This document shows positions 1 to 43,381 of a stretch of DNA of 43,381 bases, piece after piece. The notes below the pieces were generated by a model that was not told the DNA's origin, ran no database searches, and was given only the letters and a program-made list of their open reading frames with translations. This DNA is from a bacterium (GTDB lineage: Bacteria; Zhuqueibacterota; Zhuqueibacteria; Oceanimicrobiales; Oceanimicrobiaceae), in the NCBI GenBank assembly GCA_046757165.1, contig JBHHXT010000023.1, forward strand, positions 1 through 43,381, in the 5' to 3' direction. The position numbers and the translations under genes are program-made. Within the stretch, counting starts at the first letter, position 1; each line of letters begins with the position of its first letter.

Positions 1-234
1 AACTCATCAGCCCCTGCAAGTAGCAGCGGCTCAAGCTAAGTTGTTCGACCCGGTAGAAGGCCTGCCGGAACAAACGATGGAACTGCTCAAATTCGTCACC
101 TAACGCCTCTATATCCTCTTGATCTAAATCCAGTGGCGGCGGTAATTGACGATTCCATCCTTGATGTTCAATAATCATTTTCCCACCTCTCTTTGATTTG
201 TTGACTATTATCTCTATTCTTGTCAACTAAAGTG
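1..234 (-). mobile_element. IS701-family-like element, left end; transposase N-terminus (CDS 178..<1) runs off the window
   Basis: Hand translation from ATG at 178 (SD AGAGGTG upstream): MIIEHQGWNRQLPPPLDLDQEDIEALGDEFEQFHRLFRQAFYRVEQLSLSRCYLQGLMS, matching the F..F.R.E...YL.GL.S N-terminus of IS701 DDE transposases. Putative end CACTTTAGTTGACA near 234; boundary approximate. Confidence 0.65.
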
Positions 235-466
235 CGTATTAATTCGATGTCGGAATCGCTAATCCTCCGACCCCGAATGATGATCGCGTTGCGCAATACA
301 AGTTCTTCCTATAATTTCTACCTCTCGAGGCATAATATAGGAAACATCTGTCTGAGGCGAAAGCAAAAACTTTCGCTGTAGTACTATAATATCATTTGAA
401 AAGTCAGATATTTTTCTTATGATAAATTGATCAAATGTTCCCTCGGTCAAAATGTGACAAGGTGTC

Positions 467-827
467 GTGATGCCTCTGGCAGCCCAAAAACATTTCTTGA
501 GTTTTGATGAATTCCTGGAAATCGCTGACTCGAATCCGCGTGAGCGGTATGAGTACTATCACGGCGAAATTGTTTTGATGAGCGAAACATTTCAACATGC
601 GGTCATCAAACAAACCATTGCGACAAACTCAACACAAGACTATCGGGAAGATGCTTTGTGGTAACGTGATCGTCGACCAGAATGAAATCTCTGTCACTCA
701 CTACTTCAGGTCAGATACCCGATGGGAATTCAGGAAATATCACCGGTTCAGCGATCAGACCCATCTGGCCTCCCTTGGTATCAAACTGAAGCTCGAGGAC
801 ATTTACGCCAACGTGGACATTAGATAG
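467..827 (+). pseudogene. Uma2-family (DUF820) endonuclease remnant, internally deleted and frameshifted
   Basis: N-terminal SFDEFLE..RERYEYYHGEIVLMS..H (467..664) and C-terminal VIVDQNEISVTHYFR..WEF..LASLGIKLKLEDIY (597..827) lie in different frames; the central PD..EVLS core is missing. Confidence 0.7.
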
Positions 828-840
828 ATAGCGTTATGCG

Positions 841-1167
841 ATGAAGCTCGGGACCACACATTACATCGACTGTGCCCATTACTTGCCGGGCCATCCCAAG
901 TGCGGTGAGCTGCACGGCCATACCTACAAGGTCGAGGTGGTCATCGAAGGAGAAAACAAAGATGGCATGGTGCTGGATTTTGCGGACATGAAACAAGCGG
1001 TCAACGAGGTCCTGGCCCACTACGATCACAAGTCTTTGAACGAGTTTCTGGAATACCCGTCGGTGGAAAATATTTGTGAGCTGCTGCGGGCACGTTTGCA
1101 AACCAAATTGCACTTTCCATTCACGATCAGAGTTTGGGAAGGGAATGGGAAATGGGCCGAGCTTTGA
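841..1167 (+). CDS. queD: 6-carboxytetrahydropterin synthase / PTPS family
   Basis: AH.LPGH..CGELHGHTY (CX3HGH), GMVLDF, DHKSLN, PSVENI, VWEG motifs. Confidence 0.85.
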   Translation: MKLGTTHYIDCAHYLPGHPKCGELHGHTYKVEVVIEGENKDGMVLDFADMKQAVNEVLAHYDHKSLNEFLEYPSVENICELLRARLQTKLHFPFTIRVWEGNGKWAEL

Positions 1168-1191
1168 GGCGGCCCGGAACAGGATGAGAAC

Positions 1192-1617
1192 ATGGTCAAG
1201 CTGAACAAAAGCACCCGCCTCGCCCTGTACGCGATGGTCGAGCTCAGCAGAGACGCCGAGCGTGTCCTCTCCGCCGGCGAAATCGCCGAAAAATACAACA
1301 TGTCGGAGCACCATGTCGCCAAAGTGCTGCAGCAGTTGGCGCGCGTTCGCCTGGTGCGCAGCACTCGCGGCATCAAGGGCGGCTTCCAAATCGCGAAAGA
1401 TCCCAAAGAGATTACCATGCACGATATCGTCGAAGTGTTCGAGCCCTATTCGCAACCCGATAATAGCGGCTGCCTGCTGCTGGACTTCGACGAGTCCTGT
1501 CACCTCATTGGCGCGTGCCGCATCGGGGAGGTGTTCAATGAAATCCAGGAGCAGGCCATCTACACGTTGAAATCGGTGACGATTGCGACGCTGATCTCCC
1601 CCAAAAAAATTTCCTGA
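1192..1617 (+). CDS. Rrf2-family transcriptional regulator, BadM-like, with three C-terminal Cys
   Basis: wHTH (SAGEIAEKYNMSEHHVAKVLQQL..STRGIKGGF), C-x8-C-x5-C; directly upstream of the benzoyl-CoA genes. Confidence 0.9.
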   Translation: MVKLNKSTRLALYAMVELSRDAERVLSAGEIAEKYNMSEHHVAKVLQQLARVRLVRSTRGIKGGFQIAKDPKEITMHDIVEVFEPYSQPDNSGCLLLDFDESCHLIGACRIGEVFNEIQEQAIYTLKSVTIATLISPKKIS

Positions 1618-1633
1618 CAGCCGCAGATTTTTC

Positions 1634-1662
1634 TTGACACGAATCAGATAAAATCCTATATT
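1634..1662 (+). promoter_or_regulatory. sigma70-type promoter of the had-oah-GNAT-dch-bcr operon
   Basis: TTGACA (1634-1639), 17 nt spacer, TATATT (1657-1662). Confidence 0.75.
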
Positions 1663-1687
1663 AAACCGGTAATCAAGTACCGGTTTA
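1662..1687. promoter_or_regulatory. Operator palindrome, probable Rrf2/BadM site
   Basis: TAAACCGGTA-atcaag-TACCGGTTTA, perfect 10-bp arms overlapping the expected +1. Confidence 0.7.
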
Positions 1688-1733
1688 CCTGTTTGTGTGC
1701 TGGTTCAATTCTCACCCCTCGTAACCGGAGCGT

Positions 1734-2819
1734 ATGATGCAGCAAATCCAGGCGTGGCAAATGCACGCGTTAGCTCAGCCCATGCAGGTGGCAAGCTTCC
1801 CCTCCCCTGCTTTATCCCACGACGAAGTTCTGGTCAAGATCAGTGGCTGTGGGGTTTGTCACACGGATCTGGGCTTTTTTTATGAAGGCATCCGGACAGT
1901 CAAATCACTGCCTTTGACCCTCGGGCATGAAATCAGCGGGTTTGTCGAGGAGGCCGGTGAAGGCTGCCGGAGCTGGTTGGGCAAAGCAGTGATCATCCCC
2001 GCGGTTTTGCCTTGCGGAGAATGTGAGCTCTGCCAGAAGGGTCGCGGCACCATCTGTCGCAAGCAGAAGATGCCTGGCAACCACATCGACGGGGGCTTTG
2101 CGAGCCATATCGTGGTGCCGCAACGCTATTTGTGCGCGGTCGATGTCGCCACCGCGGAGGCGGTTTTCGGCAAGTCCGGTGTCACCTTGCGAGAGCTCTC
2201 TGTGATCGCCGACGCGGTCACCACCCCTTATCAGGCGGTGAAAAATTCCGGTCTGCGCGCAGGTGAGCTGGCCGTTTTCATCGGTGTCGGCGGCATCGGC
2301 GGCTTTGGCGTCCAGATTGCAAAGGCCGTGGGCGCCGCGGTTGTGGCCATTGATATCGACGCGCGCAAACTGGAAAACATGGCGAAATTTGGTGCGGATG
2401 CGACCTTCAACGCGCGAGAGCTGGACCGAAAGGCGTTACGTACTGCCCTGCGTGACTTCGCTGCCAGCAAGTCCCTTTCTCCGTATGAGTGGAAAATCTT
2501 TGAAACTTCCGGCACAAAACCCGGGCAAGCGCTCGCCTTTGGACTGCTGACGTTTGGCGCTACCCTGAGCGTGGTGGGATTTACCATGGACACGCTCGAT
2601 CTCAGGCTGAGCAACTTGATGGCTTTCGACGCCCGCGCCATCGGCAACTGGGGGTGCCATCCAAAGTACTACCCGGAGGTTGTTGACCTGGTCAGGAAGG
2701 GGAAAATCCAGTTGGCGCCGTTTGTGCAGATGTTCCCGCTCAGCGAAATCAACACGGTTTTCGAACGTGTCCACCGCCGGGAGATAGACAAGCGCCCGGT
2801 GCTTGTGCCGGACTTTTAA
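1734..2819 (+). CDS. had: 6-hydroxycyclohex-1-ene-1-carbonyl-CoA dehydrogenase
   Basis: Zn-MDR motifs CGVCHTD, GHEISG, CGECELC..C, GVGGIG; family-typical WKIFETSG and RLSNLMAFDARAIGNWGC; gene context. Confidence 0.9.
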   Translation: MMQQIQAWQMHALAQPMQVASFPSPALSHDEVLVKISGCGVCHTDLGFFYEGIRTVKSLPLTLGHEISGFVEEAGEGCRSWLGKAVIIPAVLPCGECELCQKGRGTICRKQKMPGNHIDGGFASHIVVPQRYLCAVDVATAEAVFGKSGVTLRELSVIADAVTTPYQAVKNSGLRAGELAVFIGVGGIGGFGVQIAKAVGAAVVAIDIDARKLENMAKFGADATFNARELDRKALRTALRDFAASKSLSPYEWKIFETSGTKPGQALAFGLLTFGATLSVVGFTMDTLDLRLSNLMAFDARAIGNWGCHPKYYPEVVDLVRKGKIQLAPFVQMFPLSEINTVFERVHRREIDKRPVLVPDF

Positions 2820-2831
2820 GAGGAGGTATCC

Positions 2832-3923
2832 ATGGAACCCTTCAAAGATCACAATTTGGTGGAGCAGTATGAGTTCAGGGAGATCAAGTACGAGCTCAGG
2901 CCGTGCCTCGACGCTCAGGGCCAACCAGTGGAGGGCTTGTACAATGCCTGGATCATTCTGAACAACCCGGAGCAGCTCAATTCTTATACAACGCAGATGG
3001 TCAAAGAAGTGATCCTCGCGTTCAGGAGCGCTTCTAATGCGCGCAATGTGGTTGCGGTGGTGTTCACCGGCGCCGGCGACCGGGCGTTTTGTTCCGGCGG
3101 CAACACGAAGGAATACGCCGAGTACTACGCCGGTCAGCCGGAGGAGTACCGCCAGTACATGCGGCTGTTCAACGACATGGTCACCGCCATTTTGCACTGC
3201 GACAAGCCGGTCATCTGCCGGGTCAACGGCATGCGGATCGCCGGGGGTCAGGAGATCGGCATGGCGTGTGATTTTTCCATCGCCAGCGACATGGCCGTCT
3301 TTGGCCAGGCCGGGCCAAAGCATGGCTCCGCGCCTGACGGCGGCTCGACTGACTTTCTGCCCCTGTTTGTGGGCATCGAAAATGCCATGGTGAGTTTGAC
3401 CTTGTGCGAAATCTGGAGCGCACACAAAGCCTACCGGCTGGGTCTGCTCACGGAAATCGTGCCGGTCTTGAAGCGTGAGGGCGACTTTATCGCCAACCCG
3501 CTGGTGATCACGGACCGCTGGGTCAACGAGACGGGAAAGATCATCTATGGCGAGTCGAAGACCGGCGCACAGAAGCAAGAGGCGAAAGACCTGGTCAGAC
3601 AATGCACCACAGATCTCACTCTGCTCGACCAGGCGGTCAACCGGCTCTGCACCTCCCTGATGCTGACCGTCCCCGGCTGTCTGACCAAGACGATTGAATC
3701 GGCACGCAAACACAAGTTGCAGCAATGGGATCGCAACCGCGAAAGCAACCGCGCCTGGCTGGGGATGAACATGCTCACCGAGGGCAAAGCCGGCTTTCGA
3801 GCCTTCAACGAGGGGGTCAAAGGCCACCGCGAAGTCAATTTCATCAAGCTGCGGCAATTGCTGGCCAGCGGGCAGAAGTGGAACGATGACCTGGTCGAGG
3901 CCGTAATGCCGCCCCGCAAGTGA
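2832..3923 (+). CDS. oah: 6-oxocyclohex-1-ene-1-carbonyl-CoA hydrolase
   Basis: Crotonase fold with GLYNAWIIL, NSYTT, GGNTKEYAEYYAG, RIAGGQEIGMACD, GPKHGSAPDGG. Confidence 0.93.
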   Translation: MEPFKDHNLVEQYEFREIKYELRPCLDAQGQPVEGLYNAWIILNNPEQLNSYTTQMVKEVILAFRSASNARNVVAVVFTGAGDRAFCSGGNTKEYAEYYAGQPEEYRQYMRLFNDMVTAILHCDKPVICRVNGMRIAGGQEIGMACDFSIASDMAVFGQAGPKHGSAPDGGSTDFLPLFVGIENAMVSLTLCEIWSAHKAYRLGLLTEIVPVLKREGDFIANPLVITDRWVNETGKIIYGESKTGAQKQEAKDLVRQCTTDLTLLDQAVNRLCTSLMLTVPGCLTKTIESARKHKLQQWDRNRESNRAWLGMNMLTEGKAGFRAFNEGVKGHREVNFIKLRQLLASGQKWNDDLVEAVMPPRK

Positions 3924-3932
3924 ACCGATAGG

Positions 3933-4385
3933 ATGCCGGCTTTGGACTTTACGATTCGCAAAATAGACCCGGATGACAGCCAGGCCATCATTGCCCTGGA
4001 CGGGCTTCATTCTGGCACGACCAAGCCTGCGTACTGGCAAGAGCGGCTCAAGCCGTTCATGGCAAAGTCGAACAGCGGGCGCATCGTGCTCGGCTACGTC
4101 GCGGTTCAGGAAGGGCGTGTCATCGGCTATATTCTGGCGGAAGGGCGCGCCTGGGAGTTTGGCTCCCCGCTCTGTGGCTGGATTTTCGCCATCGGTGTAG
4201 ACCCGAACTGTGGCAGAAAAGGGGTGGGCCTGGCTTTGTGCCGCGAGGTGTGTCGAAAGTTCAAGTCGCTCGATATCCGCACCGTGCGCACCATGGTGCG
4301 AAAGGACAACGTCGATGTCCTGAGCTTTTTTCGGGCCTCCGGCTTTCGCGCCGGCCCGTTTATTGAGCTGGAGCTGGAATTTTGA
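3933..4385 (+). CDS. GNAT acetyltransferase, BadL-like
   Basis: RAWEFGSP.CGWIFAIGV, R.GVG, LSFFR..GF.AGPFIELE; lies inside the benzoyl-CoA cluster. Confidence 0.8.
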   Translation: MPALDFTIRKIDPDDSQAIIALDGLHSGTTKPAYWQERLKPFMAKSNSGRIVLGYVAVQEGRVIGYILAEGRAWEFGSPLCGWIFAIGVDPNCGRKGVGLALCREVCRKFKSLDIRTVRTMVRKDNVDVLSFFRASGFRAGPFIELELEF

Positions 4386-4424
4386 AGTGTCAACGCCCTG
4401 TTTTTTTGTGCAGACGTCGTTGCG

Positions 4425-4549
4425 AAAAAAGTCATTTGGCGCTTCGCGCCGTCATTTGCCCTGCGGGCGTCATTTTGTCCGTGCTTGCTCAATGACGCCC
4501 GCGGGGCAAATGACAACAAATGACGAGCAAAGCTCAAATGACGTTTTTT
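4425..4549. repeat. Nested GTCATT/AATGAC palindromic (REP-like) element
   Basis: 24-bp arms 4451-4474 and 4491-4514 (one G-U pair), plus outer arms AAAAAAGTCATTTG and CAAATGACGTTTTTT. Confidence 0.8.
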
Positions 4550-4574
4550 GCCGTTTCACAATCCGGAGTGATTT

Positions 4575-5348
4575 ATGAGCCAATTCAACAAAATCAAGAG
4601 TCGTTTTCTGCATGAGGGGCAGGTGTTGAGTCTCACTTTGAACGCCCCCCCGGGAAATGTCCTGGACAAGGAAATGATGACAGAGCTCACCCGGGCGATT
4701 CGGGAGCACGGTCCCGGGAGTTCAGTCAAGGCGCTCGTGTTCGCTGGTGAGGGGACGCACTTTTCCTTTGGGGCCAGCGTGGTTGAGCACCAGAAAGAGT
4801 TCGTCGCAGAGATGCTGGTCACGTTTACTCAGTTATTGAAAACGCTCATCGAAACCAGCAAGCCGATGTTTGCCGTGGTGCGCGGACAGTGCCTGGGTGG
4901 CGGCCTGGAGCTCGCTTCCCTTTGCCATTGGATTTTTGCCTCCGGGGATGCTGCGTTTGGACAGCCGGAGATCAAGCTCGGGGTCTTGCCGCCGTTTGCC
5001 TCGCTCATCCTGCCTTATCGAATCGGCCAGTCAGCGGCCGATGACCTGGTGTTGAGCGGCAGGTCCATTTTGGCGCAAGAGGCCAAAGAGCTTGGGCTGG
5101 TGCATTCCGTCTCTGGAGAACCGGAAAAGGACCTGGAAGCGTTTATCGCCAAACACATTCTACCCAGGAGCGCCATCGCGCTGAGGCTTACGGCCAAAGC
5201 GTCGCGCTTTGAGATGAACCGGGCTTTTCTGAAGCACATCGAGACGCTCGAAAAACTGTACGTCGAGGAGTTGATGGAAACCGAGGACGCCAATGAGGGC
5301 ATCCTATCCTTTCTCGAAAAACGCAAGCCTGTCTGGAAAGATCGGTGA
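4575..5348 (+). CDS. dch: Cyclohexa-1,5-diene-1-carbonyl-CoA hydratase
   Basis: Crotonase fold; HFSFGASV.EH, GQCLGGGLEL, GQPEIKLGV, YVEELM.TEDA.EG; gene context. Confidence 0.88.
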   Translation: MSQFNKIKSRFLHEGQVLSLTLNAPPGNVLDKEMMTELTRAIREHGPGSSVKALVFAGEGTHFSFGASVVEHQKEFVAEMLVTFTQLLKTLIETSKPMFAVVRGQCLGGGLELASLCHWIFASGDAAFGQPEIKLGVLPPFASLILPYRIGQSAADDLVLSGRSILAQEAKELGLVHSVSGEPEKDLEAFIAKHILPRSAIALRLTAKASRFEMNRAFLKHIETLEKLYVEELMETEDANEGILSFLEKRKPVWKDR

Positions 5349-5410
5349 AGGCTGGCGTGGTGAAACAGAAAAGCCACGAATTGACACGAATGGAGCATTC
5401 GCGGTTTGTT

Positions 5411-5578
5411 AACCTGGATTATTCACAAGAGATTGGCAAATATTCCTTAATCGCTTGATTATGCAATAACTTACCGGGATAAGGAGGAGTGCAACGCTTT
5501 AGCGTTGCATGAAATGCTAAAGCATTTCACTCCTTAGGTGTTGCCCTTGCTGTGAGAAATTCATCAATTATCCAGGTT
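5411..5578. mobile_element. 168-bp MITE-like insertion with internal REP-like hairpins
   Basis: Terminal IRs AACCTGGATTATT and AATTATCCAGGTT (12/13); internal GGAGTG-CAACGCtttaGCGTTG-..-GAAATGCtaaaGCATTTC-ACTCC. Confidence 0.7.
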
Positions 5579-5649
5579 GAGAAGTATCGCGGTGAAGAGT
5601 TTGCATTTTTGTGTAAAGCTTTCCTGGCATTCCTATTAGGGAGAAGAAC

Positions 5650-6822
5650 ATGACAGAATCACTCAACTTGCTGCAGGGCTGGCAAGACAAACCGCTCGAG
5701 GAGATCATGCGGTTGTGCCGTGACCTGGTGGAAGATCCTGACTATCCGACGGTGCAGCGCTGGCGGGAGGCGGACGGCAAGGTGGTTGGGCATTTCCAGG
5801 TCTATTTCCCGGAGGAGATTGCGCATGCGGCCGGCCTGCTGCCGCTAAAAATTCGCGGCGCCCAGGTGCAGGGCATGGAGGGGGAGTCGCACTTTGGCTC
5901 CTATCTGTGCTCGATCATCAAGACCTCGCTGGAGCTGGCGCTGACGCAAAAAATCGAGATCGAGATGTTTGTCACCCAGCCGATTTGTGATGCTGCGCGA
6001 AATCTCGCCGCCATTTGGGGGCGCAACTTCCCCTACAAGTGCCAGATTCTTTATCTGCCTCAGAATCCCAATTCAACCTACTCTGTCACCTATTTGCGAA
6101 ATGAGTACGACCGGTTGAAGCGAGACATCGAGGAGATCGGAGGCCAGAAAGTGACCGACGAGGGCCTGAGACGCTCGCTGGCGATCTACAACGAAAGCCG
6201 TGCTTTGATGCGGGAGCTTTATGACATCAAACGGGAAACCCCCTGGCTGCTCAGTGCGGAAGAGGCGTTTTGCCTGGTCGCCCTCGCAGGGTTCATTCCA
6301 AGAGAGGAGTATAACGAATTCATCCGCGCGGTGGTGCCACGGATCAAGCAACGGTCGGCGCAGAAGCAAGACAAGATGCGCGTGGTGTTCGAAGGCGGCT
6401 TCTGCGAGCAGCCGCCGGTCGATTTGTTACAGACCATCGACCGTTCCTGCTACCTTGTCGATGATGATTTGATGATCGGTTTGCGCTGGTTTCTCGAAGA
6501 CGTTTCGCTCGACGGAGATCCGCTCCACAACCTGGCGCAAGCGTACCTGGAAAATTCAACTTACAGCCCGGTGCAACATGACCTGCGCAAGCCGAAAGAG
6601 AAAATGCTGTTGGAGCGCATTCGGCGGGCCCGCGCTGAAGCCGCGATCGTGACCGCGGCCAAGATGTGCGAGCCCGGCCTGGAGGAGCAGGTCACCTACA
6701 GCAAAATGCTGGATGAGGAGGGCATTCCCTACTTCATCAGCGAATTCGAAGAAAACCAGACGACCTTCGACCACCTGGGTATCCAGCTCGAAACGTTCGT
6801 CGAAAACATCATTTTCAGTTGA
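5650..6822 (+). CDS. bcrC: Class I benzoyl-CoA reductase subunit C
   Basis: HgdB/FldC family; [42 protein letters not shown]. Confidence 0.88.
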
Positions 6823-6835
6823 TTGGAGGCGTGCT

Positions 6836-8128
6836 ATGAGCGTTAGGAAAAACGACAAACCAGACGTGGTCGGACGTGGAAACAAGGAGGGCGCTGCGCT
6901 TTTCCGGCAGTGGTTCCAGGAGTTGAACCAGACGGCCGAGCGCGGAGAGCGCGCGGCCTATGTTTTCGTCATGGGCAGTCTGAACGAAATTCTGAAAACC
7001 TTTGATTTTCCGATCGTGTTTCCAGAGATCAATTCACTGCAAACGGCGGTGCGCAGAGTGGCGCACCAGTACTTGAACGAGGCGGAGGACTACGGCTACT
7101 CGCCCGACATCTGCGGCTATGTCAAAGCCGACGTGGCGGTGCAGTTGCGCGGCGGCGACCATCCCATGGGACGGATTCCGAAACCGGCCCTGGCCGTGTT
7201 GACCAACGCGTGTAACACGTACATCAAATGGGCGGAAATCTGGGAGCGCATGTACGACATTCCCATTTTCACCATCGACATTCCCGGCACCCGCGCCGAG
7301 GGCACGCAAACCTGGGCCGGCGATCCACAGTTCGACAATGACCGCAAGTACGTCGCGGCACAACTGCGGGAGCTGATCGCGCTGTGCGAAAAAGTGTCCG
7401 GCAAAAAATTCGACATCGACAAGTTCCGCGAGGTCCTGGGCCATGCCAATCAAATGAGCCGGGGCTGGCACAGGCTCCTGGAGTTGAATCAAAAACAGCC
7501 TGCGGTTTTCAACGCTCTGACAGACGGCACCATTTTTCTGGGCGTGGCCAACGGGCTGCGCGGAACCCAGGAGGGCAGCACGTACTTCGACAATCTCGTT
7601 GAGGAGATGGAGTTCAAGTCGAGACGCGGCATCGGAACGCTCACCGAAGAAAAATTTCGGCTGTTTTTCGTTGGCGTTCCGTGTTATCCCATCTTCCGGC
7701 GCTTCAACGAATTCTTCACGGAGTGGGGAGGTGTGTTCGTGCACTCGACCTATCTCTGGTTTGCCTCCGGCGGCACGAATCTCGGCTTTCAGTATGACCT
7801 CGAGAATCCAATCGACAGTCTGGCGGAAGGTGTTCTGACCAATGTGAGCGATGCCATGGACAGCATGTTCCATCAGCAGCAAGCGATTTTTTCGCTGGCC
7901 GATCCTTTCAACGTCGACGGCGTCGTCTACCATCCTATCAAGAGCTGCCGTACCGTCTCGACGGGCCTGGCAGATGGACGCAGACACACGATGGAAAACC
8001 GCGACCTGGCAACGCTGTTCATTGAGTCCGACATGATGGACCAGCGGGTCGTCTCCGAGGCGCAGATGAAAAACCGGGTCGATGCGTTTTTTGAAGGGAT
8101 GATTTCGAGGCAGTTGCAGGGGGTTTGA
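6836..8128 (+). CDS. bcrB: Class I benzoyl-CoA reductase subunit B
   Basis: Start moved to ATG 6836 (SD GGAGG); SPDICGYVKAD, ACNTYIKW, KFDIDK, IKSCR, IESDMMDQR..KNR. Confidence 0.88.
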   Translation: MSVRKNDKPDVVGRGNKEGAALFRQWFQELNQTAERGERAAYVFVMGSLNEILKTFDFPIVFPEINSLQTAVRRVAHQYLNEAEDYGYSPDICGYVKADVAVQLRGGDHPMGRIPKPALAVLTNACNTYIKWAEIWERMYDIPIFTIDIPGTRAEGTQTWAGDPQFDNDRKYVAAQLRELIALCEKVSGKKFDIDKFREVLGHANQMSRGWHRLLELNQKQPAVFNALTDGTIFLGVANGLRGTQEGSTYFDNLVEEMEFKSRRGIGTLTEEKFRLFFVGVPCYPIFRRFNEFFTEWGGVFVHSTYLWFASGGTNLGFQYDLENPIDSLAEGVLTNVSDAMDSMFHQQQAIFSLADPFNVDGVVYHPIKSCRTVSTGLADGRRHTMENRDLATLFIESDMMDQRVVSEAQMKNRVDAFFEGMISRQLQGV

Positions 8129-8153
8129 GGGTTGGATTGTTCCATTGCTCCAT

Positions 8154-8243
8154 ACGCCGAAGGCGTTTCATAACAAAGCCCAGGGTCGCGAAGCGGACCC
8201 CGGGACCAGAGACATCAACAAAGCAAAAACCCTGAAAGGGTTT
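8154..8243. repeat. Triple-hairpin REP-like element
   Basis: ACGCCgaaGGCGT, CCCAGGGTCgcgaagcgGACCCCGGG and AAACCCtgaaaGGGTTT between bcrB and bcrA. Confidence 0.65.
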
Positions 8244-8265
8244 GACAAAGAATAAGGAGAACAGT

Positions 8266-9084
8266 ATGTCATACGCAGCCGGAGTGGACGTTGGCTCCAC
8301 GCAGACCAAAGCGGTCATCATCAACGAAGCAAGAGAGATTCTGGGACGATCTTTGATCGATACGGGGGCCAATGTCACCGCCGCTGCCCAAAGGGCGTTT
8401 CAGGAAGCCCTGGCGGACGCCAGGTTAGGCGACGAAGAAGTGGCGTATGTCGTGGGCACGGGTTACGGCCGCTATAAGGTCACCTTTGGCAACAAACAGG
8501 TGACGGAGATTAGCTGTCACGGGCGCGGCGCGGTGCACATGTACCCGACCACGCGCACCGTGATCGATATGGGCGGGCAGGACAGTAAGGCCATTCGTGT
8601 CAGTGACAACGGCGAAATCATCGATTTCTGCATGAACGACAAGTGTGCCGCCGGCACCGGACGCTTTCTTGGCGCCGCCTCGCAGGCGCTCGACATTCCG
8701 CTCAGCGATCTGGGCCCGACGGCGTTGAAGGCCGAAAAGCCGGTCCGGATCAGTACCACCTGTACCGTGTTTGCCGAATCGGAGGTGCTTTCCTGGCTCG
8801 GCAAGGGCAAAAAGGTGGAAGATATTCTCTGGGGCGTACACCAGTCGATTGCCGCGCGCTCGATTGGACTTCTGCGGCGCGTGGGCGTCGACGGGGAGGT
8901 CACCTTCAGTGGTGGGGTTGCCAAGAACGTCGGCATGGTCAAAGCTCTCGAAGATGGCCTGGGCAAGAAGGTCAACGTCGGCGAGGAGTCCCATTTCATG
9001 GGTGCACTGGGGGCGGCGCTATTTGCGCTGGACCATATCGTGGCAAGCAGAAAACCGGCAGCAAAGGAAGGAGAATTAGCATGA
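8266..9084 (+). CDS. bcrA: BCR ATP-dependent activator subunit A (short form)
   Basis: ASKHA motifs [47 protein letters not shown]; start at ATG 8266 with SD AAGGAG. Confidence 0.85.
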
Positions 9085-9905
9085 CTTACACCCTGGGACT
9101 CGACGTCGGCTCGACTTACACAAAGGCGGTCATTCTGGATGACACGGACCAGATGGTTTCGCACTGCATGGAGGCCACGGGCTCGAAGTTGATGGAGGTG
9201 GCTCAGCGAGTCACCGACACCGCCACCCGCTCAGCCGGGCTCACGCAGGCCGACATCGCCTATGTCATCACCACGGGTTACGGCCGGCATCTGATTCCCT
9301 TTCGCAACCTGCAGGTGACCGACTTGACCGCGACAGCCAGAGGCGCGAGATTCCTCTATCCCGGCACGCGCACGGTTCTCGACATCGGCGGGCAAACCAT
9401 GAAGGCAAGCCGGATCGATGAAGCGGCGAAGGTCGTCACCTTCCGGCTCAACGACAAATGCGCCGCGGGTACAGGCGCATTTCTCGAAAAAACCGTGCGC
9501 TACATGGGCTATGCCACCGGGGACATCGGCAAACTGCTCGAGCTGTCGAAAGAGAAAGTTCCAATCTCAGGCGTGTGTGCGGTGTTCGCAGAGTCCGAAG
9601 TCATCAGCCATCTCAGCGAAGGCGTGCCGCCGGAAGATATCATGTATGGCGCCATCCTGTCCCTGACCGACCGTTGCGTGCAGTTGATGAAACGGATCCG
9701 GTCTGAACCGCAGTACACACTGGTGGGAGGGATATTGCGCTGGCAGAGAGTGGCGAACGTCATCCGGGAGCGCTTGCAGCAGGAGGTCAACGTGCCGGAA
9801 GGGGAGATGCCACAATTCACGGCCGCCCTCGGGTGCGCCATTCTCGGACATATTCGTTTGCGCAAATTGGCGGCGGAGGGAATGGAGGCAGAGACGGTGG
9901 GCTGA
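9081..9905 (+). CDS. bcrD: BCR ATP-dependent activator subunit D
   Basis: ATGA overlap with bcr[45 protein letters not shown]. Confidence 0.85.
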
Positions 9906-9996
9906 GACCGCCGGTTTGCTTGCGGAATTGGGGCAGTGCCGTCAAGGATCGCCACCCGTCAGGCGGAATTCAGGATAAGGTAACTGAAGAGGAACA

Positions 9997-10287
9997 ATGA
10001 GCGATAAACCGGAATCTCTCAGACTTGTGAACCCCAGCCGTCAACCCGAAAGCAACGGGTTCCTGGGCTGCACCCTGCCACCGGACCCGGATTTGGTGGC
10101 ACAGGGCTGGGAGCGGCGATTTATCGCCGACGCCAGAATGGTGCGTGATGCGGTGGACACCTATCGCGAGCTGGGGTACGAAGTCCGGCTGGAGCCCGTG
10201 GAAGTAGAGCAATTGAAGGATGAGTGCAGTGGCTGTCGCGTGCTGTTCCAGCAGTTCAAGGCGGTGTATACGCGCAAGAAGGCGTGA
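9997..10287 (+). CDS. Small hypothetical protein with CxxC, downstream of bcrD
   Basis: SD GAGGA; GWERRF..R...Y.ELGYEV..ECSGC..VYTR; same strand as the bcr genes. Confidence 0.7.
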   Translation: MSDKPESLRLVNPSRQPESNGFLGCTLPPDPDLVAQGWERRFIADARMVRDAVDTYRELGYEVRLEPVEVEQLKDECSGCRVLFQQFKAVYTRKKA

Positions 10288-10559
10288 GCTTGCAGGAGCC
10301 TGCCTGAGAATAGTCCTTCCCTGGATGAATAGGCGTGTTTACGACGAGCAGGGTCCAACACAGTGTGTGACTGTACAGTCAAATGCTTGCCTATCTCAAT
10401 TCAGAGCTTGTTTTGTCTTGTTTCTCTCACTGTTAACGATTCTAACTTTTTGAGTTGTAGGTTACCGGTATCGCCCTCGACTGGAATCATCACTTGAGAG
10501 ACTCATTTCTGTTGTAACCAACATGAGCCGACATCACGCCACAACATGGGGAGGAAGAA

Positions 10560-13500
10560 ATGAGACGAATCAGATGTTCTGCTGCGATTCTGTTCGTGTT
10601 TTACCTGCTGCAACCCACGCGCGTTTTCTTGTCTGTCCCGAATCTGTTTGCTCAGACGCCTGAGACCCCCTACCCTATTCTCTTCGTCCATGGACTGGAG
10701 AGCAGTGATCAAACCTGGGATCGTACCATCAATGAGCTGGGAGTCTACGTTGGAGATTTTGGGGAGAGTCACGTCTTCCACGCGGTCCTGAACGCCTATG
10801 CAGATATGACAAATCTGTACGGGCCGGATGGGATAACGGGCAACAAAGATGACGATGTCCTGATTTTGTTCAATAATGAAGATAATCAGTTGGGAAACGG
10901 GCAAATCTATGCGATCAATTTTGAGAACTTCTGGAACCAGCAGCCTGACAATCCGCGCATCCTCAAACATCGTTCAGATACGCCAGGAAATGAAGAATCC
11001 CCCAGCAATCAAGCCGCCATTTACAAGCAAGGATACGCTCTGGGAAAGATGATTGAGGCCGTGATCCGGGCCTCAGGAGCCAGGAAAGTCATCCTGGTCG
11101 GGCATTCGATGGGCGGGCTCGCCATTCGTGAGTATTTACAGCGGAGAGAGAATGGGCGGCCCAAATGGTGGGTAGATCCGCAGGACGCTCAGAGCGGCCA
11201 CAAAGTGGCCAAAGTTGTCACCATTGGAACACCCCACCTGGGCAGCAATTTCCTCGATTGGCCATTCGGATTGGCCGAGCGAGAAGGGGAGGAGCAAAAA
11301 ACCGCCAGAATCCCCAATCTCAAGAGTGAGGCTGTAAGAGACCTTCGCTTTAACTACAACATCTTTGGACTACAAGGAAGATACTTGTTCGGCGGCGGCG
11401 AAGGCGTGGCCGATTTGCTCACTATGTTCTACAATATGGATGTCAACTGCGATGGGGATGAAAATGACGAAATCATTGGCCTGAATGAGGGGGAAGACGG
11501 CGAGACCGATAACGTGAGTATGCCGCTGCCGGACACCATCGAATACACCTGGATTACCTCGAATGCTACAGGCATATTCAACGGAGATGGGATCGTCGAT
11601 CTTTCGAGACAATGGCTGCATGTAAATGACACGCCTGCGCCCCTGGGTCTGGCTGATACCCTTTTGACCCACAGGCCGCACTTCGCGTTGCTTGGCAAAG
11701 CTGGTGAGACGGAAGATTTCGTCACCATCATTCGTGGACTCGATGAACCTGACACTCCGGCTCTGGCTTATGTTGTGCAGACGAACAAAGAGTACTGGGG
11801 ATTCAGAACGCTGCAATCAAACTGGCAAACGACCGATTACGATTGGTATAGATTTTCTTTCAACGGCGGAACGGTTCGGATATTGATTGGCCCGACCCAT
11901 GAGAGCTCAGGGCGGATTGACTTTTATGCACAACTGCCAGTATCGAATGCCAATTCCTCCCTATTCCTGACATTCAACGGGTCCAATCCAGTTGCGTATA
12001 CCCCACCTATTTCCTTGGAGGCAAACACCACCTACTATGTTCGTATTACAAACCATAATCTGGCACCCGATGATTGGCAATATCCGTACACGCTCAGGTT
12101 GGAGGGCACCGATGACCAGATTTCTAACGTCGACGTCGCCCTCGTCATCGACCGCTCCGGCAGCATGGAAGGCGAAAAACTCGCTGCCGCCAAAACGGCC
12201 GCCAAAAGCTTCGTCGGTTTTATGCAGGCGAAAGACAACCTGGCAATCGTCAGCTTTGCCACCAGCGCGACTGTGGCATTTCGATTGACCGAAATCACCT
12301 CAGATGCGACGAAGTCCGCAGCACAGAATGGCATCCAGGCCATCTCATCCGGAGGTGCGACAACCATCGGAGGCGGTATCCGGGTTGCACAGGACGAGCT
12401 CGACAAAGGGGACCGCGACCATCCTCATGCCATGCTGCTGCTAAGCGATGGTCAGGAAACCGCACCACCGGATGTCGTGGATGTACTCCCTTCCATTCCT
12501 GACAAGACCGACATCTACACCATCGGCCTGGGGGTCGACGCAGATCAAGACCTTTTGAGCAACATAGCCTCCCAAACCGGCGGCACGTTTCATTTTTCTC
12601 CAAGTGCGGATGAGCTGCAAAAGATCTACTTGCAGATTCAAGGCAAGCTGCGGGGGCAGCAAACCATCGCCTCGAACGAGGGCACGATTTCCCAGAATCA
12701 GAGCGTGTCGTATTCTGTCCCTTTGGATGGGCTGACGTCACAGGCGGTTTTTTCCATGCTGTTCGAAGGCAGCGACGTTGATCTGGAACTGGTCGCTCCG
12801 AGCGGCTCGCGCATCACGCCGCAGGTCGCGAGCTCCGATCCCGACATCACCTACAACGAGGGCGACACCTATGACTTCTACACGGTCTCCGCACCGCAAG
12901 ACGGCGAATGGACTTTGAAAATAACCGGAGTGGATGTGCCGACTCCGGAAACCTTCTTCACGAGCGTTCAAGTCAATTCCCAACTGAAAATGGAGGTCTT
13001 TCCGGACAAAGAGGAGTACAGTGCCGGGGAAGCCATCCTGCTCTCCGCCCGGCTTCAGGAAAACGGTGACACCATTGCGGGGGCATCTGTGACCGTCGAG
13101 GTCGTTGCGCCCTCTTCCAGCGTGACGCTCTATCGATTGGCCCGCCATGAGGCGGATGATGACGACCCTCGCCTGACCTGGATGGGCGATAATGCCGCCC
13201 CCCAGTTTGTGGCTTCAACCTTTACATTGTTCGACGATGGGCGTCACGGGGATGGCCAGGCGAACGATGGCGTCTACGCCAACCGCTTCACCAACACGGC
13301 CAGCGATGGCAGCTATACGTTTACGGTCGAGGCGTCCGGCCTTGCCTCCCAGGGAGGGGCGTTCCGGCGCGAAGCCATCCTCTCCACCATTGTGACGCCC
13401 GCAACCGGATTTATCCAGGTCACCAATCCCAACAGCGGCGATGTCTGGGAAAAAGGCACAGAGCACCGCATCAAATGGGATTCCAACGCTGGCGGCAATG

Positions 13501-15776
13501 TCAAGATCCGGCTCTATCGCGGCAGCGTTTTTGTGAAACGTATCATCAGCAGCACCGACAACGACGGCAATTACCGCTGGGTCGTACCGGAGCAAGTCGA
13601 GGCCGGCAGCGGGTACCGCATCCGTATTACCAGCAGGGCCAACAGCTCAATCGAAGATGACAGTGATGCATTCACTATCGCAGACCCGGCAGATGCAGAT
13701 ATCGCGCTGCTCGGGCTCTCAGGGGAAACCGTCTACTCGGTTCTCCTGCACCCGACCAATAAGGATATCATCTACGCGGGCACCAGGGACGTCGGGGTCC
13801 ACAAAAGCAGCGATTACGGCGGCACCTTCACACGCCTGACATCAGGGCTGACCGACCATAAGATATTCAAAATCCTGATGGACCCGGGCAATCCCAACGT
13901 CCTGTACCTGGGAACGGGCGGGGACAATAACAGCTCGTCGGAGAGTGTGTTCAAGAGCACAAACGCCGGCGCGAGCTGGGCGCAAAAGAACAGCGGCCTG
14001 CCGTCCAAATTTGTCTTTGCGCTGGCCCGAACGTCTGCCAACACGCTCTACGCCGGCACCAACGGCACGGGAATCTACAAATCTACCAGCGGGGCAACCC
14101 AATGGACTTCCGCCAACAGCGGTGTCGCTTCCGGCGTGGAGATTCATTCGTTCGCCGTTCACCCGAATGATTCCAGAACCCTCTTCGCCGGCACGAGAAG
14201 AGGTCTCATGTATAAAACCACCAATGGTGGCAGCACTTGGAGCCTGGTCGACCTGCCCGGCAATACCGACTATGTCTTGAGTATCGTTTTCGACCCGGCG
14301 AAGGCGAACACGATGTTTGTGGCCACCTTTGGACATGGCGTTTACAAAAGCACGAACGGCGGCAATAGCTGGTTCCAGACCAACGATGGTCTCGGAGACC
14401 TTCAGGTCAACCACATTGTCTTCACGCCGGGGGGAGAAATATTGCTTGGCACCCGGAGCGGAGGAATCTTCAAGAGTACAGATGGCGGCATAACCTGGTC
14501 GCACTTCGGCGGCGGCATTTTCAGCAAAGTACACCACCTGGTGTTTTCACGACTCGAACCGAATATCTTCTACGTCGGCGCCCGCGACGGCATCTATCGC
14601 GTCAACGACCCCAATGCCCTGTTTATCACCGTGACCTCGCCGGCCGTCGGCAGTGATTGGGAACAGGGAACAAATCACAACATCGAGTGGAGCTCGAATG
14701 CGACCGGCCAGGTTCAAATCAGCCTCCATCGCGGAGGCAATGAAATCGAAATCATTGCCGCGAATACCGGTAATGACGGCCAGCACACCTGGCAGGTGTC
14801 CAGTGACTTGCCCGCCGCCAACGACTACACCGTTCGAGTCGGAAGTGTGAGTCACAGCGCTCCTTTCGATTACAGCGATGAATTTGCTGTCTCAGAGACA
14901 CCGTTTCTCGCCATTCTCTCACCGTCTACGGACAGCGATTGGCAGAGAGGCTCGACCCAGACAATCGAGTGGACCTCCAATGCGGGTGGAAGCGTGAGAA
15001 TCCGGCTCTTTCGCGGCAACTCGATCATTCAAACCATAAGCAACACCACAGAAAACGATGGCAGCTTTCCATGGAGTGTCCCCACGAGCCTGACCGCAGC
15101 CGACGATTACCGCATTCGCATCACGAGTACGTCCACCAGTTCCCTAGAGGTCACGAGCGCAACGTTCACCATTTCGGACGCACCGTTTCTTCAGGTCGTC
15201 ATTCCAGACTCGGAGGATATCTGGCTGGCCGGGACGACGCAGACGATTGAGTGGGACTCAAATGTCCAGGGCAATGTCCGCATCCGGCTCTACCGCGGCG
15301 CTGCCCTGCAGCAAACCATCCGCAGCAGCACCCCCAACGACGGCAGCGATGACTGGAACATTCCGGGCACGATTCCGGCCGCTAATGATTACCGCATCCG
15401 GCTCACAAGTACCAGCAACAGCGCCCTGGATGATACCAGCGACGCCTTCACCATTGACAACGTCACCTCCGTTGAGCCGCGCGCGAATGGCGTTCCGAGG
15501 CATTATGCCCTCAGGCAGAACTACCCCAATCCGTTCAACCCTGAGACGGAGATTCGTTTTGAGCTGCCGCAGGCGCAACAGGTTGTTTTGACAGTTTACA
15601 GCTTGCTCGGGGAGGAAATCGTGCGACTTCTAAACGAAACCAAACCTGCGGGTGTTCATGCGGTGCAATGGAACGGCCGCGACAAGCGGGGGATGCAAGT
15701 TGCGAGCGGGATTTTTGTTTACCAGATGCGCGCCGGTGAGTTTGTCATGAGCCGCAAGCTGGTGTTGGTGCGCTGA
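10560..15776 (+). CDS. Secreted multidomain protein: alpha/beta hydrolase + vWA + choice-of-anchor-X-like + four Ser/Thr-rich Ig-like repeats + BNR propeller + FlgD/T9SS-type C-terminal domain
   Basis: Signal peptide; PILFVHGL, GHSMGG, GTPHLGS, DGIV; DRSGSM MIDAS and LLSDG; LFDDGRHGDGQANDGVY; KSTNGG.W Asp-boxes; LRQNYPNPFNP..W.GRD..G..VASGIF. Confidence 0.85.
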   Translation: MRRIRCSAAILFVFYLLQPTRVFLSVPNLFAQTPETPYPILFVHGLESSDQTWDRTINELGVYVGDFGESHVFHAVLNAYADMTNLYGPDGITGNKDDDVLILFNNEDNQLGNGQIYAINFENFWNQQPDNPRILKHRSDTPGNEESPSNQAAIYKQGYALGKMIEAVIRASGARKVILVGHSMGGLAIREYLQRRENGRPKWWVDPQDAQSGHKVAKVVTIGTPHLGSNFLDWPFGLAEREGEEQKTARIPNLKSEAVRDLRFNYNIFGLQGRYLFGGGEGVADLLTMFYNMDVNCDGDENDEIIGLNEGEDGETDNVSMPLPDTIEYTWITSNATGIFNGDGIVDLSRQWLHVNDTPAPLGLADTLLTHRPHFALLGKAGETEDFVTIIRGLDEPDTPALAYVVQTNKEYWGFRTLQSNWQTTDYDWYRFSFNGGTVRILIGPTHESSGRIDFYAQLPVSNANSSLFLTFNGSNPVAYTPPISLEANTTYYVRITNHNLAPDDWQYPYTLRLEGTDDQISNVDVALVIDRSGSMEGEKLAAAKTAAKSFVGFMQAKDNLAIVSFATSATVAFRLTEITSDATKSAAQNGIQAISSGGATTIGGGIRVAQDELDKGDRDHPHAMLLLSDGQETAPPDVVDVLPSIPDKTDIYTIGLGVDADQDLLSNIASQTGGTFHFSPSADELQKIYLQIQGKLRGQQTIASNEGTISQNQSVSYSVPLDGLTSQAVFSMLFEGSDVDLELVAPSGSRITPQVASSDPDITYNEGDTYDFYTVSAPQDGEWTLKITGVDVPTPETFFTSVQVNSQLKMEVFPDKEEYSAGEAILLSARLQENGDTIAGASVTVEVVAPSSSVTLYRLARHEADDDDPRLTWMGDNAAPQFVASTFTLFDDGRHGDGQANDGVYANRFTNTASDGSYTFTVEASGLASQGGAFRREAILSTIVTPATGFIQVTNPNSGDVWEKGTEHRIKWDSNAGGNVKIRLYRGSVFVKRIISSTDNDGNYRWVVPEQVEAGSGYRIRITSRANSSIEDDSDAFTIADPADADIALLGLSGETVYSVLLHPTNKDIIYAGTRDVGVHKSSDYGGTFTRLTSGLTDHKIFKILMDPGNPNVLYLGTGGDNNSSSESVFKSTNAGASWAQKNSGLPSKFVFALARTSANTLYAGTNGTGIYKSTSGATQWTSANSGVASGVEIHSFAVHPNDSRTLFAGTRRGLMYKTTNGGSTWSLVDLPGNTDYVLSIVFDPAKANTMFVATFGHGVYKSTNGGNSWFQTNDGLGDLQVNHIVFTPGGEILLGTRSGGIFKSTDGGITWSHFGGGIFSKVHHLVFSRLEPNIFYVGARDGIYRVNDPNALFITVTSPAVGSDWEQGTNHNIEWSSNATGQVQISLHRGGNEIEIIAANTGNDGQHTWQVSSDLPAANDYTVRVGSVSHSAPFDYSDEFAVSETPFLAILSPSTDSDWQRGSTQTIEWTSNAGGSVRIRLFRGNSIIQTISNTTENDGSFPWSVPTSLTAADDYRIRITSTSTSSLEVTSATFTISDAPFLQVVIPDSEDIWLAGTTQTIEWDSNVQGNVRIRLYRGAALQQTIRSSTPNDGSDDWNIPGTIPAANDYRIRLTSTSNSALDDTSDAFTIDNVTSVEPRANGVPRHYALRQNYPNPFNPETEIRFELPQAQQVVLTVYSLLGEEIVRLLNETKPAGVHAVQWNGRDKRGMQVASGIFVYQMRAGEFVMSRKLVLVR

Positions 15777-15834
15777 GTCGAGGTCGCGAGCGGCATCTAT
15801 TTTCTACGCATGCACGCAAGACCTGCCGCCGCTC

Positions 15835-15863
15835 CAGCATTTTTCGAGACTCGAAAAATGCTG
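15835..15863. terminator. Perfect palindrome between convergent genes (bidirectional terminator or REP)
   Basis: CAGCATTTTTCGAG-a-CTCGAAAAATGCTG, 14-bp arms. Confidence 0.5.
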
Positions 15864-15989
15864 CGCGTGCAGTAAGCTCAAATGACTTGTCGGTTCTATG
15901 ATCGGCAAATCCTGTCAGTGGCTGAGCCGCGGGGCGGTCGAGCATACGCGAGCGGAGGTGCAGACCTCCTCATCTATGACACCGTGGCA

Positions 15990-16346
15990 TCACAATCCGG
16001 AGGTCTCACCAGCGAAGCTGGCAACCGCCTCCTCAACACTCTCGAACACTTCGACCACCGTATCGATCTTCGTGACGTGGAAATAGTGCCGGGCGGCCCC
16101 TCGAAGATTCGCGAAACGGACATCCCCACCTCGTTTGCGCAAGGTCGTCAGACAACCGATGATGGTGCCAATGCCGAGACTGTTGATCCAGCGCACGTTG
16201 CGAAAATCTATCACCATCAACTCCGTGCCTGAGTCGATCACTTCTTTGAAGCGGTTGCACAAAAGTTGTGTTTCCGGCCCCCCCATGATCTTGCCAGAAA
16301 GGTGAAAGACCTTGACGAGGTTGTAACCATCTTCTGTGAACATCAT
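15990..16346 (-). CDS. STAS-domain anti-sigma factor antagonist
   Basis: Start at 16346 (SD AAGGAG); LSGKIMGG, VIDFRNVRWINSLGIG (phospho-acceptor Ser), FESVEEAVASF. Confidence 0.88.
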   Translation of the reverse strand: MMFTEDGYNLVKVFHLSGKIMGGPETQLLCNRFKEVIDSGTELMVIDFRNVRWINSLGIGTIIGCLTTLRKRGGDVRFANLRGAARHYFHVTKIDTVVEVFESVEEAVASFAGETSGL

Positions 16347-16619
16347 ATATATCTCCTTCTCAAAAGCCAGGTGACTCTCTGCGCCCATCCCGGCCGCAGG
16401 CCGTGCTTTTGAAATCATGTGAGTCAGAAGGTTTCCATCGCGATGAACATTCCAAGTCATCGATCTGGTTCAATTTCGTGTCGTGCGATGTTACCGGGAG
16501 TGAAGTATCAGACGTATAGGGGAGAATCGGAAACTCTCGGGATCAAATTCGGAAACCGCTACCACAAAAGACCTCAGTATTCGAACAGTACGTATTTGGC
16601 GCGTCAAAGTCAAGGATAT

Positions 16620-17900
16620 TTATTGTGTCGCGGCGACATTGGCTCGCTTTTCGAGTTTTTCAACCGTTCCGTCCAGGTGGACTCTGAACTTTTTGTGTTT
16701 GCCCTTCCTCACCAACAGCAGCATTTCCGTTGCCGGTTTCATTAAATCGACTGCGATAATCTTGCCATCATAGAATTCAGAGATGGTTTTGACCGTTGTG
16801 TGGGCAATGATGTGCGTTTTGCACCGGTAGGTCCTGAGCACTTTCTTGAGGTCCTTTTCCAGTCTGTCTGTCAGGACGTAGTCCCGATGCCAAAAGACGC
16901 TGGTTTCTCCGTAGAAAAAGTGCAGCCGCCTGTAGTAGGACAGAGAATCTATTTTCATGGCAGGGATGGAATCTTGCAAGAGATAGGCAAACGTTTCCTC
17001 ATTGATGAATTTCTGCAGCGAGTCGTTAAACACCTCGATTGAATAGTTGGCGTACAGCGGCGCCACCCCTCCGTGGGCGAACAAAATCTTGTCCATTTTG
17101 ATCAGCCCGGGCTTGGTGGCCAGCCATTTCCCCAGGACCGAGCGATGGACATCGTACATTTGCGAATAGGGAATGCGGTGTAAATGACTGATCATCTGCT
17201 CTTTGGGCGCGAGATAGCGCAGATCATTGCCAAAGGTCATGATCTCGTGATTTCCCAACACGAGGTGAACGCGACCGCCTGCCAGCTCAGCCTGTCTATC
17301 CAATTTGTACAGCAGCCATAGCGTTTTGGTGACATGAATCCCGCGATCAAAGAAATCCCCCAAAAGCACCAGATGCTTTTTGCGGGCTATCCAATCCAAA
17401 TTGGCATCGATGAGGCGAGCATTGCTGAGCAATTCGACCAGATGGTGAAACTCGCCGTGAAGGTCACCGATCACATAGATTGAATCAACTTTGCCAAAAA
17501 TTGCTCCGGGCCTCTTCGCGGGCAGTCGAATGACGGTTTTGTGGTTATCGAAGGGATTGCTCAGGCTGCCATAGTGAAGCGCAAAAACACCCACTTTTGG
17601 CTTATCAAAGGAGACTTGATGTGTCAGGGAAAGCGGGGTGGTGAAGTCAGCCAACGACTTGTCCGCGCTGAGGACTCTGAGAAATCCAGAATCCGTCGCC
17701 GCCGTGATCCAATGCACGTCTATTTGGTTTTCCTGCTCCTGGACCCACAACCCGTACTCCCCGCTGAATCTAAACTCATCATGTTCCCGGGGCGCAGCGG
17801 ATTCTGAGGGTTGGGCTGCTAAATGAAATGAATAAAGTTGCAGTGCAACAAAAAGGGATACAAAAACAGTGGGGCGAATGGATAAATCAATCCTGGTCAT
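16620..17900 (-). CDS. Exported Shewanella-like PPP metallophosphatase
   Basis: Signal peptide ending LAA|QP; GDLHG, GDFFDRG, GNHE, FAHGG, FWHR, IIAHT. Confidence 0.85.
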   Translation of the reverse strand: MTRIDLSIRPTVFVSLFVALQLYSFHLAAQPSESAAPREHDEFRFSGEYGLWVQEQENQIDVHWITAATDSGFLRVLSADKSLADFTTPLSLTHQVSFDKPKVGVFALHYGSLSNPFDNHKTVIRLPAKRPGAIFGKVDSIYVIGDLHGEFHHLVELLSNARLIDANLDWIARKKHLVLLGDFFDRGIHVTKTLWLLYKLDRQAELAGGRVHLVLGNHEIMTFGNDLRYLAPKEQMISHLHRIPYSQMYDVHRSVLGKWLATKPGLIKMDKILFAHGGVAPLYANYSIEVFNDSLQKFINEETFAYLLQDSIPAMKIDSLSYYRRLHFFYGETSVFWHRDYVLTDRLEKDLKKVLRTYRCKTHIIAHTTVKTISEFYDGKIIAVDLMKPATEMLLLVRKGKHKKFRVHLDGTVEKLEKRANVAATQ

Positions 17901-17938
17901 ATAAGGTTCCTTATGTGCTTGGCCCGGCGGGATTCAGG

Positions 17939-18904
17939 CTAAAACGTCTTCACCTTACTTTCGTCGACTCGTTTCAGCAGTTTTCGCAATCTCTTGTAGA
18001 CCCCGTTGATTTCGTAATTTGTCAGGCCGAATTGAATGATTCCGTTTGATCTTCGCACGCCTTTTTTCTTTGCCAGATTCTCAGTTTTTTCGGCCGGAAC
18101 GAGTTGTCCTTCGATGATTGAAAACTGGGCCACGACACCGAGGGTCTTTTCAAGGTCTTCCTTTTGTATCTGACGCAGTCTTGCGACCGTTTCTTTGGGC
18201 AGCCGATCGACGCGAAGGTCTTGCCAATCCACCCCCTTGTCGCTTTCCAGGCTGGCAAACGCCATGCTGTTGTCGACCACAAACACCCTTGGATTCTCCG
18301 GATCGGAGGACACAAGAAAATTGCCGACATTGGCATCTTTGTGTTTGACAAGATAAGATAAGATGTTCATATTTGCCAGATGTTTTGCATACGTCGTATC
18401 AGAACGAAATCTCGATTTGTCGTACACTCCCTCTGAAGTCACGCCTTCCAACCAGTACTGCAGACAAAAAAAGACGCAGTCCGTGCCGCTAAAAGTCGGG
18501 GAAACACCCGGTTCAATTTTGCGATACTCGCTCAGGGGCCAGGTTCGTCCGGTGGTCGGTGGCACAACATATTCTTGTGGCTCGAGAAACAGCTTTTGCA
18601 AGCGATAGGCCGCGATTTCATAGCGCGGTTCATTGTTGACCCCCCAGCCGCGTCTGGGCGCCCGTTTCCATTTTAGCTGCATATGTTTGCCGTCAGGCCA
18701 TTTCACAATGACGCGCTTTGGAAGATCTCCTTCGAAGCGAGCATCCCTCATTTTGAAAATGTCAAAGGATTCATGCTGGAGTTTTTGCTCGATTTCTTCG
18801 ATCGGGTGAAGAATGTTGCTGTCCTGAGCCAGGACCGGCGTGGCCAGCAGGAGCGTGCCACAGAATATCTGAAAAATTGCCCCCGTATGTCCAAATCTTT
18901 TCAT
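17939..18904 (-). CDS. Exported Fam20/PI4K-like atypical kinase (variant catalytic loop)
   Basis: Signal peptide ending VLA|QD; LKWK, YEIAAYRL..VPPTTGR, LQYW, HKDANVGNFL, VDNSMAF. Confidence 0.7.
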   Translation of the reverse strand: MKRFGHTGAIFQIFCGTLLLATPVLAQDSNILHPIEEIEQKLQHESFDIFKMRDARFEGDLPKRVIVKWPDGKHMQLKWKRAPRRGWGVNNEPRYEIAAYRLQKLFLEPQEYVVPPTTGRTWPLSEYRKIEPGVSPTFSGTDCVFFCLQYWLEGVTSEGVYDKSRFRSDTTYAKHLANMNILSYLVKHKDANVGNFLVSSDPENPRVFVVDNSMAFASLESDKGVDWQDLRVDRLPKETVARLRQIQKEDLEKTLGVVAQFSIIEGQLVPAEKTENLAKKKGVRRSNGIIQFGLTNYEINGVYKRLRKLLKRVDESKVKTF

Positions 18905-18923
18905 GGACGACCTCTATCCTCCA

Positions 18924-19847
18924 TTAGCTGTGTTTCTTGTGCTTCCTTTTTTCTATCCGTTTGATGATTTCCTTTCGTGTCGAAAGAAAGAGCTCGAGCC
19001 GGTCAGGTTCAAGCACGTCCCTGAGCGACTCTTCAAACTTTCTCGCCGGAATCTTCTTGAATCTTTCATAGACCGGACCCAGCTTACGCGGATTGGCGAT
19101 CTTTTGGATTTCCTGATGCCAATAGGTCACAGCGAAACCAGTATTGTCATGTCGAAAGGTGCGGTTGTGGTCAATCGCCACAATATCACCGGTTTCCCGC
19201 ACCAGCCAGTTATTCTCATGGCGGTCGCTGTTGCCAATGATGGCATCAAAAAGCCTGAGCTTGTCCGTCTTCTCGCTCCCAACTTCCATGGCTGGCTTGC
19301 AATTCTTGACAAAGTACATCAACGAGCCCCTCTCGAGGGTGCCGTCGGGCAGTTCTATTCCCCGCATGATCGTCAGGGGAGTCAAGTTGAATCCCAACAG
19401 CTCATCGAGCTTGTAAGCTGCCGCTTCCCGCTTGACCGGCCCCAAAGAATCGGACTTCTCGACTTTGAAAATCCCCTTGACCCCTTTGCGGAAGCGGACC
19501 AGGAAAGTTTCCGAGACATTTATGGGCTTGCCAAACTTCCTGACCGAAACCGGCCGGGAGTGCATGATTTGCCGTAGCGTATCGAGAATCTGAACCGCCA
19601 TGGCGCGGTCTCCGATCTCCAGACACTGCCAGGCCGCCTCCTGATACAGATGGCTGGACAAGTAGTCTTGAACCGTTTCCGCAACCCCTGCACCAGGCCG
19701 AAGACCAATCGTACCGGAAATGTCCTCGCCGGATGGTGGCCGGGTGCCGATCGAAAAATACAGAATCAGTACCGCCGCTAACACCCCGCCTGCCACCAGG
19801 ATCCGCGCCCATCTGCCGGGGAACAAAGATTTGGATTTGTCGTTCAT
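18924..19847 (-). CDS. Membrane-anchored Fam20/PI4K-like atypical kinase
   Basis: Start at 19847 (SD AGGAGG); single N-terminal TM; GIFK, REAAAYKLDELLGF.LTP, GSLMYF, FDAIIGNSDRHENNW, IDHNRTF. Confidence 0.78.
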   Translation of the reverse strand: MNDKSKSLFPGRWARILVAGGVLAAVLILYFSIGTRPPSGEDISGTIGLRPGAGVAETVQDYLSSHLYQEAAWQCLEIGDRAMAVQILDTLRQIMHSRPVSVRKFGKPINVSETFLVRFRKGVKGIFKVEKSDSLGPVKREAAAYKLDELLGFNLTPLTIMRGIELPDGTLERGSLMYFVKNCKPAMEVGSEKTDKLRLFDAIIGNSDRHENNWLVRETGDIVAIDHNRTFRHDNTGFAVTYWHQEIQKIANPRKLGPVYERFKKIPARKFEESLRDVLEPDRLELFLSTRKEIIKRIEKRKHKKHS

Positions 19848-20331
19848 GATAGCCTCCTGGAACAGTCCATTATGCTTACCTCTACATCTAAATAAAATAC
19901 AAACAAACTGTTGAAATGTTGGTGTGGCCAGAACGAAAACCAACGCAGAAGTTTCACGCACGTGCTCGCGGGAACGGCGGGTTTGCAGGATGATAGGCAC
20001 GGGGAAGGTCACCATCCGCCAGCAAGCGGCTCAAAAGGAATTTGACACTTTTGATACACAAAAGCAAGGATTTATTCCAAGCCTGGTCCAACACGGTTTG
20101 CAACCAGTAATGTCCGGTTAAAGATCTTACACAGTCTCTGACTGTGTATTGAAATCATAACCTTACATCAGATTGAAGGTAACTATTCAGGCCGACAGTT
20201 ACAAACTGTGTCGGATCGCTATTTCTCCATCCAGATAAGGATAGCGAGGGGGACCCAAATCGAGCCCCCTCCGTTGTATCGGGTGAACAGATTGTATAAA
20301 TGGGGGAGATTGGCGTGCCCGCCTGGCAAGG

Positions 20332-21234
20332 TCACTCTTTTTGAGGTGGGAACCCCTCGGCGTCCCGAAACTCCTTTCCCAGATAGTTCTGCACCGCTTC
20401 GAGATCATCCGGCTGCGTCAAATCCGGCACGTGCTCGCGCAGGGGAATGGTCCAAACAGACTTTGGATGTGCCCACGCCATCATGACCACAGCCGCCGGC
20501 AGCTCTTTTTCGCCGCGTACAGAGTGCAACGGAACCGCCTGTAAAAAGGGCAGGACCAGGTCATAGTCCAGTCGAAAGATATTCATGCTGACGCCGACGG
20601 TGGCGTCTCTGGCCACGGCCCTGGCTACTTGTTCGGAGGAGGGTTTTTCGATGATGTCGACAAGGTAGCCCTCTTCATCTTTCTCAGTAATCGCGAATCT
20701 CTGCACGCGGCTTTTTTCGAACTGGAGACCGTCACGGTCATAATCGATCATGGCGTTGCGATGGGAGGAGGTCGCCAGCAGAGCAAGGGCCCGCTGTGAG
20801 TACAGATTGTCGCCATTGCAAACGATGAAGGTGGCGCCACGCCAGTCGTCCCGAATCAGGAGCGCCTGCAGCAGGGCATCGGCCGTTCCCAGCGGCTTTT
20901 GACGGCCAGGTGGGATCGTTTGTGTGGCGTAAGAGATGGATAGCCCATGATAGATATTGGCGCGTTCCTGCAGGCCGTAGTGCTGGCGAATCGACTGGTC
21001 GTGCACGCCTGTGACGATGACGATGTCCCGATAGCCCGCGGCGCGGCTGTTGTAGAGTAAGTAATCGAGAAATGGCCGGCGGCTCTCGCCGACCCGGATC
21101 ATGCCCTTGCTCCTTTGTTGCGCGTCCTGGAGCAGGCGGGCATCGATCTGGTCGGCGCGCGCTGATGGCGCTTTCATGCGGGAGGCGATGCCGCCTGCGA
21201 GAATGATCAGTCTGTCTGTTTTCATGTCTGCCAT
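20332..21234 (-). CDS. Sugar-phosphate nucleotidyltransferase
   Basis: ILAGGIASRMK, KGMI, RPFLDY, KPLGTADA, NGDNLY, IEKP, GEKELP. Confidence 0.85.
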   Translation of the reverse strand: MADMKTDRLIILAGGIASRMKAPSARADQIDARLLQDAQQRSKGMIRVGESRRPFLDYLLYNSRAAGYRDIVIVTGVHDQSIRQHYGLQERANIYHGLSISYATQTIPPGRQKPLGTADALLQALLIRDDWRGATFIVCNGDNLYSQRALALLATSSHRNAMIDYDRDGLQFEKSRVQRFAITEKDEEGYLVDIIEKPSSEQVARAVARDATVGVSMNIFRLDYDLVLPFLQAVPLHSVRGEKELPAAVVMMAWAHPKSVWTIPLREHVPDLTQPDDLEAVQNYLGKEFRDAEGFPPQKE

Positions 21235-21247
21235 GATCGATTCTTTC

Positions 21248-21520
21248 CCACCGAATGTCGCCGAAGCCACGGAGTTTCGCCGAAGGTTTCTTGGGTCCCA
21301 CCGAAGGATTCTGCAAGAAAACCCATTTCGGTCGTGCTCCGGGGGATCGGTTAAGCTTGACGGTTCGGGTAGTTCTTAATTCTTTGCATTGTCATTTCGC
21401 TGTTTCATTTTTTCAATATGATTTCTTACAAGAAATGCAAGAATGGATCTTTAAGCGACAAGTAGTGTTCTTCAAACAAATTCCTCGGTGAACCTCGGTG
21501 GCTTCGGCGACCTTCGGTGG
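21248..21520. repeat. Pair of ~38-bp imperfect inverted repeats bracketing an AT-rich spacer (MITE-like)
   Basis: CCACCGAATGTCGCCGAAGCCACGGAGTTTCGCCGAAGG (21248-21286) versus the reverse complement of 21483-21520, CCACCGAAGGTCGCCGAAGCCACCGAGGTTCACCGAGG. Confidence 0.65.
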
Positions 21521-21528
21521 TAAGGGAA

Positions 21529-22611
21529 TTAGTCCTGGCGTACGCCTTCGGCACTTCGGACGAGAGAGGCTTTTCCGCCGGCCTTGTCGATCGCCCGTGC
21601 GACCTCTTGCGGATTCTCGGGTGCGTAGGCGAACATGCAGCCGCCGCCGCCAGAGCCATTGATCTTGGCGCCGAGCGCCCCGGCATCCAGGGCGGCCGCG
21701 ATCATGCCCTCGATCTTCGGTGTGGAGATGTGAAGCACGTCGCGCAAGATGCGGTGGTGCTCATTGAGCAAGCTGCCGAGCTGGCGGTGATTCAGAGCGC
21801 TTTGCTGCAGCAAATGCCTGGCCTGCAACGTCATCTGATGATTCTTGACGGTACCGCGCAGCAGCTCGAGTTGCTGCTCTGACAGCTCCCGGGCAAAGTC
21901 CTGCAGGCTGTCGGGGTCCGCGTGTTGAAGCGAGAAGTCCGCGTGTTTGCCGGTCAGGATGTTGCAGACTTCCGTGACATCGCTTCTCACACGCGCGAGA
22001 ATGGTTTTGGTATCTTTGGGTTCGCCTGAATCACCGAGCACGAAAGTGCCGATGGGGGCATGCAAGGGCTGGACGCGCATTTCCGGCCACGATGCAAGAC
22101 AGATCGTCCCGCCAAACGCGGCGGCATACTGGTCCATCCTGCCGCCCGGCTCCGCGAACTCCAGCACCTCGGCTTCGTAGGCGTACTCGGCAATCTCTTC
22201 CGGCCTGAGCCAGGCCGCTTGCTCGCTCATCCGCGCCAGGAACGTGACCCATGCGACCACCAGGGCTGACGAGCTTGCGGTGCCAGCGTTGATGGGAATG
22301 TTGCCGCGCACCGTGCAGTCGAACCCGGAACGAAACGTGAAGCCGTGTTTCGCCAACACGTTGACTACAGACCTGAAGTAGTCGCGTTCTTTGACGTAGG
22401 GCAAGCGGCCGGTGATTTCAAAACGTTCCGTGCCACCAGTGTCGGGCAAATTCAAACATACGGCCAGGTCCCTGCGCCGCCGGCCATCAACCTGAAGACG
22501 CAGGGAAATGGCACACGCAATGACAGGCAGAAGCAGATAGTCCTGGTGTTCTCCAAAAAGACAAATCCTGCCCGGGGCAGAGACGCTCAGGCTGTCAACT
22601 TTTTCCGCCAT
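21529..22611 (-). CDS. GHMP-family sugar kinase (galactokinase-like)
   Basis: APGRICLFGEHQDY, IPINAGTASSSA, GRMDQ, GAKINGSGGGG. Confidence 0.88.
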   Translation of the reverse strand: MAEKVDSLSVSAPGRICLFGEHQDYLLLPVIACAISLRLQVDGRRRRDLAVCLNLPDTGGTERFEITGRLPYVKERDYFRSVVNVLAKHGFTFRSGFDCTVRGNIPINAGTASSSALVVAWVTFLARMSEQAAWLRPEEIAEYAYEAEVLEFAEPGGRMDQYAAAFGGTICLASWPEMRVQPLHAPIGTFVLGDSGEPKDTKTILARVRSDVTEVCNILTGKHADFSLQHADPDSLQDFARELSEQQLELLRGTVKNHQMTLQARHLLQQSALNHRQLGSLLNEHHRILRDVLHISTPKIEGMIAAALDAGALGAKINGSGGGGCMFAYAPENPQEVARAIDKAGGKASLVRSAEGVRQD

Positions 22612-24397
22612 ACCCTCCCTGCAACCAGATCCTGATCAGCCCGTACGTCGCGGCCAGCGAGGTGAAGGTCGTCACCACCGCCGGCGCGAGATTGCCGTAC
22701 AACCAGAAGCCGACAGCAAAGAGCAGGCTGTAAACCAGGAGCAAACCCAGAAAGACACTGAGCAGGCTGCTCGGGAGATCCCATTTTTGCTGCAAGTACA
22801 GCTCGACCTTCTCACCTTTTTCTCTGGCTTGCTGCAGCACGGCGCTCCAGCCCGGCCCACCGGGATGGACCAGCCGGTAAAAATCGAGCAGCGTCTTCTG
22901 CTCTGTCGGTTTGGAAAGAAACGTCACCGCCAGCCACCCGGCCGTGGTGATGGCCACGCCGATCACGAGCTGCAGCCAGGGAGCGAGCTCAGGGAATCCC
23001 AGGCTGACATGGACAAGGTGGAAATAGATGGCGACCAGGAAAGAGACTGTCATGGCCGCGATCTCGCTGGCCGCATTGATGCGCCACCAAAACCACCTGA
23101 GCAGGAACAACAGGCCGGTGCCGGCACCGATCTGCAGCAGAATATTGAAGGCTTGCAGGGCGTTGCTCAAAAGCAGGGCAAAAAGAGCGGACGCCACCAT
23201 CAGGAGCACAATCGTGACGCGACCCACCAGGACTTGCTGTTGCTCGCTTGGCGCCCTGGTCACGAAGCGCTGGTAGAAATCGTTCACCACGTACGACGCC
23301 CCCCAGTTCAGGTGCGTCGAAAGGGTGGACATGACCGCTGCGATGATCGACGCCACCACCAGGCCGAGCAAGCCGTGTGGCAGGTAGGTAAGCATGGCAG
23401 AATACGCCAGGTCATCTTTGACAATCTCTGCCGAGATATGCGGAAAAGCGGCTCTCAGCGAGTCGAGATCCGGGTAGATGATGATGGAAGCGAGGGCCAC
23501 GATGATCCACGGCCACGGGCGCAGCGCATAGTGGGCGAAGTTGAAAAACAGGGTGGCACCGATGGCATGCCCTTCGTTCCTGGCCGCCAGCATGCGCTGG
23601 GCGATATAGCCGCCACCGCCCGGCTCGGAGCCCGGATACCAGACGCTCCACCACTGAACCGCGATCGGAATCAGGAAGACGGTCAGCACGAGCGAGGTGT
23701 TGGAAAAATCAGGCAGGAACGTCAGCCGGTCGGCAACATTCGGATGGCTCAGCAGCCCTTGCAGACCGCCCACTTGTGGCAGATTCAGCACCACGATGGC
23801 TGCGGTCACGGCGCCAGCCATGGCGATGATAAACTGAACGAAGTCCGTGATCAGGACGCCGCGCAGGCCACCGAGCATGGTGTAGATGACGGTGACCGCC
23901 GAAGTCAGCAGAATCGTCTGCACCGGGGAGATGCCGAGCAGGACACCGCCGGCCTTGATGGCCGCCAGCAGCACGGTCGCCATAATTATTACATTAAAAA
24001 AGATGCCGAGATAGAGCGCCCGGAAGCCACGCAGGAAGGCCGCTGCTTTGCCGCTGTAGCGGATTTCGTAGAACTCGATGTCCGTCAGCACGCCGGAGCG
24101 GCGCCAGAGTTTGGAGTAGATGAACACGGTCACCATGCCCGTGATCAGAAACGCCCACCATTGCCAATTGCCGGCCACGCCGTTCTGGCGCACCATGTTG
24201 GTGACCAGGTTGGGTGTGTCGGCAGAAAAGGTGGTGGCCACCATCGAGACGCCGAGCAACCACCACGGCATGCTTCGACCTGAAGCGAAAAACTCCGTTG
24301 CGCTCGAACCGGCGCGCCGGACGACGCTCAACCCCACAGCCAGCGACAGAACAAAAAAAGCGATGACCGATATCCAATCCACAAATTCGAGTGTCAT
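22595..24397 (-). CDS. Sodium:solute symporter (SSS family)
   Basis: Multiple TM helices; FF.SGRSMPWW, SMVATTFSADT, GGLRGVLITD..Q, YIAQRML, AAVMSTLS. Confidence 0.92.
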   Translation of the reverse strand: MTLEFVDWISVIAFFVLSLAVGLSVVRRAGSSATEFFASGRSMPWWLLGVSMVATTFSADTPNLVTNMVRQNGVAGNWQWWAFLITGMVTVFIYSKLWRRSGVLTDIEFYEIRYSGKAAAFLRGFRALYLGIFFNVIIMATVLLAAIKAGGVLLGISPVQTILLTSAVTVIYTMLGGLRGVLITDFVQFIIAMAGAVTAAIVVLNLPQVGGLQGLLSHPNVADRLTFLPDFSNTSLVLTVFLIPIAVQWWSVWYPGSEPGGGGYIAQRMLAARNEGHAIGATLFFNFAHYALRPWPWIIVALASIIIYPDLDSLRAAFPHISAEIVKDDLAYSAMLTYLPHGLLGLVVASIIAAVMSTLSTHLNWGASYVVNDFYQRFVTRAPSEQQQVLVGRVTIVLLMVASALFALLLSNALQAFNILLQIGAGTGLLFLLRWFWWRINAASEIAAMTVSFLVAIYFHLVHVSLGFPELAPWLQLVIGVAITTAGWLAVTFLSKPTEQKTLLDFYRLVHPGGPGWSAVLQQAREKGEKVELYLQQKWDLPSSLLSVFLGLLLVYSLLFAVGFWLYGNLAPAVVTTFTSLAATYGLIRIWLQGGYGGKS

Positions 24398-24620
24398 GCG
24401 TGCCTCCTGGGTCCCGGTTTCAAAAGAAATAAGAAAACCTGTTCGCTAGCGCACACTTGCTGTTTGATAACGGATACTTTACGTTCTTGGCATGACGGAA
24501 AAAACCGTCATTTCTGCATGAGCAGGGGATGGTATGATTTGTGTGGCAAATTCTGCGTGAACCAAAACTGCCGGTCGGCGCGTATTGGCATACATGGCTA
24601 TGAAGGAGGGCGCGCACCGG

Positions 24621-25004
24621 TTATCTTGAAGCCACATACCCTCCGATGATACCCAAAACAGGCTTGAGCTTTTTGGCGGTCGTGTCTGCTTCAACACCAA
24701 AGTTCTCTAATGCCGTCGCGCCGAGGAGATACAAGGAACCCCTGGGGGCAAAGATCACCGGACAGGTCAGCGTTTCATTGAGCTCGGGAATGGTAAAGCA
24801 TGCTTCGCCCAAGAGGCGCCGGTCACGTCGTCCGTCTGCGAGTATTAACTCTCGGCTGTGCAATGGCTCGAGAGCGATCGTCTGCAGTCTATCTTCAGGT
24901 ATGAAACTGTACAAGGCGCCCGTATCGACCCAAAAGTTGTCTTCAAAAGAAAGTTCCGGTTTTGCGGGGTTCGCTATTTTGACTTTTACCTGGAACATGC
25001 CCAT
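24621..25004 (-). CDS. Single-domain clan AA aspartic protease (AF0612-like)
   Basis: MGMF.V.V.I.N, VDTGA, LADG, LLGATALE.FG..D. Confidence 0.8.
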   Translation of the reverse strand: MGMFQVKVKIANPAKPELSFEDNFWVDTGALYSFIPEDRLQTIALEPLHSRELILADGRRDRRLLGEACFTIPELNETLTCPVIFAPRGSLYLLGATALENFGVEADTTAKKLKPVLGIIGGYVASR

Positions 25005-25346
25005 AGGATTGGCCTTATGTTAATCCTTGAAAGTTGATTTCTGCCATTTTTCGAGATCTTGCTCTTTCGAATTTCCGGCTTAGGGGAATGTATGAAAAAA
25101 GAATTAGGGGATCAAGCTTGAAAAAACGACTGAGGATTGAAATCCCGATTGGTTTTCTTTCGGGATGGAGAGCTTAAGGTATGAATGAATGGAGGCCGGA
25201 GGATGGGGATCCGCTGCTTCTTTGTGGACGAAAACTCGTCCGTCTCTGCGCCAGCGAGAGCGGGCTGCCGGCGGTGGGTCTTGGCTCTCGGTCTGCTCTG
25301 CCTTGAGTGCGCAGCCTGGTTGTCGCAACTCCGCCTGCGACAACGC

Positions 25347-26606
25347 CTAGAAGCTGCTGAGTAGCCACCAATCGGGCAACGCGGTGACCTTTGAATTGAT
25401 TTGCAGGATTTTCCGACCCGGATAGATAACATACCCTTTTGCCACATTGGGGTTATCGGACAAAAAGGACATGAGGCCGGATGAGTCTCGTTTCGTTAAT
25501 CGGGATGAAGCTTTGATTTCAAAGGGCAGGACTTTGCCGTTTGCTTCAATTATGAGATCAACTTCGGCGCCGTCCTGGGTACGCCAATAATAGGCGTCAA
25601 AATGAGCGCCGGAATTATGTAAGATTTTAAATAGCTCGATGCAGACAAAGCTTTCGTATATATTTCCATAATATTGAAGTTCTTTGGCAATAGCATTACT
25701 AAAGTTAGTATTCAGTGAATTGTGAAGCAAAAGCGGATCAATGGCAATGATTTTATTTTGCTTGACCAGTCTTTTCTTCGGATTTCTATGATAGACTTCA
25801 AGTGTCACGACCAGCATCATCGCTTTTAATTGATAGAGAAAACTATCGATTGTGGGTTGACTGACGCCGACAGCTTGAGCCAATGCATTTTTATTCACGA
25901 GTTTTCCGCTTTGGATAAACATGAGTCGAACAAACTTTTCAAAAGCAGCGAGGTTTCTGATTTGGAATTGTTCGATCAGAATAGGGAAAACGTAGGTGGT
26001 TAAATAATCTCGAATCCAACGGATTTGATACTCACGCTCGGAGGCTAATGCAGGAATCGGATATCCACCCCAGACCAGCATTCTTTCTCTTAAGCGATTG
26101 ATTTGAATATAATCAATCCTGTCAGGTGTGCTGAGATTGCGGACGTCAGAATCAAGGAGTCGGTTTAATCCACAATGATTTGTTCCACCGCTCAGCTCAC
26201 AAAAAGAAAGTGGGTAAAGGGAAAGGATCGAAATTCTTCCGGCTAAGGATTCTTTGATTTTTTTCAGGAGAAGATAATTACCGGAATTCGCAATGCATAT
26301 TTTTGATGGCTGATTTTCATTTTCATCAATTAACATCTTCACAGCGTCAAAAACCGTTGGCACCTTTGCTGGTTCATCAATGAAAAAAAAACGGTCCGGC
26401 TGATAATTATTTTTGAGATAGCCGTAAGGATCATTCTTGATCTCTTCTCGTATCATGGGATCATCGAGAGAAAGATAGACGCCCGGGTGCTCTTTTAAGA
26501 CTTCCTTTAGAAGATATGATTTTCCAACTTGCCGGGGACCAATGAGAGCACAAGCTCGTTCGGTATGAATTCTTTCAAGCAAAGTGGATTGGAGCTGTCT
26601 TTTCAT
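25347..26606 (-). CDS. AAA_14 ATPase with C-terminal DUF4143 (PD-(D/E)XK-like)
   Basis: GPRQVGKS, FIDE, ESLAGR, WGGYP, YYWRTQDGAEVDLI..PFEIK; AT-rich. Confidence 0.88.
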   Translation of the reverse strand: MKRQLQSTLLERIHTERACALIGPRQVGKSYLLKEVLKEHPGVYLSLDDPMIREEIKNDPYGYLKNNYQPDRFFFIDEPAKVPTVFDAVKMLIDENENQPSKICIANSGNYLLLKKIKESLAGRISILSLYPLSFCELSGGTNHCGLNRLLDSDVRNLSTPDRIDYIQINRLRERMLVWGGYPIPALASEREYQIRWIRDYLTTYVFPILIEQFQIRNLAAFEKFVRLMFIQSGKLVNKNALAQAVGVSQPTIDSFLYQLKAMMLVVTLEVYHRNPKKRLVKQNKIIAIDPLLLHNSLNTNFSNAIAKELQYYGNIYESFVCIELFKILHNSGAHFDAYYWRTQDGAEVDLIIEANGKVLPFEIKASSRLTKRDSSGLMSFLSDNPNVAKGYVIYPGRKILQINSKVTALPDWWLLSSF

Positions 26607-26660
26607 GACAACAAGTATACTAAGATATACTTTAAAAAACAAGCTCTTTTTTTAAAGTAT
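26607..26660 (-). promoter_or_regulatory. Probable leaderless promoter plus 13-bp palindrome for the AAA gene
   Basis: Minus strand TTGTTT (26642-26637), 17 nt, TATACT (26619-26614), 7 nt, ATG; ATACTTTAAAAAA-N8-TTTTTTAAAGTAT at 26627-26660. Confidence 0.5.
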
Positions 26661-26662
26661 GC

Positions 26663-27340
26663 GGTGAGGGCAAGAACCACAAGCAAGCCGAAAAATGGTT
26701 CAAGCAAGCGGTTGCGCTCAATGACTCCAGTTGTGAATACAATTTGTGGCTTGCCCGCACTTATGCTACCAGAATCCGGAAGGTGAATATTTTCAGCAAA
26801 CTATCTCTCGCGAAAAAGGCCAGGAAGACTTTTGAGCTGGCGGTCAAGTTAGATGAAAACAACGTTGAGGCACGCGAGGGCTTGATCATCTACCATTTGA
26901 ACGCCCCGGGGATCGCAGGTGGTGATTTGAACAAAGCCCTGCAGCAAGCGCAAATTCTGGTGAAAATGGATGAACGGAAAGGCCGCACGCTTTTGGCGCG
27001 GCTCTACCAGAAAAAGAAGAAGATGAGTCTAGCGGCAAAGGAATATCAACGTTTGGAGGCGCTCTGCGGCGATTCTCCTGAGTGCTCTGACTTCTACAAC
27101 AGCTACGGATACTTTCTCTTGCAACAAAAAAGATATGACGAGGCGATCGTCAAGTTTCAGAAACAAGTCGAGTTGGCGCCCGACAAAGCCAACCCGCATG
27201 ACAGTCTGGGGGATGGTTATCGCGCTGCTGGGCGGCTGGCAGATGCTGCGGATGAATATCGCAGGGCTTTGCAAATCGACGAGACGTTCGAGCCTTCCGG
27301 AAAGAAGTTGGAAAAGGTCATGAAACAGTTAAATGACTGA
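26663..27340 (+). pseudogene. 5'-truncated TPR protein
   Basis: The frame is open upstream of the TTG at 26744 with TPR-like KQAEKWFKQAVALNDSSCEYNLWLARTY; APGIAGG, YNSYGY, NPHDSLGDGY; no credible start or signal peptide. Confidence 0.65.
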
Positions 27341-27367
27341 TCACAACCAGAAGCAAGGAACGATAGC

Positions 27368-29788
27368 ATGTTCAGGAACTATCTCAAAATCGCGATCCGA
27401 AATCTCTCGAAACATAAGCTCCGAACGAGCATAAACATGCTGGGATTGTCCGTTGCTGTCGCCTGCTGTATTTTCAGTTTTCTGGTCATACAGGACGAAT
27501 GGCAATACGACCGGCATCACAGCAAGGGTCGCCGTATCTATCGTCTGCTCACGTATTTCACAGAGAATGGTGAATTCGGTGATGTTCATCCAGCGAAAAT
27601 CTTACCGCATTTGCTGAGTGATTATCCGCAAATCGAGGCCGGCGTGCGGTTCTATCCCAATGGCAAGAGTGTTCTGGCAGCAAACGGGCGGAAATTCATT
27701 GAAAGCGGCTTTGTCTTTGCAGATGCCGACGTTTTCGACGTATTCACCCTGCCACTGGTCTCTGGCAATCCCGATAGAGCGTTGCAGAACCCGTTTTCTA
27801 TTCTGCTTACCGAAAGCATGGCGCAGAAGTATTTCCCCTCGCAAAATCCCCTTGGCCAGATGATTCGACTCGACAATGAATACGATTTCACGGTTACCGG
27901 TGTGTTGAAAGACTTGCCTGCGCACTCACATTTCCAATTCGACTTTTTGGCCTCCCTGGCGAGTGTGAAGTCCATAGACAACAACGTTCTTGAGAATTGG
28001 AATTACTGGTTTGCACATATCTATCTTTTACTGCCGGAGAATATAGTCCCCGAAACACTCCATGCCCAGATGGATTTCGGGACGTTTTTGCGCAGACACC
28101 GCGGTGAGCGCTTCGCACAAATGGTTCGATTACAACTGCAGCCTCTCGCCGAAATAAGATTGAACTCCGGGCGCGTCAACAGCGATTTCGCACTGCATGG
28201 CAACCGCGATCTGGTTTACGGTTTCGCGGCGGTCTCACTTTTGCTTCTGCTCATCGCCTGTTTTAACTATGTCAACCTGGCGACAGCCCTGTCTGGCGAG
28301 CGGGCTAAAGAAGTAGGAATGCGGAAAACGCTGGGGGCAAACCGTCAACACCTCATGTTGCAGTTCTTTGGCGAAGCCGCAATTGTTACGTTTTTTTCAG
28401 TCATATTGGCTTTTGTGTTTGTGGAGCTCGCGCTGCTGGGATTGAATGGGCTCGCCGGTAAACAAATCGCATTCGAGCCGGGACCGAACTGGCAAATGTC
28501 ATTCTGTGTTTTATTGCTCGCTTTCATTGTCGCTCTTCTTGCTGGTTGTTACCCGGCTTTCTTTTTATCCCGATTTCAGCCAGTAGAAGCACTGAAGAGT
28601 AAGACAGCCGCCAGGCGCAAGCCCCACTTTCGGCGTGCGCTCGTTATGCTGCAATTTGCCATCTCCTGTGGTTTGATCGTCATGACGCTGCTGGTCGCTC
28701 AACAGTTGAATTTTATCAGGGGGAAATCACTCGGTTTTGAAAAAGATCAGGTTATTGTTGTCCGGAATCCGGCGCATAGCCTCGAACAAGCACAACAACA
28801 GGTCTCTCGAATGAAGAACGCTGTCTTGCAGCATGCACAAGTCAAAGGAGTTGGCAGCGCTTCGGATGTCCCCCCGGATGGCGTGAGCACCTACCAAACC
28901 TTCCGAACGGCCGAACAGCAAGCGGAGCGGGCCAGGCAATTGGGAGTCGTAGCAGTCGATGAGACATTTTTTCAAGTGCTGGGCGCCAAACTCGAAACCA
29001 GCCGCTTTTTTTCCCAAAGAGGCTTTCGGCATTTCCAATCAAGCGACCGTGAATCTTATGACCGGAACGCAGTAATTCTCAACCAGGCAGCCGTCAGACG
29101 ACTCGGACTCGAACTTCCCACAGGCAAACAGCTCATTGCCACCGGCACTGATACTCCACTGAATATCATAGGGGTTGTCGAGGACATTCATTTTTCTTCG
29201 TTGCATCACCCGGTGCCACCCATGATTTTCCGTTTGAACACCGACCGTGCCACCGGGAATATGGCGATAAAAGTTGAACCGGAACAAGTCTCGGCCACGA
29301 TAGCTTTTTTGCGGCAGCAGTGGCAAACGGTAGCGCCCGAATGGCCTTTCCAGTATTATTTTATGGATAGCCGGTTTGCCAGCCTTTACCGCACTGAACA
29401 GCGCACCGGGCAAATCATCCGGCTGTTTACTGTTCTGGCTGTTATGATCTCCTCCCTGGGATTGTTCGGTGTGGTTTCCTTTGCCATTGAGAGTCGAAAA
29501 AAGGAAATCAGTGTGCGCAGAGTTCTTGGCGCTTCAGTGCCGGGAATTATCTCCCTTTTTTCAAGTGACTATGTCAAATGGATACTGCTCGTCAACCTTT
29601 TTTCCGGCCCCTTGGCATGGGTTGCGGTGAGCGAATGGTTGAAACGCTTCGCTTACCGCATCGACATCGGCTGGTGGGTGTTCGCAGTGGCAGGTGGTCT
29701 GGCGCTGCTGATTGCGCTGTTGACAGTGAGTGGGCAGGCGGTGCGGGCTGCGCTGGCGAATCCGGTGGAATCCCTGAGATACGAATAG
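27368..29788 (+). CDS. MacB/FtsX-like ABC transporter permease (duplicated periplasmic + FtsX domains)
   Basis: MFRNYLKIAIRNL, IACFNYVNL..RAKEVGMRK.LGA, QFAIS, LGFEKD, RKKEI.VR.VLGA, ANPVESLRYE. Confidence 0.92.
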   Translation: MFRNYLKIAIRNLSKHKLRTSINMLGLSVAVACCIFSFLVIQDEWQYDRHHSKGRRIYRLLTYFTENGEFGDVHPAKILPHLLSDYPQIEAGVRFYPNGKSVLAANGRKFIESGFVFADADVFDVFTLPLVSGNPDRALQNPFSILLTESMAQKYFPSQNPLGQMIRLDNEYDFTVTGVLKDLPAHSHFQFDFLASLASVKSIDNNVLENWNYWFAHIYLLLPENIVPETLHAQMDFGTFLRRHRGERFAQMVRLQLQPLAEIRLNSGRVNSDFALHGNRDLVYGFAAVSLLLLLIACFNYVNLATALSGERAKEVGMRKTLGANRQHLMLQFFGEAAIVTFFSVILAFVFVELALLGLNGLAGKQIAFEPGPNWQMSFCVLLLAFIVALLAGCYPAFFLSRFQPVEALKSKTAARRKPHFRRALVMLQFAISCGLIVMTLLVAQQLNFIRGKSLGFEKDQVIVVRNPAHSLEQAQQQVSRMKNAVLQHAQVKGVGSASDVPPDGVSTYQTFRTAEQQAERARQLGVVAVDETFFQVLGAKLETSRFFSQRGFRHFQSSDRESYDRNAVILNQAAVRRLGLELPTGKQLIATGTDTPLNIIGVVEDIHFSSLHHPVPPMIFRLNTDRATGNMAIKVEPEQVSATIAFLRQQWQTVAPEWPFQYYFMDSRFASLYRTEQRTGQIIRLFTVLAVMISSLGLFGVVSFAIESRKKEISVRRVLGASVPGIISLFSSDYVKWILLVNLFSGPLAWVAVSEWLKRFAYRIDIGWWVFAVAGGLALLIALLTVSGQAVRAALANPVESLRYE

Positions 29789-29881
29789 CGGCGCAGAGCG
29801 GAGATCCCGATCCGTCGGAATGAAGAGTTTGTAATCGTTTTGGGTGAGTTTTCGGGTTTGATTACAAGGCACCGTCAGCAG

Positions 29882-30571
29882 CTATTCCGGCGTGATCTTG
29901 CCATAAATCCAGGATATCAGATCGTGATAAAATTCAGTGAACGTGACCCGTTCGAACTCGACTCTTAAGGACGGTAACATGTTCAAATTATCGAGGAGAA
30001 AGTGCAATCCTTGTTCTATCTGATACGCCGCAGTGGGCGGGTCCTCGAAAATGGCGTCCTTTTTCGAAGCATCCTGATACACGGCCTCAAATGAACTTAC
30101 TTCAAGCGACTTGAAGAGAAAATAAAAATCCACAAAGTCCTTTGGTTCCGTGCGACTTGCCATTGCGGTTAGCTTGTTGGAAAATATGTTGGAAGTCGAA
30201 TCGATTTGCAGGCTGAGGTTGAGTTCGAATTGATAGCGTGGTCGCGTTTCGTGCATCGACAGGGGATCGATCACAAAATCGACTTTGACGTCGTGGATAA
30301 GGACGGAAAGAAAGGTTTGAGAATCTTTGATCTTGCGATAATCCTGCGGCCAGATGGTTTTGATCGTAAAGTCGACTTCTCCTAAATCAACCTGCTGCGT
30401 GGTGAAAAAATCAAGATCGTTGGAGGTCCTGTGGTGGAGATAAAACACTGCCAATGCGGTGCCACCTGTCAGAAAAAAGCGGCGATCGATAATTTTGGCT
30501 CTTACCAGCTCGAGCAGCACCTCACGTTGTTGTGACGAATCATAGCACGTTTTGTCTTCTTTAGGCTGCAT
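29882..30571 (-). CDS. AbiEii/AbiGii-like nucleotidyltransferase toxin
   Basis: FFLTGGTALA.FYLHHR.S.DLDFF, KVDF, NKL.A..R.EPKDFVD.Y. Confidence 0.82.
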   Translation of the reverse strand: MQPKEDKTCYDSSQQREVLLELVRAKIIDRRFFLTGGTALAVFYLHHRTSNDLDFFTTQQVDLGEVDFTIKTIWPQDYRKIKDSQTFLSVLIHDVKVDFVIDPLSMHETRPRYQFELNLSLQIDSTSNIFSNKLTAMASRTEPKDFVDFYFLFKSLEVSSFEAVYQDASKKDAIFEDPPTAAYQIEQGLHFLLDNLNMLPSLRVEFERVTFTEFYHDLISWIYGKITPE

Positions 30572-30815
30572 GATAGACTTCCAGCAGTCTTTTCCATTTT
30601 CGTTGATTGTATTGACTGAGTTTGAGCTTGTGCAAATTCGAAGCGATTTCTTTCAAGTCAAAAAAGCTGAGGGTGTCGATGACTCTCCCATGCTCGAGAA
30701 AACGGGTCATGGTCCAGTAATAAATCTGGTTGTTCGCATTTTGTTGCAAAAAAGCCCGCAGGTGGGCCTCCTGCTGGAATTGCGGGTAATCCCAAAAAAC
30801 GGCTTGAAGCTTCAT
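30561..30815 (-). CDS. Small partner / putative antitoxin (FWDY, DUF6922-like)
   Basis: VFWDY..RFLEHG..; 11-nt overlap with the toxin gene; start may instead be the TTG at 30842. Confidence 0.65.
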   Translation of the reverse strand: MKLQAVFWDYPQFQQEAHLRAFLQQNANNQIYYWTMTRFLEHGRVIDTLSFFDLKEIASNLHKLKLSQYNQRKWKRLLEVYHAA

Positions 30816-30894
30816 GGTTCCTATGGGGTTCGATACTTGCAATATTGCAATATAAGCTTATTTGGGGTTTGAGACAAACCATTTTTCAGAAACT

Positions 30895-31100
30895 GCTATC
30901 GGTACGAACACCATCGCCTGGCCGGCGGCGTGGCTCGCGATGAACAAGTGGCTGGTAAGTTTCGCCTATCTCACCGACATGGGCTGGTGGATTTTCGCAC
31001 TGGCCGGGGGCTGGCGCTGCTCATCGTCCTGCTGACCATGAGCACGCAGGCGGTGCGTGCGGCGGTGGCGAATCCGGTCGAAGCGCTACGATACGAGTAG
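30895..31100 (+). pseudogene. Isolated 3'-terminal copy of an ABC permease gene
   Basis: NTIAWPAAWLAMNKWLVSFAYLTDMGWWIFALAG, then a -1 frameshift in a G5 run, then LALLIVLLTMSTQAVRAAVANPVEALRYE*; paralogous to about 29590-29788. Confidence 0.88.
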
Positions 31101-31136
31101 CGCGGAGGTCCGGCTTTTGACGGATGGATTTTCTGA

Positions 31137-32408
31137 TTACATTAAGAAGAATGGAACAAACAATGTTTTGTCATGCTGATACAGATAGTCTTTGGTCACG
31201 ACAATTGTTTGTGCCGGTTGGTACTTGTTTACAAATTGCAGCAATCCTCTCGGAAGGGTTGGCGAATCAAAATATTGGTATTTCACCTCGATGGGGAGGT
31301 CGTTTAGAATGAAGTCTACCTCATTCTTGTTCAAATTTCGCCAGAAGTGAAGTCGGTCGGTAGCGGTTATCTTCGAATAAAGCTGCTGAAAGACAAAGTT
31401 TTCAACCAGCGCTCCAGAATCGGCGCGGCGATCGAGAGGGTTGAAATTCAATAGCAGAGAATTAATTTGACCGGTGTCCATGAAGTATAGTTTTGGCATT
31501 TTTACCACTTCACGCTTCACATTTGTAAAATAGGGGGTTAACAATTTTATGATGAAGGTGTTTTCCAGCAAGAAAATGTGTTTTTCAAGGGTCAAACGAT
31601 TTATTCTTATTTGTTTGCTCAGTTCATTCAGGTTCAATAAATTTCCAACCCTTCCTGCGAGCAAAATCATGAGTCGGTTGTACGCGGCAACATTTTCAAT
31701 ATGCGCGAAATCCTTAATGTCCTTTCTGACGTAGGTTTGCACAATCTCTTGTAATAAACCAATTTTGAACTTTTCTTCCGTCTCTTTCACTACGGCCGGG
31801 TAACCTCCAAAAATAATGAGCTCCTCTGCCAACTCTTGCAACTTTTGTCTCACCAGTTCAAAACCGGTTCGATCAAATGAGCGACTCGTTTTGTCAAAGG
31901 TATTTTCTCTATACCAGTGAAGGAGTTTATGCTCTTCATTAAATATGAGATACTCTTCAAAATTGAGCGTTTGCAGATGAAAGATCTGTTTTCGTCCGGT
32001 AAGACGATCGGTAAACGTCTTTCGGATTTCGAGTGCGGAGGAACCGGAGACTATTAATTGGATATTCTTCTCATGATCGGCAAGCAATTTCAAGAAATTG
32101 GCTGGGTTTTGGTGGTACTGAATCTCATCGATGAAAACGTAGGCGCTCTTAGAGAGATCCACCCCTTGCAGAGTCAAATGGCGCTTGAAAAAATCGATGT
32201 CACGACTGCACATTTCCAGATTGCGAAAATCTTCGAGATCTAAATAGAAGATTTGCTTCTTATCCACGCCTTTTGATTTGAGCTGATCGGCTACAAGCTC
32301 CAGCAGTACCGTTTTGCCCACCTGGCGTCCTCCTACGATAACAATGATTGGCACTTTGCCAATCCATGCCATAATATCAGGTAGAATCTTTCTGGGATAG
32401 TAGATCAT
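31137..32408 (-). CDS. AAA_14 ATPase with DUF4143
   Basis: GGRQVGKT, FIDEIQY, SGSS, DRLTGR, FGGYP, KLYFMDTG, GALVEN, EVDF..PIEVK; AT-rich. Confidence 0.9.
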   Translation of the reverse strand: MIYYPRKILPDIMAWIGKVPIIVIVGGRQVGKTVLLELVADQLKSKGVDKKQIFYLDLEDFRNLEMCSRDIDFFKRHLTLQGVDLSKSAYVFIDEIQYHQNPANFLKLLADHEKNIQLIVSGSSALEIRKTFTDRLTGRKQIFHLQTLNFEEYLIFNEEHKLLHWYRENTFDKTSRSFDRTGFELVRQKLQELAEELIIFGGYPAVVKETEEKFKIGLLQEIVQTYVRKDIKDFAHIENVAAYNRLMILLAGRVGNLLNLNELSKQIRINRLTLEKHIFLLENTFIIKLLTPYFTNVKREVVKMPKLYFMDTGQINSLLLNFNPLDRRADSGALVENFVFQQLYSKITATDRLHFWRNLNKNEVDFILNDLPIEVKYQYFDSPTLPRGLLQFVNKYQPAQTIVVTKDYLYQHDKTLFVPFFLM

Positions 32409-32463
32409 ATCAAAATAACTGAGTTGTTTTGATCAAAAATACATAAAAAAACCTAATTGTCAA
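32409..32463 (-). promoter_or_regulatory. Promoter and operator-like palindrome for the second AAA gene
   Basis: Minus strand TTGACA (32463-32458), 16 nt, TATTTT; ATCAAAATAAC-tga-GTTGTTTTGAT (32409-32433, one mismatch) abuts the ATG. Confidence 0.45.
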
Positions 32464-32632
32464 GAGAATAATATTCAAAATGCTCTCGAGGCAATGCCTC
32501 GTTTTCCTCCTTATCTGTCCCTTGGAACTAATTGGAACTTACCGTTGAAAGGGGTAACGGATAGCTCAAGAATGTGAAATCTGCCACGTTTTAACAACGA
32601 ATAATGTGAAGAGCTGCCGTTTTTTCTTTTGC

Positions 32633-33355
32633 TTATTGAGGAGCAAGGCTCTGCGGCATCCCAAAGCACCAGGCTATCCAGCGTCCATGGTGCGATAAAC
32701 TCAGGTCAATTTCACAGCGGTGATTGTCCAGAAGAATGTGTGGCGGCTCTGACTTGCCGTCTCTTTCCGGGCGGATGATCTGCAGCCGGTTGGATGCCAC
32801 GTTCAGCTTCTCTGCCAGGGCTTTCTTGCTGAGAAAACGCACATAGGCTGATTCGGCCCGGTGGACGGACTCTTGTTCTTTTTCTGAGAACATCTGCTGC
32901 CAGACTTTCTTATCCTGCCAACACGCAAGCTCATTCTGCGTAACGCGGACAGTCTTTGAGAAGAGAATGTAGTCGCCCCTCTTCCCGCAGGTGACAAATG
33001 TACCTACCGCGTGAACGTACTTCTGGTGGTTCTCGAAGTCGAATTGATACTGCGTGTCCGCGTAGGCGACCCAGACAGCGGAGCGGTCCTCTTCAAACCA
33101 TGACTCTTCTTTCTCGAAAGAGGCTTCGAACTTCTGATGTGAAAAAACCGGCGGGCCAAAACGCTTGGACACGATTTTGTATGCGCTCTCTTTCGCGGCC
33201 CAGAGTATCCAGAGAGCGAGGTCAGAATTGGGTGCGGCGTGAATCATCTTGCGCTCTTTCTCCGTGAAGACGCGGGTCACAAAGCGGGTGTGCCGCGATT
33301 TCCCGCGGATTCCGGCTTCGTTCAAATCGACAATATCATTGCCTACCAGAAGCAA
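32633..33355 (-). CDS. 4'-phosphopantetheinyl transferase family protein
   Basis: VGNDIVD, RVFT..E, WAAKESAYK, SLSHHG. Confidence 0.82.
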   Translation of the reverse strand: MLLVGNDIVDLNEAGIRGKSRHTRFVTRVFTEKERKMIHAAPNSDLALWILWAAKESAYKIVSKRFGPPVFSHQKFEASFEKEESWFEEDRSAVWVAYADTQYQFDFENHQKYVHAVGTFVTCGKRGDYILFSKTVRVTQNELACWQDKKVWQQMFSEKEQESVHRAESAYVRFLSKKALAEKLNVASNRLQIIRPERDGKSEPPHILLDNHRCEIDLSLSHHGRWIAWCFGMPQSLAPQ

Positions 33356-33376
33356 AATGCGCAGTCTCCGAAAGCG

Positions 33377-33868
33377 TCAAAGGCTGAGTAGATCTGCCTT
33401 ATGGCTGACCGTATCATAGATAACAAACGTTGTCTTCCCGGTCAACCCACCCATGATTTCTCCGGGATTGATCACCAGTGTGCTGCCTTGCCGTGAAATC
33501 TCAACCTGATGATTATGGCCAAAACAGACGACATCATAGGCCGCCGATTTTGCCAACGCCCTTCCGATAGCGTCGAAATGGTTGATGGCAAGGCGTTTGC
33601 TATCTAACTTCAGCTCGCAGAATTCGCCGTGCAGCGTCAGATGGTCATACCCTGCGGCCTTTGTCGTGATGCGAAACGGGTCGCCGTCGTTGTTGCCAAA
33701 GACCACGTGAATATCGCCGCTGGTGAAACCCTTGCCGAGCTCGTCCACGATGAACGGTGAGCACAAGTCACCGCAACAGATCAGAACTTGCGCGCTTTGC
33801 AATCTTTTCAAAGCACTTCTGAGATTGCTGATGTGGTCGTGAATGTCAGAAAGGATACCAATTTTCAT
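33377..33868 (-). CDS. YfcE/MJ0936-family metallophosphoesterase
   Basis: SDIHD, CGD, FGNNDG, FGHNH, INPG; SD AGGAGG before ATG 33868. Confidence 0.88.
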   Translation of the reverse strand: MKIGILSDIHDHISNLRSALKRLQSAQVLICCGDLCSPFIVDELGKGFTSGDIHVVFGNNDGDPFRITTKAAGYDHLTLHGEFCELKLDSKRLAINHFDAIGRALAKSAAYDVVCFGHNHQVEISRQGSTLVINPGEIMGGLTGKTTFVIYDTVSHKADLLSL

Positions 33869-33898
33869 GTCGCCTCCTTGTGATTCTCTCATCTAAAC

Positions 33899-33925
33899 CT
33901 TGCGAAGGTTCGAAACCTTCGCAAG
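33899..33925. repeat. REP-like hairpin
   Basis: CTTGCGAAGGTT-cga-AACCTTCGCAAG, perfect 12-bp arms. Confidence 0.65.
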
Positions 33926-33941
33926 ATTGCTCGGCCAGTCA

Positions 33942-35135
33942 CTAAGCCTGATGCAACGCATGCAGCGCCACCCTGGCGGCCTGTGCCAATACCGCCGAGC
34001 CGACAAAGATGCTTTCCTCTGCCGCATAGAAGCCTGGTGAGTGCGCCGGGATCACCGTACCGCCCGGCTCCCGCGCCCCAACCCGGATGAAACAGCCCGG
34101 GATTTTTTCCATGTAGACCGCAAAATCCTCCCCTCCCATATTCGCATATCCCAGAGGGACAAGGGCGGCTTCGCCAAGGAGGGTCGCCACGGCTTGCCGG
34201 ACCCAGCTCACTGGCTCGGGTGGGTTGACGATGGGTGGCGTGCCGGCGGCAAGGTTTATCTCTGCCTGAAGGTGATAGGCGTCTGCCTGGGTCTTTACGA
34301 TGCGCTCGACTTCTTGCTGCAAACGATCGCGTGTTTCGGCGTTCACTGCGCGGATGGTGCCGGTAAGCTCCGCCTGCGCCGGAATGATGTTCGGAGCGCT
34401 GCCAGCATGGACGGAGCCGACCGTGACCACACCCGCGTGTGCAGGATTCAGCCGGCGGGACACAATGGTTTGCAGCGCGGTGATCACCGCCGCGGCCCCG
34501 ACCACGGGATCGACGGCTTCGTGAGGCCGGGCCCCGTGCGCCCCCTGACCGCGCAAAACAATCTCGAAGGTATCGGAAGATGCCGCCAGCGGCCCTTCCT
34601 GAGCCACCACCTGCCCAACTGAGAAACGACGGTCCACATGGGCGCCGAAGATGGCCGTGACGCCGTCCAACACCCCGGCCTCGAGCATGACTCTTGCGCC
34701 CCGGCCGACCTCTTCTGCCGGCTGCAGCAGGATGCGCACATCCCCGGGAGCAGGATTCTCACTCAGCAGGCAGGCCGCACCGACCGCCCAGCTCGCGTGC
34801 ACATCGTGGCCACACGCATGCATCACGCCGGCAGTTTGCGACGCGAACGCAAGTCCGGTGGCCTCCTGAATCGGCAGGGCGTCGATATCGCCACGAATGG
34901 CCACCACCGGTGCCTTCGGATCCTTGCCTTTGATTTGCGCCATGACGCCGGTGCCCGCGACTTTGCTCAGCTCTTTGGGTTGAAGCCTGGCAAGCGCCTC
35001 ATACAGCTTCTGCGAGGTGCGATGTTCCTCAAACGAGAGCTCAGGGTGCCGATGCAGGTCTCGGCGCAGCGCGATGAGCCTTTCTTGCAGCTTCTGCGAG
35101 AATTGTTGTCTGACTGAGTCGAGTTTATTGGACAT
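33942..35135 (-). CDS. M20D amidohydrolase (hippurate hydrolase / IAA-amino acid hydrolase-like)
   Basis: RR.LH.HPELSFEE, RGDIDALP, MHACGHDVH, QPAEE, GAHGARPH, GGEDF, HSP.F. Confidence 0.92.
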   Translation of the reverse strand: MSNKLDSVRQQFSQKLQERLIALRRDLHRHPELSFEEHRTSQKLYEALARLQPKELSKVAGTGVMAQIKGKDPKAPVVAIRGDIDALPIQEATGLAFASQTAGVMHACGHDVHASWAVGAACLLSENPAPGDVRILLQPAEEVGRGARVMLEAGVLDGVTAIFGAHVDRRFSVGQVVAQEGPLAASSDTFEIVLRGQGAHGARPHEAVDPVVGAAAVITALQTIVSRRLNPAHAGVVTVGSVHAGSAPNIIPAQAELTGTIRAVNAETRDRLQQEVERIVKTQADAYHLQAEINLAAGTPPIVNPPEPVSWVRQAVATLLGEAALVPLGYANMGGEDFAVYMEKIPGCFIRVGAREPGGTVIPAHSPGFYAAEESIFVGSAVLAQAARVALHALHQA

Positions 35136-35210
35136 GCTTCGGTAACCGGTTATGTTTTGATCTGTTTGATTTGCTCTAGTCAGTTGACGCTGCGTGTAAT
35201 TTTTTTCGTT

Positions 35211-36287
35211 TCATTTCTCACGTTTCACAGTTGACAAAGGGGGAGGCATGTGTCCGAGAGCCAGGGGCCTGGAATTGAGCGTGTGCCAAAACAAGATCTT
35301 CTTCTGGCGAAATCGTGACCTCTTTGCCAGCTCCACAAGCGCTGCAAATGCCTTGCTGGTGTAGGTCGCGTCTAACGCAATTCCCTCCTGCTCTTCCATC
35401 GATCGTGCGTGCTTCTGAGCTAACGGCAAGGGTTTGCCATACCCTTTGCCGAAATAGTCATGCTCAATTCGATAGTTTTGTTTGGGGGAGAGAGCGATAC
35501 CATGCTGTTGCAACAGTTTTGTGGTGCGGCGCACCAGACGGCCAAGGGTGAAGGCATTTGCCACCACTTGATTAACCACACGCACGGCAATCAATGTCGT
35601 CGGCCAGCCTATCAAGTTGAGTCCCACAGAGAGACCGGCAGCCGTCCCTCCGCTGCCCAACGGACAGACGATAACATCCGGCACGGGAAGCTCCTCCTGG
35701 TCGCACTGCTGTTTCAGCTCGAGAATCGCGTTGACAAATGCGAGCGCAGTGGTCGGCGAGGTGCCGCCGGGCGGGGTCAGGAACACTCGCGTCTGTCTTC
35801 GGGCGCTGGCCAGCTTGGCCCAAAGGAGAAACGGGAAGGTGAACAGAGAGCGCGCGCAGTAAATATGGGCTGCCAGTTGACGGGTCATCTCCAGATTCTT
35901 TTTCTTGATGTCATCCATCGGATAGGGCAGGAAAAACACCTCCGACTCAAAGCCCTGCTGTCTGGCGTAGATAGTGCACGCCAGCGGCCAGTTGGAGCCA
36001 AGTGCACTATAGCTCGCGACGACCCGGGCCTGCTGCTCCTTCGCCTGCGCCAGGACGAACTCCAGCGTGCGCACCTTGTTGCCGCCGTAGAGTTTGCCGC
36101 TCAGGTCGTCCCGTTTCAGCCACAGGCCTTTGACGCCGAGCGTCTTTTCGAAACTGGAAAGCCGGGAAACAGGTGTTGCGAAATCGCCGAGCGGGGTCCA
36201 CGGGATGGTTGTCGCAAGGGACGGGTAGTGGTGAAACAACAAAGGGGCTCGCTCGTTTCTGCTCAGGGCCAAACTATCGCGACTCAT
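35211..36287 (-). CDS. D-cysteine desulfhydrase / ACC deaminase family PLP enzyme
   Basis: LKRDD..YGGNKVR, GSN, PPGG, GSGGT.AGL, LD.TYTSK, LFWHT; start uncertain (36287 or 36332). Confidence 0.82.
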   Translation of the reverse strand: MSRDSLALSRNERAPLLFHHYPSLATTIPWTPLGDFATPVSRLSSFEKTLGVKGLWLKRDDLSGKLYGGNKVRTLEFVLAQAKEQQARVVASYSALGSNWPLACTIYARQQGFESEVFFLPYPMDDIKKKNLEMTRQLAAHIYCARSLFTFPFLLWAKLASARRQTRVFLTPPGGTSPTTALAFVNAILELKQQCDQEELPVPDVIVCPLGSGGTAAGLSVGLNLIGWPTTLIAVRVVNQVVANAFTLGRLVRRTTKLLQQHGIALSPKQNYRIEHDYFGKGYGKPLPLAQKHARSMEEQEGIALDATYTSKAFAALVELAKRSRFRQKKILFWHTLNSRPLALGHMPPPLSTVKREK

Positions 36288-36392
36288 GCGTCTGTGGGGT
36301 ATCTGAAAGTCAGAAAGAAAGTTATTTCGCAATGCGGAAATCCTCTACCTCAACTTCATCCCATCCGTGCCACGAACGGTGGGCCTCAAATA

Positions 36393-36560
36393 GGGGCTGT
36401 CCAAAAAGGTTCCTCGTGCCTGTCATTTCGAGCGAAGCGAGAAATCTGTTAGTGCAAGGACTGTGATGTAAGTAGTCGGTTTCGTGAGTCCTACGATTGT
36501 TGTCTCGTCAGATTCCTCCCTTCGGTCGGAATGACATTTCTGGTCTTTTTGGACAGCCCC
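36393..36560. mobile_element. 168-bp MITE with perfect 16-bp TIRs and an internal TGTCATT..AATGACA palindrome
   Basis: GGGGCTGTCCAAAAAG ... CTTTTTGGACAGCCCC; inside, TGTCATTTCGAGCGAAGCGAGAAATCT ... AGATTCCTCCCTTCGGTCGGAATGACA. Confidence 0.8.
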
Positions 36561-36605
36561 CAGGATCGGTGCTAGAGCCTAAAATACAGCCAACTCTGCG
36601 AAACA

Positions 36606-38054
36606 CTAGCTGCCAGGCTCGCCCACCGGCCACTTGCCCGGATTCATGATTCCCTTCGGGTCGAGCACCTTCCGCACTTTGTTCAGAAGATGCAGGAAAT
36701 TCGGGTCGATCTTGTCGCGATGGCGTCGTATGAGCCAGGGCGGCGTTTTGTACGGGAAAAATCCCAGCTCCAGCACCAGGTCACTGAGCTCCTCGTTGAG
36801 CCTGGTGACACGCTCGATCTGTTCGCTATTGGTTTTGTCGAAAACTTCGATGAAGCGCAAGACGCCGAAATGGCCTCCACGCATCGGCCGGGTCACCACG
36901 ATGGGTGGCAAGCCGTGCTTTGTCATCATCTCCATGCCGCGCTTGACGCCCTCCTTCCAGCGCGAAGTTGGTCCGAACGTCCCGATCCAGCTCAAGCCAC
37001 CTTGTTCGAGCAAGAACTCCAGCTCGGTCGGAAACTCGGCAAATTTTTCGAAGCGCGGTGCGATCTGTACTAATTTCTTGATATCCAGGGGCGACTCGAG
37101 TTTTGCCCCCTTTTTTCTCTGCGCCGCAACTATCCGCTCGACAACTCTGAGCTTGGTTTCGAACAGGTCTTCATGCTCGTCAGAAACATCGATGTACAGG
37201 AATTGCTCAGGCTCGTTCGGGTCGCGGTAGAGCGGATGCTTCTCACCGAACAGCATCTTGCCCACCGGCCAGGACAGGCCACCGATGTCGTCGCACACCT
37301 CCGCCCGCACCAGAACAGCGATCAGGTCGTATGTGGCGTCCGTGTCGTAGGTCAAGATGAAAAATCGGCGTCGGAAAGGGTGATTTGGCCAGAGCTGGAC
37401 CGAGACTTTGGTAACAATCCCGGTTGTGCCTTGAAAGTTGACAAACAAGCCGGTCAGATCGGGCATGGGTGCCGCCGAGCACCAGGTTGGACTGACCGCG
37501 CCGATGCCTGTGCGAACGATTTCACCGGTTGGCAGGACCGCCTCCAGGCCGTTGATCCACTGCGCCGTTGTGCCGTGTTTTAAGCTGAGGTTCGTGAGAC
37601 CGTCCATCAGGCAGTTGGCGAGAATCGAGGCATAAGGCGGCGACAACGAGTAGCCAAAGCGAAGCGCGGGATGGTTTTCACGGAGATGCTCTTTCATGTC
37701 CCCCCAGGTGACGCCCGGCTCGATCACCGCATACATGTCAGCCTCGTTGACCTCCACAATCCGGTTCATCTCGGTGAAATCCAGCAAGAAGCCGCCTTGC
37801 TGCGCGATGGCCAGGCCGCCGATGTTGGTGTTGGTCACGCGCGGCGTCACCGCGATCTTCTTTTCGTTTGCAAGCTGCAAGACGAATTGCACCTGCTCGA
37901 CACTCTTGATTTTTATCACGACATCGGGCGCATGGCCGGGGATTTCCGTCCAGTCGTCGGCACATTGCTGCAGCGTGTCAGGGTCGTGCAAGACCCGGTC
38001 AGAGCCGAAATAGGCTTTGAGCTTTATCAGGATTTGCTTGCTCGAGCTCTTCAT
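36606..38054 (-). CDS. FAD-binding oxidoreductase (GlcD/VAO-PCMH superfamily)
   Basis: PDVV, LDFTEMNRI.EVN, IEPGVT, GLEAVLPTGEI, GTTGIVTK, LDPKGIMNPGK. Confidence 0.88.
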   Translation of the reverse strand: MKSSSKQILIKLKAYFGSDRVLHDPDTLQQCADDWTEIPGHAPDVVIKIKSVEQVQFVLQLANEKKIAVTPRVTNTNIGGLAIAQQGGFLLDFTEMNRIVEVNEADMYAVIEPGVTWGDMKEHLRENHPALRFGYSLSPPYASILANCLMDGLTNLSLKHGTTAQWINGLEAVLPTGEIVRTGIGAVSPTWCSAAPMPDLTGLFVNFQGTTGIVTKVSVQLWPNHPFRRRFFILTYDTDATYDLIAVLVRAEVCDDIGGLSWPVGKMLFGEKHPLYRDPNEPEQFLYIDVSDEHEDLFETKLRVVERIVAAQRKKGAKLESPLDIKKLVQIAPRFEKFAEFPTELEFLLEQGGLSWIGTFGPTSRWKEGVKRGMEMMTKHGLPPIVVTRPMRGGHFGVLRFIEVFDKTNSEQIERVTRLNEELSDLVLELGFFPYKTPPWLIRRHRDKIDPNFLHLLNKVRKVLDPKGIMNPGKWPVGEPGS

Positions 38055-38435
38055 CTATTTCACGTTCAAAAGCTTGACCAACATGAGCAGCTTGGTGAGA
38101 TTTCCTGCGATGATGACTTTGCGCCTGGCGATCAACATGAAGTAGTTTGCCCCGAGCGCAATGTCGAGCAAGGTACTGAGGTCGCCGCTGATTCTCGCAT
38201 CGATTTTTCCAGGAGCGCTCGAGGTAATCTCGATATCGTCTCCCTTGAAGGTCACACAGGCTTGCATGCCGCTGGCATCGAACAGGATGGTTGCCTCCAT
38301 TCTGCGCGCCAGATCTTGAGCTTTCTTGTTTTCCAACCTGGAGCGAAACATATCGCGCAAAAAGTAGGCGACGAGGTTCATCTTATCGGGTTGTGGAAAG
38401 GTCACCTGCATTTTGATTTCAACTATCCGTGTCAT
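38055..38435 (-). CDS. SCP2 sterol/lipid-binding domain protein
   Basis: D..ISGD..LL..G...KV.IAGN..KL pattern; abuts the FAD oxidoreductase start; start codon uncertain. Confidence 0.6.
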   Translation of the reverse strand: MTRIVEIKMQVTFPQPDKMNLVAYFLRDMFRSRLENKKAQDLARRMEATILFDASGMQACVTFKGDDIEITSSAPGKIDARISGDLSTLLDIALGANYFMLIARRKVIIAGNLTKLLMLVKLLNVK

Positions 38436-38529
38436 GGTCGCCCGTATGCCAGACAACGGGCAGGGGTTGATGTGCTCTGGAATGGAAGGAAGAAAGACGC
38501 TTGTCTTGATAAAGCGCCTCAGTCCCGGG

Positions 38530-39192
38530 TCAGTCGGTCTCCCGCAAATCCACCACCTCGAAATCCTGCTCAATCTGAAACTGAAATAGAGAGGGATCCA
38601 GTGGCACGTTGTCCCGGATGTTACTCACCAGGTAAGTATTTAGATTGTCGTTGATATCGAGCTGCTCGATCTTGCGGGTGACCCAGTTGTCCGCATCCAC
38701 CCATATCTTGACGGATTTGATGAGCGTGTCCTCTTCTTTGGGGACCAGATTCAGCACGTGCATTTTGCGGCCGTCCAGCTTTTCCTCGCCGACATAAACG
38801 GGCGCATACTCCTCAGAATACTTCAGCACCAGGTCTCTTGGCAAGGGATTTTCTTCGGATTTCTCCAGCAAGTCGATTATCACCTGCCTGGTCTTTTTGG
38901 AGTACGTCCAGACGGTGGTGCCGTCGGTGATGATCTTCTGAACATCGGTTTCAATGTGGTATTTGTTGCCTTCTTGCAGATAAATGATGCCGGTTACTGA
39001 GTGGGTTTCTCCGGTCAACTCCCATCTGAAGTCCTGCCTGAAATCCGCTTGCAGAGTTTTCACCTGTCGATATTTCTTCTGAACCTTTTTGATGATCTCT
39101 TTCGGGTTCTTGCTACCGGCAGGCAGAGGCGAGGGGATTGGCAACGTCAGGAGCAAAGCCAGAAGTGGTTGAAGAAGGGTACGAGTTGTCAT
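38530..39192 (-). CDS. lolA: Outer-membrane lipoprotein carrier LolA family
   Basis: Signal peptide; LQADFRQ, G.IY, ITDGTTVWTY...QVI, LFQF; directly downstream of ftsK as is typical. Confidence 0.82.
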   Translation of the reverse strand: MTTRTLLQPLLALLLTLPIPSPLPAGSKNPKEIIKKVQKKYRQVKTLQADFRQDFRWELTGETHSVTGIIYLQEGNKYHIETDVQKIITDGTTVWTYSKKTRQVIIDLLEKSEENPLPRDLVLKYSEEYAPVYVGEEKLDGRKMHVLNLVPKEEDTLIKSVKIWVDADNWVTRKIEQLDINDNLNTYLVSNIRDNVPLDPSLFQFQIEQDFEVVDLRETD

Positions 39193-39270
39193 TGTCACTA
39201 TCCTCAATATTTGAGCGCGTCCAGCCCTAAAGCCTTGTAAGGGTCGGCCCGTCACAAGGGTGCGAGTCAT

Positions 39271-41640
39271 TTAACCCAGATCCATCTCCTCGAGTTCCTC
39301 TTCATCCATCAAGACCTCTCGTGCCTTGCTGCCATCGTATGGGCCGACCACGCCGGCAGCTTCCAGCTCATCGATGAGGCGTGCGGCGCGGGCATAGCCG
39401 ACTTTCAGCCGGCGCTGAATGAGCGAAATCGAGCCCTGCTGATGCCGCACCACCAGCCGCATGGCGTGTTTGAAAAGCGGATCCTGAGATACGCCGCCGT
39501 TGATCTCTCCGGGCGCCACATCGCCCATGACATCTTCCTCAGCAACCGGGAGCGTGTGGCTCGGATAGCGCGGCTGTTGACGGATATGGGCGATGATTTT
39601 CTCAATTTCTTCGACAGAAACATAAGCGCCATGGATTCGCAGCGGCTCGGGACTGCCCTGGGGAATGAACAACATGTCTCCCATGCCGAGCAGTTTTTCT
39701 GCTCCATTCAAGTCAAGGATGGTGCGGGAATCGGTTTTCGATGCGACCTGAAATGCGATGCGCGCCGGAAAGTTTGCTTTGATGACGCCGGTGATGACGT
39801 TGACCGACGGCCGCTGCGTCGCCACGATGAGATGAAAGCCGACCGCGCGCGCCATTTGCGCCAGTCTGGCGATCGGCTCCTCGATTTCACGTGCGGAGGT
39901 CAGCATCAGGTCGGCAAGTTCGTCGACAATGAGAACAATGTACTCCAGAGGCTCAAACGGAGCCTCGCCTTCCAGGCACTCTAGCCGGCCAGCCTTTAGC
40001 TTCTTATTGTAATCTCTAATGTTACGGACGCCGGCACGGGCGAGAATTTCGTAACGCTCATCCATCAAGACGCACATACTTTTCAGAATGGAAATCGCGT
40101 TGTCAGCGGTCGTCACGACCTCTTCGCTCAAGTCCTCCTTATAGGTCAAGTGGTGGTGACGCAAGTCGTTGTAGACCGTCAACTCGAGCCGTTTGGGATC
40201 GATCATGACAAACTGCACCTGCGTCGGGTGGGCTTTATAAAGAATACTGGCCACAACGCTATTCAAGCAGATACTCTTGCCTGAGCCAGTCGCACCAGCG
40301 ATGAGCAAATGCGGCATGTTCTCCAGATTAGTCACAAACGGCTCGCCGGAAATGGTCTTTCCCAGGGCGATGGTCAAGGGGGATTCCGCGTTTCGAAAGG
40401 CGCGGGAACTCAAAATCTCGCGCAAATAGACCACAGAGTGCTTGCGGTTTGGAATTTCGATGCCGACAGCCCCTTTGCCGGGGACAGGCGCGACGATTCG
40501 AATGCGTTTGGCGCGCATGGCCAGCGCGAGGTCGTCAGCCAGGCCGACGATGCGGCTGATTTTCACACCAGCAGCCGGCTCTACGTCGTAGCGTGTGATG
40601 ACCGGGCCAGGGTTAATCTCGATGACGCGCCCCTCAACGCCGAATTCCAACAAACGATCCTCGAGAATGCGCGCGTTCGTTTGCAGCTCCTGTTGCGTCA
40701 TACTGTGGCCCTCAGAGGCGTCAGGTGCATGCAGGAACTCGATACTTGGATGGAGGTAGCTACGCTGCGCACCTTTACTGGTACCGGTATCCCGGTCAGC
40801 CTCCTTTTCCAGACTGGAGCCTGAGGGCGCTTCAGAGTCATCCAGGTCAAATTCGATTTGCCGGAGCGCAATCTCCGGGGCAGGTAGTGGTGAAGAGTCT
40901 TGTTCGACAGCCTCTCCTATCTCTTGCAGCCCCGACTCATCCGTGACAACGTTATCCTCCTGGCTGTCACTGAGTTCGTCTTCAGCGTGCCACCGGTAAG
41001 CCCTGGCAAGATCGTTCTTTTGCTTTTTGCGCTTATTTTTTCGCCTTGCGCGTGAGGCCCGCATTTTCTGCCGTATATCCTCGACCACGGAAAGGACTTG
41101 CTCTGTTGCACTGGAAAATAGGCCCGTGAGGCTCAGGTTGGTCGCACCGATGACAGTAATCATGATCAGGGAGAGAAGCGTGACAATCGTGCCGGCAATG
41201 CCAAGGTAGTTGAACAAATACTGGGCGATGACTCCGCCTACCAAACCAGAGAGCGAAAACCCAATTTGACTTTCGCCCCCGGAGGTCACTTCTGGCAGGG
41301 CCAGAATGATCGAGGTATAAAGCGCAAACATCAAAAGATAGGCGCTGGCACGAAATGTCTGCAAGAATTCTCCCCCACGCAGGAAACTCCAGCCGGCAAG
41401 CAAGATGACCACGGGGAAAACGAATGACGGATAGCCAAGACCGTACTGAATGAGAAAGTGAGCGATGTAGACGCCAGCGATACCGAGCTTGTTGCTTATC
41501 CTGACTTCTCCCACCATGCCCGGCGCCTCTGCCGAATCATAGGACGACAGGGCGATGAAGACCAGAATGCTGAGAGTCATAAGCAGGAGACCAACGACTT
41601 CCTCTTTTCTGGAGTGGGTCACAGCTTTTCTGCGTGCCAT
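39271..41640 (-). CDS. ftsK: DNA translocase FtsK
   Basis: N-terminal TMs; GPVITRY, PHLLIAGATGSGKS, MIDPK, DELADLM, ATQRPS, GAEKLLG.GDML; gamma domain IQRRLKVGYARAAR. Confidence 0.96.
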   Translation of the reverse strand: MARRKAVTHSRKEEVVGLLLMTLSILVFIALSSYDSAEAPGMVGEVRISNKLGIAGVYIAHFLIQYGLGYPSFVFPVVILLAGWSFLRGGEFLQTFRASAYLLMFALYTSIILALPEVTSGGESQIGFSLSGLVGGVIAQYLFNYLGIAGTIVTLLSLIMITVIGATNLSLTGLFSSATEQVLSVVEDIRQKMRASRARRKNKRKKQKNDLARAYRWHAEDELSDSQEDNVVTDESGLQEIGEAVEQDSSPLPAPEIALRQIEFDLDDSEAPSGSSLEKEADRDTGTSKGAQRSYLHPSIEFLHAPDASEGHSMTQQELQTNARILEDRLLEFGVEGRVIEINPGPVITRYDVEPAAGVKISRIVGLADDLALAMRAKRIRIVAPVPGKGAVGIEIPNRKHSVVYLREILSSRAFRNAESPLTIALGKTISGEPFVTNLENMPHLLIAGATGSGKSICLNSVVASILYKAHPTQVQFVMIDPKRLELTVYNDLRHHHLTYKEDLSEEVVTTADNAISILKSMCVLMDERYEILARAGVRNIRDYNKKLKAGRLECLEGEAPFEPLEYIVLIVDELADLMLTSAREIEEPIARLAQMARAVGFHLIVATQRPSVNVITGVIKANFPARIAFQVASKTDSRTILDLNGAEKLLGMGDMLFIPQGSPEPLRIHGAYVSVEEIEKIIAHIRQQPRYPSHTLPVAEEDVMGDVAPGEINGGVSQDPLFKHAMRLVVRHQQGSISLIQRRLKVGYARAARLIDELEAAGVVGPYDGSKAREVLMDEEELEEMDLG

Positions 41641-41645
41641 AACAC

Positions 41646-42311
41646 TTACCTTTTGCAAGTTTGATGCTGAGAATCATGAACGGCCTTCACAAAGGTGCGG
41701 GCCTGTGTCTGAACATCCAGCGCGTTCAGCAGCGCCGAAACCACTGCCACACCATCCGCTCCGGCCAGGATCACCGGTCGGACGTTCTCGACCGTGATGC
41801 CGCCGATGGCAATCAGGGGGGAGGATGTTCTTGCTCTCAGCCTTTCGATAATTTCGATACCGGTTATGTTCTTGACTTCTTTGGTGCTCGATGGATAAAT
41901 GGTTCCGACTCCGAAATAGGTCGGTCCATATGCAATTGCCTGCTCGAACTCCGCATCGTTGTGAACGGAAACCCCGACGATCTTGTTTTGACCTAATAGC
42001 TGCCTCGCAGCCGGTAACGGCAAGTCCTGCTGGCCCAGGTGTACGCCCGCGGCCTCTACAGCTCTTGCCACGTCAGCTCGATCATTTATGATGAGCGGAA
42101 CACCATAGTGGTCGGTGAGGCGTTTGACAAGCCGTGCATCTTCATAGAACGCCTTTATGTCAGAAGATTTATTTCGTAATTGAATCACACCTGCGCCGCC
42201 CGTAAGCACTTCTTGTGCAACATGCTCTATATCTCGATCTCCGACAGTTGTCTTGTCGAGAATAGCGTACAGAGACCAATCTATCTCAATTGTCGAGATG
42301 TTTCCCGCCAA
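41646..42311 (-). CDS. thiE: Thiamine-phosphate synthase
   Basis: QLRNK, IINDR.D, GVHLGQQD, GVSVH, P.STK, AIGGI, GVAVVS. Confidence 0.93.
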   Translation of the reverse strand: MAGNISTIEIDWSLYAILDKTTVGDRDIEHVAQEVLTGGAGVIQLRNKSSDIKAFYEDARLVKRLTDHYGVPLIINDRADVARAVEAAGVHLGQQDLPLPAARQLLGQNKIVGVSVHNDAEFEQAIAYGPTYFGVGTIYPSSTKEVKNITGIEIIERLRARTSSPLIAIGGITVENVRPVILAGADGVAVVSALLNALDVQTQARTFVKAVHDSQHQTCKR

Positions 42312-42328
42312 ATCAAACGTGACAACAT

Positions 42329-42676
42329 TTATTCACTTTTCCCGAGAGTTTTCACGAAGCGTTCTGCTTCCTCAATGGATCGCGCTTTCTTCACTCGGAC
42401 TCGAAGCTCTTCCAACTCTTCAACACTCACCATCTTGTCAACATGGTGGAACAACTCCACGCCGGCAGCAGCAAACTTGAGTTCGAGAATATCGCAAATT
42501 GCTTGCCTAAGTCCTTCAGCTTTGCCTTCAGCTTTGCCTTCAGCTTTGCCTTCAGCCTTGCCTTCGGCTTTGCCTTCAGCTTTGCCTTCGGCTTTGCCTT
42601 TTTCAATCCCTTCGCGCAATCCCATTTCCCTACCCCTTGTCATGCCGATTCTTTCTGCAGTACTCAAAACAGACAT
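42329..42676 (-). CDS. Putative nested Rpn-S small antitoxin (115 aa) from an internal start
   Basis: In-frame ATG at 42676 preceded by GGAGG at 8-nt spacing (EEKE-MSVLSTAERIGM). Confidence 0.55.
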   Translation of the reverse strand: MSVLSTAERIGMTRGREMGLREGIEKGKAEGKAEGKAEGKAEGKAEGKAEGKAEGLRQAICDILELKFAAAGVELFHHVDKMVSVEELEELRVRVKKARSIEEAERFVKTLGKSE

Positions 42677-43375
42677 CTCTTTTTCCTCCGTTGTATCTTT
42701 TATGTCTTCATACAAAGCTTCGTCCATTTTCGCGGGCAACGCCATGATAACATCAATAAACCGGTAGAGCGCCAGGATGGTTCCTCGCATCATTCCCTTA
42801 CGGTACAGCTCCGTCAGAAATCGTTTTTTCCACTGGTACCTCTGCTGCTTGCTGCTCGCGGTGTCCAGCGTTTTTAGGAAAGCCATCACTACCATAGCAA
42901 AGGGATTGGTCCCATGTTCAAGTTCATCCCACTTGTCTCGATAGTCGAGCAGCTTGATCGCAGGGAATTCAAAATGATGATAAAAGCCCCAACGTGATAC
43001 CTTGTAAGTGTGTTCGCGAAACGTTGGATCTTCGTCAGATAAAAGTACAAGGCTAATGACATCTTTTTGAAATCTGTCGAAAATTCGATAGTTATAAATG
43101 TAAACGCGCTGAGCAAAATTTTCTTCCGGATAACCCTGCACCTCAATGTGAATCAACAGCCAGGTTTCGTGACCGTCGCGAAGAACGACCTTGACAAGCT
43201 TGTCGACAATTCGCTTGCCCGTCTTGCTCCGGGGTAGAATCTGGCGCAATTCCTTGTCTAAGAACTCAAATCCATTTTCAAAGGCTATGTCTTTATAAAC
43301 GGCAGGGAAGAAAAACGCCAGGAAATCCGGCAGCAGTTCTTCCAAGATCTCTTTCCAGGAGCTATCCTGTTTCAT
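42329..43375 (-). CDS. Rpn-family (PD-(D/E)XK 'putative transposase') protein
   Basis: DS.WKE, EFLDKEL, VDKLVKV, LIHIEVQ, YNYRIFD, NPFA; C-terminal G..EG repeats. Confidence 0.85.
   Translation of the reverse strand: MKQDSSWKEILEELLPDFLAFFFPAVYKDIAFENGFEFLDKELRQILPRSKTGKRIVDKLVKVVLRDGHETWLLIHIEVQGYPEENFAQRVYIYNYRIFDRFQKDVISLVLLSDEDPTFREHTYKVSRWGFYHHFEFPAIKLLDYRDKWDELEHGTNPFAMVVMAFLKTLDTASSKQQRYQWKKRFLTELYRKGMMRGTILALYRFIDVIMALPAKMDEALYEDIKDTTEEKEMSVLSTAERIGMTRGREMGLREGIEKGKAEGKAEGKAEGKAEGKAEGKAEGKAEGLRQAICDILELKFAAAGVELFHHVDKMVSVEELEELRVRVKKARSIEEAERFVKTLGKSE
42513..42600. repeat. 12-bp tandem repeat x7 encoding (GKAE)7
   Basis: CCTTC(A/G)GC(T/C)TTG units. Confidence 0.95.
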
Positions 43376-43381
43376 CGGAGG

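Follow-up and report, generated by a model that had tools for sequence, protein, structure and literature searches.

ATP is generally regarded as missing from the periplasm. In the eukaryotic secretory lumen, where ATP is supplied by a carrier different from the one considered here (SLC35B1/AXER), phosphorylation takes place outside the cytosol by Fam20 kinases, whereas PI4K2 faces the cytosol. Other atypical kinases of bacteria, which fall into the same wide group, work in different places: CotH during assembly of the spore coat, effectors in the cytoplasm of the host, HipA in the cytoplasm, and CtkA and similar secreted bacterial kinases away from their producer. To our knowledge, an exported phosphatase together with a carrier for nucleotides accompanies none of CotH, CtkA, HipA and MavQ.

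CotH is said to resemble Fam20C in the available text of PMC12189002. Four conserved disulfides are given as a Fam20 feature, and the motifs D/N-F/H-F-Y-F-S/T-D and C-D/S-Y-Y-C as those of Fam20C, in the accessible part of PMC5865150. For PPP phosphatases, GDxHG, GDxxDRG as well as GNH(E/D) served as signatures, together with the later His ligands (PMC535813, in excerpt). Plant NTT1 counter-exchanges ATP for ADP and Pi and, in E. coli, ATP is released upon addition of ADP outside (PMC3306366, in excerpt); the ATP/ADP specificity residues of AtNTT1 are K155, E245 and K527. According to the sections of PMC5381601 used here, the cargo of some NTTs is NAD or another nucleotide, and the function of NTT-HEAT(-cNBD) fusion carriers is called unknown, with uptake or exchange roles proposed; the same sections make no mention of exported kinases or periplasmic supply. 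No description of the module reported below was found in the literature searched, in which coverage of subscription papers and supplements was thin.

Gene arrangement and predicted export

The window, that is, the whole stretch of 43,381 nucleotides analysed (contig C23), was confirmed to carry the three closely packed minus-strand genes of the preliminary description, with intergenic gaps of 19 nt and 38 nt:

15990..16460, minus strand, STAS (anti-sigma antagonist-like) gene, 159 nt downstream
16620..17900, minus strand, Shewanella-like PPP metallophosphatase, 426 aa, core member
17939..18904, minus strand, putative kinase B, 321 aa, core member
18827..18904, minus strand, kinase B signal peptide (predicted Sec/SPI)
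18924..19847, minus strand, putative kinase A, 307 aa, accessory member of the locus
19746..19802, minus strand, hydrophobic anchor of kinase A

Kinase A was taken to start at 19847 since an AGGAGG site is found there and homologues begin at the same Met; the longer open reading frame, from 20015, lacks such a site. The STAS gene probably lies outside the conserved unit, as no STAS cluster was found among the 45 largest neighbour clusters of kinase-B loci. A scan for promoters and terminators remained at chance level.

All three proteins have a single hydrophobic stretch, at the N-terminus, and no further transmembrane segment. Export was called by a hydrophobicity rule combined with family conservation, and leaders were present in 113 of 115 kinase-B rows, 13 of 14 kinase-A rows and all 24 phosphatase rows, so that the export signals previously proposed for all three proteins are recovered as predicted, family-wide leaders. 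In controls, five cytoplasmic families scored 0-1 of 7-9 and receivers 3/31; thioredoxin reductase was a false positive (7/7). For kinase B, a signal peptide is predicted at residues 1-26 with cleavage between VLA and QDSN. Within its family, leaders are 15% identical compared to 54% for the mature part, and Ala occupies position -1 in 88 and Gln position +1 in 94 of 118 rows. The Bacteroidetes Q-rule was dropped as support for this cleavage site because, according to the abstract of PMC5837995, it is not valid for the FCB group as a whole.

In kinase A, residues about 16-34 form a predicted membrane anchor, followed by a PPxxEDISGTIG stretch and then by a Fam20/PI4K2-type kinase domain; basic residues precede the anchor, and the orientation is therefore likely N-in/C-out. 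Relatives of kinase A switch among anchors, cleavable signals and lipoboxes. The N-terminal module of kinase A also begins P0089, a homologue of kinase B, and an unrelated protein encoded in this genome at C78:4016-4984. Neither enzyme type was found to carry a sorting tail or other domain in Pfam searches. Judged from the sequences, kinase B and the phosphatase are very probably exported.

Kinase folds and type of phosphatase

AlphaFold models of the two kinases, with pLDDT values of 92.4 and 84.7, both had Fam20 as best structural match (Z 17.0 and 17.5). Fam20 matches reached Z 16-17.5 with an rmsd of 3.5-4.5 over 230-254 residues, followed by PI4K2 at Z 15.3-15.5, within 2 Z units; for kinase B the values were Z 17.0 (Hydra Fam20) and Z 15.3 (PI4K2). 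Lower fold matches were obtained for CotH, CtkA, HipA and MavQ (Z 9-13; CtkA, 11.7). The structural comparison called for earlier thus returned a kinase fold for both models, nearest to Fam20 and then to PI4K2.

Kinase A matched PF00454, the family of PI4K2, above the Pfam cut-off of 27.1 (36.4 bits, E 7e-9), whereas kinase B stayed below it (18.6 bits), with weak matches (E <= 0.05) in 89 of 118 kinase-B rows; both also differ from PI4K2 in their predicted export leaders, which argue against a position facing the cytosol. Catalytic roles were assigned by alignment. They fall on K128, E141, D208-R-H210, N213 and D226 in kinase A, with K128, D208 and D226 conserved in 15/15, N213 in 14/15 and E141 in 12/15 family members; the DRH catalytic loop, shared with Fam20, is present in 15/15, and the Asp-x-His pair is kept. 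In kinase B the corresponding set is K78 (116 of 118 rows), E96 (116), H188-x-D190-x-N192-x-x-N195 (D190, 117; N195, 118) and D211 (118). A motif-by-motif alignment of both proteins with Fam20 had been reported. For kinase A it holds weakly, EAAAYKLD and FDAIIGNSDRH...IDHNRTF aligning to Hydra Fam20 5xom at E 0.022; for kinase B it holds for EIAAYRL..VPPTTGR and VDNSMAF but not for GSL and DRH, which were not found in its sequence. Its catalytic loop reads HKDANVGN, and the family has D-[SA]-N where Fam20 has DRH, Asn replacing His. No similarity between kinases A and B was detected by BLAST, their relation being seen in profile comparison alone (96.3%, E 2e-9), and the kinase-B profile gave chance matches only against solved sequences. 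This genome contains a paralogue of kinase B (C208:7499-8482). The conserved catalytic residues lead us to strongly expect kinase activity.

Despite the common fold, membership of either kinase in the Fam20 family was rejected, and with it the earlier assignment to Fam20C. No window protein matched PF06702 (Fam20C), and weak matches (E <= 0.05) were confined to 4 of 118 kinase-B and 2 of 15 kinase-A relatives; the four-disulfide pattern was not found, as kinase A and mature kinase B have two Cys each, none invariant, and the two Fam20C motifs given above were missing from both kinase sequences. Compared to Fam20, the proteins are bacterial, only 10-21% identical and smaller in their kinase domain, and they come with a dedicated phosphatase. 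As in Fam20 kinases, an export signal, here predicted, precedes the kinase domain.

The phosphatase consists of a predicted signal peptide, a beta-rich N-terminal domain and a catalytic part with intact PPP motifs (GDLHG, GDFFDRG, GNHE, HGG and H367); D146, H148, D182, D185, R186, N217, H218, H276 and H367 are invariant in 24 rows. The nearest solved structure is Shewanella PPI 2z72 (E 4e-41, residues 138-418), the next family following at E 4e-6, which upholds the original designation as a PPP phosphatase. Like Shelphs, it is nearest to Shewanella PPI and shares the three PPP signature motifs. It differs in that (I/L/V)D(S/T)G reads VDLM (in most rows Asp is kept, S/T-G is not), in its longer N-terminal beta domain and in its fixed kinase partner.

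Recurrence of the pair and linkage to nucleotide translocases

The phosphatase is present in 38 of 79 kinase-B loci, in 31 of them directly downstream on the same strand. In the phylum, 13 of 121 genomes carry this phosphatase; kinase B accompanies it in 12 of these and adjoins it in 11. Both main branches of the kinase tree (a quick tree with SH-aLRT only) contain the pairing. All seven longer homologues were kinase B-phosphatase fusions with leaders, four with the kinase first, one with the phosphatase first and two with a third, kinase-A-like domain. The two triple fusions begin with a signal peptide, and their third domain is degenerate, both catalytic Asp being lost; a putatively active kinase is thereby placed beside a degenerate one, reminiscent of Fam20 with its pseudokinase Fam20A. 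Kinase B and the phosphatase consequently recur, adjacent or fused, in several bacterial groups, and the two genes are the conserved unit. Eight Marinisomatota-type kinase-B loci have neither phosphatase nor NTT nearby. The distant phosphatase G040 was rejected as a further kinase fusion; it carries a secretion tail instead.

The kinase-kinase-phosphatase system originally envisaged did not persist as a conserved unit: no separate kinase A gene was found in 79 kinase-B loci, and within the family only 2 of 21 genomes have kinase A, so that a conserved three-gene unit was rejected. Kinase A is a rare add-on to the locus. It has matches in 3 of 121 phylum genomes, one of them weak and within a 1114-aa frame; the three-gene arrangement recurs once elsewhere, with a decayed kinase B, and neither a phosphatase nor kinase B lies near any of its other five close relatives from metagenomes (L141-L145). 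No conserved substrate gene was found near kinase-B loci. None of the outcomes named beforehand as refuting the proposal (cytoplasmic catalytic domains, a non-kinase fold or lack of co-occurrence) arose, localisation being judged by predicted leaders.

In 25 of 79 loci kinase B is flanked, at a distance of up to 6 kb, by an NTT-HEAT-cNMP gene (NTT, ATP/ADP translocase), in at least four gene orders and usually accompanied by a response regulator and a histidine kinase with no obvious sensor. The transporter has exactly the architecture of the NTT-HEAT(-cNBD) carriers described by Major, Embley and Williams (2017, PMC5381601, in excerpt), and the linked NTTs are distantly like the solved ATP/ADP carriers 9j3j/9j3n (E 6e-7 to 3e-9). 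In the home phylum, NTT was found in 16/16 kinase-B genomes versus 19/105 without kinase B, although such genome counts and the Fisher tests overstate the association because the genomes are kin. NTT and kinase B track each other within families f4 (5/7), f14 (2/3) and f12 (1/2), and 45 of 48 kinase-B genomes lacking an adjacent NTT carry one elsewhere. In a random draw of Gemmatimonadota, all four kinase-B genomes had NTT 0-4 kb upstream; as 23 of the 25 flanked loci are from this phylum, NTT adjacency had few independent origins. Outside the home phylum the Fisher tests were not significant (p 0.12 and 0.07). Kinase B is missing from 12 of 14 NTT genomes of Marinisomatota, where NTT-HEAT genes adjoin PhoH and others, and both kinase families from 19 of 35 NTT genomes of Gemmatimonadota.

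There is no NTT in the window. This genome has an NTT-HEAT/cNMP/receiver/GAF-histidine kinase cassette on C24, with kinases and phosphatase on C23, and the C24 genes are the best matches of the operon NTT (4/6), receiver and kinase. PF03219 was matched above cut-off on C24 (47.5 bits), C128 (63) and C273 (57.3). C273 retains the Lys found in the carriers' GKSGG stretch; another residue takes its place in several NTT-HEAT copies, among them the one on C24.

Two other exported families were observed beside NTT genes. For an Omp85-linked lipoprotein with kinase-like motifs (P0137 family), 21 of 30 genomes have NTT no more than 5 kb away; the other family, a PPDK_N ATP-grasp protein with a leader, lies beside NTT in all three loci examined. 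The P0137 family had no Pfam and no solved-sequence match, reached only 5.7% with the kinase B profile (catalytic-loop region), and had Fam20C/HipA as Atlas neighbours at 0.79 or less; its invariant K/E/D/N motifs suggest that it may be kinase-like, with a kinase fold as a candidate. In one lipoprotein-kinase locus, PAP2 takes the phosphatase's place.

Proposed periplasmic cycle and alternatives

The pairing and fusion of kinase B and phosphatase across groups, together with the linkage to an ATP/ADP-carrier-like NTT, make it likely that the two enzymes add and remove phosphate outside the cytoplasm. Both would reach the periplasm as a writer/eraser pair with envelope proteins as most likely targets, while an NTT-family translocase would deliver ATP to the outside and recover the ADP left by the kinase and the phosphate released by the phosphatase. 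We give this cycle, fed with ATP in exchange for ADP and Pi, slightly better than even chances. That kinase B and phosphatase share a substrate is highly probable, ATP export by NTT is somewhat favoured, and the chances that the substrate is a protein rather than a glycan, lipid or small molecule are evenly balanced. Kinase A is an additional putative kinase, predicted to be tethered to the membrane, that joined the operon in this lineage; it may bring in a further substrate or serve as an activating partner.

An NTT-fed cycle acting on a glycan, lipid or small molecule, in envelope decoration or solute trapping, appears unlikely as a whole. Fam20B, which acts on xylose, and PI4K2, which acts on phosphatidylinositol, are analogues, and the xylose kinase Hydra Fam20 and PI4K2 are among the top folds of kinase B. 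The Asp-x-His pair kept in kinase A binds xylose in Hydra Fam20 (PMC5865150), but kinase B carries Asn in place of the His, and it is signalling genes, not glycosyltransferase or lipid genes, that turn up repeatedly in the neighbour clusters. The broad specificity of bacterial PPPs (PMC535813) and the PAP2 locus would also suit a non-protein substrate. It is quite improbable that the enzymes use outside ATP from lysed cells, hosts or biofilm, or leave in vesicles, with NTT importing nucleotides and linked to the kinases because both handle external nucleotides. Characterised NTTs serve uptake in the cited sections of PMC5381601, many NTT genes have no kinase neighbour, and secreted kinases of this fold exist, e.g., CtkA; nevertheless, the enzymes' lack of sorting tails and of further domains, the little need of free-living 4-8 Mb genomes for ATP theft and the position of three unrelated exported families of ATP-using type directly beside NTT genes all argue against it.

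The kinase folds could also be nucleotide receptors or pseudokinases, the module serving the NTT-HEAT-cNMP/two-component cassette as a sensor of nucleotides in the periplasm, with no stable phosphorylation. The receiver and sensor-less histidine kinase genes of most NTT-linked loci and the degenerate domain of the triple fusions would fit, but the full catalytic set is retained almost invariantly in kinases A and B and the phosphatase partner is kept or fused, making this reading decidedly improbable. Least probable are leaders that do not direct export and enzymes that stay cytoplasmic: the hydrophobicity rule has false positives, but the variable leader, Ala at -1, the conserved mature start, several signal types per family and the low control scores speak against it.

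Extending the NTT-fed periplasmic cycle, we tentatively suggest that free-living diderms may run NTTs in reverse to power interchangeable periplasmic ATP-using enzymes, the HEAT-cNMP tail, receiver and sensor-less histidine kinase reading carrier turnover. The enzyme set would comprise kinase B with the phosphatase, the Omp85-linked lipoprotein kinase and the exported PEP-synthase-like enzyme. If true, this would be a prokaryotic counterpart of secretory-pathway phosphorylation and also a flux-sensing signalling route; in a periplasm regarded as free of ATP, phosphorylation that depends on ATP and can be reversed would amount to a novel type of bacterial envelope regulation. Bacterial Fam20-fold relatives would then already act outside the cytoplasm, and NTT-HEAT-cNBD carriers, left unexplained in free-living bacteria in the cited sections of PMC5381601, would gain a testable function. 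The parts of the system are few and either soluble or single-gene, and an assay for ATP release in E. coli exists.

Three adjacent genes and the kinase B-phosphatase pair

The preliminary description had reported three closely spaced minus-strand genes, and these were found as described, with intergenic gaps of 19 nt (kinase A/kinase B) and 38 nt (kinase B/phosphatase):

18924-19847, minus strand, kinase A
17939-18904, minus strand, kinase B
16620-17900, minus strand, phosphatase

The host genome (G000) comprises 6.09 Mb in 531 contigs, and the close homologues bearing names are KSB1 and Calditrichota records. PF00454 matches kinase A over and kinase B under the cut-off. The phosphatase gene matches Metallophos, its closest solved protein being the Shewanella phosphatase 2z72 (E 4e-41). 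BLAST yielded no match between kinases A and B, which are related at the profile level only (96.3%).

Gene neighbourhoods were sampled for the 79 best among 263 relatives of kinase B in GTDB. The phosphatase was present in 38 of these 79 loci, in 31 as the next gene downstream in the same orientation, and the pairing was found on either side of the main split of the kinase-B tree (85 rows). All seven longer kinase-B homologues found are phosphatase fusions, in both domain orders and at four tree positions, so that the recurrence of pairs and fusions looked for in the preliminary description was detected. Among 121 genomes of the home phylum, Zhuqueibacterota, kinase B occurs in 16 and the phosphatase in 13, with both in 12 and adjacent in 11. 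Kinase A, in contrast, was detected in none of the same 79 loci and in two of 21 genomes of the host family. The conserved core is therefore the kinase B-phosphatase pair, to which kinase A is an occasional addition, and a conserved kinase-kinase-phosphatase unit is not supported.

The gene order in G051, which belongs to another genus, runs from kinase A through a kinase B remnant to the phosphatase. The remnant (L140:2118-2376, on G051:C74) is a frameshifted 5′ part covering residues 12-69 (E 8e-9), and thus the triple once existed there too; this genome carries five further kinase-B matches, one with stops. In two proteins with signal peptides, kinase B and a PPP domain are joined to a domain resembling kinase A from which both catalytic Asp residues are gone. 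In seven loci titled Marinisomatota and a nearly identical eighth locus, the phosphatase and the ATP/ADP-translocase-like carrier (NTT) are both missing from the vicinity. The kinase B of L029, a record titled archaeon, is identical to that of Marinisomatota L028, and the archaeal title is likely a binning or labelling error. In one Gemmatimonadota clade (L031, L052, L065, L074; checked in L031 and L052), kinase B and an inverted phosphatase gene are separated by a Hanks-type kinase gene.

Fold, catalytic residues and predicted export

The model and conservation counts of kinase B are based on 118 rows (the best 120 of 641 matches minus two partial proteins), those of kinase A on an alignment of 15 rows; the predicted models reached pLDDT 92.4 and 84.7, respectively. 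Kinase B compared best with 5xom (Z 17.0, rmsd 4.5, 250 aligned), followed by 5yh0 (16.2), PI4K2a (15.3), CtkA (11.7) and CotH (10.3), and Foldseek agreed on Fam20 as its best structural match. For kinase A, 5yh0 (Z 17.5, rmsd 3.5, 240 aligned) preceded 5xom (17.1) and PI4K2a (15.5), so that the fold comparison proposed earlier placed Fam20 at the top for both models. Each of the catalytic residues (Lys, Glu, Asp, Asn, Asp) is retained in 116-118 of the 118 kinase-B rows (best of 641 matches) and in 12-15 of the 15 kinase-A rows. Nevertheless, the four disulfides and the Fam20C sequence motifs given in the available part of PMC5865150 are missing from both kinases, and PF06702 (Fam20C) matches weakly in 4/118 kinase-B (best of 641 matches) and 2/15 kinase-A rows. 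Judged by these models, fold and layout resemble those of Fam20 kinases, although the two proteins stand outside the family. The alignment to Fam20 motif by motif held for kinase A and only in part for kinase B, where GSL is missing and HKDANVGN replaces GNSDRHENN. All PPP ligands are kept in 24/24 phosphatase rows (chosen from 38 found); the motif (I/L/V)D(S/T)G, as given in the available part of PMC535813, is not kept in these 24 rows.

Export was judged by a hydrophobicity rule on N-terminal leaders and by the family pattern. The rule predicted hydrophobic leaders in 113 of the 115 kinase-B rows whose leader reaches at least 12 residues, 13/14 kinase-A and 24/24 phosphatase rows; controls gave 0/9, 0/8, 0/7, 0/7, 1/7 and 3/31 for cytoplasmic families and 8/10 for an exported one, and thioredoxin reductase was miscalled (7/7 false). 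In kinase B (118 rows, best of 641), identity is 15% in the leaders versus 54% in the mature part, and the predicted cleavage site has Ala at -1 in 88/118 and Gln at +1 in 94/118 rows. N-termini among kinase-A relatives vary between anchors, cleavable signals and lipoboxes. This family pattern is stronger evidence for export than the rule. Kinase A (window 19700-19847), the kinase-B homologue P0089 and a repeat protein (G000:C78:4016-4984) share an N-terminal module made up of a basic stretch, a membrane helix and PPxxED[IV]SGTIG; the repeat protein has an ECF sigma/anti-sigma pair on one side and an Omp85-like gene on the other. The module is mobile and possibly a sorting or anchoring signal. 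In L147:1763-4636, L149:1924-3576 and comparable loci, distant kinase-A-domain relatives occur as fusions with phage Mu F head-morphogenesis domains, and a viral fold search returned similar phage proteins.

The neighbouring carrier and the proposed mechanism

No comparable system is known to us in bacteria; the analogue is the eukaryotic secretory pathway, which uses a different carrier. Clustering of kinase-B neighbours revealed a protein of ~1050 aa that combines TLC/NTT, HEAT and cNMP-binding domains, followed by a receiver protein (RR) and a histidine kinase (HK) without clear sensor. The NTT is present in 25 of the 79 loci (best 79 of 263; 23 of the 25 in Gemmatimonadota) and in 19/41 where both flanks are long, counts that, like all co-occurrence counts here, are inflated by kinship among genomes. 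The orders are NTT-RR-HK-kinase(-PPP), NTT-kinase(-PPP), kinase-PPP-NTT-RR-HK and, on the opposite side of the kinase-B tree from these three, kinase-NTT(-PPP). In the home phylum, 16/16 kinase-B genomes carry an NTT versus 19/105 others, and presence of the two coincides exactly within three families. An NTT was detected elsewhere in the genome for 45/48 kinase-B genomes without an adjacent one, the three misses being assemblies of 1.2-1.5 Mb. Base rates are 14/111 genomes in Marinisomatota, where both kinase-B genomes are positive, and at least 35/121 in Gemmatimonadota, where all five are positive with a protein query; in the four of these five that were drawn at random, the NTT lies 0-4 kb upstream. 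The link is one-way, as 12/14 Marinisomatota and 19/35 Gemmatimonadota NTT genomes lack the tested kinases (counts again inflated by kinship). Many NTT-HEAT genes adjoin unrelated genes.

Plant NTT1 exchanges ATP for ADP and Pi; when expressed in E. coli, it leads to ATP release upon addition of external ADP (available part of PMC3306366). The NTT could accordingly supply ATP to the exported kinase; the kinase would yield ADP and the phosphatase Pi, and since both would be return cargo of the NTT, the three parts would close a cycle. Due to the distant likeness of these NTTs to solved carriers and the replacement of a conserved Lys in several NTT-HEAT copies, cargo and direction are putative. 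We lean slightly towards reversible phosphorylation of envelope proteins fed by this cycle. Proteins are the preferred substrate because the phosphatase partner is related to protein phosphatases and the genes that recur nearby are signalling genes; no glycan or lipid genes were detected among the recurring neighbours (best 79 of 263 loci). Carrier turnover might be read as a signal, as suggested by the attached HEAT-cNMP tail, the receiver and the histidine kinase.

The function of NTT-HEAT proteins has been called unknown, in a main text without mention of exported kinases (PMC5381601). No description of a kinase-phosphatase-NTT module was found in the literature searched, which left out most subscription papers, nor in the available parts of PMC5865150, PMC535813, PMC3306366, PMC12189002, PMC9758233 and bioRxiv 10.64898/2026.09.18.752743. 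The kinase-phosphatase system is real, conserved and undescribed in the literature searched, and the NTT-fed mechanism is plausible and open to direct testing.

Carriers of the host genome and surrounding genes

Three NTT genes are present in G000. Carrier loci of this and other genomes include:

C24:36425-41622 (L086), NTT-HEAT, cNMP-binding gene, receiver, GAF-histidine kinase
C273:458-6508 (L085), Omp85, Omp85, uncharacterised lipoprotein P0137 with kinase-like motifs and putative kinase fold, and single-domain NTT, in one row
L115:6758-14765, L116:4525-12533 and L117:2090-10187, NTT-HEAT flanked by two leader-bearing beta-lactamase-fold proteins and a leader-bearing 970-aa PPDK_N (ATP-grasp) protein

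Contig C24 holds the best match in G000 for three of five operon NTTs queried (C128 for the other two), 3/3 receivers and 2/3 histidine kinases. Its receiver is of the conserved FLxLETxY type, which is also found directly after NTT-HEAT in loci of KSB1, Marinisomatota and Gemmatimonadota. The P0137 family, without Pfam match, occurs in 30/121 home-phylum genomes, 28 with an NTT and 21 with one within 5 kb; two further copies in G000 lie on C93 and C489. Five NTT genomes lack both kinase families, two of them with marginal matches; the three examined all have NTT-HEAT beside the leader-bearing PPDK_N protein, a candidate third exported ATP user. Marinisomatota NTT-HEAT-cNMP genes (L118-L123, L128-L133) are repeatedly accompanied by PhoH-PIN and by an exported protein carrying a HTNNTNGALENCYC motif, for which Pfam gave no match.

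In the window, a sodium:solute symporter, a GHMP (galactokinase-like) kinase and a nucleotidyltransferase lie 484 nt upstream of kinase A (20332-24397, minus strand); this cytoplasmic sugar salvage set is absent from the conserved neighbours of kinase B. A secreted 1738-aa protein (10560-15776, plus strand) combines alpha/beta hydrolase, vWA, choice-of-anchor X, a Vps10-like propeller, four Kre9/KNH Ig repeats and a FlgD/T9SS-like tail. The cluster at 1734-9905 (plus strand), with a zinc dehydrogenase, two enoyl-CoA hydratases, two HGD-D and two BadF/BcrA genes, resembles an anaerobic benzoyl-CoA reductase pathway, a tentative label based in part on Pfam. At 25347-32408 (minus strand), a region of lower GC, two AAA_14/DUF4143 genes and an AbiEii-type nucleotidyltransferase surround a MacB/FtsX permease.
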